Source: Escherichia coli | GTDB taxonomy: Bacteria > Pseudomonadota > Gammaproteobacteria > Enterobacterales > Enterobacteriaceae | DNA length: 64,000 bases | Assembly (NCBI RefSeq): GCF_048403405.1 | Contig: NZ_CP183129.1 | Reading direction: 5' to 3' (one strand) | Shown here: piece by piece, positions 1 through 64,000 of the stretch | Position numbering within the stretch: the first letter of the stretch is position 1 | How the letters are laid out: each line of letters begins with the position of its first letter | Made by a program: the position numbers and the translations under genes | The notes under the pieces: generated by a model | The model's database searches: none | What the model saw: the letters and a program-made list of their open reading frames with translations, nothing else | What the model was told of the DNA's origin: nothing

Positions 1-370
1 GAATGTAGAAGAAAAATATTTCGATACCGTCCTGGCCGGACTGTGTGTGGGTTATGCCACCGAAAGACATGCGGGCACCAAAAAAGAGGTCTGCACCTGC
101 GTCGGCAATGTCGATTTACAGATGGGACGTGACCTGACAACCGTGCGTAAAGTCGTCGGATCCGGCGGATGGCTCTCGCGTGCCAGTCAGTTCGATATGC
201 ATCACTGGTTGAAATACCGCGAGTTAAACGACGACGGTAAACGCATTCTCTTACCGACCGAATTTGAATATTACCGCGATTCCCGGGGGCTATTACCACT
301 GCTGGCAAACGTCGCCAGAGTCGATCCGCTGGCCGCCGCGCGCACCAGTATTCAATGCTTAACCCTATAA
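1..370 (+). CDS. 5'-truncated CDS, probable glutamate mutase accessory component L (GlmL/MutL-like), C-terminal part
   Basis: Reading frame is open from window position 2 to the stop at 368-370; lies immediately upstream of the glmE-like gene as in known glmS-glmL-glmE operons; identity inferred from gene order, not from a recognised motif. Confidence 0.5.
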   Translation, partial: NVEEKYFDTVLAGLCVGYATERHAGTKKEVCTCVGNVDLQMGRDLTTVRKVVGSGGWLSRASQFDMHHWLKYRELNDDGKRILLPTEFEYYRDSRGLLPLLANVARVDPLAAARTSIQCLTL

Positions 371-388
371 CAATTAAGGCTGCAATCA

Positions 389-1834
389 ATGGAACTTCGA
401 AATAAGAAATTAACCCATGACGAATTCATGACCGAGCGGCAACAGGTACTGAAAACCTGGGAAACCGGCAAGGATGTTGAAAACTTTGAAGATGGCGTTA
501 AATACCAACAAACCATTCCTGAGCATAAACGCTTCTCTCTTGTGCTGTTGAAAGCAGACAAGGAAGGTAAAACCCTTAGCCAACCGCGCGCAGGTGTGGC
601 GCTGATGGACGAACACATCGAACTACTGAAAACACTACAAGAAGAGTGCGATCTGCTGCCGAGCACTATCGATGCATATACCCGTCTGAATCGGTACGAA
701 GAAGCGGCTGTAGGGATTAAAAAATCCATCGAAGCCGGAACCTCTAAACTGAACGGTTTACCGGTCGTTAACCACGGCGTCGCAGCTTGCCGTCGCCTCA
801 CCGAAACTTTGCAAAAACCGCTACAGATCCGCCACGGCACGCCAGATGCGCGTCTGCTGGCTGAAATCTCGATGTCCAGCGGCTTTACCAGTTATGAAGG
901 CGGCGGCATTTCCTACAATATTCCGTATGCCAAGCGCGTAACGCTGGAAAAATCGATCCGCGACTGGCAGTACTGCGACCGTTTAATGGGGATGTATGAA
1001 GAACACGGGATCCGCATCAACCGCGAACCGTTTGGCCCACTAACGGGTACGCTGATCCCGCCGTTTATCTCGCACTCTATCGCGATAATCGAAGGCTTGC
1101 TGGCGCTGGAACAGGGTGTGAAATCTATCACCGTTGGTTATGGACAGGTCGGCAGCCTGACGCAGGATGTTGCGGCGATCCAGTCTCTGCGTGAACTTGC
1201 ACACGAATATTTTCAGAGCTATGGCTATACCGACTATGAATTAAGTACCGTGTTTCACCAGTGGATGGGCGGCTTTCCGGAAGACGAATCGAAAGCGTTC
1301 GCTATTATCTCCTGGGGCGCAGCCGTCGCGGGGATGTCTGGTGCCACCAAAGTCATCACCAAAAGTCCGCACGAAGCCTGGGGTATCCCGACTGCCGCTG
1401 CCAACATTCAGGGGCTGAAAGCCTCCCGCCAGATGCTCAACATGGTCAACGAGCAGAAATTCCCGCCGTGCCCTGCGGTTGAACTGGAAATTGAACTGAT
1501 TAAGAGCGAGGTTCGCGCGGTACTGAATAAAGTGTTCGAACTGGGTAATGGTGATATTGCGCGCGGTACGGTGCTGGCATTTGAAGCGGGCGTACTGGAT
1601 GTGCCGTTTGCGCCAGCCGCCTGCAACGCGGGCAAAATTCTTCCGGTCCGTGACAACACCGGCGCGATACGCGTACTGGAAGCCGGAGCCGTTCCATTGC
1701 CAAAAGATATTCTCGACCTCCACCACGATTACGTTGCGGAACGCGCACGCTTTGAAGGACGCCAACCGACATTCCAGATGGTTGTAGATGACATCAATGC
1801 TGTATCCCACAGTAAATTAATAGGAAGACCATAA
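389..1834 (+). CDS. glmE: glutamate mutase epsilon (E) subunit, coenzyme B12-dependent methylaspartate mutase
   Basis: 481 aa ORF; N-terminus MELRNKKLTHDEF...PRAGVALMDEH resembles GlmE as I recall it; followed by methylaspartase with overlapping stop/start. Confidence 0.8.
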   Translation: MELRNKKLTHDEFMTERQQVLKTWETGKDVENFEDGVKYQQTIPEHKRFSLVLLKADKEGKTLSQPRAGVALMDEHIELLKTLQEECDLLPSTIDAYTRLNRYEEAAVGIKKSIEAGTSKLNGLPVVNHGVAACRRLTETLQKPLQIRHGTPDARLLAEISMSSGFTSYEGGGISYNIPYAKRVTLEKSIRDWQYCDRLMGMYEEHGIRINREPFGPLTGTLIPPFISHSIAIIEGLLALEQGVKSITVGYGQVGSLTQDVAAIQSLRELAHEYFQSYGYTDYELSTVFHQWMGGFPEDESKAFAIISWGAAVAGMSGATKVITKSPHEAWGIPTAAANIQGLKASRQMLNMVNEQKFPPCPAVELEIELIKSEVRAVLNKVFELGNGDIARGTVLAFEAGVLDVPFAPAACNAGKILPVRDNTGAIRVLEAGAVPLPKDILDLHHDYVAERARFEGRQPTFQMVVDDINAVSHSKLIGRP

Positions 1835-3075
1835 TGAAAATAAAACAGGCTCTGTTCACCGCTGGCTACTCCTCATTCTATTTCGATGACCAGCAGGCGA
1901 TAAAAAACGGAGCGGGTCACGACGGTTTTTTTTATACCGGGGAGCCGGTAACACAGGGGTTTAACGCCGTTCGTCAGGCCGGGGAGTGCGTATCGGTACA
2001 GTTGATTCTGGAAAACGGCGCGGTCGCCGTAGGTGACTGTGCTGCCGTACAGTATTCCGGGGCAGGTGGTCGCGATCCACTGTTCCTCGCAGAGCACTTT
2101 ATTCCGTTCCTCAACGACCATATCAAGCCATTACTGGTAGGCCGCGATGTGGATGCTTTCCTGCCGAATGCCCGTTTCTTCGACAAATTGCGTATTGACG
2201 GCAACTTGCTGCATACCGCCGTGCGCTACGGATTATCACAGGCGCTGCTTGATGCTACCGCGCTGGCAACCGGCCGTCTGAAAACTGAAGTGGTCTGTGA
2301 TGAATGGCAGTTGCCACGCGTGGCGGAATCCATTCCATTATTTGGTCAGAGCGGCGACGATCGATATATCGCCGTCGATAAGATGATCCTTAAGGGCATC
2401 GACGTGCTGCCCCATGCGCTGATTAATAACGTCGAAGAGAAGCTGGGCTTTAAAGGTGAAAAACTGCGCGAATATGTCCGCTGGCTGTCGGATCGTATTC
2501 TGAGCAAGCGCACCAGCGCACGCTACCACCCTACCCTGCACATCGATGTATACGGCACTATCGGTCTGATCTTCGATATGGATCCGCTTCGCTGTGCGCA
2601 ATACATCGCCAGCCTGGAAAAAGAAGCGCAAGGCCTGCCGCTCTACATTGAAGGGCCGGTCGATGCTGGTAACAAGCCCGATCAAATTCGCCTGCTGACC
2701 GCGATTACCAAAGAGCTGACACGCCTCGGTTCCGGCGTGAAAATTGTGGCCGATGAATGGTGTAACACCTACCAGGATATTGTTGATTTCACAGATGCCG
2801 CCAGTTGCCACATGGTGCAAATCAAAACCCCGGATCTGGGCAGTATTCACAACATCGTCGATGCGGTTCTTTACTGCAACAGCCACAGCATGGAAGCGTA
2901 CCAGGGCGGCACCTGCAATGAAACTGATGTCAGTGCCCGCACCTGTGTCCACGTCGCCCTTGCCGCTCGCCCTATGCGTATGCTGGTAAAGCCAGGGATG
3001 GGCTTTGACGAAGGCCTCGATATCGTCTTCAACGAAATGAATCGTACTATCGCGCTGTTGCAGGCTAAGGATTAA
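1834..3075 (+). CDS. 3-methylaspartate ammonia-lyase (beta-methylaspartase)
   Basis: 413 aa, the expected size for methylaspartase (enolase superfamily); start ATG overlaps the glmE stop (TAATG at 1832-1836). Confidence 0.8.
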   Translation: MKIKQALFTAGYSSFYFDDQQAIKNGAGHDGFFYTGEPVTQGFNAVRQAGECVSVQLILENGAVAVGDCAAVQYSGAGGRDPLFLAEHFIPFLNDHIKPLLVGRDVDAFLPNARFFDKLRIDGNLLHTAVRYGLSQALLDATALATGRLKTEVVCDEWQLPRVAESIPLFGQSGDDRYIAVDKMILKGIDVLPHALINNVEEKLGFKGEKLREYVRWLSDRILSKRTSARYHPTLHIDVYGTIGLIFDMDPLRCAQYIASLEKEAQGLPLYIEGPVDAGNKPDQIRLLTAITKELTRLGSGVKIVADEWCNTYQDIVDFTDAASCHMVQIKTPDLGSIHNIVDAVLYCNSHSMEAYQGGTCNETDVSARTCVHVALAARPMRMLVKPGMGFDEGLDIVFNEMNRTIALLQAKD

Positions 3076-3078
3076 CAA

Positions 3079-4449
3079 ATGGCTCGTTCTTTTAAAGTCT
3101 TATCGCCAACGGCAATCCTCGGGTATGGATTCCCGGAAGAGAGCTTCCGTAAAGCGATGGCAGAATCGCCCGATCTGATCGCCGTTGATGCAGGCTCTTC
3201 CGATCCTGGCCCCCACTACCTCGGGGCGGGCAAACCGTTTACCGATCGCGCAGGGGTCAAGCGCGATCTGCGCTATATGATCACCGCAGGCGTGCAAAAT
3301 AATATACCGGTGGTGATCGGAACGGCTGGCGGTTCTGGTGCCGCACCACACCTGGAGTGGTGCCGAGAAATAATTCATGAGATTGCCCAGGAAGAGCACC
3401 TCTCGTTCTCAATGGCGCTGATCCCGGCAGACGTTGACAAAGCCATCGTCCACCAGGCGCTGGATAACGGCAAAATCACGGCGCTGGAGTTTGTCCCGCC
3501 GTTAACCCACGACGCGATTGACGAAAGTACGTATATCGTTGCGCAAATGGGCATCGAACCCTTCCAGCGGGCGCTGAAAGAAGGCGCGCAAGTGGTGCTG
3601 GGCGGGCGCGCTTACGACCCGGCCTGCTTTGCTGCGCTTCCGATCATGCAAGGCTTTGATGAAGGTCTGGCGCTGCATTGTGGGAAAATCCTTGAATGCG
3701 CGGCAATCGCCGCAACGCCCGGCTCAGGCTCTGACTGTGCGATGGGCATCATTGATGACAACGGCTTTACGCTGAAGACATTTAATCCGAAGCGTAAATT
3801 TACCGAAACGTCAGCGGCTGCACACACACTGTATGAGAAATCCGATCCCTACTTCCTGCCTGGACCTGGCGGCGTGTTGAACCTGAAAGGCTGCACATTT
3901 AAAGCGGTCAATGACAGCGAAGTGTACGTCAGCGGTTCTAAGCATGAAGAAACGCCGTATGCCCTGAAACTGGAAGGTGCGCGACGAGTGGGCTTCCGCT
4001 GTCTGACCATCGCAGGAACGCGCGACCCGATCATGATCGCCGGGATCGATAAAATCATCGATGAAGTCAAAACCAGCGTTTCGCGTAACCTGTCGCTCGA
4101 CGATGACAGCATTCGCATCAATTTCCACCTGTACGGCAAAAACGGGGTGATGGGAGACCATGAACCGATGCAAACTGCCGGGCATGAGCTGGGGATTGTC
4201 CTTGATGTAGTTGCACCGACCCAGGAAATTGCCAACAGCGTTTGCTCGCTGGTGCGCTCTACCATGCTGCACTACGGCTATGAAAACCGCATCGCTACCG
4301 CAGGTAATCTGGCGTTCCCGTTCTCCCCTTCTGATATCCAGGGCGGGCCGGTATACGAATTTTCCATATATCACCTGATTGAAGCCAACGACGCTCTGCG
4401 TTTTGATTTCCATATTGAACAGGTGACGCCAGAAGGAGTTCAGGCATGA
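3079..4449 (+). CDS. uncharacterised protein, AtuA/DUF1446-like family (function unknown)
   Basis: 456 aa ORF 3 nt after the methylaspartase stop; family assignment from memory of AtuA-like proteins, unverified. Confidence 0.55.
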   Translation: MARSFKVLSPTAILGYGFPEESFRKAMAESPDLIAVDAGSSDPGPHYLGAGKPFTDRAGVKRDLRYMITAGVQNNIPVVIGTAGGSGAAPHLEWCREIIHEIAQEEHLSFSMALIPADVDKAIVHQALDNGKITALEFVPPLTHDAIDESTYIVAQMGIEPFQRALKEGAQVVLGGRAYDPACFAALPIMQGFDEGLALHCGKILECAAIAATPGSGSDCAMGIIDDNGFTLKTFNPKRKFTETSAAAHTLYEKSDPYFLPGPGGVLNLKGCTFKAVNDSEVYVSGSKHEETPYALKLEGARRVGFRCLTIAGTRDPIMIAGIDKIIDEVKTSVSRNLSLDDDSIRINFHLYGKNGVMGDHEPMQTAGHELGIVLDVVAPTQEIANSVCSLVRSTMLHYGYENRIATAGNLAFPFSPSDIQGGPVYEFSIYHLIEANDALRFDFHIEQVTPEGVQA

Positions 4450-4763
4450 AACAGTCAATTGTCTCACTGGCGCAAGTCATTCGTTCGAAAAATGCCGGAC
4501 CTTACGAACTGGTTTTAGATATTTTATTTAAAACCAAAGAAAACTATGAGCGTGTCAAATCATCAGGGCAATTAACCCCAGAACTGATCGCGCGCTTATA
4601 TCATGTTGAACCTGACTTTATTCATCGTATTGTCTGGTTTGATCCTTCTAACGCAGTAAAAATCGTCATGCCACGAGATATTATCTCCGGGAATGTAGGT
4701 GACAATGATGTCTATGGTGCACAGCAACATGCACCTTTATTAAATATGAGTTTCGATTTGTAA
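4446..4763 (+). CDS. small uncharacterised protein, DUF4387-like partner of AtuA-like proteins
   Basis: 105 aa ORF; start ATG overlaps the upstream stop (ATGA at 4446-4449), indicating translational coupling. Confidence 0.5.
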   Translation: MKQSIVSLAQVIRSKNAGPYELVLDILFKTKENYERVKSSGQLTPELIARLYHVEPDFIHRIVWFDPSNAVKIVMPRDIISGNVGDNDVYGAQQHAPLLNMSFDL

Positions 4764-4923
4764 AAATCCGAATACTTTTAGCCAACTGACATCCCGTCAC
4801 TTATTGCAGTTCAACACTTCAGCTATTTGTAAGGTTGTAATAGCAGGTAGATGCCTGAATCTCTATTCGGGCATCTACTTCTCCTGATTCTGATTTATCG
4901 CCGTGCACCTGATGGAGGAAAAA

Positions 4924-6204
4924 ATGAAGAAAATAAGTTTAACCACGATGATTCTTTTGGCGCTGGTACTTGGAATGATTATCGGCGTAGTGCTCAATAA
5001 CACTGCTTCACCGGAAACCGAAAAACTCTATGCGCAAGAAATATCGATATTCACGACGATTTTCTTACGACTGATAAAAATGATTATCGCTCCGTTAGTG
5101 GTCTCTACCCTGGTGGTAGGTATAGCTAAAATGGGCGATGCCAAAGCCCTTGGTCGTATTTTTTCTAAAACACTCTTTTTATTTATTTGCGCCTCATTGC
5201 TGTCAATTGCCTTAGGCTTGATAACAGTAAATTTCTTCATGCCAGGCACAGGAATTAATTTTGTTGCACACGGAGCCGAAACCACCGGAGTGGTCGCGTC
5301 AGAACCCTTTACGCTAAAAGTATTTATTTCGCATGCTTTCCCCACCAGCATTGTCGATGCCATGGCGCACAATGAAATTTTGCAAATCGTGGTGTTCTCA
5401 ATTTTCCTCGGCTGTAGCCTGACGGCGATTGGCGAGAAAGGCAGCGCCATCGTTCACGCCTTAGATTCGCTGGCACATGCCATGTTAAAGCTCACTGGCT
5501 ACGTCATGCTCTTCGCTCCCCTGACCGTATTCGCTGCTATTTCAGCATTGATTGCTGAACGAGGACTGGCAGTTATGGTGAGCGCCGGGATCTTTATGGG
5601 TGAATTTTATTTCACCATGTTATTACTTTGGGTGCTGCTTATCGGTCTGGCCATCGTTTATGTTGGCCCCTGCATCAGACGCCTGACCCGCGCCCTTTCG
5701 GAACCCGCCCTGCTGGCATTTACCACATCCAGTTCTGAAGCGGCTTTTCCGGGAACGCTTGAAAAACTGGAGCAATTTGGCGTTTCCCCCAAAATTGCCA
5801 GCTTTGTCTTACCCATTGGCTACTCATTTAATCTTGTTGGATCAATGGCCTACTGCTCCTTCGCCACAGTTTTCATCGCCCAGGCCTGCAATATCCATTT
5901 ATCCATCGGTGAGCAAATCACCATGCTGTTGATCCTGATGTTGACCTCGAAAGGAATGGCTGGCGTACCACGCGCCTCAATGGTGGTTATCGCCGCCACG
6001 CTCAACCAGTTCAATATTCCGGAAGCGGGGCTGATCTTGCTGATGGGCGTTGATCCGTTCCTTGATATGGGGCGTTCCGCGACAAACGTCATGAGCAACG
6101 CAATGGGCGCTGCGATGGTGAGTCGGTGGGAAGGCGAACATTTCGGCGAGGGTTGTCGGGGTAAAGCATTAAAACCCAATGAATCGAACGTTGCTCTGCC
6201 CTGA
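4924..6204 (+). CDS. sodium:dicarboxylate symporter family transporter (glutamate/aspartate or C4/C5-dicarboxylate:cation symporter-like)
   Basis: About 426 aa, highly hydrophobic multi-helix protein; GGAGG 5 nt upstream of the ATG at 4924 (longest ORF begins at 4903). Confidence 0.75.
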   Translation: MKKISLTTMILLALVLGMIIGVVLNNTASPETEKLYAQEISIFTTIFLRLIKMIIAPLVVSTLVVGIAKMGDAKALGRIFSKTLFLFICASLLSIALGLITVNFFMPGTGINFVAHGAETTGVVASEPFTLKVFISHAFPTSIVDAMAHNEILQIVVFSIFLGCSLTAIGEKGSAIVHALDSLAHAMLKLTGYVMLFAPLTVFAAISALIAERGLAVMVSAGIFMGEFYFTMLLLWVLLIGLAIVYVGPCIRRLTRALSEPALLAFTTSSSEAAFPGTLEKLEQFGVSPKIASFVLPIGYSFNLVGSMAYCSFATVFIAQACNIHLSIGEQITMLLILMLTSKGMAGVPRASMVVIAATLNQFNIPEAGLILLMGVDPFLDMGRSATNVMSNAMGAAMVSRWEGEHFGEGCRGKALKPNESNVALP

Positions 6205-6311
6205 GGGGGATCTTAAGCAATCAGAAGCCAATGACTACGCATTTTTATAAGCCGGATCATGAAGTTAGACGGCAATTAAGTAAAACTAACGTTTAAGGTG
6301 AAAAGTGAAAT

Positions 6312-7964
6312 ATGTCCAAACCATTTATCTGGCAAGAACCGTTTCTACAAAATAAAGACGGTACAGAATATACATTAATTAGCGATCAACATATTACAGT
6401 AACGGAATTAGACGGCGAAGAAGTAATAAAAATCGCTCCTGAAGCATTAACGCTGCTTGCCCGGCAGGCATTTTATGAAGCCTCTTTTTTCTTACGTTCC
6501 GCTCATTTGCAACAGGTCGCCAGCATTCTTAACGATCCGCAGGCCAGTAGTAATGATAAATACGTTGCGTTGCAGTTATTACGTAATGCTGAAGTCTCAG
6601 CAAAAGGGGTATTACCCAACTGTCAGGATACCGGCACCGCAACTATTGTTGCCAGTAAAGGGCAACAGATATGGACGGGAGGTAACGACGCTGAAGCCTT
6701 AAGCAAAGGCATTTACAGTACTTTCCAGGAAAATAACCTGCGCTTTTCACAAAATGCGCCGCTGGATATGTACACCGAAGTCAATACGCAAACCAATCTC
6801 CCGGCGCAGATTGATATCAGCGCTGTCGCTGGTGATGAGTACCATTTTCTCTGTATTAATAAAGGGGGCGGCTCTGCCAATAAAGCCGCGCTTTATCAGG
6901 AAACCAAATCCTTATTGCAACCAGAAAAACTGACCGCATTTTTAATCGAAAAAATGAAATCGCTGGGCACCGCTGCCTGCCCGCCTTACCACATCGCCTT
7001 TGTCGTCGGAGGGCTTTCAGCCGATCAAACCTTAAAAGTTGCCAAGCTGGCCTCAACGAAATATTACGACAATTTGCCCACCAGCGGAAACGAGCAAGGA
7101 CAAGCATTCCGTGATATTGAGCTGGAAAAAGTATTGCTCGAGGCCAGTCAGCAATTTGGTATTGGTGCGCAATTTGGAGGTAAATATTTCGCTCATGATA
7201 TTCGCGTCATTCGTCTGCCGCGTCACGGTGGCTCCTGCCCGATAGCTATGGCGCTCTCCTGTTCTGCCGATCGCAATATCAAAGCAAAAATTAACAAGCA
7301 CGGTATCTGGCTGGAAAAACTCGAACACAATCCGGGGCAATATATTCCAGCCTCACTGCGGGAAGAAAATCACGCGCAACATGTACAACTGGATCTAAAC
7401 CGTCCGTTGCGTGACGTGATGCAGGATCTCGCCAGATTACCGGTAGGCACCCGCGTGTCGTTAAGTGGTCCCATCGTAGTGGCACGCGATATCGCCCACG
7501 CCAAAATAAAAGCGCGGCTGGATAACGCCGAACCGATGCCGGATTACCTGAAGCATCATATTGTCTATTACGCTGGCCCGGCGAAAACACCGGAGAACAT
7601 GGCCTGCGGTTCACTGGGTCCAACCACGGGCGGTCGAATGGACGGTTATGTCGATACCTTCCAGGCGGCTGGCGGCAGTCTGGTGATGTTATCGAAAGGT
7701 AACCGCAGCCAGCAGGTCACCGATGCCTGTCACAAACATGGTGGCTTCAATCTGGGTAGTATTGGCGGTGCAGCTGCGTTACTGGCGCAAGAATATGTCA
7801 AAAGTCTGCGTTGCCTGGAATACCCGGAGCTGGGTATGGAAGCGGTGTGGATGATGGAAGTGGAAAATCTGCCCGCATTCATCCTGGTAGATGATAAAGG
7901 CAATAATTTCTTTAGTCAGTTTGAGCAGCAACACCGCTGCGCCAGTTGCCCTGCGGGACATTAA
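6312..7964 (+). CDS. fumD: class I fumarate hydratase family protein, probable mesaconase/fumarase (FumD-like)
   Basis: 550 aa, FumA/FumB-like length; C-terminal Cys-rich tail; located in the methylaspartate operon. Confidence 0.75.
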
Positions 7965-7973
7965 GGAAAATGA

Positions 7974-8576
7974 ATGGAAGCGCGAATTTCAACTGAACGG
8001 CATGTGCAGCGCCAGCAGAAATTGAAGGAACAGGTCGATACGCGCGTCGCGGCGGCGATAGAGAAAAAAGGGATTTTGATTGTTTTCACCGGCAATGGCA
8101 AAGGGAAATCCACTGCCGCGTTTGGTACTGTGACGCGCGCGGTGGGTCATGGCAAAACGGTGGGGGTTGCGCAGTACATCAAGGGGCAATGGGACAACGG
8201 CGAATACAACCTTCTCCAGCCGCTGGGGGTTGAGTTTCATATTATGGGAACCGGTTTTACCTGGGAGACACAGAACCGGCAAGCGGATATCGACGCGGCG
8301 AAAGAGGTCTGGTCGGAAAGCAAACGGATGCTGGCTGACAAGCGTTACGACTTAGTGGTGCTTGATGAGCTGACCTATATGCTGGCTTACCATTATCTGG
8401 ACACCGAAGAAGTGATCGCTTCTCTGCAAAACCGCCCGGCACAACAAAGTGTCATTGTCACCGGACGCGGTTGCCACAGTCAGATATTAAAAATGGCGGA
8501 TACGGTCAGCGAAATCCGCCCCGTCAAACATGCTTTTGATAACGGCATTCAGGCGCAGCCGGGTATCGACTGGTAA
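7974..8576 (+). CDS. corrinoid (cob(I)alamin) adenosyltransferase, BtuR/CobO-family paralog
   Basis: 200 aa with P-loop-like FTGNGKGKSTAAFG motif; close resemblance to E. coli BtuR (about 196 aa) as recalled. Confidence 0.8.
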   Translation: MEARISTERHVQRQQKLKEQVDTRVAAAIEKKGILIVFTGNGKGKSTAAFGTVTRAVGHGKTVGVAQYIKGQWDNGEYNLLQPLGVEFHIMGTGFTWETQNRQADIDAAKEVWSESKRMLADKRYDLVVLDELTYMLAYHYLDTEEVIASLQNRPAQQSVIVTGRGCHSQILKMADTVSEIRPVKHAFDNGIQAQPGIDW

Positions 8577-8609
8577 TAACTGCGCCTGGCATCCCGCCAG
8601 GCGCAGGTT

Positions 8610-9515
8610 TTACATCTCCTGCGGTACGACCGATTTCGCCAGCAACCATTCACGAAATTGCTGCAAGTGCGGCGAGTCAGACTTCTCTTCCTGCCACGTC
8701 ATAATAAAACGATTACCGGTACGAATAGGCACATCACAGGGAATCACCATATCGCCACTATCCAAATCATGTTGAATAGCGAACCGTGGTAACAGCGCCA
8801 CGCCGAGATTAGAGCGCACGGCGGCAATCAGCATTGAAAGCAAATCGAAACGTGGTCCGTTATTGACCAGCGGACTGCTAACGCCAGATAAAGCAAACCA
8901 CTCTTCCCAGCCAGTAATACGGGTGCTTTGATGCAGAAGTGGTAACTCAGTAAGCAGTTCTGCCACTGACAGTTTTTGATCGGACATTGCAAGCAAACTG
9001 CCGCTGCATACCGGCAAAATCTCCTCATCAAAGAGATATTCTACTTCCGCCCAGGGCGCGCAAAAATTTTCGCGCATAATGACAGCATCGTACTCCCGAT
9101 TAAGAAAATCGCCGTTATTAGCTAAAGAATGAATATTAACAATAATATCGGGATGTAACTTTGTGAATTCATGTAAATTTGGGATTAACCAGTGGGTACT
9201 AAAAGTAGGATTAACGGCAAGTTCAATAACCTGAACCGTAGGCTGCCAGGTCATAATGGTATTGGTATCGCGTTCCAGCTTATTTAATGTTTCTTTTACT
9301 ATCCCCAGGTAATACTTCCCTGCATCATTAAGAAAAATACGTTTTTTAGAGTGTGAAAATAACGGAGTATGTAAAAATTCCTCCAGCGCACTCACTTGTC
9401 TGAATACAGCACTTTGGGTTAACGCTAACTCCTCTGCCGCTCTGGTATAACTTTCATGACGTGCGACGACCTCAAAAGTCACCAGCAGCTCCGTTTTAGG
9501 TATTTTTCCTCGCAT
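8610..9515 (-). CDS. LysR-family transcriptional regulator
   Basis: 301 aa; N-terminal helix-turn-helix (LVTFEVVARHESYTRAAEELALTQSAVFRQVSALE) plus a substrate-binding-domain-sized C-terminus. Confidence 0.85.
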   Translation of the reverse strand: MRGKIPKTELLVTFEVVARHESYTRAAEELALTQSAVFRQVSALEEFLHTPLFSHSKKRIFLNDAGKYYLGIVKETLNKLERDTNTIMTWQPTVQVIELAVNPTFSTHWLIPNLHEFTKLHPDIIVNIHSLANNGDFLNREYDAVIMRENFCAPWAEVEYLFDEEILPVCSGSLLAMSDQKLSVAELLTELPLLHQSTRITGWEEWFALSGVSSPLVNNGPRFDLLSMLIAAVRSNLGVALLPRFAIQHDLDSGDMVIPCDVPIRTGNRFIMTWQEEKSDSPHLQQFREWLLAKSVVPQEM

Positions 9516-10080
9516 AATGCCGTCCCTTAAAAATAGTTTAAACCATCAAAAATACATTACTTATTACGAAGTAATGGTAACCAAAGCAGCAATAAATAAT
9601 TTATAAGAATCATGATTGACATTTATAACCCAGTAAGCCTGGCGTGACAAATATCTTAATCAGATAATAATAATCCGAAAAGCACAGCGCCTTTCGAATT
9701 ATCCGGAATCACATTAAGTGAAAATTATTAAATTGATATCATTTATCATATCTGTGGATATTATGATAAACAATCAACAAAGATTTTATTTTTGATTTAT
9801 AGCATATCCCTCTAAGAATTTTTGCGATGCTGCAATATCCGGGTAAAGACCCGATCCTGGCTGACAAATGGCACGACTTGACGATAAGCGGTGAACATCG
9901 CTTTTGTTGATTTACTTAACGCTACGGTCAAACGCTGGGAAGCCAGTGCATCAGGTAACGATTCGAAATTCGCCGTCGTTCTTATTCGTGGCTTGCGGTC
10001 GGTTGCGGCAATCCACAGTGGCTGTGGTCATGCAGTCAAGCCAGCGGTCAGATTTCGACCGTGGTTAACATTTAAGGCAT

Positions 10081-10179
10081 AAAAAAGGCCATCATACGAT
10101 GGCCAACCATGTCGAAACCGACAGCCCTTCGCCATTCCTGTAGAGGGAAGCGGCGAGGGCTATTTCTTATTACAGATAT
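10081..10179 (-). ncRNA. sdhX: 3'UTR-derived small RNA SdhX (RybD) at the end of the sdh-suc operon, with intrinsic terminator
   Basis: Lies immediately 3' of the sucD stop on the minus strand; ends in hairpin GGCCATCGTATGATGGCC followed by a T-run (plus strand 10081-10104); identity recalled from E. coli K-12. Confidence 0.5.
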
Positions 10180-11049
10180 TTATTTCAGAACAGTTTTCAG
10201 TGCTTCACCGATATCCGCCAGGCTGCGAACGGTTTTCACGCCTGCGGCTTCCAGAGCAGCGAATTTCTCATCCGCAGTCCCTTTTCCACCGGCAATGATC
10301 GCACCCGCGTGGCCCATACGTTTGCCTTTCGGCGCAGTCACACCAGCGATGTAACCCACAACAGGCTTGGTAACGTGCTCTTTGATGTACGCAGCCGCTT
10401 CTTCTTCAGCGCTACCGCCGATCTCACCGATCATCACGATCGCTTCGGTCTGCGGATCTTTTTCGAACATTTCGAGGATGTCGATAAAGTTAGAGCCAGG
10501 GATCGGGTCGCCGCCGATACCAACACAGGTCGACTGACCGAAACCGTAATCCGTGGTCTGTTTCACCGCTTCATAGGTCAGTGTACCGGAACGGGAAACG
10601 ATACCCACTTTACCCGGTTTGTGAATGTGACCAGGCTGGATACCGATTTTGCATTCACCCGGAGTGATAACGCCTGGGCAGTTCGGGCCGATCATGCGAA
10701 CGCCCGCTTCATCCAGTTTCACCTTCACGGTCAGCATATCCAGCGTCGGGATGCCTTCAGTGATGGTGATAATCAGTTTGATGCCTGCATCAATAGCTTC
10801 CAGAATGGAGTCTTTGCAGAACGGTGCTGGTACGTAGATAACAGAAGCGGTAGCGCCAGTAGCAGCAACAGCTTCACGCACGGTGTTGAACACCGGCAGG
10901 CCGAGGTGGGTGGTGCCGCCTTTACCTGGGGTTACGCCGCCAACCATTTTAGTGCCGTATGCAATGGCCTGTTCTGAGTGGAAAGTCCCCTGGCTACCGG
11001 TAAAGCCCTGGCAGATAACCTTGGTGTTTTTATCAATTAAAATGGACAT
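10180..11049 (-). CDS. sucD: succinyl-CoA synthetase alpha subunit
   Basis: 289 aa; [33 protein letters not shown]; canonical operon position. Confidence 0.96.
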
Positions 11050-12215
11050 TATTTCCCCTCCACTGCGGCAACAACCTGCTGAGCTGCATCCGTCAGACCT
11101 TTTGCTGCAATAATATTCAGGCCGCTGTCAGCCAGTTTCTTCGCGCCGAGTTCGGCGTTGTTACCTTCCAGACGTACCACGACCGGTACGTTAACACCCA
11201 CTTCCGCTACCGCGCCGATGATACCGTCAGCGATCAGGTCGCAACGAACGATACCGCCGAAGATGTTAACCAGAACGGCTTTCACTTTGTCGTCAGAGAG
11301 GATGATTTTGAACGCTTCGGTTACACGTTCTTTGGTTGCGCCGCCGCCAACGTCAAGGAAGTTAGCTGGTTCGCCGCCGTGCAGTTTAACGATGTCCATC
11401 GTACCCATCGCCAGACCTGCGCCGTTAACCATACAACCGATGTTACCGTCCAGCGCAACGTAGTTCAGTTCCCACTGTGCAGCCTGTGCTTCACGTGGAT
11501 CTTCCTGCGACTGGTCACGCATTTCGCGCAGATCAGGCTGGCGGAACAGTGCGTTGCCATCAGCGCCCAGTTTGCCGTCGAGGCAAATCAGATCGCCCTG
11601 TTTGGTGATGACCAGCGGGTTGATTTCGATCAGCGCCAGGTCGCGCTCCAGGAAAATGGTCGCCAGGCCCATGAAGATTTTGGTGAACTGCTGAACCAGT
11701 TTACCTTCCAGACCCAGTTTGAACGCCAGCTCGCGTCCCTGATACGGCATCGGGCCAGTCAGCGGATCAAGCGCAACTTTGTGGATCAGGTGCGGAGTTT
11801 CTTCCGCCACTTTTTCGATTTCCACGCCGCCTTCGGTGGAGGCCATAAAGACCACACGACGGGAACTACGGTCAACAACGGCACCGAGATACAGCTCTTT
11901 AGCGATATCGGTCGCTGCTTCAACCAGAATCTGGTTAACCGGTTGGCCATTGGCATCTGTTTGATACGTTACCAGACGCTTGCCCAGCCAGTTTTCTGCA
12001 AAAGCACGGATGTCTTCTTTGCTGTTTACAACTTTCACACCGCCCGCTTTACCGCGGCCACCAGCGTGAACCTGACATTTCACTACCCACGGACCGGCAC
12101 CGATTTTTGAAGCGGCTTCTTCTGCTTCGCGCGGAGTAGTACAGGCATAACCCACCGGTGCTGGTAAGCCATAGCGGGCAAAAAGTTGTTTTGCCTGATA
12201 TTCATGTAAGTTCAT
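11049..12215 (-). CDS. sucC: succinyl-CoA synthetase beta subunit
   Basis: 388 aa; [18 protein letters not shown]; stop overlaps the sucD start. Confidence 0.96.
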
Positions 12216-12254
12216 GTGTTCTGTCCATCCTTCAGTAATCGTTATCTTTTAAAC

Positions 12255-12286
12255 CGTAGACCGACACCCTATCCACGTCGGTCTAC
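12255..12286 (-). other. 10-bp perfect inverted repeat (RNA stem-loop) in the sucB-sucC intergenic region
   Basis: GTAGACCGAC...GTCGGTCTAC with an 11-nt loop, between the sucB stop and the sucC start. Confidence 0.5.
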
Positions 12287-12308
12287 AGTGCAGGTGAAGC
12301 TTAAACTA

Positions 12309-13526
12309 CTACACGTCCAGCAGCAGACGCGTCGGATCTTCCAGCAACTCTTTGATCGTTACCAGGAAGCCCACGGATTCGCGACCATCGATCAGACGGT
12401 GATCGTAGGACAGCGCCAGGTACATCATCGGCAGGATCTCAACCTGACCATTCACCGCCATCGGACGATCTTTGATAGCGTGCATACCCAGAATTGCGCT
12501 CTGCGGCGGGTTGATGATCGGCGTAGACATCAGGGAACCGAACACACCACCGTTGGTGATGGTGAAGTTACCACCGGTCAGATCTTCAACCGTCAGCTTG
12601 CCGTCACGGCCTTTAACTGCCAGCTCTTTGATTTTCTTCTCGATGTCTGCCATGCCTAGGGTATCGACATCACGCAGTACCGGCGTCACCAGGCCGCGCG
12701 GCGTAGAAACCGCCATGCTGACGTCGAAATAGTTGTGGTAAACCACATCATCGCCGTCGATAGACGCGTTCACTTCCGGGTAACGTTTCAGGGCTTCAAC
12801 CACCGCTTTCACGTAGAAGGACATAAAGCCCAGACGAATACCGTGACGTTTTTCAAACGCTTCACCGTACTGCTTACGCAGATCCATAATCGGCTTCATG
12901 TTGACTTCGTTGAACGTGGTCAGCATAGCGGTGGAGTTTTTCGCTTCCAGCAGACGCTCTGCCACACGCTTACGCAGGCGAGTCATCGGGACACGTTTTT
13001 CGCTACGTGCAGCCAGAGCCGGTTGCGCCGCCGGAGCAGCCGCTGCCGGAGCAGACTCTTTCGCCGGGGCTTTCGCCAGATGTTTTTCCACATCTTCACG
13101 AGTCAGACGACCACCCACACCGGTGCCTTTAATGGCGCTGGCGTCGAGGTTGTGTTCAGCCAGCAGGCGACGGATCGCCGGGCTTAACGCATCGTTGTTT
13201 TGCTCTTCCAGAGACGCCTGCTGGCGTTGCGCCGGAGTGGACGCTTTCTCTTCAGATTTGGCGCTGGTTTCTTTACCGGCGCTGTTGCCTTCACGCAGGC
13301 GACCAAGGATCTGACGAGACGTTACCGTTGTACCTTCATCTTCCAGAACCGCATCCAGAATGCCGTCTGCTGATGCCGGTACTTCCAGTACCACTTTGTC
13401 AGTTTCGATTTCTACCAGCACTTCATCACGTACGACTGCGTCGCCGGGTTTTTTATGCCAGGTTGCGACGGTGGCATCGGCTACGGATTCAGGCAGGTCA
13501 GGGACCAGAATATCTACGCTACTCAT
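12309..13526 (-). CDS. sucB: 2-oxoglutarate dehydrogenase E2 (dihydrolipoyl succinyltransferase)
   Basis: 405 aa; lipoyl domain and Ala/Pro-rich linker. Confidence 0.96.
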
Positions 13527-13540
13527 TGTGTATCCTTTAT

Positions 13541-16342
13541 TTATTCGACGTTCAGCGCGTCATTAACCAGATCTTGTTGCTGTTTCTGGTGAACGGACAT
13601 ATACCCTACCGCCGGAGAGGCGGAGGCCGGGCGGCCTGCATAACGCAGAGAAGCCCCAAACGGAATCACTTCACGGAAATGATGCTGGCTGCAGTACCAT
13701 GCGCCCTGGTTGAGCGGCTCTTCCTGGCACCAGACAAAATCCTTGACGTGAGCAAACTGCTGCAACACTTCCTGCATCGCTTTATGCGGGAACGGGTAGA
13801 GTTGCTCGATACGCACAATGGCGACATCGTGTTGATTGTTCTTACGGCGTTGTTCCAACAGGTCGTAATAAACCTTACCAGAACACATCACTACGCGCTT
13901 CACACCCTTCGGATCAAGCTCGTCGATTTCACCAATGGCAGGCAGGAAGGTGCCGTTCGCCAGTTCTTCGAGGCTGGAAACCGCCAGCGGATGACGCAGC
14001 AGGGATTTCGGCGACATCACGACCAGCGGACGACGCATCCCGCGCAGCGCCTGACGACGCAGCATGTGGTAAACCTGTGCCGGGGTAGACGGTACGCACA
14101 CCTGCATGTTTTGCTCAGCACAAAGTTGCAGATAACGTTCCAGACGCGCGGAGGAGTGCTCCGGCCCCTGCCCTTCGTAACCGTGCGGCAGCAACATCAC
14201 CAGACCACACATCCGGCCCCATTTCTGTTCGCCAGAGGAGATGAACTGGTCGATAACCACCTGAGCACCGTTAGCGAAGTCACCGAACTGTGCTTCCCAG
14301 ATAGTCAGAGTGCGTGGTTCTGCGGTGGCATAACCGTATTCAAACGCCAGCACGGCTTCTTCTGACAGTACGGAGTCCCAGACACGAAACGCGCCCTGAC
14401 CGTTATGGATGTGTTGCAGCGGCGTGTAAGTGGAACCGTTAGACTGGTTGTGGATCACCGCGTGGCGGTGGAAGAAGGTACCGCGACCGGAGTCTTCACC
14501 CGACAGGCGAACCGGAATGCCTTCGTCAACCAGCGTGGCGTAAGCGAGGTTTTCCGCGCCGCCCCAGTCGAACAGTTTCTCACCAGCTGCCATCGCCTGG
14601 CGATCGCCATAAATCTTGGCAACGCGAGACTGCATTTCAACTGCTTCCGGCACCGTGCTGATGCGTTTAGCCAGTTCCTGCAGGCGCTTCATCTCAACTT
14701 TGTTCGGGTACTCTTCGTCCCATTCGTGGTTGAGGTACGGCGACCAGGTGAAAGAGTGCATGTTCATCGGACGCCACTCTGCCACTACGCAATCGCCAGC
14801 ATCCAGCGCATCGCGGTACAGGTTAACCATCTCGGTGGCATCTTCGAGCGTCGCCACTTTTTCTTGCTCCAGCTTGTCAGCGTAGATTTTGCGCGGCGTC
14901 GGATGTTTTTTGATTTTCTGATACATCAGCGGCTGGGTTGCGCTCGGCTCGTCGGCTTCGTTGTGGCCATGACGGCGGTAGCACACCAGGTCGATGAAGA
15001 CATCACGTTTAAAGGTGTTACGGAAATCGAGCGCCAGACGGGTCACAAAGGCAACGGCTTCCGGATCATCCGCGTTAACGTGGAAAATCGGTGCCTGAAC
15101 CATCTTACCGATATCAGTACAGTACGGCGTCGAACGGGCATCCAGCGGGTTAGAGGTGGTGAAGCCAACCTGGTTGTTGATAACGATACGTACCGTACCG
15201 CCAACTTCATAGCCACGCGCTTTCGACATGTTCAGGGTTTCCTGAACCACGCCCTGCCCGGTCACTGCGGCGTCACCGTGGATGGTAATTGGCAGCACTT
15301 TGTTGCTGCTCGGCTCATCAAGTCTGTCCAGACGGGCACGAACAGAACCGATAACGACCGGGCTTACAATCTCAAGGTGAGACGGGTTAAACGCCAGCGC
15401 CAGGTGTACCAGGCCGCCATCGGTCTGGAAGTCAGACGAGAAGCCCATGTGGTATTTCACGTCACCCGTGCCGAGGTGTTCTTTATGTTTACCGGCAAAC
15501 TCGTCGAACAAGTCTTGCGGTTTTTTACCCAGCACGTTCACCAGCACGTTCAGACGACCACGGTGCGCCATCCCAAGAACCACTTCGCGGGTGCCGCTGT
15601 TGCCAGCGTGGCGGATCATCTCTTTAAGCATCGGGATTAACGCGTCACCGCCTTCCAGCGAGAAGCGTTTTGCACCAGGGAATTTTGCACCGAGGTAACG
15701 TTCAAGGCCTTCAGCGGCGGTCAGTTCGCTTAAGAAGCGTTTTTTCTCTTCGCTATTGAAAGTCGCGCGACCAGACTCGATACGCTGTTGGATCCAGCGT
15801 TTTTCTTCGGTGCTGGTAATATGCATATACTCGGCGCCAATCGGGCCGCAGTAGGTTTGCTTGAGTGCTTCCAGCAGTTCGCCGAGTTTCATGGTTTCTT
15901 TGCCGCTGGCAAATGAACCGACGTTGAAGGTCTCCTGGAAGTCTGCTTCGGTCAGATCGTGGAAAGACGGATCCAGATCGGCCACTTTATCTTGCTGCCA
16001 CAGTCCCAGCGGATCGAGATTCGCATGCTGGTGACCACGGAAGCGGTATGCGTTAATGAGCTGCAGGACTTTAACCTGCTTCACATTGGTGTCAGGGTCG
16101 GAGATCGTTGAAGAGTAACGTGAAGCGTCTTTCGCCAGGCGGCGGAAATATTCACGCGTTTGAGAGTGGAATTGATCCGGTTTGACTCCCGTACCAGGTA
16201 ACTGCTGGAACGTCGAACGCCAGTTAGCGTCAACCGAGTCAGGATCGGTTAAGAAGTCTTCATAGAGCTGTTCTATCCAGCTCTGGTTTGCGCCAGAGAG
16301 GTAAGAAGAGTCCAACCAGGCTTTCAAAGCGCTGTTCTGCAT
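13541..16342 (-). CDS. sucA: 2-oxoglutarate dehydrogenase E1 component
   Basis: 933 aa; [31 protein letters not shown]. Confidence 0.96.
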
Positions 16343-16506
16343 CGTGATCCCTTAAGCATCTTTTTTATGCTTACTTCGCCGTGGATACTACCACGCACAG
16401 TGATGTGCGTGCCGGGGTTCACTTGCGAGCTCTTGTCTACGTAGTGGCTCGCGAAGGAACCTTTAAAAACTGTCTTAGTGTCAGGGGCAGTTTTTAAAGA
16501 TTTCCT

Positions 16507-16691
16507 GCATTTCTTTTGTAGGCCGGATAAGGCATTCACGCCGCATCCGGCGCTGTTTGCCTGATGCGACGCTTGCGCGTCTTATCAGGCCTACGATTTC
16601 TGCATTTCTTTTGTAGGCCGGATAAGGCGTTCACGCCGCATCCGGCACTGGTTGCCTGATGCGACGCTTGTGCGTCTTATCAGGCCTGGGT
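16507..16691. repeat. two tandem REP/BIME-type palindromic units (about 95 bp each) between sucA and sdhB
   Basis: Near-identical direct copies beginning GCATTTCTTTTGTAGGCCGGATAAGGC...GCCTGATGCGACGCTTG.GCGTCTTATCAGGCCT at 16507 and 16602. Confidence 0.75.
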
Positions 16692-17408
16692 TTACGCATT
16701 ACGCTGCAACAACATCGACTTGATATGGCCGATGGCGCGCGTCGGGTTCAGCCCCTTCGGACATACACTGACGCAGTTCATGATGCTGTGACAGCGGAAT
16801 ACACTGAATGCATCGCTCAAACCGTCGAGGCGGCTGTCAGTCTCGGTATCACGGCTATCGATCAGGAAACGATATGCCGCTAACAAGCCTGCCGGGCCGA
16901 TAAACTTATCGGGATTCCACCAGAAAGACGGACAAGAGGTTGAACAACATGCGCAGAGAATACATTCATACAACCCGTCGAGTTTTTCGCGCTGCTCTGG
17001 CATCTGTAAATGCTCGCGAGCTGGCGGATTTTGTCCATTATTCAACAGGTAAGGCTTAATTTTCTCATATTGCGCATAGAATTGTCCCATGTCTACCACC
17101 AAATCGCGGATCACCGGTAAACCTGGCAGCGGGCGAATCACAATCTTCTTGCCTGGCTGGTTGAGTGCCGAAATCGGGGTAATACAGGCCAGACCATTCT
17201 TGCCGTTCATGTTCAGACCGTCGGAACCGCACACACCTTCACGGCAGGAGCGGCGGAACGACAGGCTGGGATCTTTCTCTTTCAGCTGGATAAGCGCATC
17301 CAGCAGCATCATGTCACGACCTTCTTCCGCTTCCAGGGTGTAATCCTGCATACGCGGAGCATCATCAACATCCGGGTTATAGCGATAAATTGAAAACTCG
17401 AGTCTCAT
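16692..17408 (-). CDS. sdhB: succinate dehydrogenase iron-sulfur subunit
   Basis: 238 aa; Cys clusters. Confidence 0.96.
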   Translation of the reverse strand: MRLEFSIYRYNPDVDDAPRMQDYTLEAEEGRDMMLLDALIQLKEKDPSLSFRRSCREGVCGSDGLNMNGKNGLACITPISALNQPGKKIVIRPLPGLPVIRDLVVDMGQFYAQYEKIKPYLLNNGQNPPAREHLQMPEQREKLDGLYECILCACCSTSCPSFWWNPDKFIGPAGLLAAYRFLIDSRDTETDSRLDGLSDAFSVFRCHSIMNCVSVCPKGLNPTRAIGHIKSMLLQRNA

Positions 17409-17423
17409 TTTCCTGTCTCCGCA

Positions 17424-19190
17424 TTAGTAAGTACGAATCTTCGGCGGGAATGCCGGGCGCAGTTTCGGTTCCATGTTGACGCTTCGGCGCGTCATGGATT
17501 CCGACTCAGGCAGATACAGGGAGTGGCACAGCCAGTTTTCATCATCACGATCCGGGAAGTCGAAGCGGCTATGCGCGCCACGGCTTTCGGTACGGAAGTT
17601 GGCAGAAACAGCCGTTGCATACGCCGTTTCCATCAGGTTATCCAGTTCCAGGCACTCAACACGCTGGGTGTTGAACTCGCTGGAAGTGTCATCCAGACGG
17701 GCATTTTTCAGACGCTCACGGATCACTTTCAACTGCTCAAGCCCTTTCGCCATCGCATCACCTTCACGGAAGACCGAGAAGTTATGCTGCATACATTCTT
17801 GCAGTGCTTTACGGATCGCCACCGGATCTTCACCGTTACGGTTGTTGTTCCAGCGGTTCAGGCGATCCAGAGACGCTTCTACATCAGACTCGCTGGCATC
17901 GCGCAGTGCGCCCTGCTCGGCTATAGACTCTTGCAGATGCAGACCCGCTGCGCGACCAAAGACCACCAGGTCCAGCAGCGAGTTGCCGCCCAGACGGTTA
18001 GCGCCGTGTACCGATACACAAGCGATTTCACCAACGGCAAACAGCCCCGGAACAACCACATCTTCGCCTTTCTCGTTCACCGTCAGCGCCTGACCGGTCA
18101 CTTTGGTCGGAATACCGCCCATCATGTAGTGACAGGTTGGGATAACCGGAATCGGCTCTTTCACCGGATCAACGTGAGCGAAGGTACGGGAAAGCTCCAG
18201 GATACCCGGCAGACGGGATTCAAGAACTTCTTTACCCAGGTGGTCGAGTTTCAGTTTCGCGTGTGGCCCCCACGGACCATCACAGCCGCGACCTTCACGG
18301 ATTTCGATCATGATGGAACGCGCCACCACATCACGGCCCGCCAGGTCTTTGGCGTTCGGCGCATAACGCTCCATAAAGCGTTCGCCATGTTTGTTCAGCA
18401 GATAACCGCCTTCACCACGGCAACCTTCGGTGACCAGTACGCCCGCACCGGCAATACCGGTCGGGTGGAACTGCCACATTTCCATATCCTGCACCGGTAC
18501 GCCTGCACGGATAGCCATGCCGACACCGTCGCCAGTGTTAATGTGGGCGTTGGTAGTGGACTGATAAATACGCCCTGCCCCGCCAGTCGCCAGCACGGTA
18601 GCGCGGGCTTTGAAATAAACCACTTCACCAGTTTCGATGCACAGTGCGGTACAACCGACCACCGCGCCATCCTGGTTTTTCACCAGATCCAGCGCATACC
18701 ACTCGGAGAAAATGGTGGTGTGGTTTTTCAGGTTCTGCTGATAAAGGGTGTGCAACAGTGCGTGACCGGTACGGTCAGCTGCCGCCGCAGTGCGTGCCGC
18801 CTGCTCGCCGCCGAAGTTTTTCGACTGGCCGCCAAACGGACGTTGATAGATACGACCATCATCAAGGCGCGAGAACGGCAGGCCCATGTGTTCGAGCTCC
18901 AGAATCGCTTCCGGCCCGGTTTTACACATATATTCAATCGCGTCCTGGTCACCGATATAGTCCGACCCTTTTACGGTATCGTACATATGCCATTCCCAGT
19001 TATCTTCATGGGTATTACCCAGCGCAACGGTAATGCCGCCTTGCGCAGAAACGGTATGGGAACGGGTCGGGAAGACTTTAGAGAGCAGCGCACAGGTCTG
19101 ACCGCTCTGGGAAATTTGCAGCGCCGCGCGCATACCTGCGCCGCCGGCACCAATCACAACTGCATCAAATTCTCTGACTGGCAATTTCAT
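17424..19190 (-). CDS. sdhA: succinate dehydrogenase flavoprotein subunit
   Basis: 588 aa from [24 protein letters not shown] (the longest ORF adds 4 codons upstream). Confidence 0.96.
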
Positions 19191-19537
19191 CACACACCCC
19201 ACACCACAACGAATCCATAAATCACGTAAACCACCAGTGCAACGACAATCACCAGTTGCAGCATCAGGCGCAAAGCCAGCGGTTTAACGTAGTCGGTCAA
19301 CACCTGCCACATGCCGATCCAGGCATGGATCAAGATAGAAAACAGCGCCAGCAGGGTGAACACTTTGGTGAACGCAGAGGCGAAGAAACCAATCCAGACT
19401 TCATATGTCAGCTCGCCACTGGTAGCGAAAAAACCGACCATATAAATGATGTAGAGCGTCAGGACGATAGCGGTAGCGCGAACGAGGATGAAATCATGTA
19501 CGCCATTGCGTCCTAATGCGGAGGCGTTGCTTACCAT
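19190..19537 (-). CDS. sdhD: succinate dehydrogenase membrane anchor subunit
   Basis: 115 aa hydrophobic protein. Confidence 0.95.
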
Positions 19538-19920
19538 ACGAGGACTCCTGCGAGAAGTGAAAGCACGACAGTAATAACAAAGGAGATTTTGGCGGAGCGT
19601 TTACCCGCTTCGAATGTTTCTTCCAGATAGCCAAAATCCATCATCATGTGGCGAATACCTACGACGACGTGATACGCCAGAGCGGTAAGGATGCCCCACA
19701 TGATAAATTTGACGAAGAAGCTGCCCATAATCGCAGAAGCTTGCTCGAAACCTTCAGGGGAAGAGAGGCTGGTACCCAGAAGCCACAGCAGGATGCCCAC
19801 TGCAACAAAGGTGATCACACCGGAAACGCGATGGAGAATGGACGCTATCGCCGTGACGGGGAACCGGATGGTCTGTAGGTCCAGATTAACAGGTCTTTGT
19901 TTTTTCACATTTCTTATCAT
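19531..19920 (-). CDS. sdhC: succinate dehydrogenase cytochrome b556 subunit
   Basis: 129 aa from [20 protein letters not shown]. Confidence 0.95.
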
Positions 19921-20628
19921 GAATAACGCCCACATGCTGTTCTTATTATTCCCTGGGGACTACGGGCACAGAGGTTAACTTTCTGTTACCTGGAGACGTC
20001 GGGATTTCCTTCCTCCGGTCTGCTTGCGGGTCAGACAGCGTCCTTTCTATAACTGCGCGTCATGCAAAACACTGCTTCCAGATGCGAAAACGACACGTTA
20101 CAACGCTGGGTGGCTCGGGATTGCAGGGTGTTCCGGAGACCTGGCGGCAGTATAGGCTGTTCACAAAATCATTACAATTAACCTACATATAGTTTGTCGG
20201 GTTTTATCCTGAACAGTGATCCAGGTCACGATAACAACATTTATTTAATTTTTAATCATCTAATTTGACAATCATTCAACAAAGTTGTTACAAACATTAC
20301 CAGGAAAAGCATATAATGCGTAAAAGTTATGAAGTCGGTATTTCACCTAAGATTAACTTATGTAACAGTGTGGAAGTATTGACCAATTCATTCGGGACAG
20401 TTATTAGTGGTAGACAAGTTTAATAATTCGGATTGCTAAGTACTTGATTCGCCATTTATTCGTCATCAATGGATCCTTTACCTGCAAGCGCCCAGAGCTC
20501 TGTACCCAGGTTTTCCCCTCTTTCACAGAGCGGCGAGCCAAATAACAAACGGGTAAAGCCAGGTTGATGTGCGAAGGCAAATTTAAGTTCCGGCAGTCTT
20601 ACGCAATAAGGCGCTAAGGAGACCTTAA
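19921..20628. promoter_or_regulatory. divergent sdhC / gltA promoter-regulatory intergenic region
   Basis: About 700-bp AT-rich non-coding spacer between divergently transcribed sdhC and gltA, as in K-12. Confidence 0.6.
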
Positions 20629-21912
20629 ATGGCTGATACAAAAGCAAAACTCACCCTCAACGGGGACACAGCTGTTGAACTGGATGTGCTGAAAGGCACG
20701 CTGGGTCAAGATGTTATTGATATCCGTACTCTCGGTTCAAAAGGTGTGTTCACCTTTGACCCTGGCTTCACTTCAACCGCATCCTGCGAATCTAAAATTA
20801 CTTTTATTGATGGTGATGAAGGTATTTTGCTGCACCGCGGTTTCCCGATCGATCAGCTGGCGACCGATTCTAACTACCTGGAAGTTTGTTACATCCTGCT
20901 GAATGGTGAAAAACCGACTCAGGAACAGTATGACGAATTTAAAACTACGGTGACCCGTCATACCATGATCCACGAGCAGATTACCCGTCTGTTCCATGCT
21001 TTCCGTCGCGACTCGCATCCAATGGCAGTCATGTGTGGTATTACCGGCGCGCTGGCGGCGTTCTATCACGACTCGCTGGATGTTAACAATCCTCGTCATC
21101 GTGAAATTGCCGCGTTCCGCCTGCTGTCGAAAATGCCGACTATGGCCGCGATGTGTTACAAGTATTCCATTGGTCAGCCATTTGTTTACCCGCGCAACGA
21201 TCTCTCCTATGCCGGTAACTTCCTGAATATGATGTTCTCCACGCCGTGCGAACCGTATGAAGTTAATCCGATTCTGGAACGTGCTATGGACCGTATTTTG
21301 ATCCTGCACGCTGACCATGAACAGAACGCCTCCACCTCCACCGTGCGTACCGCTGGCTCTTCGGGGGCGAACCCGTTTGCCTGTATCGCAGCAGGTATTG
21401 CTTCACTGTGGGGACCTGCGCACGGTGGTGCTAACGAAGCGGCGCTGAAAATGCTGGAAGAAATCAGCTCCGTTAAACACATTCCGGAATTTGTTCGTCG
21501 TGCGAAAGACAAAAATGACTCTTTCCGCCTGATGGGCTTCGGGCACCGCGTGTACAAAAATTACGACCCGCGCGCCACCGTAATGCGTGAAACCTGCCAT
21601 GAAGTGCTGAAAGAGCTGGGTACCAAAGATGACCTGCTGGAAGTGGCTATGGAGCTGGAAAACATCGCGCTGAACGACCCGTACTTTATCGAGAAGAAAC
21701 TCTATCCGAACGTCGATTTCTACTCTGGTATCATCCTGAAAGCGATGGGTATTCCGTCTTCTATGTTCACCGTGATCTTCGCTATGGCACGCACCGTTGG
21801 CTGGATCGCCCACTGGAGCGAAATGCACAGTGACGGTATGAAGATTGCCCGTCCGCGTCAACTGTATACAGGATATGAAAAACGCGACTTTAAAAGCGAC
21901 ATCAAGCGTTAA
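20629..21912 (+). CDS. gltA: citrate synthase
   Basis: 427 aa; [36 protein letters not shown]. Confidence 0.96.
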
Positions 21913-21942
21913 TGGTTGATTGCTAAGCCGTTTACTTTCCGG

Positions 21943-21972
21943 ACCCGCCTTTAATAGAGCGGGTTCTTTTTT
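21943..21972 (+). terminator. putative intrinsic terminator downstream of gltA
   Basis: CCCGC...GCGGG stem followed by TTCTTTTTT. Confidence 0.45.
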
Positions 21973-22301
21973 ATATGGCTGAACATAATAAATTGTAAAA
22001 ATTAAACCAGATGCAAATACCCATTAATAAGGTGAAAAAATGTGACAAGTCACATACTGAGCAGAATGATAAGTTTATTTTTATACTTTCATGCCGGTAG
22101 CATTGTTAACCCAATGAAAATTATGCATATCCATCCCACCCCATCTTTCATCTCATTAAACAATAAATTTATGCACTCAATTATTCCATTCTTTATATAA
22201 CAAGCTTTTTAATATTGTTAAATAAAACCAAATACATTCAACTGTCAGTTAATATATTCTTGCCTCGCAACACTCTATCTCATTATTTAAAGGACTCAGC
22301 T

Positions 22302-22868
22302 ATGTTTAAAGGACAAAAAACATTGGCCGCACTGGCCGTATCTCTGCTGTTCACTGCACCTGTTTATGCGGCTGATGAAGGATCCGGTGAAATTCACTTT
22401 AAAGGTGAAGTTATTGAAGCACCGTGTGAAATACATCAGGATGATATTGATAAAGAAGTTGAACTCGGTCAGGTGACCACCAGCCACATTAATCAGTCGC
22501 ATCACAGCGATGCCGTTGCTGTCGACCTGCGCTTAGTCAACTGCGATCTGGAAAACTCCAACAACGGTTCCGGCGGCAAGATTTCTAAAGTTGCAGTCAC
22601 CTTTGACAGCTCAGCGAAAACCACCGGCGCAGATCCGATTCTCAACAACACCAGCACGGGTGAAGCGACCGGTGTCGGCGTGCGTTTAATGAATAAAGAT
22701 CAAAGCAATATCGTTTTAGGCACCGCTACTCCAGATATCGACCTGGCACCAACCTCCAGCGAACAAACGTTAAATTTCTTTGCGTGGATGGAACAAATTG
22801 ATCAGGCTACGCCCGTAACACCAGGCGCAGTTACGGCGAATGCGACCTACGTACTGGATTATAAATAA
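22302..22868 (+). CDS. ybgD: fimbrial major subunit (chaperone-usher fimbriae)
   Basis: 188 aa from MFKGQKTLAALAVSLLFTAPVYA (signal peptide); first gene of a subunit-usher-chaperone-adhesin operon. Confidence 0.85.
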   Translation: MFKGQKTLAALAVSLLFTAPVYAADEGSGEIHFKGEVIEAPCEIHQDDIDKEVELGQVTTSHINQSHHSDAVAVDLRLVNCDLENSNNGSGGKISKVAVTFDSSAKTTGADPILNNTSTGEATGVGVRLMNKDQSNIVLGTATPDIDLAPTSSEQTLNFFAWMEQIDQATPVTPGAVTANATYVLDYK

Positions 22869-22918
22869 GTATCACTTTGGCGGCGTCATCGCCGCCTTTC
22901 TTCAAATATTTATCAGGT

Positions 22919-25378
22919 ATGGACACCGTGAATATTTATCGACTCTCTTTTATATCCTGTCTGGTCATGGCGATGCCTTGCGCATTGGCGGTCGAATTCA
23001 ATCTGAATGTTCTCGATAAATCAATGCGCGACCGCATTGATATTTCATTATTAAAGGAAAAAGGAGTCATTGCTCCCGGTGAATATTTTGTTAGCGTTGC
23101 GGTGAATAACAACCAAATCAGTAATGGGCAAAAAATCAACTGGCAAAAAAAGGGGGACAAAACCATTCCATGCATCAATGATTCACTGGTCGATAAATTT
23201 GGTTTAAAACCAGATATCCGTCAGTCCTTGCCACAGATAGATCGGTGTATTGATTTCAGTTCCCGACCTGAAATGCTCTTCAATTTCGATCAAGCCAATC
23301 AGCAACTGAATATCACTATTCCACAAGCCTGGCTGGCGTGGCACTCAGATAACTGGACTCCCCCCTCAACATGGAAAGAAGGTGTCGCCGGCGTCCTGAT
23401 GGACTACAACCTGTTTGCTAGCAGCTACCGCCCACAGGATGGTAGCAACAGCACTAACCTGAACGCCTATGGAACAGCCGGAATTAACGCGGGAGCATGG
23501 CGTTTACGCAGTGATTACCAATTGAATCAGACCGATAGCGATGATAACCATGAACAGTCAGGCGAAATATCACGCACCTATCTTTTTCGTCCATTACCGC
23601 AATTAGGTTCAAAATTAACCCTTGGTGAAACGGATTTCAGTTCCAATATTTTCGACGGCTTTTCTTATACCGGCGCGGCACTGGCAAGTGACGATCGGAT
23701 GTTACCGTGGGAGCTACGCGGCTACGCCCCACAAATCAGCGGCATTGCACAAACCAACGCCACCGTCACCGTGAGTCACTCAGGGCGAGTTATTTACCAG
23801 AAAAAAGTCCCACCAGGTCCGTTTATCATTGATGACCTTAATCAGTCCGTCCAGGGTACGTTGGATGTCAAAGTGACGGAAGAAGATGGTCGGGTGAACA
23901 ATTTCCAGGTTTCGGCAGCATCGACTCCCTTCCTGACTCGCCAGGGACAGGTTCGCTATAAATTGGCCGCGGGTCAGCCACGGCCCTCCATGTCACATCA
24001 AACTGAAAATGAAACCTTTTTTAGCAATGAAGTTTCCTGGGGGATGCTGTCAAATACCTCGCTGTACGGCGGCCTGCTGATTTCGGGTGACGACTACCAT
24101 TCTGCCGCAATGGGTATCGGGCAAAATATGCTCTGGCTTGGTGCATTGTCGTTTGATGTCACCTGGGCCAGTAGTCAGTTTGATACTCAGCAGGACGAGC
24201 GGGGCTTAAGTTACCGCTTTAATTACAGCAAACAAGTGGATGCCACTAACAGCACGATTTCGCTCGCCGCTTATCGCTTCTCAGATCGTCATTTTCACAG
24301 CTACGCCAACTATCTGGATCACAAATACAACGACAACGATGCGCAGGACGAAAAACAGACGATCAGCTTATCCGTGGGGCAACCGATTACCCCACTGAAC
24401 TTCAATCTGTACGCCAACCTGCTGCATCAAACCTGGTGGAATGCAGACGCCTCCACGACCGCCAACATCACGGCGGGTTTTAATGTTGATATTGGTAACT
24501 GGAGAGATATCTCGATCTCGACGTCATTCAATACAACCCATTACGAAGATAAAGATCGCGACAATCAGATTTACCTGTCGATTTCGCTCCCCTTCGGTAA
24601 CGGGGGGCGGGTCGGTTATGACATGCAAAACAGTAATCACAGCACCACGCACCGCATGTCGTGGAATGATACGTTAGATGAACGTAATAGCTGGGGCATG
24701 TCTACCGGACTGCAATCCGACCGTCCGGATAATGGAGCCCAGGTGAGCGGTAACTATCAGCACCTGAGTTCAGCGGGTGAGTGGGATATTTCTGGTACCT
24801 ATGCCGCCAATGATTACAGTTCCGTCAGCAGCAGCTGGAGCGGTTCTTTCACGGCAACTCAATATGGTGCAGCGTTCCATCGTCGCAGCTCCACCAATGA
24901 ACCACGTCTGATGGTCAGTACCGATGGCGTGGCAGATATTCCGGTTCAGGGCAATCTCGACTACACCAACCATTTTGGCATTGCGGTGGTGCCGTTGATT
25001 TCCAGTTATCAGCCTTCCACCGTGTCGGTGAACATGAATGATTTACCCGACGGCGTAACAGTGGCAGATAACGTTATCAAAGAAACGTGGATTGAAGGCG
25101 CGATAGGTTACAAATCGCTGGCTTCCCGTTCCGGTAAAGACGTTAACGTCATCATTCGCAACGCCAGCGGTCAGTTCCCTCCCCTCGGTGCGGATATCCG
25201 CCAGGATGATAGCGGCATTAGCGTGGGGATGGTTGGCGAGGAAGGACATGCCTGGTTAAGTGGAGTCGCTGAAAATCAACAATTTACCGTGGTCTGGGGT
25301 GATAGCCAGCGTTGCTCGATCCATCTTCCTGAACATATGGAAGACACCGCAAATCGCCTGATTTTACCTTGTCATTAA
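22919..25378 (+). CDS. ybgQ: fimbrial outer-membrane usher protein
   Basis: About 820 aa; start ambiguous (ATG 22877 or 22919, GTG 22928). Confidence 0.85.
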   Translation: MDTVNIYRLSFISCLVMAMPCALAVEFNLNVLDKSMRDRIDISLLKEKGVIAPGEYFVSVAVNNNQISNGQKINWQKKGDKTIPCINDSLVDKFGLKPDIRQSLPQIDRCIDFSSRPEMLFNFDQANQQLNITIPQAWLAWHSDNWTPPSTWKEGVAGVLMDYNLFASSYRPQDGSNSTNLNAYGTAGINAGAWRLRSDYQLNQTDSDDNHEQSGEISRTYLFRPLPQLGSKLTLGETDFSSNIFDGFSYTGAALASDDRMLPWELRGYAPQISGIAQTNATVTVSHSGRVIYQKKVPPGPFIIDDLNQSVQGTLDVKVTEEDGRVNNFQVSAASTPFLTRQGQVRYKLAAGQPRPSMSHQTENETFFSNEVSWGMLSNTSLYGGLLISGDDYHSAAMGIGQNMLWLGALSFDVTWASSQFDTQQDERGLSYRFNYSKQVDATNSTISLAAYRFSDRHFHSYANYLDHKYNDNDAQDEKQTISLSVGQPITPLNFNLYANLLHQTWWNADASTTANITAGFNVDIGNWRDISISTSFNTTHYEDKDRDNQIYLSISLPFGNGGRVGYDMQNSNHSTTHRMSWNDTLDERNSWGMSTGLQSDRPDNGAQVSGNYQHLSSAGEWDISGTYAANDYSSVSSSWSGSFTATQYGAAFHRRSSTNEPRLMVSTDGVADIPVQGNLDYTNHFGIAVVPLISSYQPSTVSVNMNDLPDGVTVADNVIKETWIEGAIGYKSLASRSGKDVNVIIRNASGQFPPLGADIRQDDSGISVGMVGEEGHAWLSGVAENQQFTVVWGDSQRCSIHLPEHMEDTANRLILPCH

Positions 25379-25393
25379 TTAAGGAAATGAAAA

Positions 25394-26125
25394 ATGACAT
25401 TTATGAAAGGACTTCCCCTTTTGTTGTTGATTGCCAGTCTGTGCAGCTACGCTGCGCTACAACCCGATCGCACTCGCATTGTGTTTAACGCTAATGATAA
25501 AGCCACCAGCCTACGAGTGGATAATCGTAGCGATAAACTCCCCTACCTCGCTTATTCCTGGCTCGAAAATGAAAAAGGGGAGAAAAGCGACGATCTTCTG
25601 GTCGCCCTGCCACCGATACAACGTCTGGAACCGAAAGCAACAACGCAGGTGCGGATAGTCAAGCAAGCCTCGACCGCGAAATTACCGGGCGATCGCGAAA
25701 CGCTATTTTTCTACAATATGCGTGAAATTCCTCCCTCCCCAGAAAAAAACAGCGGCCATGCCGTTCTGCAGGTCGCCATCCAGAGTCGTATCAAGGTGTT
25801 CTGGAGACCGTCCGCGTTACGCAAGAAAGCAGGAGAAAAAGTCGAGCTACAGTTACAAGTCAGCCAGCAGGGCAATCAACTTAACTTAAAAAACCCGACC
25901 GGCTATTACCTGACAATCGCCTACTTGGGACGAAATGAGCAAGCTGTTCTCCCGGGCTTCAAAACCGTGATGGTTGCGCCTTTTAGTACAGTAATTACAA
26001 ACACCGGAAGTTATAGCGGCAGTCAGTTTTATCTCGGTTATATGGATGATTACGGCGCGTTACGCATGACGACGCTCAATTGCAACGGACATTGCCGTTT
26101 ACAAGCAGTGGAGGCGAAGAAATGA
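25394..26125 (+). CDS. ybgP: fimbrial periplasmic chaperone
   Basis: 243 aa with signal peptide; PapD-like size. Confidence 0.85.
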
Positions 26126-27183
26126 GTACTGGCAAAGGATTGTTGCTCGTCATCTGTCTGTTATTTCTGCCATTGAAGTCTGCGCTAGCGCTGAACTGCT
26201 ATTTTGGTACTTCCGGCGGAACGGTAGAAAAATCGGAAGCGATTCAACCCTTTGCTGTGCCAGGTAATGCCAAACCCGGCGATAAGATCTGGGAATCTGA
26301 CGATATTAAAATTCCCGTCTATTGTGACAACAATACCAACGGCAACTTTGAAAGCGAACATGTCTACGCATGGGTAAACCCCTACCCGGGGGTACAGGAT
26401 CGTTATTATCAACTCGGCGTGACATACAATGGTGTCGATTACGATGCCAGTCTGGGGAAAAGCCGCATCGACACCAACCAGTGTATCGACAGTAAGAACA
26501 TTAACATTTATACCCCTGAGCAGATTATCGCGATGGGCTGGCAGAACAAAATATGCTCGGGTGACCCCGCTAATATTCACATGTCGCGAACCTTTCTTGC
26601 TCGTATGCGGTTATACGTTAAGATTCGCGAAATACCGCCGCATGATTATCAAAGTACGCTTAGCGACTACATCGTCGTGCAATTTGATGGTGCCGGTAGC
26701 GTTAACGAAGACCCTACCGCCCAAAACCTGAAATACCATATTACTGGTCTGGAAAACATTCGTGTACTGGATTGCAGCGTCAATTTTTCTATTTCACCAG
26801 AAACACAGGTGATTGATTTTGGTAAATTTAACCTGCTGGATATTCGCCGCCACACAATGTCGAAAACATTCAGTATTAAGACGACAAAATCACAAAATGA
26901 CCAGTGCACCGACGGATTTAAGGTCAGCTCTTCGTTTTATACCGAAGAAACATTGATTGAAGAGGATAAAGCACTGCTGATTGGTAATGGACTGAAGCTA
27001 CGTTTGCTGGATGAAAATTCTTCACCCTATACTTTCAACAAATACAGCGAATATGCTGATTTCACCAGCGATATGCTGATCTACGAAAAAACCTATACGG
27101 CTGAACTTTCGTCCATTCCCGGCACCCCCATCGAAGCGGGTCCCTTCGATACAGTGGTGCTTTTTAAGATTAACTATAACTAA
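26122..27183 (+). CDS. ybgO: fimbrial adhesin-like / minor subunit protein
   Basis: 353 aa from [23 protein letters not shown]; start overlaps the ybgP stop. Confidence 0.8.
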
Positions 27184-27335
27184 TTTATCATGATGCCCTT
27201 TGCAGTCAGTAAAGGGCATCTCTTTCAGAAAATTGCTGATTTTCCCCTTTTCCTTGATTGCTGTTATTTTTTCCTGGCCCGGCTTTCTTTATGCTGTATC
27301 GATACACCAAAGAGAAAATAATGAGGGAGCGAAGG

Positions 27336-28382
27336 ATGCCAGTTTTGCAGTGGGGAATGTTATGTGTGCTCTCACTTCTCCTTTCTATTGGTTTCCTCGC
27401 GGTTCATCTCCCGGCGGCGCTATTACTTGGGCCGATGATCGCCGGGATCATCTTTAGTATGCGCGGAATTACTCTGCAACTTCCCCGCTCCGCTTTTCTC
27501 GCCGCCCAGGCCATTCTTGGCTGCATGATTGCGCAAAACCTCACTGGTTCGATTCTCACCACGCTGGCCGTCAACTGGCCGATCGTGCTTACAATTTTAC
27601 TGGTGACGCTGCTTTCCAGCGCCATTGTTGGGTGGCTACTGGTGCGCTATAGCTCATTACCAGGAAATACTGGTGCCTGGGGTTCTTCTCCTGGCGGCGC
27701 GGCGGCAATGGTCGCTATGGCGCAAGATTACGGCGCAGATATTCGCCTGGTGGCGTTTATGCAATATCTGCGAGTGCTGTTCGTCGCAGGGGCCGCTGTT
27801 CTGGTCACCCGCATGATGCTGGGCGATAACGCTGAAGCGGTTAACCAGCAGATCGTCTGGTTTCCGCCAGTGAGCATTAATCTCCTGCTTACGATTTTGC
27901 TCGCGGTCGTTGCCGGTACAGTGGGATGCCTGCTGCGTCTTCCTTCCGGCACGATGCTCATCCCGATGCTGGCGGGCGCAGTGCTCCAGTCTGGTCAGCT
28001 CATCACCATCGAACTACCGGAATGGCTGCTGGCGATGGCGTATATGGCAATTGGTTGGCGGATTGGTCTTGGTTTCGATAAACAAATATTACTGCGGGCA
28101 TTGCGCCCACTGCCACAAATCCTGCTGTCGATTTTTGCTCTGCTGGCTATTTGTGCGGGTATGGCGTGGGGACTGACCCGATTTATGCACATTGATTTTA
28201 TGACTGCCTACCTCGCCACCAGCCCCGGCGGGCTTGATACCGTGGCGGTCATCGCCGCAGGGAGCAATGCCGATATGGCGCTCATTATGGCGATGCAAAC
28301 CCTGCGCCTGTTCAGTATTTTGCTGACGGGACCTGCCATTGCGCGGTTTATTTCAACCTATGCGCCGAAACGTACGGCCTAG
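27336..28382 (+). CDS. abrB: AbrB-family membrane protein (putative regulator/transporter)
   Basis: 348 aa from [15 protein letters not shown]; polytopic membrane protein. Confidence 0.85.
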
Positions 28383-29170
28383 TGCTGACAGCCAGGGCAC
28401 CAGTAAAACGGGCGAGATGACAGCGTGGTTTTCTCAATGATGCTGCCACAGCGTTCACACGGTTCGCCATCACGATGAAAAACCTTAAAGCGAAACAACG
28501 CCCCATGATGTTTATTCTCATCCACCTGCCCCCGCGTAGCGTAAGAAAGTCGAGGAATATCCAGTAACGCGTCTGCGAGTGCATCCAGTTGCGCCGCACT
28601 GAGATCTTTCGCTTTACGATTGCCGGTTAACCCCACCTGCCAGAGGATCTCCACCCGCAAATAATTGCCAAGTCCTGCCAGAAACGCCTGATCGAGCAGT
28701 AATCCAGCAAACTGACGGTTACGAAAGCGCGGCGACAATAATCGTTCCTTTACCACCTCTGGCGTCAGATTCGGATCCAGCACATCTGGACCAACGCGTT
28801 GTAAAAACGGATGCGTGGTCAGTTGTTCCGGGGTCAACATCTCAATATCCGAGGCGCTATAAAGCAGAATGGTTTTGTCAGCCGTTTGCAGTTTTACCCG
28901 CAATACTCGCGTGGTCTGCGGCTCTTCGCCGGTTTCAACCACGCGCCAGACGCCGTAAAGCTGATTATGGCTGTAGAGCGTTAAGTCGTTGGAAAAATGA
29001 GTTAACAACGCCTTACCACGCGTTTCCACATGGGTAACGTGTTGACCGATAAGTCGTGATTGATAAGATTTTAACTGCGGGAAGGCAAACCAGACATCAG
29101 TTAGTGGTTTGCCTTTGATCGCCGCCTCCAGGTTATCCGCTGCACGGCGGATCTCCGGGCCTTCAGGCAT
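28379..29170 (-). CDS. nei: endonuclease VIII (DNA glycosylase/AP lyase)
   Basis: 263 aa; [10 protein letters not shown]-terminus typical of Fpg/Nei; C-terminal Cys4 zinc finger. Confidence 0.95.
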
Positions 29171-29205
29171 GGTGATATCCTTTTTTCATTCTTTATTAAG
29201 CGGGG

Positions 29206-29940
29206 TTATGCTGCGACAACAATCCCCTTTTCGGCAAATGTAGAGCGTAGTCGGCGGGCGAACGCCAGTGCGTGCTCGCCATCGCCATGCAGGCAGACCG
29301 TTTGCGCCGTGACCGTTGCCCATTCGCCGGTGATGCTTTTGACTCTGCCGTGTTGCACCATCTCCAACGTTTGCTCCAGCGCCTGTTCTTCGTTTTCAAT
29401 CAACGCGCCTGGCTGGCTTCGCGGCACCAGCGAACCGTCTGCCTGATAACCGCGATCGGCAAACACTTCCTCGCGCGTTGTCAGGCCATATTGCTTGCCT
29501 GCACGAATCAGCTCGCTTCCTGCCAGCCCGACGAGAATCAATGCCGGATCGCAAGCGTATACCGCTCTGGCGATGGCGTCTGCCAGTTGTGCCTCTTTCG
29601 CCGCCTGGTTGTATAACATGCCGTGCGGTTTGACATGACACATTACGCCGCCTTGCGCACGGGTAATCGCTGCCAGCGCGCCAATTTGATACAGCGTCTG
29701 GGCGTAAACGGTTTCTGGCGGCAGCTGCATGGCGCTGCGACCAAAATTTTCCCTGTCGGGAAAACTCGGATGAGCGCCAATCGCAACACCATTTTTTATT
29801 GCTTCACGCACGCAAGCCTGCATGGTTTGCGCATCGCCTGCATGAAATCCACAGGCAATATTGGCAGAGGAAACCAGCGTTAATAGCTCTGCATCGCTGG
29901 CATAGCCTTCGCCCAGATCGGCGTTCAGGTCAATTTTCAT
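29206..29940 (-). CDS. pxpA: 5-oxoprolinase subunit A (LamB/YcsF family)
   Basis: 244 aa; [12 protein letters not shown]. Confidence 0.9.
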
Positions 29941-30862
29941 TGTGCAGCCGCCACGCTAATTGTTCGAAATAACGTTGCTGATCTTGCCGTGCTTTCAGTG
30001 CTTCTTCCAGTGAACACTGGACAAAATGAATCGGCTGACCGAGCGGAATTTGCGCCAGATGGTACATATCAGCCTCGATGATACAGGCAATACGCGGATA
30101 ACCACCGGTGGTCTGTGCGTCGTTCAGCAACACAATCGGCTGCCCGTTATGCGGCACCTGCACCACGCCCGGTAACAAACCGTGAGATAACAGTTCGCGA
30201 TCGGTGGTACGTTTTAAAATTTGCCCCTGTAAGCGATAGCCCATTCGGTTACTTTGCGAGCTAAGCTGCCAGGGCGAACGCCAGAATGCATCCTGCGAGG
30301 CGCGATCGAACTCATGATATTCCGGCCCCGGCAAGGCGCGAATGCGGTTGCCCCACAGCAGCTGTTTAACGCCCTGCGCTTCCATAAAATCACGCTTCGC
30401 TTTGCCCATCGGGAGTCGGTCACCATCCTTCAGTAAACGGCCTTCCAGCCCGCCAATCCCTACTTTGAGATCGGTGCTGCATGACCCCATTACCGGCGGA
30501 ACATCAATACCACCCGCGACCGCCAGATAACTGCGCATCCCGTGCTGCGGGCGTTTAAGCGTTAAACGCTGGCCTGCTTTCATCGGCAATCGCCAGCCAG
30601 TCCAGACGGCATTATCATCCAGCCGCGCTTCGCAACCTGCCCCCGTCAGGGCAAACCAACCATCAGTTTCGAACTCTACCGTTAACTGACCGAGCGTGAT
30701 CTCCAGCGCGGGGGCATTGGCGTCATTACCCACCAGCAGGTTAGCAATGCGTAACGCAGGCATATCCAGTGCGCCGCAGTGGCTGATACCCGACTGGCGA
30801 AAACCGTGACGACCGCCATCCTGCACAGTGGTATACATGCCCGCACGAATAATCTTCAGCAT
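29930..30862 (-). CDS. pxpC: 5-oxoprolinase subunit C
   Basis: 310 aa; operon position between pxpB and pxpA. Confidence 0.9.
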
Positions 30863-31512
30863 ACTCCCTCCTTCTGCGGTACAAAGCGCACGCTGTCTCC
30901 CGGACGTAATAAGATGGGTTCGTCACGCGCCGGATCAAACAGGCTGAGTGAGGTATGACCAATCAACTGCCAGCCACCCGGCGTTGCCAGCGGATAAACA
31001 CCAGTCTGCGGCCCGCCGATCCCGACAGAACCTGCCGGAACGAGCAAGCGCGGTTCAGCGCGCCGTGGCGTATGTAGTTGTTCCGGCAAACTCCCGAGAT
31101 ACGGGAAGCCCGGTTGAAAACCTAAAAACCAGACCACGTATTCCACGGAGGAGTGCAATTCAACAACCTGTTTCTCACTCAACCCACAATGCGCCGCGAC
31201 CACCGCCAAATCCGGTCCGCCTGCGCCACCGTAAACCACCGGAATTTCAATAAAACGAGACTCCGGCTCCAGCGCCTCACTCTCCTCCCACCAGCGTTGC
31301 AAACGCTCAATGGCATCCAGCGCCAGCGACTCAGGATTACGTAAAATCACCGTGATATTGTTCATGCCGGGAATGGCTTCAACCACATTCGGCATATCCA
31401 CCAGACGCTGTGCCAGTCGCCAGATCCGTTTCTGGCTAGCCAGCGTCACCGGCGGTTCCAGCTCCAGCACTACCGCCGTTTCACCTATCAGATAACAACG
31501 CGCTCGTTGCAC
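30856..31512 (-). CDS. pxpB: 5-oxoprolinase subunit B
   Basis: 218 aa. Confidence 0.9.
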
Positions 31513-31534
31513 TTTCGATCCCTCTGATTATTCG

Positions 31535-32278
31535 TTATGCAGGATTAGGAATATCAATAAAGGTCACATCAAGATCGGTATTTTCATTCAGCCACTCGCT
31601 CAATGCGCGAATACCACCGCGTTCAGTGGCATGGTGACCCGCAGCATAAAAATGCAATCCCTGCTCGCGGGCTGAATGAATGGTCTGTTCAGAAACTTCG
31701 CCAGTAATAAAAGCATCCACGCCAAAACGCGCGGCGCTATCGATAAAACTCTGCCCGCCGCCCGTGCACCAGGCGACGCGCTGAACCACCTCAGGTCCGG
31801 TATCGCCACACCATAACGGCTTACGTCCCAGACGCGCTTCAATCCAGGAAGCCAGCTCCAGTCCCGGCACAGGCATGGTCAGCTCGCCCCACGGCACCAA
31901 CGGCTCAATTTCGCCCATGACCGTGATCCCCAGTAACGCCGCCAGCTGTGCGTTATTGCCCAACTCAGGATGTGCGTCAAGCGGCAAATGCCAGCCATAC
32001 AGGTTGATATCATTCGCCAGCAACGTTTTTAAACGGTTACGCTTCATGCCGCGAATGACCGGGGATTCGCCTTTCCAGAAGTAGCCATGATGCACAATGA
32101 CCGCATCCGCGCCCAGACGCACCGCTTCATCGAGCAAAGCCTGGCTGGCAGTGACACCGGTAACAATTTTTTGCACCGTCTCTTTGCCTTCCACCTGCAA
32201 ACCATTCGGCGCGTAATCACTAATCGCCGCGCTGTTCAGTTTTTCGTTAATCAGTTGTTCCAGTTCGGTGTTTTTCAT
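31535..32278 (-). CDS. ybgI: NIF3-family metal-binding protein (GTP cyclohydrolase 1 type 2 homolog)
   Basis: 247 aa. Confidence 0.9.
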   Translation of the reverse strand: MKNTELEQLINEKLNSAAISDYAPNGLQVEGKETVQKIVTGVTASQALLDEAVRLGADAVIVHHGYFWKGESPVIRGMKRNRLKTLLANDINLYGWHLPLDAHPELGNNAQLAALLGITVMGEIEPLVPWGELTMPVPGLELASWIEARLGRKPLWCGDTGPEVVQRVAWCTGGGQSFIDSAARFGVDAFITGEVSEQTIHSAREQGLHFYAAGHHATERGGIRALSEWLNENTDLDVTFIDIPNPA

Positions 32279-32365
32279 CTTCGCGCCTTCCGTATTCTGA
32301 TAGCTACACCGTTAACATAGCGTTACCTCGCCTGTTCGTCGATAGCCAATCTTTTGACATATTAA

Positions 32366-34030
<1,665 letters not shown>

Positions 34031-34072
34031 CAGGCCAGCACCGATGCCTGATAAAACGCTCGCTGCGTTTTA

Positions 34073-35491
34073 TCAGGCTCCTTTCCTCGCTTCTTCGTAC
34101 GCTGCCAGCGTTCGCAGCCTTGCCTCTTTGTGATCAACTATCGGTTGCGGATAATCCAGCGTCACACCTGCTTTCTGCGCCCACTTCCACGGCTCATGCA
34201 CCACTTTCCCTGGCACATCGCGCAGTTCCGGTAGCCACTGGCGGATAAACTCGCCTTCGCGGTCAAATTTCTCGCCCTGGGTTGTCGGGTTAAAAATACG
34301 AAAATACGGCGCTGCATCGGTTCCGGTTGAAGCGGCCCACTGCCAGCCACCGTTATTAGCTGCCAAATCACCATCAATCAGCTGCGACATGAAATATCGC
34401 TCGCCTTCGCGCCAGTCGATCAACAAATCTTTCACCAGAAAACTGGCTGTAATCATCCGTAGCCTGTTATGCATCCAGCCAGTGCTGTTAAGCTGACGCA
34501 TGGCAGCATCGACAATCGGGTATCCCGTTTTGCCTTCCTGCCAGACCTGTAAATGTGCGGGATTGCTCTGCCACTGCACACGATCCGTCCAGGCAATAAA
34601 CGGACAATGTTTACACAACGAGGGGTAATACGTCATCAGATGACGGTAGAACTCGCGCCAGATCAGCTCACTAAGCCAGACACTACCGGCCCCACCGTCC
34701 AGCGCCTGCGGCTGTTCCGCCAACAAGCGATGCAAACACTGGCGAGGCGATAACCCGCCCGTTGCCAGGCTGGCGGACAAACGACTGGTGCCTTCCACTG
34801 CCGGAAAATCTCGTTGTTGCTCATATTCTCCGGCACCGTTCTGGCAAAACTGGCGTAATTGCGCAATCGCCGCTTTTTCTTCCACCGGGAAATGCGCAGT
34901 ATCGAAAGGCTGACGAGGATAATTCAGCGTAATGGATGGCGCGGGATCTATCGATCCACTACTACGTACTTTTGGCGCAGCGACGCACTCCGGCATCCCT
35001 TCCCGCAGCCGTTTCAGCCAGGCGTTTTTAAATGGCGTAAAGACTTTGTACATCTCATGATTGCCAGTCATCACCGCCCCCGGCGGCAGGATCACGCTGT
35101 CGTCAAATCCTTCACACACCACGTTACGCAGCGTTCTCTCAACCTGCGCATCCCGCGCCCGCTCATTCACCTCATACTGATAGTTATAAAACAGATGGGT
35201 AACACGATTTTCCGCGCACACCTGTTTAACTATTTCGACGCTGGCAGCAAAGTCATCCACTTCATGAAACAGCAAAGGAATGCCTTTTTCCGCCAGCGCG
35301 ATTTGTAGCCTATTCAGTTGAGCATTGATAAGTTCAGCCTGACGCGGCGACACATTATGCGCCGCCCACTGGCGTGGTGTAGCGATATACAACGCCAGCA
35401 CGCGTGCAGACGAATAGCGGCAAGCGGCAGCCAGCGCGAGATTATCGTGCTGACGTAAATCCTGGCGAAACCAGACCAGATGGGTAGTCAT
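34073..35491 (-). CDS. phr: deoxyribodipyrimidine photolyase
   Basis: 472 aa; MTTHLVWFRQDLRQHDNLALAAA. Confidence 0.95.
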   Translation of the reverse strand: MTTHLVWFRQDLRQHDNLALAAACRYSSARVLALYIATPRQWAAHNVSPRQAELINAQLNRLQIALAEKGIPLLFHEVDDFAASVEIVKQVCAENRVTHLFYNYQYEVNERARDAQVERTLRNVVCEGFDDSVILPPGAVMTGNHEMYKVFTPFKNAWLKRLREGMPECVAAPKVRSSGSIDPAPSITLNYPRQPFDTAHFPVEEKAAIAQLRQFCQNGAGEYEQQRDFPAVEGTSRLSASLATGGLSPRQCLHRLLAEQPQALDGGAGSVWLSELIWREFYRHLMTYYPSLCKHCPFIAWTDRVQWQSNPAHLQVWQEGKTGYPIVDAAMRQLNSTGWMHNRLRMITASFLVKDLLIDWREGERYFMSQLIDGDLAANNGGWQWAASTGTDAAPYFRIFNPTTQGEKFDREGEFIRQWLPELRDVPGKVVHEPWKWAQKAGVTLDYPQPIVDHKEARLRTLAAYEEARKGA

Positions 35492-35997
35492 AAAACTCCT
35501 GAATGGCGCAAGTTAATCACATGCGGCCAAAGTTCGAAATAACGCTGCCCTGAAAGCCAGGCGTCAGGATAAAGCGCCATATAGTGTTTGATACGCATCA
35601 GCGGCGCAAGAAGCGGTTGCTCGCCACGGCGATAACTGTCGATAAGCGCCGCCAGCTGCTGGCGTTCTGTGGAATCAATATGCGGGCGAAAATACCCCTG
35701 AACGTGCATCAAAACGTTGGTGTGATCGCGCGGGTTGGCGGGATGAGAAAGCAAAACAATTACGCGTTGACGGTACTGGCTGTAAAAATCATCCAGATTT
35801 TGCCACTGGTGAATATCAGCCACAAACGGGCCAAGTTTGCGGTATTCCGGCTGGGAATGCGCCAGAAAGACGAGTTTATAGCGGCTGTGATAATCGTTGA
35901 GTGCCCCGCGCGTTAAGCCATGTTCTTTCAGTCGATATAGCTCATAAATCGCGAAGATGCGGATTAGGGTGCTTTCATCAAATCGTTGCTGATTCAT
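35488..35997 (-). CDS. ybgA: DUF1722-family protein
   Basis: 169 aa; stop overlaps the phr start (operon). Confidence 0.85.
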   Translation of the reverse strand: MNQQRFDESTLIRIFAIYELYRLKEHGLTRGALNDYHSRYKLVFLAHSQPEYRKLGPFVADIHQWQNLDDFYSQYRQRVIVLLSHPANPRDHTNVLMHVQGYFRPHIDSTERQQLAALIDSYRRGEQPLLAPLMRIKHYMALYPDAWLSGQRYFELWPHVINLRHSGVL

Positions 35998-36057
35998 TAC
36001 TGCTCCTGAGATATTAACAGGAGTAAGTGTAGACGTTGGGAAATGATGTTTGTGAAG

Positions 36058-36906
36058 TTAATCCTGTTGTAGCAGGACAAGATTACGAAAGCGCGCTCCC
36101 CGCAAGGACTGACGCCAGATAGTTTCTGTCCATGGCTGCCCTTTCCATTCAAACGTGAAATCAATAAGTTCATCAGGGACACCGCAAACAATATGAAGAC
36201 GGATTTCTTCTCTGCCGTGACTCTTTTCACTCATTGCGAAACTGTCATGCTCTGGATTATTTAATTCTTTCAGTGGGAATTTTTCCTCAAAGGCTTTATT
36301 AAGCCGTCCCTGATTTCCTTTTACAGCGAATAAATAATCACCGCCCTGTTTTTGTATCTTCTCTGCGATATCTTTCTGGCAACCCATCGCATCAGTTGTG
36401 ATAATTTTTCCTTTAATATCCAACATGTTAAGAAGTTCAGGGATAGCTGTGATCTCATTGGATTTCTCATCCGTCCTGATCTGTCCGATGACCAGACTGT
36501 GCATTGTTGAGAACGCACTAATGACATGAATCGCTCCCCTGCGGCGACTCTTGTCATAAGAATGCCGGAGCGTTTTTCCATCAATTGCAATAACGTCTTT
36601 ATCATCTGAAGAATGGCAGTCACGCATCCAGTTAATAAAGCACTCGTGAAATTTTGCAGGACTGATACAGGATACAACTCTGGCAATGGTATCGTGAACA
36701 GGAATACCATTTTCAAAATCACCATATTGCTTCAAAAAATCGAGATGTGTTTCCCCAAAATCCTCTATATCTTCCCAGCCTTCTGCACCAGAAATAACGG
36801 CACAAATAGTCAACAGTAGAATATCCGACAATTTATGTTCCACTTTCCAGGCTTGTCTGTAATCGGGGATAATAGAAATATGTTCCATCAATTTTTTAAG
36901 TTCCAT
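36058..36906 (-). mobile_element. ybfD: H-repeat-associated (ISAs1-family) transposase gene, 3'-truncated remnant
   Basis: 282 aa ORF with N-terminus [51 protein letters not shown] typical of H-rpt proteins; homology ends after ...FTFEWKG, then an unrelated short tail (full-length proteins are about 378 aa as recalled). Confidence 0.8.
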
Positions 36907-37013
36907 TTTGTTCTCCTTAATTATGTAAAGAGTATTTGATCATGTATACGCAATAAAAAACAGCTTCAGGTAATGAGGAATATCTCAATTTTTAAACATA
37001 AAATGCGAATTAC

Positions 37014-37593
37014 TTAGTACAAAAAGTGTACTTCTGATGATCTTTCCCTGTCCTTGGCACCATCATTTTTTGACGCTTCAAAAATACTACTACAAGTGAG
37101 TTTAGAAAACTCTTTTCCAGATAATTCTCCAGGTTGTAATCCTCCGCCGCCAAAAATCCTACTCCCAGGATTTCCATACCTATTTAGAGCATATGAATAG
37201 CAATTATTTACGGCAAGATAATACGCATCTGAATTTAGTTCTCGATTGAATACTGGAGCAGGTTTATCAATTAAGCCCAGCGGATCAATAGAATAGGTTG
37301 GATGTATGGAAGCATATACATACTGATTCCACCCGCCTTCCAGCCCAATCGGTTCCTGAGTGATATACCGCCCCTGCAGCGGGTCATAATAGCGGTGGCG
37401 GTTGTAATACAGGCCGGACTCCTCATCATACTGCTGCCCCGGCAGACGGATAAGCTGCTGCAGGTGCTGCGGGTTCTCTTCAGTCAGCAGGTTGCCCCAT
37501 TCATCATATTCTGCGCACCATTCTGTTGCCCCGTCAGGGCTGATAAGCGTCAGCGGCAGGCCGCGATAGTCGCAGTGGTAGAGGTGGATTATT
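37014..37593 (-). pseudogene. orphan rhs core-end plus alternative C-terminal toxin (CT) fragment, no start codon
   Basis: Minus-strand translation gives ...[12 protein letters not shown]...[46 protein letters not shown] then a unique tail ending ...SSEVHFLY, stop at 37014-37016; 37340-37600 is a near-identical DNA repeat of 38690-38950 inside the main rhs gene. Confidence 0.75.
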
Positions 37594-37623
37594 CGCAGTG
37601 GTAGAGGTGGATTATTCGCAGTG
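37571..37623. repeat. 23-bp tandem direct repeat (2 copies plus a partial third) at the 5' edge of the orphan rhs fragment
   Basis: CGCAGTGGTAGAGGTGGATTATT at 37571-37593 and 37594-37616, then CGCAGTG. Confidence 0.9.
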
Positions 37624-37706
37624 ATCTATATGCCAACGTCATCTTATTTTTCATCTACTCCAACGAGTAGACAAGTTTTTTATTAAACCATTTATACCTT
37701 TTACGA

Positions 37707-38210
37707 TTAAATTTTCTTATGTAATAGAGGTGAATAATCTTCCCAAAAATCCATACAAGCTTTACTTGCATAAAAGAATCCAGCGTCTGATTCATAAGAC
37801 ATAAACTGTGCAATAATAGATAGTTGTATATCTGAAAAATTAAAAACAAAATTCAAAAAATCATCGTGATCCCGATACTCAGGACATAAATATTGTTGAA
37901 TAAAATCGGATTCAAAAACCCAAAAATCATTCTTATTAAACAACGAGGCATAAATATACAGAGGGATGTAATAGCAGAATACTTTCTCAGGGAGGAATGT
38001 AATTCCTAACTCTAAAGCATAAGAGTCATCCTTTATTTTAAAATTGTTGGCTATTTCATTCCATTGTTTCTTTTGGAAAAAATTATATACAATATCCAGT
38101 TCCTCCAGCCCTGTAATATCATTTGAAATATGAGGTAATGGCTGGCATGGGAAATGAATCATAAGTTCATCATAGACTGCACTCTCGTTAGAGAAAATTA
38201 TTTTTTTCAT
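37707..38210 (-). CDS. candidate Rhs immunity protein (RhsI-like), cognate to the main Rhs toxin tip
   Basis: 167 aa from [16 protein letters not shown]; its ATG overlaps the rhs stop (ATGA at 38207-38210); low-GC, no signal peptide; position directly 3' of the toxin gene. Confidence 0.6.
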
Positions 38211-41200
38211 TTTATTAAGCCACTGCAATCAGCTGCTGTTTTATATGCTTTATTCTCTTCTTCCATATGGGCCTTATCTCCACCACCAAAGCACTGATTA
38301 TTAATCTGCTTTCTGACCGAAGCGCACGCCAAATTTATCTCGTACCGTCTCAATATTTCTTTTCTCAGCATCTGAGGAGCGCAAGCTCTAGACTGGTTAC
38401 ATAATCTGTTTTTTTCATTTTGTAAGTCACTCAGGTTCTGGGGACTACAGTTACCACCAGGATTTACACCTGACTTATGTTCATCTGTTAATTTGTCGGC
38501 TTCTGGATTAACTTTACGGCCATATTGATCTCTGCGTTGTTGCCCACTTTGGATAACACCACCTGATGAAAATAAACCGCAACTCATCAGTGCTACAACA
38601 CTAAGAATTAACGGATTTAACCCTTGTGGGTCTATCTCTGAGATCGGATTTAACGGATACTGATAAAAATTCCATCCCCCCTTAAGCCCAATCGGATCCT
38701 GAGTGATATACCGCCCCTGCAGCGGGTCATAATAGCGGTGGCGGTTGTAATACAGGCCGGACTCCTCATCATACTGCTGACCCGGCAGGCGGATGAGCTG
38801 CTGCAGCTGATGCGGGTTCTCTTCATTCAGCAGGTTGCCCCATTCATCGTATTCTGCGTACCACGCTGTTGTCCCTTCCGTGCTGACAAGCGCCAGCGGC
38901 AGGCCGCGATGGTCGCAGTGGTACAGGTGGATTTTTCGCGCCGGCGTGTACACCGGGTCCATCTGGTTTTGCATCTGCTCCACCGTCAGGCCGCACGATG
39001 CCAGCCAGCGGCGGCTTTCCTCGCTCACCCGGTCAGTAAGGATTTCACTTTCCAGCCGGTCGAGCATCTGCACCAGCACCGGCGGGAACACCACTCTGCC
39101 ACCGTCTTCGCCGCCGGACTGCTGAAGGGCATCCGCCAGGCTGCGGCGCTGCGTTTTCGCCAGCTCACCGGTGGCGGTTTCAACTCTGATGAGTGGCGTG
39201 AAGCTCCCCGGCTGATAAACCGTCTGGATGCGGGTTCTGTCGTTCTGTATTGTGGTCAGCCGGTCGCCGTCCCAGCCGTACCAGGTCACTTCCGGTTTCC
39301 GTGACAGCGACATCCAGCCCGTCAGGTCCCGTTCACGCCGCCATACCCGTTTTGCCACCCTGCGGCCCAGCGGGTCGTAAAGATAGCGACTTTCGACCAG
39401 CGGCTCTGCATATTGTGTCCGCGTGTAGTGCACCAGCCGGTGCCGGCTGTCGTAATGATACCGGTGAGTCCGCTCATCATCCGTGCGGATAACCCCTTCC
39501 GGGATGAGGTCGGTTTTCTCTGTCAGCCTGCCGTGACGGTCATACCGGTAAAGATAGTGCGCGTCACGGGCGATACGGTTATCCGGCCACATGCTGAGGG
39601 TGCTGTCCGGGTGCAGCTCCGGGTCGGGCAGGCGGTTGCCTGCCGGGTCCGTGGCATACGGGATGCGGATATCCAGATTCGCTGCGGTGGTGTGGACGCC
39701 GGTCAGCCTGCCGGTGTCGCTGTAGCTGTAACTCCGGGTCTGGCGCGGGCTGCTGATGCGGATGAGTTCGCCGTTGTCGTTCCAGGTGTAATCGCGGTCA
39801 TACTGCAGGCTGTTCAGGTGCTGGCTCTGTAACTGCCCGGCAGAGGTGTAAGCGGTGGTGAGTTCATAACGGCCGAAGCTGCGCAGCGTTTCCCGGTGCA
39901 GGCGGTCGCGGGTGAAATCCACCAGCGGTGTGTCGCCGAGTTTCATGCCTGACAGCCAGCCGCTGCCGTAGGTCAGCCATTCCACGGCGGGCAGGCTGTC
40001 CGGTATACAGCGGTTCGCCAGTCCCTGCGCGTTGTACGCATGTCTGGTTTCATGCTGCCAGAGCAGTGCTTCCGTCTGCGGGTGATGCACCGTCTGGCGC
40101 TCACCGGTCAGGCGGCCTTTCTCATCATACCCGTAATGCACCGTCACCCGGTGGCCTTCGCTGAGATGGCTGATGCCTGTCAGCCAGCCGCGTTCGTCAT
40201 ACTGCCACTGCTCTGCAGGTTCACCCTTCACGGTGCGGTGAGTGAGGCGGTCTGCTTCGTCATAGTGCCAGTGGGTGACCAGCCCCTCATCCTCGCTGCG
40301 GATAAGTTTACCGGTCAGGTCGTGGTGATAACGCTGTGTGCGGCCGTCAAAGCCGGTTTCCTGTATCAGCCGGTCAAGTACATCGTAACGGAAGGTGGTG
40401 TGGCTGCCGTTTTCACTGGTCAGGCGGATGACCCGCCCGGCAGCATCGTATTCCATACTGCGCGTCAGACCGCCCTGCGTGGTACGAACGGGCTTTCCCC
40501 ACGCATCGTACTGTGTCCCGTTTCTGCTGCCGTCCGGGGCAATGACGGCGGTCAGGTCACCGGCGGCGTTGTATTCATACCGCGTTTCATGGCCCTGCGT
40601 GTCTTTCACCGCAATTAACTGTCCACGGCTGTCGTATGCGCGGTACTGACTCAGCCCTTCCTCGCGGTGCACCGCCGTCACCTGACCAAAACGGTCATGG
40701 TCATAACGGGTTACATAACCGGAACAGTCAGTGACGGTCAGCAACTGACCGTAACGGCTCCATGTCATGGTTTTCCGGCTGCCGGTGGCATCTTCCGTTG
40801 CGCAGGGTAAGTCACTGTGTGGATTATCATAACGGTAGCGGGTGATATCGCCGTTGTGTGCGGTTTCCTGAATCAGACGGCCGGATTCATCATATTTGCG
40901 GCGCAACTCCAGCCCGTCAGTCCCGGTGGCTGACGTTAACTGGTTGTGGTGGTTATAGTAAAATGCCGATGCCCTGCCATCCGGTGTGGTGATGCGCGTG
41001 ATGAGTCCCGTCACCACATCCGGGCTGTACTCAGTCGTCCGGCCTGCGGCATCCGTCTGTGCCTTAAGCCCGCCCACCGCGTCAAACTGACTCTGCGTGA
41101 CGCTGCCGTCCGCGTGTTCCTTTTTCACCACCCGCTTCAGCCCGCCTTCGCCCTGCGTGTGCAGCACTTCACGGCGGTCCAGACTGTCGGTGATGGTGAT

Positions 41201-42358
41201 GCGGTCTTTCTCATACTGATACGTGTAGCTTAAGCCTGCCGGGTTTAGCTGTTCTGTCACCCGCCCGTCGCTGTCGTAACGGTAACGGATATCCGGCCGG
41301 CCCGTGTGACGGTGCGCCACCATCCGGCCCCGGTATTTATCATCGTAAGTAAAGCTGCGCACCTGTGTATTGCTGCGGTCATACACCGCCGCCAGTTCGC
41401 CGCGTGGCGTCCAGCCATAGCGCACCAGCGGCGCGGCAGGTAAATTCTCCGGGTATTCCGGGTCGTGCGTCAGCCACACGGCAGACAGACGGATGCCGTT
41501 GTCCCGGCCATATTCGGTGTAACCCGGCAGGGTATCAGGAAAAACGGACGGTTCCGTCCCGCCGGAAATGGCCTGCTGCCGGGCTTCTTCTGCCCGCTGC
41601 GCCTGCGTGGTCAGTACCAGCCGGAAGTGACGCCCGGCACCATCCGTCACGCCGGTGATTTCGCCGCTGAATTCGCCGCCAGCCTCACGGTGAAACGTCT
41701 GTGTGCGCCCGAAGCGGTCCACCAGCCCGGTCAGTACCCGGTACGGCGGCAGCGGCGCGGGCAGCACCTCATCCGCCTCCGGCACCCGCTCACACCAGCC
41801 GAGTACCCACCACGGCCCCTGCGGACTGTTTGTCGCCAGATAACGATGCGGACTCAGGCGAAGCTCTTCCGGCAGCGCCTGCCAGAGTGCGGCCAGCCGG
41901 TGACCTTCATCCAGTTTCGCCACGCCGCCGCGCACCAGCCAGAGTGACTCGCTGCGGCTGTAACCGTCCTCACCGGGAAACAGGTGCTCAAAATACAGGC
42001 TTCTGCCGCCGTTATCACTGAGTGTCAGTGTGTTATCGCGCAGCTGTAAGCGGATATCCGCAGGCATTTTCCAGCCGGGGCCGAGGCTCCCCACCGGCGC
42101 GGGCGTTTTTGTCCGGTAACTGCTGTAGGTGCGGGAGAGGATGAACGGCAGCGGGCCGGGCAGGGCAAGGTCGGTTTCGCCGGGAAGGACCTTCGCACCG
42201 AGCAGCGGATTGACCGGATGGCCGGACGTCACCCCGCCGGGGCACACCGAACAGGCCACGCCGGTGGGGGCACCAATACGTACCCCGGCTGAACCCTGAA
42301 CAATGCTACCGCCATACTGCGTCATGTCGCCCTGACGCGCCGCCGGTTTTCCGCTCAT
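38207..42358 (-). CDS. rhsC: Rhs-family polymorphic toxin (YD-repeat protein with variable C-terminal toxin domain)
   Basis: 1383 aa; N-terminus [34 protein letters not shown]; many YD repeats; conserved core end ...[17 protein letters not shown]...DPQGL followed by a unique Cys-rich tail; symbol from synteny with ybfA-kdp. Confidence 0.85.
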
Positions 42359-42545
42359 CTGCTCATCCTTGTTTTATCGGGTTATTTGTCTGCTGACAGG
42401 CGAAACCCTACAGATTTATAAGAAAGCCTTAAGTGAGATATCTGTCAGATAAGAACAATTAGGAAAATATTTATATATATTTCATGAATATATGTTTCGA
42501 TTGGTATAACGGTGTCTAAATATTCCTCTGAACATCTTCCTGATA

Positions 42546-42580
42546 CAAAAAAAACCGCCAGCGTTTCCGCTGGCGGTTTT
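42546..42580 (-). terminator. intrinsic terminator downstream of ybfA (bidirectional hairpin)
   Basis: CCGCCAGCG-TTTC-CGCTGGCGG flanked by an A-run and a T-run. Confidence 0.65.
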
Positions 42581-42602
42581 CAATGTATTCAAAACTCAGC
42601 AA

Positions 42603-42809
42603 TCAGTAAAAATCACCAGTTGCCTTTTCGGCCTGATCCATCCACACCGGTTTCTCGCTGGTTTTCGACCAGACGCGGTGCAGGTAGCTGTAAAAGCGGG
42701 CGCGGTCTTTCCAGAAAAGCATGAAAGGCAGCGCCAGAACGCCCGCTGCAACCGCATAAGTACGGCGTAAAAAGATAAGCCATGCAGGATATTCTCTGTA
42801 GAGTTCCAT
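42603..42809 (-). CDS. ybfA: small DUF2517-family protein
   Basis: 68 aa [29 protein letters not shown]; located between rhsC and kdpF as in K-12. Confidence 0.6.
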
Positions 42810-43017
42810 ACTTTTCTCCCCCTTTTGTATCTACCCGGTGAATGGCACCGGAAAAATGAATTTGTTTATCTGATGAAAATAGTACCGCCTTTTGTGTAAT
42901 TTTACTACTCATCCGACCACCTATTTTTGCTTATTGATGGTTTATTTACATTCACACTGTAATTAAGTTACACAAAAGTTAAATTAATACTAACCATCAG
43001 TTAAATCATGGCTTTTG

Positions 43018-43121
43018 CCATTTTTATACTTTTTTTACACCCCGCCCGCAGATTTTTGCGAAATCTTTGCAGCCAGAATTCTACTCTTCCGGTATCACTT
43101 TTAGGCCACTGGAGGTGCACT
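43018..43121 (+). promoter_or_regulatory. kdpFABC promoter region with T-rich putative KdpE-binding segment
   Basis: TTTTTATACTTTTTTTACACCCCGCCCG about 75-100 bp upstream of the kdpF start; assignment by position and recalled K-12 biology. Confidence 0.45.
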
Positions 43122-43211
43122 GTGAGTGCAGGCGTGATAGCCGGCGTGTTGCTGGTGTTTTTATTACTGGGTTATCTGGTTTATGCCCTGATCAATGCGG
43201 AGGCGTTCTGA
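43122..43211 (+). CDS. kdpF: K+-transporting ATPase small subunit F
   Basis: 29-aa hydrophobic peptide [29 protein letters not shown] with GTG start; stop overlaps the kdpA start. Confidence 0.85.
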
Positions 43212-44884
43212 TGGCTGCGCAAGGGTTCTTACTGATTGCCACGTTTTTACTGGTGTTAATGGTGCTGGCGCGTCCTTTAGGCAGCGGGCTGGCGCGGCTG
43301 ATTAACGACATACCTCTTCCCGGTACAGCGGGCGTTGAACGTATACTCTTTCGTTTACCTGGCGTCTCTGACAGTGAGATGAACTGGAAGCAGTATCTCT
43401 CTGCCATTCTCGGCCTGAACATGCTGGGGCTGGCGGTGCTGTTTTTTATGTTGCTCGGTCAGCACTATCTGCCGCTTAATCCACAGCAGTTGCCAGGGCT
43501 GTCGTGGGATCTGGCGCTGAATACCGCCGTCAGCTTTGTCACCAATACCAACTGGCAATCTTATAGCGGTGAAACCACGTTGAGCTATTTCAGCCAGATG
43601 GCGGGCTTAACGGTACAAAACTTTCTTTCTGCCGCCAGCGGGATTGCGGTGATTTTTGCCCTCATTCGTGCGTTTACCCGCCAGAGCATGAGCACACTCG
43701 GGAATGCCTGGGTCGATCTGTTACGTATCACGTTATGGGTGCTAGTCCCTGTGGCGTTGTTGATCGCACTGTTTTTTATTCAACAAGGTGCACTGCAAAA
43801 CTTTCTGCCCTATCAGGCGGTGAATACCGTTGAAGGAGCGAAACAGCTGTTACCCATGGGTCCGGTGGCTTCTCAGGAAGCGATAAAGATGCTCGGCACT
43901 AACGGCGGTGGCTTCTTTAATGCCAACTCGTCGCATCCGTTTGAAAACCCAACCGCACTGACCAACTTCGTGCAGATGCTGGCGATCTTCTTGATCCCAA
44001 CGGCACTGTGCTTTGCCTTTGGCGAAGTGGCGGGCGATCGCCGTCAGGGGCGCATGTTGCTGTGGGCGATGTCAGTGATTTTTGTCATCTGCGTAGGCGT
44101 GGTGATGTGGGCAGAAGTTCAGGGTAATCCTCATCTGCTGGCGCTGGGTGCGGACAGCAGCATCAATATGGAAGGTAAAGAGAGCCGTTTCGGCGTGCTG
44201 GTCAGTAGCCTGTTTGCGGTCGTGACTACGGCGGCTTCCTGCGGCGCGGTGATTGCGATGCATGATTCGTTTACCGCCCCCGGTGGCATGGTGCCGATGT
44301 GGCTGATGCAAATTGGTGAAGTGGTATTCGGCGGTGTCGGTTCTGGTCTTTACGGCATGATGCTGTTTGTCCTGCTGGCGGTGTTTATTGCCGGGCTGAT
44401 GATTGGTCGTACACCGGAATATCTGGGTAAAAAAATCGACGTACGCGAGATGAAACTGACCGCACTGGCGATTCTGGTCACCCCGACGCTGGTGCTGATG
44501 GGCGCGGCGCTGGCAATGATGACCGACGCCGGACGTAGCGCCATGCTCAACCCGGGCCCGCATGGTTTTAGCGAAGTGCTGTACGCCGTGTCGTCCGCCG
44601 CTAACAACAACGGCAGCGCCTTTGCCGGATTAAGCGCCAACTCCCCATTCTGGAACTGTTTGCTGGCGTTCTGCATGTTTGTTGGTCGCTTCGGGGTGAT
44701 TATCCCGGTGATGGCAATTGCCGGTTCGTTGGTGAGTAAAAAGAGCCAACCCGCCAGCTCCGGCACGCTGCCAACGCACGGCCCGCTGTTTGTTGGCCTG
44801 TTAATCGGCACCGTGTTGCTGGTTGGCGCACTGACCTTTATCCCTGCCCTGGCGCTTGGTCCGGTGGCGGAATATCTCTCCTGA
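43211..44884 (+). CDS. kdpA: K+-transporting ATPase subunit A
   Basis: 557 aa from [30 protein letters not shown]. Confidence 0.95.
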
Positions 44885-44906
44885 TGATATTGAGTGAGCA
44901 CTGAAT

Positions 44907-46955
44907 ATGAGTCGTAAACAACTGGCGCTATTCGAACCAACACTTGTCGTTCAGGCGCTGAAAGAAGCGGTGAAAAAATTAAACCCGCAGGCGCAATGGC
45001 GCAATCCGGTGATGTTTATCGTCTGGATCGGCAGTCTGCTGACCACCTGTATTAGCATCGCGATGGCAAGCGGTGCGATGCCTGGCAATGCGCTGTTTAG
45101 CGCGGCCATTAGCGGCTGGCTGTGGATCACCGTACTGTTCGCTAATTTCGCCGAGGCGCTGGCAGAAGGCCGCAGTAAAGCGCAGGCCAACAGCCTGAAA
45201 GGGGTGAAAAAAACTGCCTTTGCCCGCAAGCTGTGTGAGCCGAAATATGGCGCTGCGGCGGACAAAGTTCCCGCCGATCAACTGCGTAAAGGCGATATCG
45301 TACTGGTAGAAGCTGGCGATATTATCCCCTGCGATGGTGAAGTCATTGAAGGGGGCGCATCGGTCGATGAAAGCGCCATCACCGGGGAATCGGCACCGGT
45401 GATCCGTGAATCCGGCGGCGATTTTGCCTCCGTCACTGGCGGCACGCGTATTCTTTCTGACTGGCTGGTGATTGAGTGCAGCGTTAACCCCGGCGAGACA
45501 TTTCTGGATAGGATGATCGCGATGGTGGAAGGCGCACAGCGACGCAAAACGCCGAACGAGATTGCCCTGACCATTCTCCTGATTGCCCTGACTATCGTCT
45601 TTTTACTGGCAACCGCCACGCTGTGGCCGTTTTCCGCGTGGGGCGGTAATGCAGTGAGTGTAACGGTACTGGTGGCGCTGCTGGTCTGTCTGATCCCAAC
45701 CACTATTGGCGGCCTGTTGTCAGCGATCGGCGTCGCCGGGATGAGTCGGATGCTGGGCGCGAATGTGATTGCCACCAGCGGACGTGCAGTTGAAGCGGCA
45801 GGTGACGTTGACGTTCTGCTACTGGATAAAACCGGCACCATCACACTCGGTAACCGTCAGGCGTCGGAGCTTATCCCCGCGCAGGGCGTGGATGAAAAAA
45901 CGCTGGCTGACGCCGCACAACTGGCTTCACTGGCTGATGAAACGCCGGAAGGCCGCAGTATTGTGATCCTCGCCAAGCAGCGTTTTAACCTGCGCGAGCG
46001 CGATGTGCAGTCGCTCCATGCCACCTTTGTACCGTTTACTGCGCAAAGCCGGATGAGCGGGATCAACATCGACAACCGCATGATCCGTAAAGGTTCTGTC
46101 GATGCCATTCGCCGCCATGTTGAGGCTAACGGCGGTCACTTCCCTGCCGATGTCGATCAAAAAGTCGATCAGGTTGCGCGTCAGGGAGCCACGCCGCTGG
46201 TAGTAGTAGAAGGCTCCCATGTGCTTGGCGTTATTGCGCTGAAAGATATCGTCAAAGGCGGTATTAAAGAGCGCTTCGCCCAGCTGCGCAAAATGGGCAT
46301 TAAAACGGTGATGATTACCGGCGATAACCGTCTGACTGCCGCCGCGATAGCTGCGGAAGCGGGTGTCGATGATTTTCTCGCCGAAGCGACACCGGAGGCC
46401 AAGCTGGCATTGATTCGTCAGTATCAGGCGGAAGGCCGTTTGGTGGCGATGACCGGCGACGGCACCAACGATGCTCCGGCGCTGGCGCAGGCAGATGTCG
46501 CGGTGGCGATGAACTCTGGTACTCAGGCGGCGAAAGAAGCGGGCAATATGGTGGATCTCGACTCTAACCCGACCAAGTTGATCGAGGTGGTACATATTGG
46601 CAAACAGATGCTGATGACCCGTGGCTCGCTGACCACCTTCAGCATTGCCAACGATGTGGCGAAATACTTCGCCATTATTCCGGCGGCGTTCGCGGCAACG
46701 TATCCACAGTTAAATGCGCTGAACATCATGCGCCTGCATTCGCCCGACTCCGCCATTCTCAGTGCGGTCATTTTCAACGCCTTGATTATCGTCTTTTTGA
46801 TTCCCCTGGCGTTAAAAGGCGTGAGTTATAAACCGCTTACCGCTTCTGCCATGTTGCGCCGTAACTTATGGATTTACGGTCTGGGTGGGCTGCTGGTGCC
46901 GTTTATTGGTATCAAAGTCATTGATTTACTGCTGACCGTTTGCGGTCTGGTGTGA
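44907..46955 (+). CDS. kdpB: K+-transporting ATPase subunit B (P-type ATPase)
   Basis: 682 aa; DKTGTIT phosphorylation motif. Confidence 0.96.
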
Positions 46956-46963
46956 GGTTTACC

Positions 46964-47536
46964 ATGAGTGGATTACGTCCGGCATTATCAACATTTATCT
47001 TTCTGTTATTGATCACTGGCGGCGTTTACCCGCTGCTGACCACCGTGCTGGGGCAATGGTGGTTTCCCTGGCAGGCCAACGGTTCGTTGATTCGTGAAGG
47101 TGATACGGTGCGCGGTTCGGCATTAATCGGGCAGAATTTTACCGGCAACGGCTATTTTCATGGTCGCCCGTCGGCAACGGCAGAAATACCCTATAATCCA
47201 CAGGCTTCTGGCGGGAGCAATCTGGCGGTCAGTAACCCTGAGCTGGATAAACTAATAGCCGCACGCGTTGCTGCATTACGGGCCGCTAACCCGGATGCCA
47301 GCGCGAGCGTTCCGGTTGAACTGGTGACGGCATCGGCAAGCGGGCTGGACAATAATATCACCCCGCAAGCGGCGGCATGGCAGATCCCACGCGTGGCGAA
47401 AGCGCGTAATCTCAGCGTTGAACAGCTCACGCAACTGATCGCAAAATACAGCCAACAACCGCTGGTGAAATATATCGGCCAGCCGGTCGTCAACATTGTC
47501 GAACTCAATCTGGCGCTGGATAAGCTTGATGAATAA
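46964..47536 (+). CDS. kdpC: K+-transporting ATPase subunit C
   Basis: 190 aa from [27 protein letters not shown]. Confidence 0.93.
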
Positions 47537-50213
47537 CGAACCCTTACGTCCCGACCCCGATCGTCTGCTGGAACAAACTGCCGCGCCGCATCGGGGGAAG
47601 CTGAAAGTTTTCTTCGGTGCCTGCGCAGGCGTCGGGAAGACCTGGGCGATGCTGGCAGAAGCCCAGCGACTGCGGGCGCAAGGGCTGGATATTGTGGTTG
47701 GCGTGGTAGAAACCCACGGGCGGAAAGATACCGCCGCAATGCTGGAAGGGCTGGCTGTTCTGCCGTTAAAACGCCAGGCGTACCGTGGGCGGCACATCAG
47801 CGAGTTTGATCTCGATGCCGCCCTCGCCCGCCGTCCGGCACTGATCTTAATGGACGAACTGGCGCACAGTAATGCGCCAGGTTCTCGTCATCCCAAACGC
47901 TGGCAGGATATTGAAGAGTTGCTGGAAGCTGGCATTGATGTTTTCACTACCGTCAACGTTCAACATCTGGAAAGTCTGAATGATGTGGTCAGCGGCGTCA
48001 CCGGAATTCAGGTACGAGAAACCGTGCCCGATCCTTTTTTCGATGCCGCCGACGACGTGGTGCTGGTGGACTTGCCCCCGGACGATCTGCGCCAGCGGCT
48101 GAAAGAAGGCAAAGTCTATATTGCCGGGCAGGCGGAGCGCGCCATTGAACATTTTTTCCGCAAAGGCAATCTGATCGCCCTGCGCGAACTGGCACTGCGC
48201 CGTACTGCCGATCGCGTAGATGAGCAAATGCGCGCCTGGCGGGGGCATCCTGGCGAAGAGAAAGTCTGGCACACGCGCGACGCGATCCTTTTATGCATCG
48301 GGCATAACACCGGCAGCGAAAAACTGGTCCGCGCGGCGGCGCGGCTGGCGTCACGGCTGGGAAGCGTCTGGCACGCGGTGTATGTTGAAACCCCTGCCCT
48401 GCACCGCTTACCGGAGAAAAAACGTCGGGCAATTCTCAGCGCCTTACGTCTGGCGCAGGAGCTGGGCGCGGAGACGGCAACACTTTCTGATCCAGCGGAA
48501 GAGAAAGCGGTAGTGCGTTATGCCCGTGAACATAATCTCGGCAAGATTATTCTCGGTCGCCCGGCCTCGCGCCGCTGGTGGCGTCGGGAAACGTTTGCTG
48601 ACCGACTGGCGCGAATCGCCCCCGATCTCGATCAGGTGCTGGTCGCGCTTGATGAACCACCCGCCCGCACGATAAACAACGCGCCGGATAGCCGCTCTTT
48701 TAAAGACAAGTGGCGGGTACAGATTCAGGGATGCGTGGTTGCCGCCGCGTTATGCGCCGTTATCACCTTAATTGCCATGCAGTGGCTGATGGCGTTTGAT
48801 GCCGCCAACCTGGTGATGCTGTATCTGCTTGGCGTGGTGGTGGTGGCGCTATTTTATGGACGCTGGCCTTCGGTGGTTGCCACCGTTATTAATGTGGTGA
48901 GTTTCGATCTCTTTTTTATCGCCCCACGCGGCACGCTCGCCGTCTCTGATGTGCAATATCTGCTGACCTTCGCGGTGATGTTAACCGTCGGGCTGGTGAT
49001 CGGGAACCTTACTGCGGGTGTGCGTTATCAGGCGCGGGTAGCCCGTTACCGCGAGCAACGCACACGGCACTTATATGAAATGTCGAAAGCTCTGGCTGTG
49101 GGCCGCAGTCCGCAGGACATCGCCGCCACCAGCGAACAATTTATTGCCTCCACGTTTCATGCCCGCAGTCAGGTGTTGTTGCCCGATGACAACGGTAAAT
49201 TGCAGCCGTTAACACATCCGCAAGGAATGACGCCGTGGGACGATGCCATCGCGCAGTGGAGTTTTGATAAAGGCCTGCCTGCGGGCGCGGGCACCGACAC
49301 GTTACCCGGTGTACCGTACCAGATTCTGCCGTTAAAAAGCGGCGAGAAAACCTACGGACTGGTGGTGGTAGAACCGGGGAATCTGCGTCAGTTGATGATC
49401 CCGGAACAGCAGCGCCTGCTGGAGACATTTACGCTGTTAGTCGCCAATGCGCTTGAGCGGCTGACGCTGACCGCCAGCGAAGAACAGGCGCGGATGGCAA
49501 GCGAACGAGAACAGATCCGCAACGCCCTGCTGGCGGCGCTTTCGCATGATTTACGCACGCCGCTTACGGTGCTGTTCGGTCAGGCAGAAATCTTAACGCT
49601 CGATCTGGCAAGCGAAGGATCGCCTCACGCCCGCCAGGCCAGCGAGATTCGCCAGCATGTGCTGAACACGACCCGACTGGTGAATAATCTACTGGATATG
49701 GCGCGAATTCAGTCCGGCGGCTTTAATTTGAAGAAAGAGTGGTTAACGCTGGAAGAAGTGGTCGGCAGCGCGCTGCAAATGCTGGAACCGGGTTTATCGT
49801 CGCCCATCAATCTTTCTCTGCCAGAACCGCTGACCTTAATCCACGTTGACGGGCCGCTCTTTGAACGGGTGCTGATTAATCTGCTGGAGAACGCGGTGAA
49901 ATACGCGGGGGCGCAGGCCGAAATTGGTATCGATGCCCACGTTGAGGGCGAGAAGCTACAACTGGATGTCTGGGATAACGGCCCCGGTCTTCCGCCAGGC
50001 CAGGAGCAGACGATATTTGATAAGTTTGCTCGCGGGAATAAAGAGTCGGCGGTACCGGGTGTCGGGCTTGGGCTGGCAATTTGTCGGGCGATTGTGGATG
50101 TACACGGCGGCACCATTACCGCGTTCAACCGACCGGAAGGTGGTGCCTGTTTTCGTGTTACACTTCCCCAGCAAACTGCCCCTGAACTTGAAGAATTTCA
50201 TGAGGATATGTGA
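47529..50213 (+). CDS. kdpD: sensor histidine kinase KdpD
   Basis: 894 aa from [14 protein letters not shown]; His-kinase [11 protein letters not shown] motif; overlaps kdpC by 8 nt. Confidence 0.95.
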
Positions 50214-50887
50214 CAAACGTTCTGATTGTTGAAGATGAACAGGCTATTCGTCGCTTTCTGCGCACGGCGCTGGAGGGCGACGGTATGCGCGTCTTTGAGG
50301 CCGAAACGCTGCAACGCGGCTTGCTGGAAGCGGCAACCCGTAAGCCAGATTTGATTATTCTCGATCTCGGCCTGCCCGATGGTGATGGGATTGAGTTTAT
50401 CCGCGACCTGCGCCAGTGGAGCGCGGTGCCGGTGATTGTGCTTTCCGCACGTAGCGAAGAGAGCGATAAAATCGCCGCGCTGGATGCCGGAGCGGATGAT
50501 TACCTGAGTAAGCCATTTGGTATTGGCGAATTGCAGGCCCGTCTGCGCGTCGCTTTACGCCGCCACTCCGCCACCACCGCGCCCGATCCGCTGGTGAAAT
50601 TTTCCGATGTTACCGTCGATTTAGCGGCTCGTGTGATCCATCGCGGTGACGAAGAGGTGCATCTCACCCCGATTGAGTTCCGCCTGCTGGCGGTGCTACT
50701 TAACAATGCCGGAAAAGTACTCACCCAGCGCCAGTTACTCAATCAGGTGTGGGGACCAAACGCGGTCGAACACAGTCATTATTTGCGTATTTATATGGGG
50801 CATCTGCGACAAAAACTGGAACAGGATCCCGCCCGGCCTCGCCATTTCATTACTGAAACCGGTATTGGGTATCGGTTTATGCTTTAG
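50210..50887 (+). CDS. kdpE: response regulator KdpE (OmpR family)
   Basis: 225 aa; GTG start overlapping the kdpD stop (GTGA). Confidence 0.95.
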   Translation: MTNVLIVEDEQAIRRFLRTALEGDGMRVFEAETLQRGLLEAATRKPDLIILDLGLPDGDGIEFIRDLRQWSAVPVIVLSARSEESDKIAALDAGADDYLSKPFGIGELQARLRVALRRHSATTAPDPLVKFSDVTVDLAARVIHRGDEEVHLTPIEFRLLAVLLNNAGKVLTQRQLLNQVWGPNAVEHSHYLRIYMGHLRQKLEQDPARPRHFITETGIGYRFML

Positions 50888-50899
50888 GCGGTTAAATGC

Positions 50900-50990
50900 T
50901 GGATCCGGCATGAACGCCTTATCCGGCCTACAAAATAGCGCAAATTCAATATATTGCACCATCCTCGCAGGCCTGATAAGCGTAGCGCAT
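50900..50990. repeat. REP-type palindromic elements in the kdpE-pgm spacer
   Basis: GCCTTATCCGGCCTAC and AGGCCTGATAAGCGTAGCGCATCAGGC motifs. Confidence 0.6.
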
Positions 50991-51005
50991 CAGGCAGTCA
51001 TAAGT

Positions 51006-51036
51006 AAAAAAGGGCGATCTTCCGACCGCCCTTTTT
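51006..51036. terminator. bidirectional intrinsic terminator between kdpE and pgm
   Basis: AAAAAAGGGCG...CGCCCTTTTT. Confidence 0.65.
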
Positions 51037-51050
51037 CTTATTTAATGTGT

Positions 51051-52691
51051 TTACGCGTTTTTCAGAACTTCGCTAACAATCTCGACCGCTTCTTTCTCGA
51101 TCTGCTTGCGATGCTCTTCACCGAGGAAGCTTTCGCAATAAATCTTGTACGCGTCTTCCGTGCCTGACGGACGCGCGGCGAACCAGCCGTTGTCAGTCAT
51201 CACTTTCAGACCGCCAATAGAAGCACCATTGCCCGGTGCCGCAGTCAGGCGCGCAGTGATCGGGTCACCTGCCAGGGTGCTGGCGCTCACCATTTCCGGA
51301 GACAGCTTAGACAACGCCGCTTTTTGTGCGGAAGTCGCAGCTGCCTGCAAACGGTTGTAGCTCGGCGCACCAAAGCGTTTTGCCAGTTCGTTGTAGTGTT
51401 CCTGCGGGTTCTTACCGGTGACAGCGGTGATTTCCGCCGCCAGCAGACACATAATGATGCCGTCTTTGTCGGTGGACCACGGCGTGCCGTCGAAACGCAG
51501 GAAGGAAGCCCCTGCGCTCTCTTCGCCGCCAAAGCCGAAGCTGCCATCGAACAGACCATCAACAAACCATTTGAAACCTACCGGGACTTCTACCAGCTTA
51601 CGGCCCAAGTCATTGACCACACGGTCGATCATCGCAGATGAAACCAGCGTTTTACCGACAGCAACATCTTTGCCCCACTGCGGACGATGCTGGAACAGGT
51701 AGTTGATCGCCACCGCCAGGTAGTGGTTCGGATTCATCAAACCTGCCGGAGTGACGATACCGTGACGGTCATAATCCGGGTCGTTAGCAAACGCCAGATC
51801 GAACTTATCACGCAGTGCCAGCAGGCCCGCCATCGCACACTCGGAGGAGCAGTCCATACGGATCGCACCGTCTTTATCGAGGTGCATAAAGCGGAAGGTT
51901 TGATCGACCTGATCGTTAACGATGGTCAGGTTGAGGTTGTAATACTCGCCAATGCGCTTCCAGTATTCGATACCGGAACCACCCAGCGGATCAACGCCCA
52001 GCGTCAGGCCCGCTTTCTGAATCGCCGCCATATCAACGATATCGGCCAGCCCTTCCACAAACGGCTGCACCAGATCCTGCTCTTTCACATGACCGGATGC
52101 CATCGCTTCGTCGAGGGAGATACGCTTCACGCCTTTCAGGCCATCGGCCATCAGTGCGTTGGCCCTGTCTTCCACCACTTTGGTGACGTTAGTATCAGCC
52201 GGGCCACCATTTGGCGGATTGTACTTGATACCACCATCTTCCGGCGGGTTATGGGACGGTGTAATCACGATACCGTCTGCCAGAGGGCCACCTTTTTTAT
52301 TGTGAACCAGAATGGCATTGGAAATGGCAGGTGTCGGAGTGAAGCCATTGTTTTCCTGCACAATGACATCAACGCCGTTCGCTGCCAGCACTTCCAGTAC
52401 GGAAATGAACGCAGGCTCGGACAGGGCGTGAGTATCTTTACCCACATAGCAAGGGCCAGTGATGCCGTTTTTCGCACGTTCTTCAGCAATTGCCTGAGCG
52501 ATCGCCAGAATGTGCGGCTCGTTAAAGCTGTGGCGCGCTGCACTGCCACGGTGACCGGAAGTACCGAATTTCACCGCGTGCTCCGCATTCCCTGCTTCTG
52601 GTTTCAGTACATAATATTGCGCCGTCAGTTGGGCGACGTTAATCAAATCACTCTGTTGTGCAGGTTGGCCTGCACGATTGTGGATTGCCAT
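51051..52691 (-). CDS. pgm: phosphoglucomutase
   Basis: 546 aa from [19 protein letters not shown]; active-site TASHNP-like region ([12 protein letters not shown]). Confidence 0.95.
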
Positions 52692-52716
52692 TGCTTTGTC
52701 CTTTGTCTGCAACGTT

Positions 52717-53262
52717 TTAGATAGTTCCGCAAACCTTCTCAATCAATTCCGCCGGGAATTGCATCGACTGCATGATGTGTTCGATCATGCTGCATTTACG
52801 GCCGGTGTTGGTGTTGGTGATCACCCAATACGGCGTGCCAGGCACATGTTTCGGCTTGGTCTGATTACCATTTTTCAGCAGCGTTTGTTCATCTGCCGCA
52901 AAGTAAACGCGTGTACGACCGTGCAACGATTCCGTTGCCTCGGCAAACGCCTGGGCGTCAAGAGAATATAGTGTAGACAACAGCAGCATGAAGCGATTGA
53001 CCGCTCGCTTTTGCTCTGCGTATTCGTCCGAAAGCAGAAGTTCACGCATTGCGCGAACCTTGTCTTTAATCGTTTTGACCGGCTTCGCTTCGACGATAGC
53101 AGGTGACGCAACGCGAACCTCTTTCGTCACCGGAGCAGCAGGCTGTGATGCGGCGGAAAATTTCAACATACGCCGTAAAATGTCGGATGCGCTCTCGCCG
53201 ATATGCTTAGTGTGGCTGGCAATATAGCTGTAGAGTTCATCATCAACTTCAATCGTTTTCAT
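52717..53262 (-). CDS. seqA: replication initiation negative regulator SeqA
   Basis: 181 aa from [35 protein letters not shown]. Confidence 0.95.
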
Positions 53263-53446
53263 CTTAATCCAGTGCAGTGTCTTAGCTGAATACAAGTCGC
53301 CAGGAGTATATGAATAAATCCCGGCAGCGGATAGCGTCAAGCCTGGCTTGCAGAAAAACTCGGAATAAACCTTATTTGTTGCAGCCCTGTGGCACAATGG
53401 TCAACATAATACCCTAACCCGACAACGCGAAAAAAAGAACTTTGCC

Positions 53447-54211
53447 ATGAAATTGAATATCCGCGCGCAAACTGCACAAAACCAGCACAATAATTCTCCC
53501 ATCGTTCTTGTCCACGGTCTGTTTGGCAGCCTCGACAACCTTGGCGTACTGGCTCGCGATCTGGTAAACGATCACAATATCATCCAGGTTGATATGCGTA
53601 ACCACGGTCTTTCACCGAGAGATCCGGTGATGAATTACCCGTCGATGGCGCAGGATCTTGTTGATACCCTGGATGCACTGCAGATCGATAAAGCAACATT
53701 TATCGGTCACTCCATGGGCGGTAAAGCGGTAATGGCACTTACTGCACTGGCCCCCGATCGCATCGATAAACTGGTGGCGATTGACATCGCGCCGGTCGAC
53801 TATCACGTACGCCGTCATGATGAGATTTTCGCGGCCATCAACGCAGTCAGTGAATCGGACGCACAAACTCGCCAGCAAGCAGCAGCAATAATGCGCCAGC
53901 ATCTTAATGAAGAAGGGGTGATTCAGTTTCTGTTGAAATCTCTTGTTGACGGGGAGTGGCGCTTTAACGTGCCGGTATTGTGGGATCAGTATCCGCATAT
54001 TGTGGGTTGGGAGAAAATCCCGGCATGGGATCACCCTGCCCTGTTTATCCCTGGCGGCAATTCTCCGTATGTTAGCGAGCAGTACCGTGATGATTTACTG
54101 GCACAATTTCCACAGGCACGGGCGCATGTGATTGCAGGCGCGGGTCACTGGGTCCATGCTGAAAAACCGGATGCGGTATTACGCGCTATCCGTCGCTATC
54201 TCAATGATTAA
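53447..54211 (+). CDS. ybfF: alpha/beta-hydrolase esterase (acyl-CoA esterase)
   Basis: 254 aa; GHSMGG nucleophile elbow. Confidence 0.9.
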   Translation: MKLNIRAQTAQNQHNNSPIVLVHGLFGSLDNLGVLARDLVNDHNIIQVDMRNHGLSPRDPVMNYPSMAQDLVDTLDALQIDKATFIGHSMGGKAVMALTALAPDRIDKLVAIDIAPVDYHVRRHDEIFAAINAVSESDAQTRQQAAAIMRQHLNEEGVIQFLLKSLVDGEWRFNVPVLWDQYPHIVGWEKIPAWDHPALFIPGGNSPYVSEQYRDDLLAQFPQARAHVIAGAGHWVHAEKPDAVLRAIRRYLND

Positions 54212-54350
54212 CGCAACTGATTAAAAACCCAGCGTCCGCGTCGCTTTCCGCGCGTGGGCGTTGGCGTGACTCATCGCGCTGATGTATTATGGCGCGCTAT
54301 CCATCCGGGCAGAGGCCTGGCTGATTGTTTCCCCCGAAGTCACCAAAATC

Positions 54351-54644
54351 ATGGCCAAAGAACAAACGGACCGTACGACATTAGATCTGTTCGCGCACGA
54401 GCGTCGACCGGGACGACCGAAAACTAATCCGCTTTCGCGCGATGAACAGCTGCGTATTAATAAACGCAACCAGCTAAAACGCGACAAAGTACGTGGCCTT
54501 AAGCGTGTCGAACTGAAGCTGAACGCGGAAGCTGTCGAGGCGCTGAACGAGCTGGCGGAATCGCGCAATATGAGCCGTAGCGAACTGATCGAAGAGATGT
54601 TAATGCAGCAACTGGCGGCGCTGCGTAGTCAGGGCATCGTTTAA
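54351..54644 (+). CDS. ybfE: small CopG/ribbon-helix-helix-like protein
   Basis: 97 aa from [14 protein letters not shown]. Confidence 0.75.
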
Positions 54645-54783
54645 ATTTCCACTTTCATGTAGCACAGTGTGCAGTCCTGCTCGTTTGCTGATTCCGCAAG
54701 ACTGCCTGTTCTGCTATGATTGCCTTTATCCGTGGGCAATTTTCCACCCCCATTTCAATAAGTTTCAAGAGGTTATTTCACTC

Positions 54784-55314
54784 ATGGCTATCACTGGCAT
54801 CTTTTTCGGCAGCGACACCGGTAATACCGAAAATATCGCAAAAATGATTCAAAAACAGCTTGGTAAAGACGTTGCCGATGTCCATGACATTGCAAAAAGC
54901 AGCAAAGAAGATCTGGAAGCATATGACATTCTGCTGCTGGGCATCCCAACCTGGTATTACGGCGAAGCGCAGTGTGACTGGGATGACTTCTTTCCGACTC
55001 TCGAAGAGATTGATTTCAATGGCAAACTGGTTGCGCTGTTTGGTTGTGGTGACCAGGAAGATTACGCTGAATACTTCTGTGACGCATTGGGCACCATCCG
55101 CGACATCATTGAACCGCGCGGTGCAACCATTGTTGGTCACTGGCCAACTGCGGGCTATCATTTCGAAGCATCAAAAGGTCTGGCTGATGACGACCACTTT
55201 GTCGGTCTGGCTATCGACGAAGACCGTCAGCCGGAACTGACCGCTGAACGTGTAGAAAAATGGGTTAAACAGATTTCTGAAGAGTTGCATCTCGACGAAA
55301 TTCTCAATGCCTGA
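54784..55314 (+). CDS. fldA: flavodoxin 1
   Basis: 176 aa from [23 protein letters not shown]. Confidence 0.96.
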
Positions 55315-55332
55315 TGTGATGCGGCGTAGACT

Positions 55333-55354
55333 CATGTCTACGCCGTATTAATAG
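55333..55354 (+). other. stem-loop immediately downstream of fldA
   Basis: GGCGTAGAC-TCAT-GTCTACGCC; no clear T-run, so terminator function is uncertain. Confidence 0.4.
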
Positions 55355-55516
55355 ATAATGCCAATCAAAATAATTGCTACAAATTTGTAACTTTTGCTGT
55401 TGTACCTGTACAATGTCCCGGTGTTCAAGTGGCCTTGCCGTTGTAAATGTAAGCAGTGCCACGTTTTTATTAACAATATTTGCCAGGGACTTGTGGTTTT
55501 CATTTAGGCGTGGCAA

Positions 55517-55535
55517 TTCTATAATGATACGCATT
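55517..55535 (+). promoter_or_regulatory. Fur box (autoregulatory operator) in the fur promoter
   Basis: TATAATGATACGCATTATC, a close match to the GATAATGATAATCATTATC consensus; overlaps the uof start codon. Confidence 0.75.
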
Positions 55536-55610
55536 ATCTCAAGAGCAAATTCTGTCACTTCTCCTAATGAAGTGAACCGCTTAGTAACAGGACAGATTCC
55601 GCATGACTGA
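55524..55610 (+). CDS. uof: fur leader peptide (upstream ORF of fur)
   Basis: 28-aa ORF MIRIISRANSVTSPNEVNRLVTGQIPHD whose stop overlaps the fur start. Confidence 0.75.
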   Translation: MIRIISRANSVTSPNEVNRLVTGQIPHD

Positions 55611-56049
55611 TAACAATACCGCCCTAAAGAAAGCTGGCCTGAAAGTAACGCTTCCTCGCTTGAAAATCCTGGAAGTTCTTCAGGAGCCGGACAACCATCA
55701 CGTCAGTGCGGAAGATTTATACAAACGTCTGATCGATATGGGTGAAGAAATTGGTCTGGCTACGGTATATCGCGTACTGAACCAGTTTGACGACGCTGGT
55801 ATCGTCACCCGCCACAATTTTGAAGGCGGTAAATCCGTATTTGAACTGACACAGCAACATCACCACGATCACCTGATCTGCCTCGACTGCGGCAAGGTAA
55901 TCGAATTTAGTGATGATTCCATCGAAGCGCGTCAGCGTGAAATTGCCGCAAAACATGGCATTCGCCTGACTAACCACAGTCTCTATCTTTACGGTCACTG
56001 TGCCGAAGGCGATTGCCGCGAAGATGAGCACGCGCACGAAGGCAAATAA
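55603..56049 (+). CDS. fur: ferric uptake regulator
   Basis: 148 aa; MTDNNTALKKAGLKVTLPRLKILEVLQ. Confidence 0.97.
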   Translation: MTDNNTALKKAGLKVTLPRLKILEVLQEPDNHHVSAEDLYKRLIDMGEEIGLATVYRVLNQFDDAGIVTRHNFEGGKSVFELTQQHHHDHLICLDCGKVIEFSDDSIEARQREIAAKHGIRLTNHSLYLYGHCAEGDCREDEHAHEGK

Positions 56050-56066
56050 GCCAGCCGGAACGAGAA

Positions 56067-56093
56067 AAGCCAACCTGCGGGTTGGCTTTTTTA
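56067..56093 (+). terminator. intrinsic terminator downstream of fur
   Basis: AAGCCAACC-TGCG-GGTTGGCTT followed by a T-run. Confidence 0.65.
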
Positions 56094-56132
56094 TACACGG
56101 GAAATAAGAAAAGCGAGAGTTACAGCTCTCAC

Positions 56133-56459
56133 TTATTTGTTATTACTGCGAATTTCCTGCCAGACCTTATCACAATCGGCTTTTACCGCCTGGTCATTAC
56201 CGGTTTGCGTTGCGCGCAGACACTGCTGATAATCCAGTACGCGTACACTTTCCTGGTCGGCAAAATGCTGATGTTGTCTCTCTTTCTTCAGCACGTTTAA
56301 CACGCTCTGGCAGGCTTCAATTTTTTCCGGCGAACCTTGCGCGGTGTTAATACAGGCGCTGTATGCCTCTTTCAGACGACTGTCTTCCTGTGGCGCGGTT
56401 GATTGCGCACAAGCTACCAGCCCCGATGCCATTATGGCGATGAGAATCAGTTTTTTCAT
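56133..56459 (-). CDS. chiQ: chitooligosaccharide-associated lipoprotein ChiQ
   Basis: 108 aa with lipoprotein signal MKKLILIAIMASGLVAC; downstream of chiP. Confidence 0.85.
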   Translation of the reverse strand: MKKLILIAIMASGLVACAQSTAPQEDSRLKEAYSACINTAQGSPEKIEACQSVLNVLKKERQHQHFADQESVRVLDYQQCLRATQTGNDQAVKADCDKVWQEIRSNNK

Positions 56460-56508
56460 AGCAAATTCCTCAAACGTGCGGCAGGCACAAAACCTGCCGT
56501 GTCGGACA

Positions 56509-57915
56509 TCAGAAGATGGTGAATGGTGCGATTACCATAAATTTCACGTCACGCTCATCCTGGAAGATGTTGCCGTAACCACCGCCCCAGCTTGGGATGT
56601 CGGAGTGGTTGTCGTATTCGGTGAAGTGCAGTTTGAACATCGTGCCTTTGGCGCGACCGTCCTGAATGGTGTACACCGCATCCAGGCTGTAGGCAGACTC
56701 TTCAATAGTCCGGTTTTTGTCGTAGTACGCATCCGGATTGCTCTGCCAGGTAGCGGGCTTAGCATCCCATGCGTAAACGTAGGAAGCGCCGATGGCGAAG
56801 CCTGGAAGATTCCAGTTTTTCAGGTCATACATCGCACCGAAGAAGACCGCTTTTTCGCCGTTAGCGTTGAAGTCGGAACGGTTATCCCACCAGATATCCA
56901 GGCGGCCGTTGGAGGAAGCGTAGGTTGGAGTCATACGTTGCAGGAAGTATCCCTGCTGACCGTCGGCTTTAACCCAGGTGCCTTCCAGACGCAAATCCAC
57001 TACATCAGCCGCCCGGTAACCAAAGGTCAACGCTTGCAGCCAGGCAGTGCCGTCGTAAAGGTCGTTGACGCTGCGATCGTCAACTTTATCGCGCGTACCG
57101 TAGAACTGGTAGCTGGTGGTTAACGGGCTACCGGCGATATCAAATTTGTAGCTGGCTTTGGCAAAGTATTGATCGATATACCCTTCCGCCTGACCAAATG
57201 CTGCTTCCAGTACAAAGTTATTTTTGAAGTCGTACTTCGCACCGATGGAGTGCAGATAATCAACTTTGGTAGTTTTATCGTTCTGATAAAACTCATCCAT
57301 TTCGAGATGCCACGGTGCTTTGTATTCGTTGGTCCACATGTAGGAGAAACTCAACGCACCAGCATCGCCGTAATCAAAATTCGCCCCGGCTTCCGCCCCC
57401 TGATAAGTACCCGGCATAAAGCTCCAGTGCGGCGCTAACAGCGTTTGACCAGTTGGCTGAATGTAACCTGCCCTCGCCCAAACCGGACCGTATTTAAATT
57501 TGGCCGCTGCTTTATACAGGCTTATACCGCTTTTGTCGCCGGACCAGTCTTCGTCATAGGCTTTATTACTTTTTGAAAACGCGATTTCGTTCGGGTGAGA
57601 GCTGTCACCGTTTTCCGCCATTTCAATCGCCGTAAACGCAGCAATATCAAGGCCGAACATATCAGCAGCATAACCAGACTGAAAATCGAGGTTGGCGTTC
57701 CAGGTGGAGTGAGAAAGGTTGGTTTTGTATTTGTCGCCGTCGGTAACATCTTTACGGTCGCGTTCACGCTGCCAGTAATAGATACCGCCGGTTAAGGTTG
57801 AATCGTCGATGAATCCTTCGGCGCGAGCCTCCGGCATTGCCATAAAGCCCGACATTGCTGTAACACCGGCGATAGCCAGCGCCAGCGTACTACGTTTGCC
57901 ACTAAACGTACGCAT
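56509..57915 (-). CDS. chiP: chitoporin (OprD-family outer-membrane porin)
   Basis: 468 aa; signal peptide; C-terminal Phe (beta-barrel signature). Confidence 0.9.
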
Positions 57916-58265
57916 GGGTTAATCCTCTTTGACGTATAAATTGCTGCACCAAAGGTGAACAGCGAAAAAAATAAAAATTAAAAAAGTAGCGTTGAGAAAA
58001 GTCTCGCTGACTACAGGAACAGACTATTTTTCGCGACGCGAATTATCAATCTCTTTCTGTAACCAGAATGTAAGAACATGAGCAACCGCACATATTTTGA
58101 TGATTTTTGTTACAAGGCTTAAGTTGTAGTTGAAAGGTGTGTTGAAGAAAAAATGCGTGAATTTCCAGCAAGATGAAAGCGGTTACATTTTATTTAATTA
58201 TGATTTGTAATTTTAAATTTGCTTTATGAATAAATTACGAAGCAGAATTAATTCGCGAAGAAAAG

Positions 58266-58295
58266 CAGAAAAAAACGCCGCGGAGCGCGGCGTTT
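58266..58295 (-). terminator. intrinsic terminator downstream of glnS
   Basis: Minus strand CGCCGCG-CTC-CGCGGCG followed by a T-run. Confidence 0.6.
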
Positions 58296-58362
58296 GGGAT
58301 TGTTTGCATATTTCTTGCCGGATGCGGCGTAAACGCCTCACCCGGCCTGGTAGAACTTAAAA

Positions 58363-60027
58363 TTACTCGCCTACTTTCGCCCAGGTATCACGCAGCCCAA
58401 CGGTGCGATTAAATACCGGTTTTTCCGCCGTAGAATGGCGGCTGTCGAGGCAGAAATAACCTTCACGCTCAAACTGGAATGCTTTACCCGCTACCGCGTC
58501 TTTCAGAGACGGTTCAGCAAAGCCCTGTTTGATCACCAGCGATTCCGGGTTAATCACCGACAGGAAATCATCCGCAGCACCTGGGTTCGGCACGCTGAAC
58601 AGACGATCGTACAGGCGGATTTCAACCGGCAGCGCATGTGCCGAGCTCACCCAGTGAATAACGCCTTTCACTTTACGACCATCTGCCGGATCTTTGCTTA
58701 AGGTGTCGGCGTCATAAGTACAGAAGATGGTGGTGATATTGCCTTCGGCATCTTTCTCCACGCGTTCTGCCTTAATGACGTAAGCATTACGCAGACGCAC
58801 TTCTTTACCCAGCACCAGACGCTTGTACTGCTTGTTAGCTTCTTCGCGGAAATCGGCGCGGTCGATCCAAATCTCACCGCTAAACGGCACCTGACGGCTC
58901 CCCATTTCCGGTTTGTTCGGATGGTTCGGCATGGTAACCATTTCGCCTTCGCCCTGGTAGTTTTCGATAACCAGTTTCACCGGATCGATAACCGCCATTG
59001 CGCGCGGGGCGTTTTCGTTGAGATCTTCACGGATGCAGGATTCCAGCGACGCCATTTCAATGGTGTTGTCCTGCTTGGTCACGCCGATGCGTTTGCAGAA
59101 CTCACGAATAGAAGCCGCAGTGTAACCACGACGACGCAGACCGGAAATGGTCGGCATACGCGGGTCATCCCAGCCTTCAACGTGCTTGTCGGTCACCAGC
59201 AGGTTCAGCTTACGCTTGGACATCACAGTGTATTCCAGATTCAGGCGCGAGAATTCGTACTGGCGCGGGTGAACAGGAATGGTGATGTTGTCCAACACCC
59301 AGTCGTACAGGCGACGGTTGTCCTGGAACTCAAGCGTACACAGAGAGTGCGTAATACCTTCCAGCGCATCGCTGATGCAATGGGTGAAGTCGTACATCGG
59401 GTAGATGCACCACTTGTTGCCAGTCTGGTGGTGTTCAGCAAATTTAATGCGGTACAGCACCGGATCGCGCATTACGATAAATGGCGACGCCATGTCGATT
59501 TTCGCACGCAGGCAGGCTTTACCTTCTTCAAAACCGCCGGCACGCATTTTTTCGAACAGCGCCAGGTTCTCTTCAACGCTGCGGTCGCGGTACGGGCTGT
59601 TTTTACCCGGCTGCGTCAGGGTGCCACGGTATTCGCGGATCTGTTCCGGCGTCAATTCATCAACGTACGCCAGGCCTTTATTGATCAGTTCGATCGCATA
59701 GGCGTGGAGCTGATCAAAATAATCGGAGGAGTAACGGACGTTACCAGACCAGTGAAAACCTAACCACTCAACGTCGTTTTTGATCGACTCGACATACTCG
59801 ATATCTTCTTTTACCGGGTTAGTGTCGTCGAAACGCAGGTTGCACTGGCCTTTATAGTCCTGGGCGATCCCGAAGTTCAGGCAGATAGATTTCGCATGGC
59901 CAATATGCAGATAGCCATTCGGCTCCGGCGGGAAACGGGTGTGTACTGTGGTGTGCTTACCACTGGCCAGATCTTCATCGATGATCTGACGGATAAAGTT
60001 AGTCGGGCGGGCTTCTGCCTCACTCAT
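58363..60027 (-). CDS. glnS: glutaminyl-tRNA synthetase
   Basis: 554 aa; HIGH motif ([14 protein letters not shown]) and VMSKR (KMSKS-type) motif. Confidence 0.97.
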
Positions 60028-60246
60028 CGTGGATTCCTCAAAGCGTAAACAACGTATAACGGCGTATGATCTTATAAGCGGGACAGGCTGACAACTGTTA
60101 GTTAGTGAAAAAGTGGTTTTGCGTAAGATATTGGGGCGTTTTCTGCGCTACAGCCAGCAGATCCTCGCGCTGGAGACGTAAGGCCAAACGTCGCCAGCCT
60201 GACGCGTCTATTAAATTTCCGGATGAGCTGGCCGCAGAGTCGTAGA

Positions 60247-61008
60247 TTAATCGGCTATGATTAAACGCGTCGATAAGGACGCAAGCGTTCTACGCGTCTG
60301 CCCATCAAGCTGATTATCCGTAATAATCTCTGTCAGTTCATTAAGATGCGCGATATTAAACAGCGACCATGAACCGTATTTTGAGCTGTCAGCCAGGAGA
60401 ATTTTGCGCGAAGCATGCGCGATAAGATCGCGTTTTAGTGCGGCTTTCTCTTCCGTGGGTGCTGTAATACCCTTTTCAAGATCCCAGCTGTTACAGCTTA
60501 AAAATGCCACGTCCGGCCAGGTATTTTGCAGCAATTTACGACCATGTTCGCCAATGCAGGACTGGCTGGAGTCGTCGATACGTCCACCGATAATCGTCAC
60601 TTCAATCTGCTTGAATTCAGCCAAAAAAAGCGCGATATGCAGGTCGCTGGTGATCACGCGAAGCGGTAAATGTGTAATCTGCCGCGCAAGTTCAATCATT
60701 GTCGTACCGGCATCAAGGACGACGGAATCCCCCGCTTTGACCATTGACGCCGCTGCGCTGGCGATGGCATGTTTTTCCGCCAGGCTGCGCTGCATTTTCT
60801 CATGGGTAGTCGGTTGGGTAGGAATAAACCGGTTGAGGGTCACACCGCCGTGTGTACGGCTGATAACACCCTGCTCATCGAGTTTTATCAGGTCTCGACG
60901 AATCGTGGCCGGCGACGCATTGGTTACCGCCACCAGCTCATCAACGGTGACCAGATTATGGCTTTTCAGGTAATCCATGATCTGCTCTAACCGGTTATAT
61001 CCCTTCAT
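60247..61008 (-). CDS. DeoR-family transcriptional regulator
   Basis: 253 aa; N-terminal HTH plus C-terminal sugar-phosphate-binding domain. Confidence 0.85.
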
Positions 61009-61009
61009 T

Positions 61010-61996
61010 TTATTCTCGCGAAATCTGCATTGCTAACTGGATGGAAACTGCCATGCTCTCAGACTTGGCTTTTCCTGTCCAGGCAATATCAAACGCGGTG
61101 CCGTGGTCGGCAGAAGTGCGAATAAATGGCAACCCGGCGGTGATATTCACCCCATCATAAAATCCAAGCAGTTTTAAAGGGATATGCCCCTGATCGTGGT
61201 ACATAGCCACTACCATATCGAATAGCCCTTCATGGCATTGCATAAACACGGTATCTGGCGGGCACGGGCCAGTAACATCAATATCTTCGGCCTGCATTGC
61301 TTCAATCGCAGGCGCGATAATCTCGATTTCTTCAGTGCCGAATAAACCGTGTTCCCCTGCATGTGGATTTACACCCGCCACGGCAATACGCGGACGCTCA
61401 ATACCAACACGTTTCAGGAAGTGGTTCGCAACTCGAATAACCGTTTTGACCCTTTCACCATTCAAAGTATCCAGGAATTTACGCAGTGAGATATGCGTCG
61501 AAATATGGATAACCTTGAGCTTATCGGTATAGAGCACCATCGCGTACTCTTTGCTGCCGGTAAGATGGGCCAGCAATTCCGTATGCCCCGGATAGTTATG
61601 CCCGCCAAGATGCAACGCTTCTTTATTCAGCGGCGCAGTGGCTATGGCTTTCACCTCGCCTGATAAGGCCAGGGCCGTTGCACGTTTGATACAGCGATAC
61701 GCTAAATCGCCTGCCGCAGCCTGTACCACTCCGGGTGTCAGCGCATCGGGGTTAGCCAGCGGCTCATCCATCACGTTAATCACGCCGGGAGCAAAATGGG
61801 CGTCGCACACCTTTTCAATGACGCGTAACTCTGCCTTCGGCGTGATATTCATCGCCATAATACGTCTCAGCGTGCGCACACAGCCCACCACCACCACCGG
61901 GGCACCAGCAAGCCCGGCTTCGCTCAGGGATTTAATAATGATCTCCGGGCCAATACCCGCCGGGTCGCCCATCGTTACCGCAATAATATTATTCAC
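61010..61996 (-). CDS. PdxA-family NAD-dependent dehydrogenase (PdxA2-like; 4-hydroxythreonine-4-phosphate dehydrogenase family)
   Basis: 328 aa with [19 protein letters not shown] and [12 protein letters not shown] motifs typical of PdxA. Confidence 0.85.
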
Positions 61997-63224
61997 TACG
62001 CTTCTCCTCGATAAAATTCAGAACCTGATGCAACGTGGTCTCATCGCCAAACCCACCGGCTTTCGTCATCACCGAACGGGACCAGACGCCGCCCAGAAAG
62101 TGACCGTATGGAACGCATTGCGCCACCTTCGCCGTAATACGAAATCCGGTCGCGCCTAACGCACTGGCTGTTGCCATTGCGACATCACCACCAGAGAGAT
62201 AAAGCGCATCGGGCATTGCGCGAAGCAGAACTTGCCGGGTAAGTTCGCCAAGAAACCGGCAAATTTTTTCCCCAAGCGCAGCGCGACTCATCTGCCAACG
62301 CTGGCAAAGGGTGTCGATCTGGTGCCTTGCTACAGAATCGTTACAGGTGTGGACAATGCAGTGGTCGCCTTTCTGCAAGGCCTGCACAATACGCGCGTCA
62401 TAGTCACTGGCATTGCCTGCCAGAATGTGTTCAACATCGACGTATATCTGTGTGATACGTGGGTGTGAATGAAGTGTGGCGATCTGCCGTTGAGCGATTT
62501 CGCTCATTGAACCAATAATGGCCAGCACGGTGGGTGGCGGCATAATCGTGGAGCGCCGGGCAACGGCATCACAAATACCAGCGGAGCCGACCAGCAGCAG
62601 CGGTTGTTTAGCCTGCATCACAGCGGCAGCGATGCGATCCAGGTCGCTGTCCGTCTGCGCATCTATCACGCCAATCCACGGTTGCTCATAAGACAAATGG
62701 CTGAGCTGAGAAACCGTAACGGGCTGGCATGGAATGGCCGTCTGCAACCGGATGATGTCCGCAATTCGGGCGCTCAATACCGGGGTTTTCGGATCGCTGG
62801 CAAACTCGGTTTCCGTTATCCGCACACCGTTTACCCAACACTCACCGGCCACTGTGGTCCTTCCCGCCTGAGGAAATGCGGGGGCAACCACTGCGCCCGT
62901 TATACCGCATGCCTTCATCAGGGCTTCAATTTCTGCGCCAATATTGCCTCGCAGCGTGGAATCTATCTTTTTAATCACGAGCGGAGGGTTATTCGCCAGA
63001 GGGAGATGACTCATCAGCGAGGTTATTTTCATCGCCGCCAGCTTAGGATCCATCGCCCGGCTGTCGCTGTTAATCACCCATACGCTGGCATCACCGCGAT
63101 AAGGCATTTCAAAGGCCACATCAACTGTATGCCCCACCTGCGCCAGGCTTACCCCCGCGTCATTGGCTCCCGTGAAATCATCGGCAACGACGAGAATGCT
63201 CGGCTTAGTGATTCCCTTTTCCAT
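61989..63224 (-). CDS. DUF1537-family four-carbon acid-sugar kinase (OtnK/DtnK-like)
   Basis: About 411 aa from MEKGITKPSILVVADDFTGANDAGV (GGAG 5 nt upstream; the longest ORF extends to 63266); stop overlaps the PdxA-like start. Confidence 0.8.
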   Translation of the reverse strand: MEKGITKPSILVVADDFTGANDAGVSLAQVGHTVDVAFEMPYRGDASVWVINSDSRAMDPKLAAMKITSLMSHLPLANNPPLVIKKIDSTLRGNIGAEIEALMKACGITGAVVAPAFPQAGRTTVAGECWVNGVRITETEFASDPKTPVLSARIADIIRLQTAIPCQPVTVSQLSHLSYEQPWIGVIDAQTDSDLDRIAAAVMQAKQPLLLVGSAGICDAVARRSTIMPPPTVLAIIGSMSEIAQRQIATLHSHPRITQIYVDVEHILAGNASDYDARIVQALQKGDHCIVHTCNDSVARHQIDTLCQRWQMSRAALGEKICRFLGELTRQVLLRAMPDALYLSGGDVAMATASALGATGFRITAKVAQCVPYGHFLGGVWSRSVMTKAGGFGDETTLHQVLNFIEEKRSE

Positions 63225-63393
63225 CATCACTCCAGGTTGTTTTATGATAACAATGATTATATTCAATCACGATTGATTAAATGTGAGCAAGCTCAAGTTA
63301 TTAATCACTCGAATAAATTATAAAATTAGACCATGTTACGTAGGCTACGGCATTTTGAATGATTGAATTCAATCACCAGAAGAGAGGTTATTT

Positions 63394-64000
63394 GTGGTAA
63401 TTATCAATAGCACGATACTGAGCGGCGCAGGCGCTATCCCTTCCCTGACGTCGCTCTTACCCGACATCAGAAAAATGCTGCTGGTCACTGACCGTAATAT
63501 TGCGCAGCTCGACGGTGTGCAGCAGATTCGCGCCTTACTGGAAAAGCACTGCCCGCAGGTTAACGTTATCGATAATGTGCCCGCAGAGCCCACGCATCAT
63601 GATGTGCGCCAGCTAATGGACGCCCCTGGCGATGCCTCTTTTGATGTGGTGGTCGGGATCGGCGGTGGCAGCGTGTTGGATGTGGCGAAGCTGCTATCGG
63701 TGCTTTGCCATCCACAATCACCAGGGCTGGATGCGCTGCTTGCGGGTGAAAAACCGACTCAGAGGGTGCAATCATGGTTGATTCCTACAACCGCCGGAAC
63801 CGGCTCAGAAGCCACGCCGAATGCGATTCTGGCAATCCCTGAGCAAAGCACGAAGGTGGGTATTATTTCCCCGGTGCTGTTACCAGACTATGTGGCGCTT
63901 TTCCCGGAACTGACCACCAGCATGCCCGCGCATATTGCGGCGTCCACGGGCATTGATGCTCTTTGCCACTTACTGGAGTGTTTTACCGCGACCGTGGCAA
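63394..64000 (+). CDS. iron-containing (group III) alcohol dehydrogenase family protein, 3'-truncated by the window end
   Basis: GTG start preceded by GAGAGG; translation VVIINSTILSGAGAIPSL...MLLVTDRNI...FDVVVGIGGGSVLDVAKLL... with GGGS motif; absent from the ORF track because no stop codon lies inside the window. Confidence 0.7.
   Translation, partial: MVIINSTILSGAGAIPSLTSLLPDIRKMLLVTDRNIAQLDGVQQIRALLEKHCPQVNVIDNVPAEPTHHDVRQLMDAPGDASFDVVVGIGGGSVLDVAKLLSVLCHPQSPGLDALLAGEKPTQRVQSWLIPTTAGTGSEATPNAILAIPEQSTKVGIISPVLLPDYVALFPELTTSMPAHIAASTGIDALCHLLECFTATVA

What the first reader, a model, noticed from the sequence alone, without database searches (positions are those of the whole stretch)
37707..38210. 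Translationally coupled candidate immunity gene directly 3' of the Rhs toxin
Seen in sequence: a 167-aa ORF on the same strand whose start codon overlaps the rhs stop codon (ATGA at 38207-38210); it is low-GC and has no signal peptide. Established knowledge: Rhs toxin genes are normally followed by a cognate immunity gene. Inference: this is the RhsI partner protecting against the Cys-rich toxin tip.
Basis: partly seen in the sequence, partly recalled or inferred. Interest (0 to 1): 0.5.

Follow-up and report, generated by a model that had tools for sequence, protein, structure and literature searches.

The report
Immunity gene for an Ntox16 Rhs toxin
This small gene is very probably the antidote that protects E. 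coli from its own Rhs toxin; the arrangement is ordinary, but it links a protein family of unknown function (DUF6714) to a toxin type (Ntox16) that had no known antidote.

Summary
A 167-codon ORF lies on the minus strand (38210 to 37707). Its ATG overlaps the rhs TGA as ATGA (38210-38207). Its GC is 0.30 against 0.62 for the rhs core, and it has no signal-peptide-like or transmembrane segment.

It is a real gene. It would stay open by chance with P of about 2e-6, and dN/dS against the Citrobacter ortholog is 0.10. It is identical in 243 of 5426 complete E. coli genomes, where it is annotated only as "hypothetical protein".

The Rhs tip is a Pfam Ntox16 domain (E 1e-12). The ORF product is a weak DUF6714 match. 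The AlphaFold model is confident, all-helical and acidic, and has no solved relative.

In about nine distinct lineages, every Ntox16-type tip I found is followed on the same strand by a DUF6714-type gene. These span Enterobacteriaceae, Betaproteobacteria and a methanotroph. The pair occurs behind full Rhs proteins, orphan Rhs fragments and small non-Rhs proteins. Tip and partner divergence track each other. Family members also occur in a polyimmunity array and fused to ankyrin repeats.

The immunity reading is well supported by comparative genomics, but protection and binding are untested. This is an ordinary Rhs toxin-immunity module. The modest new element is the DUF6714-Ntox16 pairing, which the 2012 polymorphic-toxin catalogue left blank.

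The parts
37707..38210 (-). Candidate immunity gene: 167 aa plus stop, a DUF6714-type all-helical acidic cytoplasmic protein (RefSeq WP_000720081.1, 'hypothetical protein').
   Evidence: ORF and translation. Pfam DUF6714: E 3.9e-5; 15 of 20 family members hit at E<=1e-3. dN/dS 0.10 and pI 4.5. AlphaFold2 pLDDT 90.8 with 11 helices. RefSeq annotation.
38207..38210 (-). ATGA overlap of the rhs stop codon (TGA) and the immunity start codon (ATG).
   Evidence: The same 4-nt overlap occurs in Citrobacter, Salmonella and L015-17 and in L024.
38207..42358 (-). Full-length rhs gene (1383 aa) at the kdp-ybfA / ybgA-phr locus (the rhsC position in E. coli). The N-terminus carries DUF6531 and a sub-threshold PAAR motif.
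38618..38632 (-). DPQGL motif that ends the conserved Rhs core. The variable toxin tip and the drop in GC begin here.
   Evidence: Sequence. GC profile.
38549..38617 (-). Hydrophobic stretch [23 protein letters not shown] at the start of the tip. AlphaFold confidence is low here and its function is unknown.
38219..38458 (-). Ntox16 toxin domain (Pfam PF15523), a three-helix domain with six conserved Cys, a conserved Arg and a GGD-x-x-H motif.
   Evidence: Pfam E 9.9e-13, model positions 2-84 of 85. Conserved columns. AlphaFold2 residues 60-141 with pLDDT 78-97 per 10-residue block.
37654..37671 (.). Palindromic hairpin 36 nt after the immunity stop codon. The T-run lies on the + strand side only.
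37014..37622 (-). Downstream orphan rhs fragment: core end IHLYHCD...DPLGL plus a different, short tip. No immunity ORF follows before the ISAs1 element.

Best explanation
The ORF encodes the cognate immunity protein (RhsI) of the Ntox16-type toxin domain at the C-terminus of this E. coli Rhs protein.

Shown here: it is a real gene under purifying selection. It is transcribed in the same direction as rhs, with no recognisable promoter of its own. Its start codon overlaps the rhs stop codon. Its relatives invariably sit directly after Ntox16-type toxin domains, whatever protein carries the toxin.

Inferred: it is co-transcribed with rhs and translated by ribosomes terminating at the rhs stop (ATGA re-initiation), because no conserved Shine-Dalgarno sequence precedes it. 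The acidic (pI 4.5), cytoplasmic, helical-repeat protein binds the basic (pI 8.8) toxin domain one-to-one and blocks its active surface. This would protect the producer and its sibling cells that receive the toxin.

Because the immunity protein has no export signal, the toxin's target is probably cytoplasmic. Zhang et al. 2012 predicted Ntox16 to be a metal-independent RNase. That activity is untested.
For: The gene is real. P(open by chance) is 1.7e-6 and 0 of 5000 shuffles reach its length. dN/dS is 0.10 against Citrobacter, and 0.2-0.4 against homologs at 38-40% identity, where synonymous sites are near saturation. It is identical in 243 of 5426 complete E. coli genomes.

The tip is Ntox16 (E 9.9e-13). 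The tip and the ORF occur in the same number of E. coli genomes, 243 each.

A systematic HMM scan covered the 29 fetched loci plus the window region (30 sources). Every tip hit is followed on the same strand by a DUF6714-type hit, usually overlapping or abutting it, apart from a 65-70 nt gap in L018/L019 and an IS21 insertion in L025. DUF6714-type hits without a tip occur only in a three-gene polyimmunity array (L011), behind an RHS-repeat protein with an unrecognised tip (L020), and as an ankyrin fusion (L023).

The pair is found behind full Rhs proteins (window, L003), N-terminally truncated orphan Rhs fragments (L006, L008, L003 second module), and small non-Rhs proteins (L014 193 aa, L024 187 aa). 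It therefore tracks the toxin domain and not the delivery part. The same cassette sits at different chromosomal loci in Citrobacter (L002 versus L003).

Loci fetched by the toxin sequence alone also have the partner downstream.

Tip and partner divergence correlate: Spearman 0.82 over 21 pairs, not corrected for phylogeny.

There is no sigma-70-like promoter on the minus strand between 38210 and 38900. The ATGA overlap is conserved. No signal peptide or transmembrane segment is present, and the pI values are 4.5 and 8.8.

The immunity gene is kept intact in a genome where IS21 split it from a frameshifted rhs.
Against: There is no experimental evidence for protection or binding, and I found no paper on this pair.

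The Pfam DUF6714 match of the E. coli protein itself is weak and partial (E 3.9e-5, residues 67-158).

The E. coli co-occurrence (243 and 243) is essentially clonal, at >=99% identity, so it counts as one observation.

Many fetched loci are redundant. The independent lineages number about nine, and the HMMs used were built partly from those same loci.

The two remotest toxin partners (Methylovulum, Amantichitinum) are only sub-threshold to Pfam Ntox16 (E 0.044). They do hit my own tip profile.

Six conserved cysteines in the toxin would suit a disulfide-stabilised periplasmic protein, which fits poorly with a cytoplasmic immunity protein.

The structure searches gave no specific relative for either protein, so the neutralisation mechanism is inferred only.
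Confidence: 0.85

Rival explanations
1. The ORF product is an accessory factor for the toxin rather than an immunity protein. It could be a chaperone, an adaptor, or a stabiliser needed for folding or loading of the Ntox16 tip, like Eag/DUF1795 or Tap/Tec adaptors of T6SS effectors.
For: It is tightly linked and probably co-translated with the toxin. It has a helical-repeat fold of the kind often used for protein binding.
Against: Known Rhs chaperones and adaptors are encoded upstream and follow the N-terminal delivery region. This gene follows the C-terminal toxin domain, even in orphan fragments and small non-Rhs proteins. Family members occur in a toxin-less three-gene array and fused to ankyrin repeats, which is typical of immunity genes according to Zhang et al. 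2012. There is no Pfam or NCBIfam hit to any chaperone family.
Confidence: 0.05
2. The pair works mainly as an intracellular toxin-antitoxin module, with the toxin expressed from internal starts and the ORF acting as antitoxin that regulates growth or persistence. This was reported for Salmonella Typhimurium RHS elements. On this view it is not primarily protection in inter-bacterial competition.
For: A published precedent exists for Rhs/orphan modules acting as type II TA-like modules (PMC7043789, listed; I read the abstract only). No vgrG or T6SS gene lies next to this rhs. The PAAR match is sub-threshold.
Against: The molecular role of the ORF, neutralising the toxin, would be the same, so this differs only in physiological setting. 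The full-length Rhs with DUF6531 and a complete shell indicates a delivered toxin.
Confidence: 0.05
3. The ORF product neutralises the toxin enzymatically, by reversing or pre-empting its modification of the target, and not by binding the toxin.
For: The toxin's activity is unknown. Enzymatic immunity proteins exist, for example the ADP-ribosyl glycohydrolase immunity listed by Zhang et al..
Against: The family alignment has no conserved catalytic-looking polar residues. The invariant or near-invariant positions are M1, F20, F45, P83, Y85, P110, Q129 and W156. The immunity protein diverges faster than the toxin (75% versus 94%, 38% versus 72% identity), as expected for a binding partner. The fold resembles helical-repeat scaffolds only.
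Confidence: 0.04
4. The ORF is a non-functional hitch-hiker or an annotation artefact in AT-rich DNA.
For: It is annotated only as 'hypothetical protein'. There is no strong Shine-Dalgarno sequence and no own promoter.
Against: The open length is highly improbable by chance. dN/dS is 0.10. Homologs are conserved down to 24-40% identity across proteobacterial classes. The AlphaFold2 model is confident, with pLDDT 90.8.
Confidence: 0.01

Closest known systems
Rhs toxin / RhsI immunity pairs (for example Dickeya dadantii RhsA-RhsIA and RhsB-RhsIB, and Salmonella Rhs main and orphan modules; from my own knowledge of Koskiniemi et al. 2013/2014 and from PMC7043789)
   Same: The variable low-GC tip begins after the DPxGL core end. 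A small gene follows immediately downstream on the same strand. An orphan core-end plus tip module lies further downstream. The cassette moves between rhs loci.
   Different: The toxin type (Ntox16) and the immunity family (DUF6714) are different, and none of the characterised pairs uses them. Nothing has been tested experimentally here.
Pfam DUF6714 (PF20461), a family of unknown function
   Same: The ORF product and its relatives match this model. The window protein hits at E 3.9e-5, the best member at 2.7e-14, and 15 of 20 members at <=1e-3. NCBI names the 59%-identical Salmonella homolog 'DUF6714 family protein'.
   Different: The Enterobacteriaceae subfamily is at the edge of the model, and only the C-terminal 55% of the E. 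coli protein aligns. The family carries no functional annotation. This analysis supplies one: immunity to Ntox16.
Ntox16 (PF15523), in the polymorphic-toxin catalogue of Zhang et al. 2012 (PMC3482391)
   Same: The tip matches over the full model. It shows the alpha-helical prediction, the conserved Arg and the [DNE]xxH motif (here D-K-A-H), and it is associated with RHS repeats.
   Different: The catalogue lists no immunity protein for Ntox16 ('-'), and its predicted metal-independent RNase activity is untested. Here a consistent partner family is identified.
Acidic protein inhibitors of basic nuclease toxins (colicin E3-Im3, barnase-barstar, CdiA-CT/CdiI pairs; from my own knowledge)
   Same: A small acidic cytoplasmic protein (pI 4.5) is encoded right after a basic toxin domain (pI 8.8). 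It is probably co-translated with the toxin and diverges faster than the toxin does.

Membership tests
Polymorphic-toxin (Rhs) immunity protein | The gene lies immediately 3' of the toxin-encoding tip, on the same strand, in one operon. | tested here: met
   There is a 4-nt ATGA overlap with the rhs stop codon. No promoter-like site lies between them.
Polymorphic-toxin (Rhs) immunity protein | It co-occurs with one toxin-domain type independently of the delivery part of the toxin protein. | tested here: met
   Every Ntox16-type tip in the 30 sources scanned is followed by a DUF6714-type ORF. This holds behind full Rhs proteins, orphan fragments and small non-Rhs proteins, in about nine lineages.
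Polymorphic-toxin (Rhs) immunity protein | The tip plus immunity gene form a compositionally distinct, exchangeable cassette. | tested here: met
   GC is 0.30 (ORF) and 0.41 (tip) against 0.62 (core). The same cassette occurs at different chromosomal loci in Citrobacter and E. coli.
Polymorphic-toxin (Rhs) immunity protein | Family members also occur as orphan immunity genes, in polyimmunity arrays, or fused to other immunity domains. | tested here: met
   L011 has three consecutive DUF6714-type genes after an unrelated toxin-immunity pair. Ankyrin-DUF6714 fusions exist: P0083 and P0085.
Polymorphic-toxin (Rhs) immunity protein | It binds the cognate toxin domain and protects cells from it. 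| not testable with these tools
   This needs co-expression rescue, pull-down and competition assays. I found no literature on the pair.
Pfam DUF6714 (PF20461) | A significant match to the family profile. | tested here: met
   The window protein hits at E 3.9e-5, score 24.1, residues 67-158 on model positions 65-159 of 161. Of its aligned relatives, 15 of 20 hit at E<=1e-3 and 20 of 20 at <=0.1. The match is weak and partial, so membership rests partly on transitive homology.
Ntox16 (PF15523) - the partner toxin | A profile match, plus the alpha-helical domain with a conserved R and the [DNE]xxH motif. | tested here: met
   E 9.9e-13 over model positions 2-84 of 85. R107 and D119-x-x-H122 are conserved. 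The model has three confident helices.
Known immunity superfamilies (SUKH/SMI1-KNR4, SuFu, numbered Imm families in Pfam) and known defence proteins | A profile or structural match. | tested here: not met
Translationally coupled gene pair | The stop and start codons overlap, and translation of the downstream gene depends on translation of the upstream gene. | tested here: inconclusive
   The ATGA overlap is present and conserved in diverged lineages, and no strong Shine-Dalgarno sequence is visible. Dependence on upstream translation can only be shown experimentally.

The most novel reading that the evidence does not exclude
Ntox16 and DUF6714 form a previously unrecognised, widely distributed toxin-immunity family pair. 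The toxin is a roughly 80-residue three-helix domain with six conserved cysteines and a GGDxxH motif. On this reading it acts by a mechanism other than the predicted RNase activity, for example a metal- or disulfide-dependent activity on a cytoplasmic target, and a helical-repeat immunity protein of a fold not yet seen among solved immunity proteins blocks it.
Probability: 0.3. Interest if true: 0.5.

Novelty: new member of a known kind. Interest (0 to 1): 0.3.

Why it matters
The architecture is textbook Rhs biology, so the system itself teaches nothing new. The useful outcome is an annotation. A gene called "hypothetical protein" in 243 complete E. coli genomes, and the Pfam family DUF6714 more broadly, can be read as the immunity partner of Ntox16 toxins. 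The reference catalogue of polymorphic toxins listed no immunity protein for that toxin type. This gives experimenters a ready pair for finding out what Ntox16 does. It also helps predict which strains resist which Rhs toxins. Both proteins lack solved structural relatives, so a structure of the complex would be new.

Tried and rejected
- NCBIfam and PADLOC scans of both the ORF product and the tip gave no hits.
- PDB sequence searches with the protein and with the family profile found nothing.
- Foldseek against PDB with the confident immunity model found nothing below E 1.
- The genome-contig scan with the tip alignment returned only 2 loci because the peptide patterns were narrow. The viral-contig scan returned none. 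A tblastn search of plasmids returned none.
- Literature searches for Ntox16, DUF6714, the Pfam accessions and the RefSeq protein ids found only the 2012 catalogue and one unrelated preprint. The EHEC rhsC in-silico paper concerns a different tip.
- P0033 (an LRR protein) and P0026 (a frameshifted pseudogene in a degraded genome) were dropped as a false or uninformative hit.
- Two of my calls failed because I gave a wrong reading frame for the tip. I repeated them with the correct frame (then 11, 12).
- I considered a chaperone or adaptor role and a spurious ORF, and rejected both (see the rival explanations).

Full report

Yes. The ORF lies on the minus strand, like the rhs gene. It runs from 38210 down to 37707 and encodes 167 aa plus a stop ([10 protein letters not shown]...LLHKKI).

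On that strand the junction reads ...GGCTTAATAAAATGAAAAAA.... The ATG (38210-38208) shares two bases with the rhs TGA (38209-38207), so the ATGA at 38207-38210 is correct. rhs itself is 42358->38207 and encodes 1383 aa.

GC is 0.304 for the ORF, 0.408 for the toxin tip, 0.621 for the rhs core and 0.519 for the whole window. With this composition, 167 open codons have a chance probability of 1.7e-6. None of 5000 shuffles gave an open frame that long; the maximum was 133 codons.

A hydropathy scan shows no signal-peptide-like N-terminus and no transmembrane segment. This is a heuristic, since no dedicated signal-peptide predictor was available.

**2. Where is it, and is it a real gene?**

The locus is the E. 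coli kdp-ybfA ... ybgA-phr-dtpD region, which is the rhsC position. RefSeq annotates the ORF as WP_000720081.1, "hypothetical protein", right after an "RHS element core protein".

The ORF is present at >=99% identity in 243 of 5426 complete E. coli genomes. It is always chromosomal and never on plasmids. The tip DNA is found in the same number of genomes, 243. Because these copies are nearly identical, that counts as one evolutionary observation.

Homologs at 53-82% identity occur in Citrobacter, Enterobacter, Salmonella and Lelliottia. A search of 1.8 billion representative proteins found only 17 related clusters, so the close subfamily is small.

dN/dS against the Citrobacter ortholog is 0.10, with synonymous sites close to saturation. 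That is clear purifying selection on the protein.

**3. What are the two proteins?**

*The toxin tip.* The 149 C-terminal residues of the Rhs protein match Pfam Ntox16 (PF15523) at E 9.9e-13 over almost the full model.

In an alignment of diverse tips the following positions are invariant or nearly so: six cysteines, an arginine (R107 in alignment numbering) and a G-G-D-x-x-H motif. This matches the "R, [DNE]xxH" signature given by Zhang et al. 2012.

*The ORF product.* It matches Pfam DUF6714 (PF20461) weakly (E 3.9e-5, residues 67-158). In my 20-sequence family alignment, 15 members match at E<=1e-3 and all 20 at <=0.1. NCBI names the Salmonella homolog "DUF6714 family protein".

The AlphaFold2 model is confident (pLDDT 90.8, pTM 0.89) and consists of 11 helices.

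- Foldseek found no PDB relative below E 1.
- Sequence searches of the PDB, NCBIfam and PADLOC were empty.

The protein is acidic (pI 4.5) and the toxin domain is basic (pI 8.8).

**4. Does the gene accompany this toxin type elsewhere?**

I ran it in both directions.

*Starting from the ORF product.*

- In Citrobacter (L002-L005) and Salmonella (L006-L009), homologs sit directly after an Ntox16 tip with the same ATGA overlap.
- A metagenomic homolog at only 38% identity (L015-L017) does the same.
- L014 has a 14-nt overlap with a 193-aa non-Rhs Ntox16 protein.
- L012 and L013 have a frameshifted Ntox16 upstream.
- Remoter DUF6714 members in Methylovulum (L021/L022) and Amantichitinum (L024) follow small proteins whose C-termini hit my tip profile (E about 1e-8 to 1e-11). 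Against Pfam Ntox16, the only partner tested, the Methylovulum one (L022), is sub-threshold (E 0.044).

*Starting from the toxin.*

- The two loci recovered from representative genomes (Amantichitinum L018, Silvimonas L019) have a DUF6714-type ORF downstream. The Silvimonas copy is frameshifted.
- A 75-aa Ntox16 remnant in Salmonella orphan arrays (L026-L029) is followed by a 176-aa DUF6714-type ORF with a 14-nt overlap.
- Citrobacter L003 carries a second orphan module. Its Ntox16 tip is 42% identical to ours, and a 174-aa partner 27% identical to ours abuts it. That second type also occurs in six E. coli genomes.

*Systematic scan.* I scanned the 29 fetched loci plus the window region (30 sources) with profiles of both proteins.

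- Every tip hit is followed on the same strand by a partner hit.
- Partner hits without a tip occur in only three places:
  - a three-gene array in L011, behind an unrelated glycine-rich toxin and its small membrane immunity protein;
  - L020, behind an RHS-repeat protein whose tip is not recognised;
  - L023, an ankyrin-repeat fusion.

*What this amounts to.* After removing redundancy there are about nine distinct lineages of pairs, spanning Enterobacteriaceae, Betaproteobacteria and a methanotroph.

The partner follows the toxin domain behind full Rhs proteins, truncated orphan fragments and small non-Rhs proteins. It also moves with the tip between chromosomal loci: L002 versus L003 in Citrobacter, and a different locus again in E. 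coli.

Pairwise identities of tips and partners correlate (Spearman 0.82 over 21 pairs). The partner diverges faster: 75% versus 94% identity, and 38% versus 72%. This correlation is not corrected for shared ancestry.

*Caveat.* The profiles used were built partly from the loci they were scanned against. The independent cases are those fetched by the tip alone, plus the remote members not included in the tip profile.

**5. How does it most likely work?**

*Shown:* the gene order, the strand, the overlap, the absence of a recognisable promoter on the minus strand between 38210 and 38900, conservation of the ATGA overlap in diverged lineages, the absence of an export signal, and the strict association with the toxin domain.

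*Inferred:*

- The ORF is co-transcribed with rhs and translated by termination-reinitiation at ATGA. No strong Shine-Dalgarno sequence is visible upstream.
- The acidic helical-repeat protein binds the basic toxin domain stoichiometrically and occludes its active face.
- Because the immunity protein is cytoplasmic, the toxin's target is probably cytoplasmic too.

Zhang et al. 2012 place Ntox16 among "predicted metal-independent RNase toxins" and list no immunity protein for it. The RNase activity is a prediction only.

The six conserved cysteines are unexplained. They could be disulfides or metal ligands. If they are disulfides, that would sit awkwardly with a cytoplasmic site of action.

In one E. 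coli genome an IS21 element separates a frameshifted rhs from an intact copy of the ORF. This is compatible with retention of immunity after loss of the toxin, but it is a single case.

**6. Rival explanations**

- *Chaperone or adaptor.* This is unlikely. Such genes track the N-terminal delivery region and lie upstream. This gene tracks the C-terminal toxin domain and also appears in toxin-less arrays and fusions.
- *TA-like intracellular role, as reported for Salmonella RHS elements* (PMC7043789). This would not change the molecular function.
- *Enzymatic immunity.* This is disfavoured. The family has no conserved catalytic-type residues and diverges faster than the toxin.
- *Spurious ORF.* This is excluded.

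**7. Comparison with what is known, and novelty**

This is a standard Rhs toxin-immunity cassette, followed by a standard orphan module. The kind of system is long known.

What is not in the sources I could search is the assignment itself. RefSeq calls the protein hypothetical. Pfam calls the family DUF6714. The 2012 catalogue leaves the immunity column for Ntox16 empty. No paper in the library mentions DUF6714, and only the catalogue mentions Ntox16.

I therefore rate it a new member of a known kind, with modest interest (0.3). Experimental proof of protection and binding is still missing.

Noticed in passing
window 37570-37623: A perfect 23-bp tandem repeat (2.3 copies, unit TCGCAGTGGTAGAGGTGGATTAT on the + strand) sits exactly at the 5' edge of the downstream orphan rhs fragment. 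It duplicates the codons for ...IHLYHC... of the Rhs core end. It may be a scar of the recombination that stacked the orphan module.
   Followed up: partly
window 37014-37622 (minus strand): An orphan rhs fragment has a different, short tip after DPLGL ([33 protein letters not shown]...). The tip has no Pfam match. No immunity-sized ORF follows before the ISAs1 element about 100 bp downstream, so this orphan toxin appears to have lost its partner or been truncated.
   Followed up: partly
window 36058-36906 (minus strand): An ISAs1-family (H-repeat, ybfD-like) transposase ORF lies directly after the orphan module. RefSeq marks the equivalent gene as a pseudogene with an internal stop.
   Followed up: no
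window 38549-38617 (minus strand): A hydrophobic 23-residue stretch ([23 protein letters not shown]) lies immediately after the DPQGL core end, at the N-terminus of the released toxin. It is hydrophobic or glycine-rich in several Ntox16 tips (L006, L015, L014) but is replaced by a proline-rich linker in others (L003 second module, L018). It may play a role in membrane crossing; its function is unknown.
   Followed up: no
L025 (NZ_AP022069.1), locus 4877-7576: In one E. coli genome an IS21-family element (ISSso4, istA/istB) is inserted at the 3' end of the toxin tip. The rhs gene is frameshifted, but the immunity gene is left intact and identical.
   Followed up: partly
L011 1-2600: This metagenomic contig has a glycine-zipper-like toxin C-terminus and a 78-aa membrane protein, followed by three consecutive diverged DUF6714-type genes. 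It is a polyimmunity array with no Ntox16 gene in the part of the contig I read.
   Followed up: partly
L010 (GCA_025847655.1), 1836-6507: The same kdp-ybfA-rhs locus occurs in a genome where rhs, the Ntox16 tip, the immunity gene and neighbouring genes (kdpA, phr, dtpD) are all broken into fragments. This looks like a genome undergoing wholesale gene decay.
   Followed up: no
L026-L029 (Salmonella enterica): These are long orphan arrays behind an Rhs protein with a DUF6973 tip. They include an Ntox16 remnant with its DUF6714-type gene, a TseH-type orphan with Imm58, and a SymE-like toxin gene on the opposite strand.
   Followed up: no

Follow-up and report, generated by a model that had tools for sequence, protein, structure and literature searches.

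A GTG-initiated kdpF gene of 29 codons and the gene junctions of the kdpFABC-kdpDE locus in an Escherichia coli chromosome

Since 1999, KdpF, which is subunit F of the P-type K+ pump KdpFABC, has been a textbook case of a bacterial micro-protein with a function. Crystal and cryo-EM structures have shown it since 2017, and it is visible in every KdpFABC structure. Its comparison with other small single-helix subunits draws in part on reviews. AcrZ on AcrB, CydX on cytochrome bd, and MgtS and MgtR on Mg2+ transporters are likewise one-helix peptides of <50 amino acid residues that accompany a large transporter or oxidase, and CydX, like KdpF, is encoded within the operon of its partner. These peptides have no sequence relationship to KdpF. 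Unlike this group, KdpF is described as a structural stabiliser and not as a modulator of specificity or degradation. Its status as a subunit was established in 1999; it had been found by inspection of the kdp operon (Gassel et al., as cited in passages of PMC12648545, PMC10723866, and PMC3618439). According to the passages that mention that work, KdpF is purified together with KdpABC and makes the solubilised complex more stable (Gassel et al. 1999, cited in PMC12648545 and PMC10723866), and it is dispensable in vivo but needed for the stability and activity of the purified complex (Gassel et al. 1999, cited in PMC3618439). KdpF, a single helix located at the KdpA/KdpB interface, does not move during the pump cycle and has been described as an accessory subunit with a stabilising role (bioRxiv 10.1101/2021.01.09.426067).

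The window analysed in this study is a stretch of 64,000 nucleotides that corresponds to the glnS-fur-pgm-kdp-rhs-sdh-suc region of the E. coli chromosome. When the window sequence was translated, it was found that an ORF on the plus strand (43122-43211) begins with a GTG codon (43122-43124), runs through 29 sense codons, and ends with a TGA stop codon (43209-43211). The original prediction, which was made by reading the sequence, had described a GTG-initiated hydrophobic peptide of 29 residues at this place, and it was borne out base for base. The computed hydropathy (a GRAVY score of 1.98 over the 29 residues and a best 19-residue Kyte-Doolittle window of 2.69) is sufficient for one transmembrane helix. 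A GGAGG Shine-Dalgarno sequence (43111-43115, plus strand) lies 6 nt 5′ of the GTG codon, is unchanged in K-12, and occurs also in Pluralibacter. Since the mechanical ORF list contains 141 frames of at least 20 residues in the 10.5 kb around the kdp locus, a 29-codon ORF alone is no evidence of a gene. What sets this ORF apart from chance ORFs is the combination of matches to curated HMMs, its position, the upstream GGAGG, and its conservation. It is almost certainly kdpF, which opens the kdpFABC-kdpDE locus of the E. coli chromosome as its first cistron and encodes the single transmembrane helix subunit of KdpFABC.

E. coli K-12 KdpF (UniProt P36937) has the same length, the same GTG start, and the same upstream GGAGG, while the K-12 kdpF gene has the same TGATG junction with kdpA and the same first place in the operon. 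The alignment with K-12 kdpF, which had been proposed as a check, was run and gave identity at 28 of 29 residues and 88 of 90 nucleotides, with the same GTG and the same coordinates. A G/A difference at position 43140 results in the T7A substitution, and the second difference, at 43148, is synonymous. Judged by this alignment, the window gene is an already-known gene, orthologous to K-12 kdpF, and its product carries one conservative substitution. The status of a KdpABC subunit at the KdpA/KdpB interface, which is known for the K-12 protein, would apply to the window KdpF with its 28 of 29 identical residues.

The family models point to the same identity. KdpF scored 27.8 bits with PF09604 (Potass_KdpF; curated cut-off, 21.2), 74.3 bits with the NCBIfam equivalog model NF011332 (cut-off, 56; aligned over residues 1-29 of 29), and 31.5 with TIGR02115 of NCBIfam (cut-off, 26.85). 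The KdpF chains of 25 PDB entries (14 + 11; for example, 6hra_D and 5mrw_D) showed 28/29 identity, and the sole difference is again T7A. Like the members of the KdpF family (PF09604; TIGR02115) in general, which are peptides of about 26-39 residues, the window KdpF is a short single hydrophobic helix encoded just 5′ of kdpA, and it has the family-conserved Tyr18, Leu19, Leu23, Glu27, and C-terminal Phe. The C-terminus is N-A-E-A-F in enterobacteria in contrast to R-P-E-(R/D)-F in most other lineages sampled. The PF09604 scores in the sample ranged from 26.4 to 43.6 bits, and the window KdpF lies at the low end because its enterobacterial C-terminus deviates. As for the identity proposed at the outset, the family models, the PDB chains, the RefSeq coordinates, and the conservation upstream of kdpA all agree on kdpF, and no observation speaks against it.

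Is this gene common in E. coli? Of 5426 complete E. coli genomes, 5423 matched a 351-nt query around kdpF. In RefSeq, both kdpF and kdpA are annotated under the match in all 20 matches listed of the 5423, and kdpF is annotated in all 32 RefSeq matches listed. Thus, the remark in the original prediction that this small gene is easy to miss in automated annotation fails for the E. coli RefSeq records listed, while it may keep some truth in distant taxa. The same remark held for kdpF before dedicated HMMs existed. The nearest strain, TUM14771, is collinear over the whole 64-kb window with 38 mismatches (99.94% identical). The RefSeq genes kdpF, kdpA, kdpB, kdpC, kdpD, and kdpE of both TUM14771 and K-12 MG1655 lie at positions that correspond one to one to the window coordinates, and K-12 has GTG for kdpF and kdpE, the same GGAGG 5′ of kdpF, and the same five junctions. 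The exact 90-nt kdpF allele of the window, with T7A, is a common one, present in 807 of the 5423 complete genomes.

A script that checked the length, reading frame, start and stop codons, and any internal stops of the six kdp genes revealed that all six frames are intact in the window. The genes that follow kdpF on the plus strand are kdpA (43211-44884; ATG; 557 residues; the channel-like K+ selecting subunit; PF03814, 796 bits), kdpB (44907-46955; ATG; 682 residues; the P-type ATPase subunit; Pfam E1-E2_ATPase and Hydrolase), kdpC (46964-47536; ATG; 190 residues; PF02669, 234.7 bits), kdpD (47529-50213; ATG; 894 residues; the sensor histidine kinase; Pfam KdpD, DUF4118, GAF_3, HisKA, and HATPase_c), and kdpE (50210-50887; GTG; 225 residues; the response regulator; Pfam Response_reg and Trans_reg_C). 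The stop codon of kdpF overlaps with the ATG of kdpA by 1 nt in the sequence TGATG, as predicted; base 43211 is the last A of TGA and the first A of ATG. The predicted overlaps of kdpC with kdpD (8 nt, ATGAATAA) and of kdpD with kdpE (4 nt, GTGA) were both exact. However, the wider description of chained overlaps through the operon is right for only three of the five junctions, since kdpA and kdpB are separated by a gap of 22 nt and kdpB and kdpC by a gap of 8 nt. The reading of kdpF is correct but ordinary, and it matters little as a discovery. It may rather be regarded as a positive control, in which a 29-codon non-ATG gene and its junctions were recovered exactly from the raw sequence.

The Shine-Dalgarno sequence of kdpA, GGAGG (43199-43203, plus strand), lies inside codons 26-28 of kdpF (GCG GAG GCG, Ala-Glu-Ala), 7 nt before the kdpA ATG, and Pluralibacter kdpF contains the same GGAGG. 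A GAGGA sequence is present inside kdpD, 4 nt 5′ of the kdpE GTG, and no clear Shine-Dalgarno sequence was found in the 20 nt upstream of the kdpD start. Since a GGAGG within the last kdpF codons is combined with TGATG, a ribosome that ends kdpF would terminate on the kdpA start. The arrangements of kdpF/kdpA and kdpD/kdpE are typical of translational coupling, to which the anatomy points; a direct demonstration of kdp translational coupling was not found in the literature looked at.

The conservation of kdpF was assessed outside E. coli. A tblastn search with KdpA against plasmid and megaplasmid records gave 472 records from many phyla, and the DNA 5′ of kdpA was inspected in 11 distant taxa chosen from these KdpA-bearing records. 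I found a KdpF-like ORF just 5′ of kdpA in 10 of the 11 taxa, up to the archaeon Halobacterium. An annotated kdpF lies directly 5′ of kdpA in Pluralibacter, Ideonella, Azospirillum, Rhizobium, Acetobacter, Listeria, Rhodococcus, and Halobacterium. Three plasmid records have no annotated kdpF, and two of the three carry a KdpF-like ORF 5′ of kdpA. The ORF of Deinococcus radiodurans pMP1 (L011:307-387; MILALALISLALFVYLLYSLLRPEDF) is absent from the PLSDB table and passes PF09604 with 36.7 bits, and that of Lactiplantibacillus plantarum pBF_15 (L010:392-472; MVLVLGTILTIFLLAYLIYVLVKGES), which is also absent from the table, falls below the PF09604 cut-off. In Synechocystis PCC 6714 pSYLC, no KdpF-like ORF was found upstream of kdpA. 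Since the PLSDB gene tables are incomplete by design, the original Deinococcus and Lactiplantibacillus records may annotate kdpF. Nevertheless, genes of the kdpF type may still be missing from gene tables in distant lineages such as those of the Deinococcus and Lactiplantibacillus plasmids.

The PF09604 cut-off was passed by 9 of the 10 non-E. coli KdpF peptides, the exception being that of Lactiplantibacillus. A lack of conservation in related genomes had been named as the observation that would speak against the peptide; with a KdpF-like ORF in 10 of 11 taxa and nine of these above the Pfam cut-off, that expectation fails. In a 12-peptide KdpF alignment that spans 11 taxa, Y18 does not vary, and conservation at L15, L19, L23, and E27 is at least 90%. 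The pattern Y-L-x-x-x-L-x-x-x-E-x-F is common to KdpF peptides across phyla. Pluralibacter kdpF is 80% identical to the window kdpF at the DNA level, and the differences at codon positions 1, 2, and 3 number 6, 2, and 10. This third-position bias is what would be expected of a translated frame under purifying selection. On the other hand, ungapped identity to Pluralibacter is only 39% in the 120 nt 5′ of kdpF, where the KdpE box is an exception in being shared. Among the sampled taxa, the spacing of kdpF and kdpA lies between -4 and +69 nt. Thus, the overlap is an enterobacterial detail and not a family trait.

Upstream of kdpF, a KdpE recognition site (43023-43039, plus strand) consists of the direct-repeat half-sites TTTATA (43023-43028) and TTTACA (43034-43039) with a 5-bp spacer. 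This stretch is identical to that of K-12, whose half-site sequences were defined experimentally and lie at -72 to -50 relative to the transcription start of kdpFABC (PMC3264566). Counting from the published footprint would place the transcription start near 43090-43095, and the predicted leader of about 30 nt would hold the GGAGG and the GTG. The kdpFABC core promoter (43056-43087, plus strand) comprises TTGCGA (43056-43061) and a -10-like TACTCT (43082-43087). Position 43085 within the -10-like hexamer is T in the window and C in K-12 (TACTCT versus TACCCT), and neither hexamer is closer to TATAAT. Only 25 of the 5423 E. coli genomes have exactly the same 82 nt at 43040-43121; thus, the T at 43085 is a rare promoter allele. 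A scan of 42800-43300 for the sigma-70 consensus gave no match, which is expected and uninformative because the kdpFABC promoter is activator-dependent. In the same interval, the number of terminator-like matches (2, as compared with 0.7 ± 0.9 expected) is not clearly above chance, and one of them, at 43140-43156, is located within kdpF, where its T-run consists of Phe and Leu codons. The half-sites are present, and intact kdpD and kdpE lie downstream of the window kdpF, which would be under the predicted low-K+ control by KdpD and KdpE.

The upstream region also bears on the choice of the start codon. The mechanical ORF list includes an uninterrupted ATG-started frame at 43008-43211, and the true product could then be a protein of 67 residues whose C-terminal part is formed by the 29 codons. 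However, the extension spans the KdpE half-sites at 43023-43039 and the core promoter and lies 5′ of the transcription start placed at about 43092; thus, ATG 43008 would be outside the predicted kdp mRNA. The ATG is not preceded by a GGAGG, which occurs in 42951-43215 only at 43111 and 43199. The end-to-end alignment with NF011332 (residues 1-29 of 29) fits a KdpF of 29 residues and not a protein of 67, the RefSeq annotation is a kdpF gene of 90 nt, and the KdpF chain in the solved structures has 29 residues. The divergence from Pluralibacter follows the same boundary, with 39% identity in the 120 nt upstream as against 80% in the 90-nt kdpF. The start at ATG 43008 was rejected because the extension covers the KdpE site and the promoter, and I regard the 67-residue product as extremely improbable.

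Another doubt concerns whether the short ORF encodes any peptide at all. It might be a chance frame, or an untranslated leader or ribosome-loading region for kdpA that has no peptide of its own. Short ORFs are abundant by chance, as the 141 frames around the locus illustrate; KdpF is reported to be non-essential for Kdp function in vivo (PMC3618439), and the Shine-Dalgarno sequence of kdpA does sit in the 3′ end of kdpF. However, the KdpF peptide is resolved in 25 PDB entries, which refutes this reading for K-12, and the cited work on its co-purification with the complex argues in the same direction (Gassel 1999, in the passages of PMC12648545 and PMC10723866 that cite it). Moreover, it is the peptide sequence, beyond the DNA alone, that is conserved across phyla, and this also holds in Rhizobium, where 69 nt separate kdpF from kdpA and the two genes do not overlap. 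A frame without a product therefore has next to no chance of being correct, and the ORF is best read as kdpF, translated from GTG into a peptide of 29 residues.

For the kdpF thus read, the following working is proposed. At limiting K+, phospho-KdpE would bind TTTATA/TTTACA about 60 bp 5′ of the transcription start and activate the operon. Ribosomes would initiate at the kdpF GTG, served by the GGAGG 6 nt upstream, and produce the single transmembrane helix of 29 residues, which would sit at the KdpA/KdpB interface and stabilise the pump. The TGATG and the embedded GGAGG would put the kdpA start where the kdpF ribosome terminates, a classic arrangement for translational coupling, and the kdpC/kdpD and kdpD/kdpE overlaps may couple the sensor and regulator genes likewise. 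A limited literature search found no ribosome-profiling statement specific to kdpF. In mycobacteria, an action of KdpF on the sensor kinase KdpD has been proposed (PMC3618439). It is unlikely that E. coli KdpF is more than a passive stabiliser and also acts on KdpD, or, separately, that the C-to-T difference at 43085 alters kdp expression; the sequence lends support to neither idea. If KdpF did act on KdpD, the 1-nt kdpF/kdpA overlap would fix the stoichiometry of KdpF and the pump, and an excess of KdpF would feed back on signalling.

Several other features of the window and of the sampled records were observed. Beyond an intergenic stretch at 50888-51050, the next gene after kdpE is pgm, which lies on the opposite strand. 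In K-12, speFL and speF come directly after kdpE and are followed by potE and further genes before pgm; this speFL-speF-potE segment is absent from the window. Only 350 of the 5426 complete E. coli genomes cover the kdpE-pgm adjacency to at least 80%. A short part of the kdpE-pgm spacer (50897-51002) is a dispersed repeat that occurs about 100,000 times in the collection (median, 15 copies per genome), and it is presumably a REP/BIME-type element. On the other side of the kdp operon, a 1383-residue Rhs core protein is encoded at 38207-42358 on the minus strand, adjoining ybfA. In TUM14771, the Rhs core gene is followed by a small ORF, an orphan Rhs C-terminal fragment, and an ISAs1 transposase remnant, and most of the first 20 listed of the 38 mismatches between the window and this strain are inside the rhs gene, especially at 41252-41523.

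Two tandem matches to Rfam naRNA4 (RF02564) are located at 16521-16591 and 16616-16686 on the plus strand (79.6 and 86.8 bits), and mapping of the coordinates onto TUM14771 places both copies in the sdhB-sucA intergenic region. According to the TUM14771 annotation, when mapped onto the window, the fimbrial usher gene ybgQ (about 22919-25378) is interrupted by an internal stop and is a pseudogene in this lineage. By the same mapping, a methylaspartate mutase/methylaspartate ammonia-lyase/fumarate hydratase cluster lies within 1-9500 beyond sucD, and a D-threonate kinase/dehydrogenase cluster adjoining glnS lies within about 59000-64000. K-12 presumably does not have the methylaspartate and D-threonate clusters at the positions of the window ends. 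Among the sampled records, Rhizobium leguminosarum pRLN2 has a 'hypothetical protein' of 51 residues encoded between kdpA and kdpB (L006:2214-2369), where E. coli has no gene.

Follow-up and report, generated by a model that had tools for sequence, protein, structure and literature searches.

The kdpE-pgm junction lacking speF-potE as one structural allele of a variable Escherichia coli locus

The genes kdpE and pgm of Escherichia coli K-12 enclose the speF-potE operon, which encodes an acid-inducible ornithine decarboxylase and a putrescine-ornithine antiporter, and several further genes, whereas in the 64-kb stretch of E. coli DNA analysed here (the window) the two genes are separated by only a short spacer. 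This raises the question of whether the operon was lost from this genome or never inserted at this site, both of which the original prediction had allowed, and whether the REP elements in the spacer are scars of the recombination involved. The reading favored here, with a probability of about 0.65, is that the window carries a "null" structural allele of a multi-allelic kdpE-pgm locus, and that this allele is an old loss that moves between lineages by homologous recombination.

The spacer and its flanking genes

From the gene coordinates, the gap of about 160 bp that had been predicted between kdpE and pgm measures 163 bp. It contains one BIME-1-like REP pair and one bidirectional terminator and nothing more; the REP-like palindromes and single terminator described earlier were both recovered by hairpin folding and inverted-repeat search. 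The features of the region are as follows.

50210-50887, + strand: kdpE, response regulator of 225 aa, last gene of kdpFABCDE (from the ORF list)
50888-51050, no strand: convergent intergenic spacer of 163 bp, from the kdpE stop to the pgm stop
50898-50932, + strand: REP 1, GCTGGATCCGGCATGAACGCCTTATCCGGCCTACA, with a hairpin fold at 50898-50927
50933-50966, + strand: linker between the REPs, ~33 bp, of the BIME-1/RIP-type "L" kind
~50967-50996, - strand: REP 2, inverted relative to REP 1, GCAGGCCTGATAAGCGTAGCGCATCAGGC (inverted repeat I2, hairpin at 50971-50995)
51007-51036, no strand: predicted bidirectional intrinsic terminator for kdpE and pgm, AAAAAGGGCGATC-TTCC-GACCGCCCTTTTT, arranged as A-tract, GC-stem and T-tract
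51051-52691, - strand: pgm, phosphoglucomutase of 546 aa, with its reverse-strand stop codon starting at 51051

Both flanking genes are intact, and the kdpE of the window is identical to the annotated kdpE WP_000186073.1 (locus L001). Its stop codon is TAG (50885-50887), whereas kdpE alleles followed by speFL or ybfG end in TGA, as seen in a stop-codon comparison. The spacer stands in place of a 4.2-kb segment in the common allele or a 5.9-kb segment in the K-12 allele, consisting of speFL-speF-potE with or without a kdpE' fragment, ybfG and ybfP, and the speF-potE-ybfP block reported as missing is indeed absent. In addition, tblastn found no homologue of SpeF, PotE, YbfP or YbfG encoded anywhere in the 64-kb window.

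The two REP palindromes lie in inverted orientation, as in BIME-1/RIP elements. The likeness extends to a multi-copy presence in every genome, and may extend to the linker with its IHF-like core. E. coli genomes contain a median of 15 matches to REP-containing queries (39 with a two-BIME query), identifying a dispersed extragenic family, of which this member sits between convergent 3' ends. It differs in the atypical 5' half of REP 1, which reads GCTGGATCC in place of GCCGGATGC. The linker carries AAATTCAATATATTGCA at 50942-50958, in a single copy in the window, and is kept in all aligned BIME-bearing (non-S) alleles. When compared by eye, its core ATTCAATATATTG (50944-50956) has one mismatch to the IHF consensus WATCAANNNNTTR, and the core is read as a putative IHF-like site accordingly. 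An Rfam scan of the spacer returned no family above threshold, merely sub-threshold REP/BIME-related and spurious matches, including ES036/CssrF at 50932-50974 (33.5 bits against a gathering threshold of 37.6) and naRNA4; no sRNA is claimed.

At 50888-50911 lie the 10 nucleotides that follow the stop codon of kdpE, together with the 5' half of REP 1 (GCTGGATCCGGCAT, a near-palindrome with a BamHI site). This stretch is unusually diverged from the other alleles, with ~8 positions differing from those of close relatives, and its variant bases are partly like those of the allele in the divergent strain SCPM-O-B-8794. Gene conversion from another REP is one possibility for its source.

The terminator has arms of 13 nucleotides that are 92% complementary (inverted repeat I1). 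It folds with -17.1 kcal/mol on the + strand (the kdpE side) and -22.0 kcal/mol on the - strand (the pgm side), with z-scores of -4.8 and -6.5, respectively, and no shuffled sequence folds as well. With a GC-rich hairpin, an upstream A-tract and a downstream T-tract, it has the form predicted for an intrinsic bidirectional terminator, and a single A:C mismatch in its stem kept a simple terminator scanner from flagging it. In operon-bearing alleles the same hairpin lies between potE and pgm, identical in P31_YH1 (L006) and S103EC (L007).

Structural alleles in E. coli and other Enterobacterales

A count of the alternatives to the bare junction, covering 5,426 complete genomes of E. coli, gave the following results.

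Full-length speF-potE present: 5,038 genomes (92.8%)
"S" allele, potE-terminator-pgm, 56 bp between stop codons, without ybfP or ybfG: 3,197 genomes (58.9%)
K-12-type junction potE/kdpE fragment/ybfG: 1,819 genomes (33.5%)
kdpE and pgm within 1.5 kb: 360 genomes (6.6%)
kdpE and pgm within ~0.6 kb: 335 genomes (6.2%)
kdpE-BIME-ybfP-pgm: 248 genomes (4.6%)
kdpE-ybfG(intact)-ybfP-pgm, no operon: 3 genomes (<0.1%)

The bare kdpE-pgm form is estimated at ~87 genomes (1.6%) by subtracting the 248 ybfP-bearing genomes from the 335 with close spacing, and 56 of the best 60 junction matches are single-piece junctions. Conserved flanks with alternative contents in conspecifics, here five counted structural alleles, are what an accessory-operon presence/absence polymorphism consists of. 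The window is an ordinary case of such a polymorphism, with speF-potE lacking in ~7% of complete E. coli genomes. Nearly all operon copies (5,016/5,038) lie at one of the two canonical junctions, leaving at most ~22 elsewhere; genomes with adjacent kdpE and pgm are therefore almost always without the operon entirely. On this ground, we infer that speF-potE is probably missing from the entire source genome of the window, beyond the 64 kb at hand.

The junction of the window is not private to it. Its 251-bp sequence is 100% identical in six complete RefSeq genomes (TUM14771, GN02461, 4621, MS 69-1, TUM1226 and OX030728), which are 99.9-100% identical to the window over 24 kb, and the three of these that were opened are annotated with kdpE followed by pgm and no gene between them. 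The comparison of the junction with these genomes, such as MS 69-1, GN02461 and TUM14771, reveals no difference at all. Single-piece bare junctions at 93-98% identity occur in other lineages, comprising ~20 porcine O139:H1/ETEC isolates, ~27 O145:H28 STEC isolates, and dog, chicken and human isolates. Among these, O145:H28 (RM13514/RM13516) and porcine O139:H1 share with the window the kdpD-kdpE/pgm-seqA order and a spacer of ~160 bp, and differ in junction haplotypes that are 95.6% and 97.2% identical to that of the window, respectively. The arrangement is already present and annotated in public genomes. A literature search found no paper on a presence/absence polymorphism of speF-potE at the kdpE-pgm locus.

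The common S allele, found in ST131 EC958, Nissle 1917 and strain 148 (of unstated serotype), and also in E. albertii, has the same flanking genes as the window, and in E. coli S alleles the terminator adjoining pgm matches as well. It differs in its 4.2-kb operon, in the TGA stop of kdpE followed by AT-rich speFL leader DNA, and in having no BIME.

The arrangement in K-12 is more complex. In MG1655, the stop codons of kdpE and pgm are 5,857 bp apart, and the interval is annotated with speFL, speF, potE, a partial winged-HTH pseudogene, a DUF2625 pseudogene and a lipoprotein gene, with HB101 alike. The gene order given in the original prediction, with speF-potE and ybfP between kdpE and pgm, is therefore right, and the case that would have overturned it, a K-12 kdpE directly adjacent to pgm, does not hold. 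In K-12 nomenclature, ybfI is a 3' fragment of kdpE, ybfG is the DUF2625 pseudogene with an internal stop and ybfP is the lipoprotein gene; ybfG and ybfP are both specific to E. coli. Past potE, the order is a second terminator, ~40 bp that resemble the sequence upstream of ybfP and include half a REP, the kdpE 3' end, ybfG, ybfP, BIME, terminator and pgm. The kdpE 3' copy is 142 bp long and ~10% diverged from K-12's own kdpE; it lies between potE and ybfG, at 9001-9144 in HB101 (L002) and 6001-6144 in MG1655 (L093), and is lacking from the window. K-12 and the window thus have in common the BIME and terminator adjoining pgm, and differ by the operon, second terminator, kdpE remnant, ybfG and ybfP.

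The three speF-less kdpE-ybfG-ybfP-pgm genomes (GF4-3, CUWW10 and KL53) help to explain this arrangement. In all three, the sequence that follows the K-12 fragment is directly preceded by a full kdpE, and the fragment is for this reason read as the leftover end of a kdpE gene; ybfG is annotated as intact in GF4-3 and CUWW10, the two that were opened. Most simply, the K-12 composite would have arisen when a kdpE-speF-potE segment recombined into a speF-less kdpE-ybfG-ybfP allele, with the resident kdpE end surviving as a pseudogene. A literature search found no paper on the origin of this arrangement (ybfI/ybfG/ybfP). Three more specific proposals found no support. Tracing the K-12 fragment to a particular kdpE allele is uninformative, given 85-91% identity over 144 bp. 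Derivation of the CUWW10 allele from K-12 by a simple kdpE x kdpE' deletion is unsupported, because all 14 diagnostic sites are of the kdpE type and the downstream flank is 1.4% diverged. E57, considered as donor of the second terminator of K-12, carries the ordinary terminator.

K-12 is a poor yardstick for the locus, as ~34% of genomes share its composite and ~59% have speF-potE without ybfP. With most E. coli lacking ybfP and ybfG and ~7% lacking speF-potE, it is an unreliable template for what to expect here.

Beyond E. coli, a KdpE scan yielded 80 species-representative Enterobacterales loci, classified by tblastn, in a set that does not include E. fergusonii, E. marmotae, E. ruysiae, Shigella or Salmonella. 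The speF gene directly follows kdpE in 29/80 loci, 25 of which continue with potE and then pgm. They include E. albertii, Citrobacter, Enterobacter, Kluyvera, Lelliottia, Leclercia, Atlantibacter, Cedecea, Trabulsiella and Phytobacter massiliensis. In 41/80 loci, kdpE and pgm lie within 2 kb without speF. This set includes all loci of Pantoea, Serratia, Dickeya and Pectobacterium that extend as far as pgm, together with several Citrobacter, Enterobacter asburiae, Phytobacter diazotrophicus, Klebsiella indica, Buttiauxella, Mangrovibacter and Franconibacter. Within Escherichia, it contains E. whittamii (L010) and SCPM-O-B-8794 (L009), a divergent species representative labelled "E. coli"; the flanks of the latter are ~95-97% identical to the window. 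Among the 80 loci, the operon is patchy at the kdpE-pgm site, absent outside Enterobacteriaceae and variable within genera. This distribution implies that a kdpE directly facing pgm represents the older synteny within the order, and that speF-potE is an insertion in part of the Enterobacteriaceae. In Pseudocitrobacter faecalis (L028, 2981-5476), speF follows kdpE with no match to potE, and pgm lies ~2.5 kb past kdpE; this looks like partial operon loss in another genus.

Origin of the null allele

The architecture of the window's allele is shared across species boundaries. E. whittamii and SCPM-O-B-8794 match it in having a TAG stop, ~10 nucleotides, a REP, the same linker, an inverted REP and the same terminator. 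The terminator stem-loop, GGGCGATCTTCCGACCGCCC, is identical in the S alleles of P31_YH1 and S103EC and in the null alleles of the window, E. whittamii and SCPM-O-B-8794, while the S allele of E. albertii has a different one, GGGCGATCGAATGATCGCCC. That E. coli S and null alleles have the same terminator, unlike that of E. albertii, ties both allele classes together by a change within the coli/whittamii clade. Taken with the S allele in E. albertii and sister genera, it favors an old loss on grounds of parsimony. Furthermore, the BIME and terminator adjoining pgm are common to all non-S alleles (null, ybfP, ybfG-ybfP and K-12-type). The window, strain 2824 and the ybfP allele have in common an 11-bp deletion that is not found in E. 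whittamii, SCPM-O-B-8794, the ybfG-ybfP allele or the K-12-type alleles.

Of the two possibilities in the original prediction, loss therefore mostly stands, though as an old structural allele circulating in Escherichia and not as an event in this genome. The bare form occurs in E. whittamii, SCPM-O-B-8794 and several unrelated lineages of E. coli, and exactly this site holds speF-potE in most E. coli, in E. albertii and in many Citrobacter and Enterobacter.

The suggestion that the REPs are recombination scars fares differently for the two parts of the block. The kdpE-speF and potE-pgm intervals contain no REP motif in six operon-bearing loci, which include three E. coli S alleles, the K-12-type allele and E. 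albertii. As no REP flanks the operon, REP-REP recombination cannot have excised speF-potE from any allele seen. Similarly, no integrase, transposase or tRNA gene was found beside speF-potE in the annotated alleles, and excision as an island is not indicated. For ybfP, on the other hand, the suggestion is borne out: in the kdpE-ybfP-pgm allele the gene is bracketed by two direct 35-bp REPs differing at 2 positions, and in strain 2824 the REP of the bare allele consists exactly of the left REP joined to the flank of the right one, which is the predicted crossover product. In SCU-105 (L003 ~1640 compared with L004 1640-1730), the 3' end of ybfP has been lost in an 86-bp deletion between two 10-bp direct repeats, CAGCGTCGCA, of which the first is part of the adjacent REP and the second lies within ybfP.

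The junction of the window is of a different kind from that of strain 2824. Compared with the ybfP allele of GMF054, its nearest ybfP-bearing relative, it differs at ~8/35 positions after the stop codon, although the two kdpE genes are nearly identical, with 4 mismatches over their final 200 bp and 0-1 in each 200 bp further upstream. Such divergence beside a near-identical kdpE means that the allele is not a simple REP x REP product, and the junction is treated here as a putative mosaic. Strain 2824 (null) and strain 148 (S) differ by 0-2 mismatches per 100 bp in the part of kdpE and its upstream flank that lies 100-700 bp before the stop codon, and again by 0-2 per 100 bp along the initial 1.1 kb of pgm, compared with 13 mismatches in the final 100 bp of kdpE. 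Judged from these alignments, the pattern is the probable footprint of a patch of a few hundred bp that replaced 4.4 kb. In the window, pgm is 99.3% identical to that of the S-allele strain P31_YH1, and kdpE merely 94-96%. The last ~150 bp of kdpE (50740-50887 in the window) are the most diverse part of the locus among E. coli alleles, at 88-100% pairwise identity and mostly 88-95%, compared with 94-99% for the rest of kdpE, kdpD and pgm. This diversity fits repeated recombination end-points beside a structural polymorphism.

The oldest step was probably a loss; a less likely alternative is a retained ancestral null state, with speF-potE moving laterally into the site. Under retention, the adjacency would be unbroken since the Enterobacterales ancestor, and speF-potE would have entered other Escherichia by lateral transfer and homologous recombination at the site. 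The adjacency seen wherever a sampled Erwiniaceae, Yersiniaceae or Pectobacteriaceae locus extends to pgm agrees with this, as do its recurrence inside Citrobacter, Enterobacter, Phytobacter and Escherichia, the null architecture common to E. whittamii and SCPM-O-B-8794, and the K-12 composite, which indicates that speF-potE can recombine into a speF-less allele. Retention is nevertheless unlikely given that this very position carries speF-potE in E. albertii, ~93% of E. coli and many sister genera, and that SpeF identity (95% for E. albertii, 91-93% for Citrobacter) tracks that of the flanking genes. The terminator shared by null and operon alleles in E. coli points to derivation within the coli/whittamii clade, and the null spacer of Escherichia contains a BIME, whereas those of Citrobacter or Pantoea are short and have a terminator only.

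More local explanations fit the data far less well. REPs at the junction, and direct REPs around ybfP in a related allele, speak for a recent, strain-specific REP x REP deletion of a K-12-like speF-potE-ybfG-ybfP block. Such a deletion is highly improbable in view of the operon's lack of flanking REPs in the six loci scanned (K-12-type and E. albertii included), the recurrence of the junction at 100% in six genomes and at 93-98% in many unrelated lineages and two Escherichia species representatives, and the kdpD/kdpE flanks of the window, which at 94-97% identity are not K-12-like. That the block was removed by an assembly or collapse artefact has in its favor nothing but the repeats (REPs) at the junction, and is refuted by the identical junction in six independently assembled complete genomes and related annotated junctions in dozens more.

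The favored history, an old loss spread by recombination, would run as follows. The adjacency of kdpE and pgm would be the ancestral synteny of Enterobacterales, into which speF-potE was inserted in an ancestor within the Enterobacteriaceae, so that Escherichia inherited the operon. An old deletion would then have removed everything between the stop codon of kdpE and a point just ahead of the terminator, with a BIME filling the gap and founding the BIME-bearing allele family. Within E. coli, this family may have gained ybfG-ybfP, and the K-12 composite would have formed when kdpE-speF-potE recombined back in, leaving the 142-bp kdpE 3' pseudogene. The ybfP gene could be removed again through its two flanking direct 35-bp REPs, and null alleles would pass between lineages as short homologous-recombination patches. 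A bolder and rather doubtful extension holds that the polymorphism at the kdpE/pgm site is long-lived in Escherichia and possibly trans-species, with both states kept by niche-dependent selection and the deletion allele passed between phylogroups as patches of a few hundred bp. If true, it would explain the diverse last ~150 bp of kdpE, and the K-12 composite as a re-acquisition.

Functional context and neighboring variation

SpeF is the acid-inducible ornithine decarboxylase of E. coli, and SpeC is the constitutive one (PMC9748477). Strains with the null allele would be expected to lack inducible SpeF/PotE activity and to obtain putrescine from constitutive pathways. This may have a bearing on ornithine-decarboxylase phenotyping, putrescine export and mild-acid physiology. 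Loss of an inducible amino-acid decarboxylase is known in Escherichia/Shigella from the cadBA "black hole" deletions. The present case is similar in that an acid-inducible decarboxylase/antiporter pair is naturally lost in some lineages. It differs in that no pathoadaptive benefit is indicated for carriers without speF-potE, which are ecologically mixed and comprise human commensal and blood isolates as well as porcine, bovine STEC and chicken isolates. The significance of the locus beyond bookkeeping is small; it offers a small example of a deletion allele spreading by homologous recombination, of single-gene excision between REPs, and of the likely origin of the kdpE-fragment pseudogene in K-12.

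Further variation is seen nearby. Adjoining glnS, the window carries a D-threonate utilisation cluster (~60247-63224, - strand) with a DeoR regulator, a D-threonate 4-phosphate dehydrogenase and the kinase gene dtnK, followed by an iron-containing alcohol dehydrogenase gene (~63394-64000). The cluster is also present in S103EC, while in K-12/HB101 nagE directly follows glnS; it is another accessory insertion in the window. Upstream of ybfA-kdpF lies an RHS element (~36100-42400, - strand). Its core protein gene measures 4.15 kb and has a small ORF downstream; the element further includes an orphan C-terminal fragment of an RHS gene and ybfD, a truncated ISAs1 transposase. Lastly, IS200C is found between glnS and nagE in P31_YH1 (L006, 19258-19716), and between potE and pgm in TL012 and OZ547164 (matches H12 and H248).

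Follow-up and report, generated by a model that had tools for sequence, protein, structure and literature searches.

The uof-fur leader of Escherichia coli K-12 is said to be the system of Vecerek, Moll and Blasi (2007). In the annotation of K-12 MG1655, uof is b4637, the "RyhB-regulated fur leader peptide". Translation of fur is coupled to that of the 28-aa uof, and a block of uof initiation by RyhB lowers Fur synthesis (PMC7534054, PMC12683245); a RyhB G44C/C45G mutant fails to repress uof/fur (PMC6191717). The first-pass annotation of the DNA described here had set out this coupling and RyhB targeting for E. coli, and the three papers just cited restate both. Codon 6 of uof, UCA, is decoded by tRNA-Ser that MiaB has methylthiolated, so that the synthesis of Fur is tied to Fe-S status (PMC7466049, PMC11448259), and uof stands among the leader peptides in EcoCyc (PMC7815308). 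The fur promoter Pfur lies within the uof ORF and a separate promoter, Puof, lies upstream of it, with two transcripts on the northern blot (PMC6191717); a Fur box overlaps the -10 of Pfur (PMC7867234), and the placing of the Pfur start sites within uof is taken from secondary sources (PMC6191717, PMC7867234). Read-through transcripts of the operon, fldA-uof-fur and ybfE-fldA-uof-fur, have also been described, and these carry uof (PMC4161252). The thrL and ivbL leaders with GcvB resemble uof in that a small RNA blocks initiation at a short upstream ORF and so lowers downstream expression (PMC7534054), but thrL and ivbL work through transcription attenuation of biosynthetic operons, whereas uof works through translational coupling at an overlapping stop and start.

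The window analysed here, that is, the whole stretch of E. coli DNA, is 64 kb (64,000 nucleotides) long, and we give a probability of roughly 0.93 to the reading that it contains the native regulatory leader of E. coli fur and that this leader works as in K-12. Its basis in the present DNA is sequence identity, anatomy, annotation and comparative retention, and the coupling, the RyhB repression and the MiaB dependence are taken from the literature. The features on which the analysis turns are the following:

54784–55314, plus strand: coding sequence of fldA (flavodoxin 1), from the ORF list and the RefSeq annotation of a 100%-identical locus
55385–55414, plus strand: candidate distal promoter Puof, TTGTAA, 18-nt spacer, TACAAT (9/12 to the sigma-70 consensus in a scan)
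55497–55525, plus strand: proximal fur promoter Pfur, -35 TTTTCA (55497–55502), 17-nt spacer, -10 TATAAT (55520–55525), from a consensus scan
55520–55538, plus strand: Fur box TATAATGATACGCATTATC, 16/19 to the consensus and identical to that of K-12
55524–55610, plus strand: uof leader ORF, 28 codons and TGA, from translation, annotated by RefSeq in identical genomes
55543–55548, plus strand: GAGCAA, candidate RyhB seed complement, a perfect complement of RyhB nt 42–47 (UUGCUC, which includes G44 and C45)
55555–55575, plus strand: small predicted RNA hairpin in uof, UCACUUC, loop UCCUAAU, GAAGUGA (folding prediction with weak energetic support)
55589–55592, plus strand: fur Shine-Dalgarno AGGA, weak at -4.0 kcal/mol with the anti-SD, inside the invariant ACAGGACAGATTCCGCATGAC
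55603–56049, plus strand: fur coding sequence, 148 aa, an ORF whose first 8 nt are shared with the end of uof
56066–56093, plus strand: terminator-like hairpin, AAAAGCCAACC-TGCG-GGTTGGCTTTT and then TT, read from the sequence between the convergent fur and chiQ

The 801 nt from 55300 to 56100 were matched at ≥80% query cover and ≥95% identity in 5424 of 5426 complete E. coli genomes; the fldA-fur region is unmatched in the other two, and one genome carries two copies, one of them on a plasmid record. Beneath the matches the RefSeq annotation reads fldA, "uof: fur leader peptide" and fur, and in genomes with identical DNA it places uof at exactly the ORF found here. The gene order of a 100%-identical genome is ybfF-ybfE-fldA-uof-fur, then chiQ and chiP on the opposite strand, and the same fldA-uof-fur synteny is present in the window, with chiQ/chiP downstream on the minus strand. 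Judged by these matches, the locus is E. coli fldA-uof-fur, an ordinary and already known textbook element.

Alignment of 55300–55660 with the K-12 leader, a check that had been set beforehand, gave 358 identical nucleotides of 361 and so no poor match. The two leaders have in common the fldA-uof-fur-chiQ locus, the 19-bp Fur box, a uof ATG at -79 from fur, the count of 28 codons, the ATGACTGA overlap, Ser6 UCA (TCA at 55539–55541), GAGCAA and the Fur protein itself (148 of 148 residues). They differ at 55455 in the upstream leader (A in this strain, T in K-12), at 55563 in uof (C in this strain, T in K-12, which changes TCT to CCT and makes the substitution S14P) and, synonymously, at 55659 in fur. 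The uof genes are thus identical at 86 of 87 nt and 27 of 28 aa (the K-12 peptide is MIRIISRANSVTSSNEVNRLVTGQIPHD), and on this alignment the S14P uof allele is the sole strain-specific feature of the leader; it does not touch the Fur box, the UCA codon, the seed complement to RyhB or the overlap of stop and start. The exact uof DNA of this strain occurs in 393 of the 5424 complete genomes (7%), and the others that were sampled differ from it by 1–2 nt. The change at 55563 also removes one UCU codon, falls in the loop of the hairpin predicted at 55555–55575 and gives rise to TTCTCC, which is complementary over 6 nt to RyhB nt 21–26.

The uof frame translates as MIRIISRANSVTSPNEVNRLVTGQIPHD followed by the stop, with no frameshift and no internal stop codon. 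Its ATG (55524–55526) lies inside TATAATG, its TGA (55608–55610) lies just past the fur ATG (55603–55605), and the two frames overlap by the 8 nt of ATGACTGA. The first-pass annotation had drawn a 28-codon ORF at 55524–55610 with its stop over the fur ATG at 55603 and had called the arrangement intact; its coordinates are exact, the frame is open throughout and the overlap can be read in the sequence, yet this uof is not identical to that of K-12 (S14P). It had also placed a Fur box at 55517–55535, over the uof ATG. The box is present and the ATG does fall within it, in the TATAATG, but the positions were wrong, since 55517–55535 reads TTCTATAATGATACGCATT and the earlier coordinates are thus 3 nt too low; TATAATGATACGCATTATC lies at 55520–55538, where it departs from the 19-bp consensus GATAATGATAATCATTATC at three positions.

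Given the base composition of this region, an open frame of 28 codons would arise by chance with a probability of about 0.19, and 389 ATG-initiated ORFs of this size are present in the window; uof is taken as real because of its near-identity to the characterised K-12 uof, its RefSeq annotation and its retention across genera. The Shine-Dalgarno sequences of uof (-4.6 kcal/mol) and fur are both weak, each ranking close to the 25th percentile among the window's ATGs, and two weak initiation sites are compatible with a dependence of fur on coupling. The ATGACTGA stop/start overlap is, by its geometry, the arrangement needed for termination-reinitiation coupling, and such coupling is predicted here. 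A terminator scan found no attenuator terminator between uof and fur. The uof frame is also open back to a TTG at 55374, and the in-frame ATG at 55413 lies within TACAATG, at the -10 of the candidate Puof. The 78-aa ORF that results (55374–55610) was considered as the true extent of uof and rejected, as stops close the extension in other genera and also in E. albertii, where the frame is open from -106 onwards only; it is probably incidental.

TTTTCA-17-TATAAT matches the sigma-70 consensus at 10 of 12 positions and is the top match in a 2-kb scan. Its -10 hexamer makes up the first 6 nt of the Fur box, so that the box lies over the core promoter, and as a candidate operator 55520–55538 is placed where bound Fur would occlude RNA polymerase. 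That same hexamer takes in the A of the uof ATG as its fifth base, and transcription from Pfur should begin about 7 nt past it, within uof. With the uof ATG lying within the -10 and transcription starting inside uof, Pfur transcripts would lack the uof start codon, and as a result only transcripts from Puof, PfldA or PybfE would be open to uof-dependent coupling. We infer that Fur repression and uof coupling would act on different transcript populations. The overlap of the box with the ATG is a by-product of TATAATG and makes no mechanistic link between Fur binding and uof translation. TTGTAA-18-TACAAT is the only intergenic promoter candidate whose transcript would include the uof AUG; the existence of Puof upstream of uof comes from the literature (PMC6191717, PMC7867234), and its position at 55385–55414 is one that we infer from the sequence ourselves. 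A coordinate search of the PMC4782308 supplements found no transcription-start coordinates for this locus. Between fldA and the candidate Puof, 9 nt past the fldA stop, lies a perfect 9-bp hairpin (55323–55344, GGCGTAGAC-TCAT-GTCTACGCC) that has no T-run and on which the terminator scan was silent; it could be a partial terminator or a stabiliser between fldA and uof-fur.

For RyhB, we limit the claim of a candidate site to the 6-nt seed complement GAGCAA, which is the same in K-12. The best duplex predicted inside uof (55526–55555) has GAGCAA as its core and an energy of -12.9 kcal/mol, against a window background with a mean of -10 and a standard deviation of 3.8. An alternative duplex upstream of uof, at 55440–55469, is predicted at -17.2 kcal/mol, and duplexes of -17.0 kcal/mol or lower are found in 806 of 18278 tiles of the window, so energy does not discriminate among sites. 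The A at 55455 (T in K-12) strengthens this upstream duplex from -13.4 to -17.2 kcal/mol, which is probably chance. Unrestricted RNAduplex pairing of full-length RyhB with the leader gave meaningless long-loop structures and was dropped; in a published benchmark, the RyhB-uof pairing model was not computationally predictable (PMC3018821). The 64 kb window does not contain ryhB, and at the gathering threshold no Rfam family lies over the fur leader; the only Rfam matches in the window at that threshold are a tandem pair of naRNA4 (RF02564, nucleoid-associated ncRNA/REP-type) at 16521–16591 and 16616–16686, with 79.6 and 86.8 bits.

RNA folding consistently predicts the 7-bp hairpin within uof (55555–55561 with 55569–55575), and global folds are of no unusual stability (z = +0.48 and -0.37, from folds of 55524–55640 and 55421–55640). 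RNAalifold on 33 Enterobacteriaceae leaders keeps a 4-bp core of the hairpin and a 3-bp helix, with a covariation score of -0.12 and one compensatory pair, and when the segment from -66 to -23 is folded sequence by sequence its mean z is -0.66. Nearly every Enterobacterales leader has a hairpin at the equivalent position, about 30–50 nt upstream of fur, and the stems differ (AGGCU/AGCCU in Yersinia, AGGCG/CGCCU in Serratia, GCUCA/UGAGC in Cedecea, GGUACUU/AAGUAUC in Photorhabdus). We regard the uof hairpin as a weak lead from modelling and not as a demonstrated structure. A long-range helix is also predicted between 55495–55514 and fur codons 7–12; its energy is unremarkable and its fur side is constrained by coding. 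The terminator-like hairpin past fur (56066–56093) was missed by the terminator scan, apparently as its T-run pairs into the stem.

For comparison across the order, 120 fur loci were collected by a single DNA-pattern scan anchored on the Fur N-terminus only; nearly all are from Enterobacterales, with a few from Vibrio and Plesiomonas, and 116 (the window counted) have at least 200 nt upstream. TATAATGA is found 50–110 nt upstream of fur in 64 of these 116 loci, and the frame from its ATG runs to the fur ATG in 35 of the 64. A canonical uof (28–30 codons, TGA at fur +6) is present in about 12 genera: Escherichia, most Citrobacter, Enterobacter, Leclercia, Kosakonia, Phytobacter, Pluralibacter, Kluyvera, Pseudocitrobacter, Superficieibacter, Siccibacter and Pseudescherichia. 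The fur leaders of other Enterobacteriaceae (among them Citrobacter, Enterobacter, Leclercia, Kosakonia, Kluyvera and Pluralibacter) share with that of E. coli TATAATGA(G/T)ACGCATTA, at -83 or -86, an ORF of 28–29 codons with its TGA at fur +6, and the ACAGGACAGATTCCGCATGAC block, but the middle of their uof peptide is unrelated to that of E. coli. UCA as the sixth codon is confined to Escherichia, Citrobacter, Pseudescherichia and one Enterobacter, and the other leaders have CCA, TTG, CTC, ACC or others there. Yersinia, Serratia and Pantoea resemble E. coli in having TATAATGAGACGCAA... over the -10, about 85–93 nt upstream of fur, and a fur start of ATGACTGA; in contrast to E. coli, the ATG in their box opens only a 4-codon stub (MRRN or MRRK, then a stop) and there is no uof. 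The stub agrees with the reported absence of uof in Y. enterocolitica, and the position of fldA upstream of fur in Yersinia has been reported as well (PMC7867234).

Several loci depart from these patterns. A 1-nt deletion interrupts the long uof frame in Klebsiella oxytoca and Raoultella terrigena. In both, a 14-codon mini-uORF (ATG at -37, MEVDRLATGQIPHD, then a stop) still ends at a TGA that overlaps the fur start, and coupling there could proceed through this shorter mini-uORF. The ATG of the TATAATG box is in frame with fur, with no stop between, in Buttiauxella agrestis and Enterobacter sp. R1, and a possible consequence is an N-terminal extension of Fur by 22–23 residues (MRRIHLNAHPESERIVKQQDNFR-MTDNN...). 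In Enterobacter sp. Ag1, Cedecea neteri and Mangrovibacter the ORF from the box ATG is in a different frame, and its TGA at fur +2, within ATGA, makes an alternative stop/start overlap. Two Vibrio loci have a 21-codon uORF with its ATG at -55 and its end at fur +9, overlapping the fur start; in one (L085) the ATG is inside a TATAATGAGAACAATTGTA element at -59, and the other (L108) has no intact copy of the element (TATAATGG, peptide MGTIV...). These two uORFs agree with a review statement of similar uORF coupling in V. cholerae.

Could the 28-codon frame be incidental, with uof translation a minor matter in this strain and conservation falling on the promoter and Fur box (5′ end), the small central hairpin and the ribosome-binding region of fur (3′ end)? 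Among 23 distinct intact uofs the entropy at codon positions 1, 2 and 3 is 0.51, 0.54 and 0.58 (1.00, 0.91 and 0.97 in the variable middle, codons 5–17), so these 23 show no third-position excess and no codon periodicity; no P-value is given, since a set of intact ORFs is by its definition a selected one and its lineages lack independence. At its conserved 5′ end uof coincides with the Fur box; at its invariant 3′ end, ACAGGACAGATTCCGCATGAC, it coincides with the ribosome-binding region of fur, where third positions do not vary either. Single-nucleotide indels break the frame in Klebsiella, Raoultella, C. amalonaticus, Citrobacter Awk4 and Enterobacter Bisph1, and the hairpin is kept even in leaders whose uof is frameshifted. 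The chance of about 0.19 for such a frame, the weak uof Shine-Dalgarno and the expected lack of the uof ATG in proximal-promoter transcripts point in the same direction. Against this, the K-12 experiments, on a uof identical but for S14P, found coupling and RyhB control of uof initiation (PMC7534054, PMC6191717, PMC12683245), and EcoCyc counts uof as a leader peptide (PMC7815308). Moreover, in the roughly 12 genera with a canonical uof the frame stays open and in register (TGA at +6) despite heavy divergence, its 28- and 29-codon forms differing by exactly one codon, a 3-nt indel; and a lack of codon periodicity is what would be expected if the act of translation matters and the peptide does not. 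We consider an incidental frame very improbable. From the pattern as a whole we conclude that the Uof peptide is not conserved and appears not to be under selection and that, where the element is kept, what is kept is a frame that stays open and in register with the start of fur; a length difference of exactly one codon fits a coupling device, and the broken frames show that it is dispensable in some lineages.

A similar question attaches to the Fur box, which might be no more than a strong -10 in AT-rich surroundings, similar to the consensus by chance and unbound by Fur. TATAAT itself supplies six of the 16 matching positions, and TATAATGA is conserved even where the downstream half departs from the consensus (Serratia and Yersinia, 7–8 mismatches). 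The 3′ half CGCATTATC, however, matches the consensus at 7 of 9 positions, and the full 19-mer is found at 3–4 mismatches in Escherichia, Citrobacter, Enterobacter, Leclercia, Kosakonia and others. Across the whole window 55520–55538 is the sole match with three mismatches or fewer on either strand, against a mean of 0.02 expected from shuffling (any match in 1 of 100 shuffles). The K-12 sequence, which is identical, is the published fur operator according to PMC7867234, which cites de Lorenzo 1988 for it. A chance likeness is in our estimation hardly credible, and less probable still than an incidental uof frame.

Returning to a native fur leader that works as in K-12, its operation in this strain would be as follows. 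At the DNA level, Fe2+-Fur would bind the 19-bp operator at 55520–55538, cover the -10 of Pfur and weakly repress its own gene. At the RNA level, transcripts initiated further upstream (from Puof, PfldA or PybfE) would contain the uof AUG at 55524, and ribosomes would translate the 28 uof codons and terminate at the UGA at 55608–55610, inside AUGACUGA. Termination there would deliver ribosomes to the weak fur initiation site, or unmask it, which would constitute the translational coupling. Under iron limitation, repression of RyhB by Fur would be lifted, and the derepressed RyhB, pairing near the uof start (GAGCAA, 55543–55548), would block uof initiation and lower Fur synthesis. The MiaB-modified tRNA that reads Ser6 UCA would provide a second iron-dependent input.

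A wider joint reading of these observations, which we offer tentatively and think rather doubtful, is that selection may act not on the Uof peptide but on three other things, namely a frame of about 28 codons kept open in register with fur, the Fur box that overlies the -10, and the recurrent hairpin. In this joint reading the coupling would be evolutionarily labile, replaced by the 14-codon mini-uORF in Klebsiella/Raoultella and lost or re-framed elsewhere, and the S14P allele, which 7% of E. coli genomes carry, could shift iron-responsive decoding a little.

The value of the analysis is chiefly annotation quality control, in that the predicted Fur circuit of this strain appears intact (Fur box, uof overlap, RyhB core and MiaB codon) and the known model is unchanged. 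Its by-products, namely a leader peptide apparently without selection, an ORF broken in Klebsiella and some Citrobacter, and a positionally conserved hairpin, may perhaps be useful for understanding Fur/RyhB circuitry outside E. coli.

Follow-up and report, generated by a model that had tools for sequence, protein, structure and literature searches.

Between glnS and nagE: a nine-gene Escherichia coli island that pairs D-threonate enzymes with a candidate pathway for a 3-deoxy-2-ulosonic sugar acid

What is broken down by the accessory genes that lie between glnS and nagE in Escherichia coli? The window analysed here, that is, the whole stretch of 64,000 nucleotides, ends in genes for a DeoR regulator, a PdxA-family enzyme and a DUF1537 kinase, together with the 5' part of a divergent gene for an iron-type alcohol dehydrogenase (Fe-ADH). 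A first-pass annotation of this DNA had read them as a strain-specific, threonate/erythronate-like locus inserted relative to K-12, and had left the subgroup of the kinase and its substrate unassigned. These genes are the left third of a ~9.1-kb, nine-gene island (Table 1). The insertion was borne out by comparison of the flanks, as nagE and glnS are neighbours in K-12 MG1655, with a 202-bp spacer between them and the block absent. The left junction maps to approximately window position 60112, 84 nt past the glnS stop codon; the flank equals that of island-less strains up to this point and diverges afterwards. In L001, which also supplied the full-length Fe-ADH, the right junction falls directly before the nagE terminator. 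Both junctions are clean and free of repeats, no integrase or mobility genes are annotated in the island, and its GC content (0.49–0.57) is like that of the flanks; a mobile-element origin was rejected because integrase, repeats and a shift in composition are all absent.

The block is an accessory insertion in E. coli, and calling it strain-specific was too narrow: the full set occupies the glnS/nagE site in 1047 of 5426 complete E. coli genomes (19%). A 2026 genome paper lists it as the uncharacterised region GR 6 'nagE..glnS', found in all seven B2-type ExPEC/AIEC comparison strains and carried, among others, by CFT073 and LF82 (PMC12928451). Extension beyond position 64000, taken from a 100% identical genome, supplied the remaining enzymes and the transporter that the first pass had expected further on: Fe-ADH is followed by a DapA-like lyase, TerC, a sialidase-fold protein (BNR2), a YhcH-type anomerase and a carboxylate permease, after which comes nagE. 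The rightward divergent operon consists of these six genes, with Fe-ADH first. No GntP-type threonate permease appears in the annotation of the island in that genome.

Table 1. Positions of the island and of its genes and predicted regulatory sites in the 64,000-nt window
Feature	Position	Strand	Remark
Island, left part	60112..64000		between glnS and nagE; remaining ~5.2 kb past window end
DeoR/GlpR-family repressor gene	60247..61008	-	last gene of leftward operon
pdxA2, D-threonate 4-phosphate dehydrogenase (decarboxylating), predicted to yield DHAP	61010..61996	-	NF002891
dtnK, DUF1537-family D-threonate kinase (by model)	61989..63224	-	NF047819; longest ORF reaches 63266
Palindrome TGATTATATTCAATCA, candidate DeoR operator 1	63254..63269		divergent promoter region
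CRP-like site TGTGAGCAAGCTCAAG, predicted	63282..63297		between the two operons
Palindrome TGATTGAATTCAATCA, candidate DeoR operator 2	63360..63375		immediately 5' of the Fe-ADH ribosome-binding site
Iron-type alcohol dehydrogenase gene, 5' part (202 of 385 codons)	63394..64000	+	first gene of rightward operon

The three genes of the leftward operon were found again on the minus strand at the positions first given for them, with the abutting and overlapping ends already described: the stop of the pdxA2 ORF is one base away from the DeoR start, and the kinase ORF, which contains VVADDFTGANDAG, overlaps the PdxA start by 8 nt. The family calls (DUF1537, PdxA, DeoR and Fe-ADH) were also correct, with model matches far beyond chance, and curated equivalog models now supply the missing subgroup, namely D-threonate kinase and D-threonate 4-phosphate dehydrogenase. 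In the proposed sorting into OtnK, DtnK and DenK, the kinase matches NF047819 (DtnK) over its full length with 532 bits, above the cut-off of 450, and falls below those of OtnK (106 versus 350) and OiaK (31 versus 700); no separate DenK model is among its matches. DDFTGA, the N-terminal substrate-binding motif, is present as first reported, but the start had to be moved from TTG 63266 (longest ORF) to ATG 63224, annotated by RefSeq in the 100% identical genome and giving 411 aa. The two-domain SBD_N plus NBD_C architecture (PF07005 and PF17042) is recorded for a 51%-identical Yersinia ortholog. The closest solved relative is 4xfm (317 bits), which we take to be a characterised DtnK and which is 93% identical to the kinase of a Pectobacterium cluster of the same type. 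Identity to the characterised Salmonella DtnK is only ~40% (PMC12928451), and the specificity therefore rests on the HMM cut-off and on our identification of 4xfm.

For the PdxA-family protein, the score against NF002891 (D-threonate 4-phosphate dehydrogenase) is 681 bits with a cut-off of 583; it matches the PDB entries 6e85 ('D-threonate 4-phosphate dehydrogenase'; 581 bits) and 2hi1 (deposited as 4-hydroxythreonine-4-phosphate dehydrogenase 2; 557 bits), and is 75% identical to Salmonella PdxA2 (PMC12928451). By curated models, the kinase is a member of the DtnK subgroup and its partner a D-threonate 4-phosphate dehydrogenase. The third gene, named DeoR/GlpR family regulator by PGAP, encodes a protein of full-length HTH_DeoR plus DeoRC architecture (Pfam domains recorded for a Yersinia ortholog), residues 5–252 of which align to the AgaR, YgbI and GlpR models (E 1e-50), every equivalog cut-off being missed. 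The BEN2908 genome paper interprets the kinase/PdxA2 pair otherwise, as vitamin B6 recycling in which toxic 4-hydroxy-L-threonine would be turned into 4-phosphohydroxythreonine. Indeed, as relayed by reviews (PMC10971088, PMC9997740, PMC12928451), Thiaville et al. 2016 reported that the DUF1537 kinase STM0162 phosphorylates 4-hydroxy-L-threonine and that PdxA2 is able to catalyse the PdxA reaction. However, E. coli has its own pdxA pathway, and the pair sits here in a catabolic cluster with a CRP-like site, a lyase, a transporter and an anomerase, which renders a function in B6 metabolism very improbable.

The two operons are separated by a 169-bp spacer. The pattern TGATT-N6-AATCA has only two copies in the 64 kb, against 0.1 expected, and these are the identical palindromes placed one on each side of the CRP-like site, which, by reading the sequence, resembles the CRP consensus TGTGA-N6-TCACA. 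The candidate operator palindromes are kept in the orthologous spacers of Enterobacterales, Vibrio and Gilliamella, and TGTGAGCA occurs in 36 of 39 orthologous spacers. Both operons are probably under DeoR and CRP control.

The divergent Fe-ADH gene does run from 63394 past the window end, as first described, and opens with a GTG codon behind an AGAGAGG ribosome-binding site. Its full-length product scores ~215 bits against the lactaldehyde reductase, 4-hydroxybutyrate DH and ErcA models and misses all equivalog cut-offs; methanol DH, FucO and 1,3-propanediol DH are the nearest solved structures. All these relatives convert primary alcohols to aldehydes and back, among them 4-hydroxybutyrate and succinic semialdehyde. 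The early suggestion that Fe-ADH adds a redox step was a good guess, and the most likely task of the enzyme is to form D-threonate intracellularly by acting on an aldehyde-acid. The best-scoring family of the neighbouring lyase is DapA (191 bits, just under the cut-off of 206). All of the 55 lyase orthologs conserve equivalents of K161, Y133, T44 and E47, and the Schiff-base Lys and the GxxGE motif place the protein in the DHDPS/NAL class I aldolase superfamily. The DapA-type Arg138, at a position where NanA has Leu, is retained in 51 of the 55, while DapA Thr45 is replaced by Asn and Tyr107 by Phe in 52. DapA uses Arg138 to hold aspartate semialdehyde, a four-carbon aldehyde-acid, by its distal carboxylate, and the enzyme's own adduct is a 7-carbon 2-oxo-4-hydroxy diacid with a skeleton identical to that of 3-deoxy-D-lyxo-heptulosaric acid (Dha). 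A NanA identity was ruled out by scores below the cut-offs (TIGR00683, 114 versus 382; NF003164, 148 versus 281) and by Arg instead of the Leu142-type pocket. The lyase probably works in the direction of cleavage because its context is catabolic.

BNR2 is cytoplasmic, matches Pfam BNR_2 at 1e-63 and yields a structure model of pLDDT 93 with the six-bladed beta-propeller and Asp-box repeats of the GH33 fold. Among the 50 Foldseek matches listed for this model, 49 are sialidase-domain chains (query-normalised TM 0.64–0.72), the sole exception being 4j9t, a designed metalloprotein; plain sequence search of the PDB and NCBIfam returned nothing, the sialidase link emerging via profile and fold searches only. 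R219, R309 and Y352 align with sialidase Arg2, Arg3 and the nucleophile Tyr, and H203, 16 residues before Arg2, occupies the position of the Glu that partners this Tyr. In alignments that leave the N-terminal catalytic residues uncovered, no RIP arginine is aligned, and an invariant N32-H33-A34 is found instead. The complete GH33 catalytic set (Arg triad including RIP, Asp acid/base, Tyr-Glu pair) is thus not found in BNR2, which, with His for Glu and no aligned RIP arginine, should not be filed as a GH33 exo-sialidase. The sialidase-fold family is large, comprising more than 1,400 cluster representatives at E ≤ 1e-10, and its members routinely receive the incorrect annotation 'exo-alpha-sialidase'.

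The anomerase scores 97 against TIGR00022 (YhcH/YjgK/YiaL, DUF386; cut-off 45.5) and 91.5 against the NanQ equivalog (cut-off 160); on these models it is a YhcH family member and not a Neu5Ac enzyme. YhcH acts as an anomerase, providing cyclic ulosonic acids in their open form to a lyase (PMC8141875). The island permease is of SLC13/CitMHS type, and all transporters found in related clusters are organic-anion types as well (CitMHS/DASS, SSF, DctPQM TRAP, TAXI TRAP and ACS-MFS).

Gene linkage was scored in a locus scan based on a 10-sequence alignment, which covered 80 species with a BNR2 homolog and neighbourhoods of 9 kb. DtnK and the lyase each lie within this distance of BNR2 in 57 species, PdxA2 and Fe-ADH each in 56, and 41 of 80 loci have a DeoR homolog there. 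The arrangement varies, with at least seven gene orders among gamma-, beta- and alpha-proteobacteria, Bacillus, Paenibacillus and Negativicutes, and a fungal contig holds a partial set (BNR2, DHDPS and PdxA together). In most relatives, the place of TerC and SLC13 is taken by an SSF transporter together with an additional SDR, and in some genomes only an SSF-BNR2-SDR trio is present around the BNR2 gene. Association with plants is prominent among the hosts (Pectobacterium, Dickeya, Erwinia, Pantoea, Kosakonia, Bradyrhizobium and Gilliamella). The flanks of four Firmicute and Pasteurellaceae loci searched contained no pectin-degrading enzymes; they hold sigma-54 PrpR-like regulators, organic-anion transporters, a D-2-hydroxyacid dehydrogenase and unrelated genes.

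These neighbourhoods bear on whether the island is one module or two that happen to be co-located, an operon for external D-threonate (DeoR, PdxA2, DtnK), close to the first-pass reading, and an unrelated one scavenging a sialic-acid-like sugar. By the models, and reportedly in Zhang et al. 2016, DtnK and PdxA2 are all that the route from D-threonate to DHAP requires; threonate could in principle enter through the SLC13/CitMHS permease, and in genomes with only the SSF-BNR2-SDR trio the kinase pair is not nearby. Yet the two sets are adjacent in 56–57 of the 80 species in many gene orders and merge in Rhodocyclales into one continuous run, DeoR-DtnK-PdxA2-BNR2-FeADH. Both arms of the island, moreover, share identical candidate operators and one CRP-like site, and independent modules would leave the products of the lyase and Fe-ADH without an onward route. 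We regard two separate modules as unlikely, and a single catabolic pathway encoded by all nine genes as probable. Because the island lacks a threonate permease and wires the kinase pair to the six-gene operon, D-threonate probably arises within the cell instead of being imported; it appears to be an internal intermediate rather than a nutrient. With no GntP permease, and with the divergent operon linked to the pair across phyla, the locus is probably not a stand-alone threonate/erythronate system.

In the single pathway that we favour, the carboxylate permease, possibly helped by TerC, would import a cyclic 3-deoxy-2-ulosonic sugar acid, either free or as a small glycoside, and BNR2 and the anomerase would release the sugar acid and open its ring in the cytoplasm. 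The lyase would then split it into pyruvate and the four-carbon aldehyde-acid 2,3-dihydroxy-4-oxobutanoate, to be reduced by Fe-ADH to D-threonate, which DtnK would phosphorylate and PdxA2 oxidise and decarboxylate to DHAP. The predicted net yield is pyruvate, DHAP and CO2 per one ATP, in a redox-neutral balance. Gene content, family membership, linkage across phyla and the promoter elements common to both operons are observations; the order of the steps, the direction of the Fe-ADH reaction, the role of BNR2 and the substrate we infer from sequence and gene context. The favoured substrate would be Dha, a rare sugar of the pectin rhamnogalacturonan II (RG-II). By derivation, D-lyxo corresponds in Fischer projection to C4 left, C5 left and C6 right; cleavage between C3 and C4 and reduction of C4 would therefore place C2-OH on the left and C3-OH on the right, the configuration of D-threonate. 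On chemical grounds Kdo, KDN/Neu5Ac and DAH drop out as substrates, since none of their aldehyde halves (arabinose, mannose/ManNAc and erythrose, respectively) leads to D-threonate.

To our knowledge, Dha is the only natural 7-carbon 3-deoxy-2-ulosaric acid with threo C5/C6 configuration, which speaks against the same architecture serving a different substrate, be it a different ulosonic acid glycoside or an acid sugar of microbial or fungal origin, with D-threonate, or a close analogue accepted by a DtnK-like kinase, as its non-pyruvate half. The DapA-type Arg, pointing to a distal carboxylate, argues in the same direction, as does PdxA2, above its equivalog cut-off and 75% identical to the Salmonella enzyme (PMC12928451). 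Such a substrate would, on the other hand, fit the mere ~40% identity of the kinase to characterised DtnK (PMC12928451), the unexplained SDR, the departure of the BNR2 active site from sialidases and the variety of transporter types, including an SBP_bac_5 ABC system that suggests a larger ligand. On balance we hold it to be somewhat unlikely, and name Dha specifically as a tentative choice. Counted against the pathway are the His-for-Glu exchange and missing RIP arginine of BNR2, for which free Dha has no obvious need, the SDR of most relatives and TerC, both without a clear role in the scheme, the genomes with only SSF-BNR2-SDR, and the lack of pectin enzymes in the flanks examined. Overall, we put the probability of a single DeoR/CRP-controlled pathway with Dha as favoured substrate at about 0.5.

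Searches of the literature on Dha or heptulosaric acid breakdown with threonate, aldolase, DUF1537 and RG-II found no pathway, and Zhang et al. 2016 may discuss the neighbourhood. With some doubt, the first described catabolic route for Dha might be encoded here and in the related clusters of over 80 bacterial species, fungi having a partial set, and this reading would involve a Tyr/His (not Tyr/Glu) sialidase-fold enzyme and a DapA-like enzyme running in reverse. D-threonate has, as far as we know, no established natural source; if true, the route would supply one. It would likewise give a function to a region uncharacterised in the 2026 genome paper, let B2/ExPEC E. coli reach a diet-derived sugar freed by gut Bacteroides, and point to cross-feeding, in the gut as well as on plant surfaces, on fragments of plant pectin. 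The D-threonate enzymes and Dha breakdown would then be connected through a single conserved cluster, which purified enzymes and RG-II digests would put to a simple test.

Four known systems place the island. D-threonate catabolism by DtnK and PdxA2 was reportedly described by Zhang et al. in 2016 in Salmonella and Pectobacterium; the island has the same two enzymes above curated cut-offs, an adjoining DeoR-family regulator and the same end product, DHAP, but lacks a threonate permease and ties the pair to a six-gene upstream operon. DtnK and the dehydrogenase themselves are already characterised. With sialic acid catabolism (sialidase, NanQ/YhcH, NanA) the island shares a logic by which a 3-deoxy-2-ulosonic acid is released, ring-opened and cleaved, and the same three protein families adjoining an organic-anion transporter. 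Its lyase, however, is DapA-like with Arg138 and not NanA, its sialidase-fold protein is cytoplasmic with His replacing the catalytic Glu, and the non-pyruvate product would be four-carbon and enter DtnK/PdxA2 instead of the ManNAc route. Compared with DapA (4-hydroxy-tetrahydrodipicolinate synthase), the island lyase keeps Lys161, Tyr133, Thr44 and Arg138 and would handle an identical carbon skeleton, a 7-carbon 2-oxo-4-hydroxy diacid, whereas it scores below the cut-off (191 versus 206), has Asn for Thr45 and Phe for Tyr107, and stands in a catabolic context. Finally, catabolism of D-apiose, described, it is said, by Carter et al. in 2018, also concerns a rare RG-II sugar and uses a DUF1537-family kinase, OiaK, but the OiaK model gives the island kinase 31 against a cut-off of 700, and enzymes and intermediates differ.

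The four island genes that lie in the window (DeoR, PdxA, DUF1537 and Fe-ADH) occupy the positions claimed in the first-pass annotation, and the Fe-ADH start and run-off past the window end were likewise borne out. The sole correction concerns the kinase start, which in a 100% identical genome is set by RefSeq at the ATG at 63224 (411 aa), not at the upstream TTG at 63266.

Island genes located in the window
Gene	Position	Strand	Remarks
DeoR-family ORF	60247-61008	-	ORF reading of the window
PdxA-family ORF	61010-61996	-	ORF reading; 1 base between its stop and the DeoR start
DUF1537 kinase ORF	upstream of the PdxA ORF, 8-nt overlap with the PdxA start	-	contains VVADDFTGANDAG
Iron-type alcohol dehydrogenase (Fe-ADH)	63394, off window end	+	GTG start, preceded by an AGAGAGG ribosome-binding site

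The kinase subgroup, for which an HMM assignment had been suggested, was decided by NCBIfam curated equivalog models with cut-offs. The kinase scored above cut-off with the D-threonate kinase (DtnK) model NF047819 (532 vs. 450 bits) and below it with those of 3-oxo-tetronate kinase (OtnK; 106 vs. 350) and 3-oxo-isoapionate kinase (OiaK; 31 vs. 700), and the PdxA-family protein exceeded the cut-off of NF002891, D-threonate 4-phosphate dehydrogenase (681 vs. 583). Among solved structures, the latter protein matched 6e85, a D-threonate 4-phosphate dehydrogenase, with 581 bits and 2hi1 (4-hydroxythreonine-4-phosphate dehydrogenase 2) with 557 bits. The best solved relative of the kinase is 4xfm/4xgj (317 bits), 4xfm being 93% identical to the kinase within the Pectobacterium version of the cluster, and identity of the island kinase to Salmonella DtnK is only about 40% (PMC12928451). 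Family membership of DeoR and Fe-ADH is clear, with no equivalog cut-off reached. Judged by these models, kinase and dehydrogenase form a DtnK/PdxA2 pair of the ordinary kind, which can be annotated correctly; of interest is the whole island rather than this pair.

As anticipated, the block is accessory and absent from K-12: nagE and glnS adjoin in MG1655 and in one sampled island-less strain. Megablast of window 60028-64000 against 5426 complete E. coli genomes retrieved the full block in 1047 of them (98.7-100% identity in sampled matches), and in most others the match was limited to the first 76-84 nt of the query. The search also returned 61 places on plasmids, presumably short glnS-flank or REP-like segments only. 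Both junctions are clean, the left one 84 nt past the glnS stop (~window 60112) and the right one just before the nagE terminator, and the island takes the place of about 36 nt plus REP-like sequence; repeats, an integrase or a composition shift were not found in the island or at its junctions. A 2026 genome paper describes the same block as 'GR 6 nagE..glnS', complete in APEC O1, IMT5155, RS218, IHE3034, 78-Pyelo, CFT073 and LF82, and regards it as a region of sugar metabolism, as yet uncharacterised, whose kinase/PdxA pair is read as B6-related (PMC12928451). With this listing and such a frequency, the island is accessory, yet neither strain-specific, as had been supposed, nor new to the literature. 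On the other side of glnS, K-12 annotation places the sRNA gene chiZ directly upstream of chiP; the corresponding window region is ~57916-58362, between chiP and glnS.

Extension past position 64000, proposed earlier as a way to find the transporter and remaining enzymes, was done in NZ_CP128875 (100% identical over the query) and added five genes. Fe-ADH (WP_000234745) is followed there by a dihydrodipicolinate-synthase (DHDPS)-family protein (the lyase, WP_001126960), a TerC-family membrane protein, a 'sialidase family' protein (BNR2), a YhcH/YjgK/YiaL protein (YhcH) and an SLC13-family permease, and then by nagE. CitMHS and Na_sulph_symp domains in the permease point to a di- or tricarboxylate-type carrier, and the absence of a GntP-type threonate permease from the island fits D-threonate being made within the cell. 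YhcH, which scored above the family model cut-off and below that of the Neu5Ac-anomerase equivalog, belongs to a family described as an anomerase that passes cyclic 3-deoxy-2-ulosonic acids to a class I lyase as open chains (PMC8141875).

Relatives of BNR2 were scanned in one genome per species (at least 561 confirmed, 80 loci kept), and neighbors within 9 kb of the BNR2 homolog were counted by tblastn with the island genes. DtnK and the lyase were each found at 57 of the 80 loci, PdxA2 and Fe-ADH at 56, YhcH at 46 and DeoR at 41, several loci without a given gene being truncated where the contig stops. Gene order varies among Enterobacterales, Rhodocyclales (DeoR-DtnK-PdxA2-BNR2-FeADH as a single run), Bacillus, Paenibacillus/Lucifera, Methylobacterium and two further contigs, one metagenomic with 34% GC and a TRAP transporter, the other with 71% GC and an ABC transporter. 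Even on an apparently fungal contig (L088, 8024-13403) the BNR2 homolog adjoins DHDPS-family, PdxA-family and MFS genes, and on a second one (L090, 10001-11182) a sugar transporter; these homologs are 48-50% identical, and the contigs carry Fungal_trans and Zn_clus regulators and intron-like gene fragments. Linkage kept through this much rearrangement indicates, at the level of gene neighborhoods, that both operons share one function. The 169-bp spacer from dtnK to Fe-ADH holds both of the window's TGATT-N6-AATCA palindromes (2 in 64 kb vs. 0.1 expected), which flank a CRP-like TGTGA-N6-TCA site, and all three elements are kept in orthologous spacers of Enterobacterales, Vibrio and Gilliamella.

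In most relatives, an SSF transporter and an SDR occupy the very positions that TerC and SLC13 have in E. coli, and in some Bradyrhizobium and Pantoea genomes SSF-BNR2-SDR is all that is kept around BNR2. E. coli, Klebsiella spallanzanii, Kluyvera and one gut Enterobacteriaceae genome have TerC and SLC13 (14475-15233 and 16919-18199 in the E. coli locus L001, past the window end) in exactly the places of the SSF symporter and SDR (8587-9999 and 11641-12315 in the related locus L005), apparently a position-for-position swap that may mark a changed form of the imported substrate. In Paenibacillus ginsengihumi (L071), an SLC13-type permease 76% identical to that of E. coli adjoins a sialidase-fold protein with 63% identity, which suggests that the transporter gene moved across phyla. 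An unrelated high-GC lineage with an ABC transporter also has a TerC-family gene close to the cluster (L091, 2645-3688, and L063), so TerC may have a real role, in metal supply or transport. Among individual loci, two from Pantoea (L003/L004, 4110-6451) have PdxA, lack kinase and DeoR between PdxA and Fe-ADH, and show an unassigned 850-bp gap after PdxA. Lonepinella koalarum (L064) has a second, more distant DHDPS-family gene (16315-17283) and a second sialidase-like fragment (20350-20883) ~5-9 kb downstream of the cluster, which may be a separate sialic acid locus. In Pantoea allii (L015/L016) and Rahnella bruchi (L042/L043), the cluster occurs on two contigs per assembly with identical match statistics, probably through assembly duplication and not true paralogy.

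Across 55 cluster-linked lyase orthologs, the Schiff-base lysine, Tyr133 and Thr44 are kept, as is DapA's Arg138 in 51 of them; NanA has leucine there. DapA uses Arg138 to bind aspartate semialdehyde, itself a four-carbon aldehyde-acid, by its carboxylate. By analogy, the aldehyde half released by the island lyase would also be a four-carbon aldehyde-acid, and its substrate should be a 7-carbon 2-oxo-3-deoxy diacid. Group III Fe-ADHs convert primary alcohols to aldehydes and back, and relatives of the island Fe-ADH include 4-hydroxybutyrate dehydrogenase. We therefore propose that the sialidase-fold protein would release a cyclic 3-deoxy-2-ulosonic acid, YhcH would open its ring, the lyase would cleave the opened acid, Fe-ADH would reduce 2,3-dihydroxy-4-oxobutanoate to threonate or erythronate, and DtnK and PdxA2 would convert D-threonate to dihydroxyacetone phosphate (DHAP). 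The net yield would be pyruvate, DHAP and CO2 per one ATP, in a redox-neutral route; TerC and the SDR of relatives stand outside this scheme, with no role in it.

To our knowledge, 3-deoxy-D-lyxo-heptulosaric acid (Dha) is the one natural compound with such a skeleton. In Fischer projection, D-lyxo has C4 and C5 on the left and C6 on the right. If the C3-C4 bond is split and C4 reduced, the resulting tetronate carries its C2-OH on the left and its C3-OH on the right, the configuration of D-threonate; this stereochemical match was not built into the hypothesis. The hosts (Pectobacterium, Dickeya, Erwinia, Pantoea, Kosakonia, Bradyrhizobium, Methylobacterium, fungi and Gilliamella, a bee-gut pectin degrader) fit a plant-wall sugar as substrate, and the transporters seen in the clusters are of organic-anion types throughout. 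Dha occurs in pectin rhamnogalacturonan II as a ketosidically linked residue, and many fungi lack GH143, the hydrolase family known for it (bioRxiv 10.64898/2026.03.13.711244), which would leave room for another enzyme. Dha is thus our guess for the island substrate, a specific and testable one.

BNR2 has a BNR_2 domain (1e-63), lacks a signal peptide and gave no sequence match in NCBIfam or PDB. Its predicted structure (pLDDT 93) resembles GH33 sialidases with TM 0.64-0.72 at 12-17% identity, and profile alignment sets R219, R309 and Y352 on their second arginine, third arginine and nucleophile tyrosine. BNR2 thus has fold, two arginines and tyrosine in common with these enzymes but differs in H203, which replaces the glutamate partnering the tyrosine; since the RIP arginine was also not aligned in that profile comparison, we regard it as a putative sialidase-fold enzyme and do not file it as a sialidase. 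It could act in Dha ketoside cleavage, substituent removal or lactone opening; free Dha has no obvious need of it.

On the whole, what the first-pass annotation observed holds, and its interpretation is supported in part. The island apparently represents a conserved pathway variant, with a sialic-acid-like upper module coupled to a D-threonate lower module, and this variant appears new to the literature, an earlier mention in two 2016 DUF1537 papers being possible. A sialidase-fold protein, YhcH and a DHDPS-family lyase beside an anion transporter would follow sialic acid catabolism in its logic of release, ring-opening and cleavage, but with a lyase that is not NanA-like; this enzyme has Arg138 in common with DapA, its best model, yet scores below the DapA cut-off (191 vs. 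206 bits).
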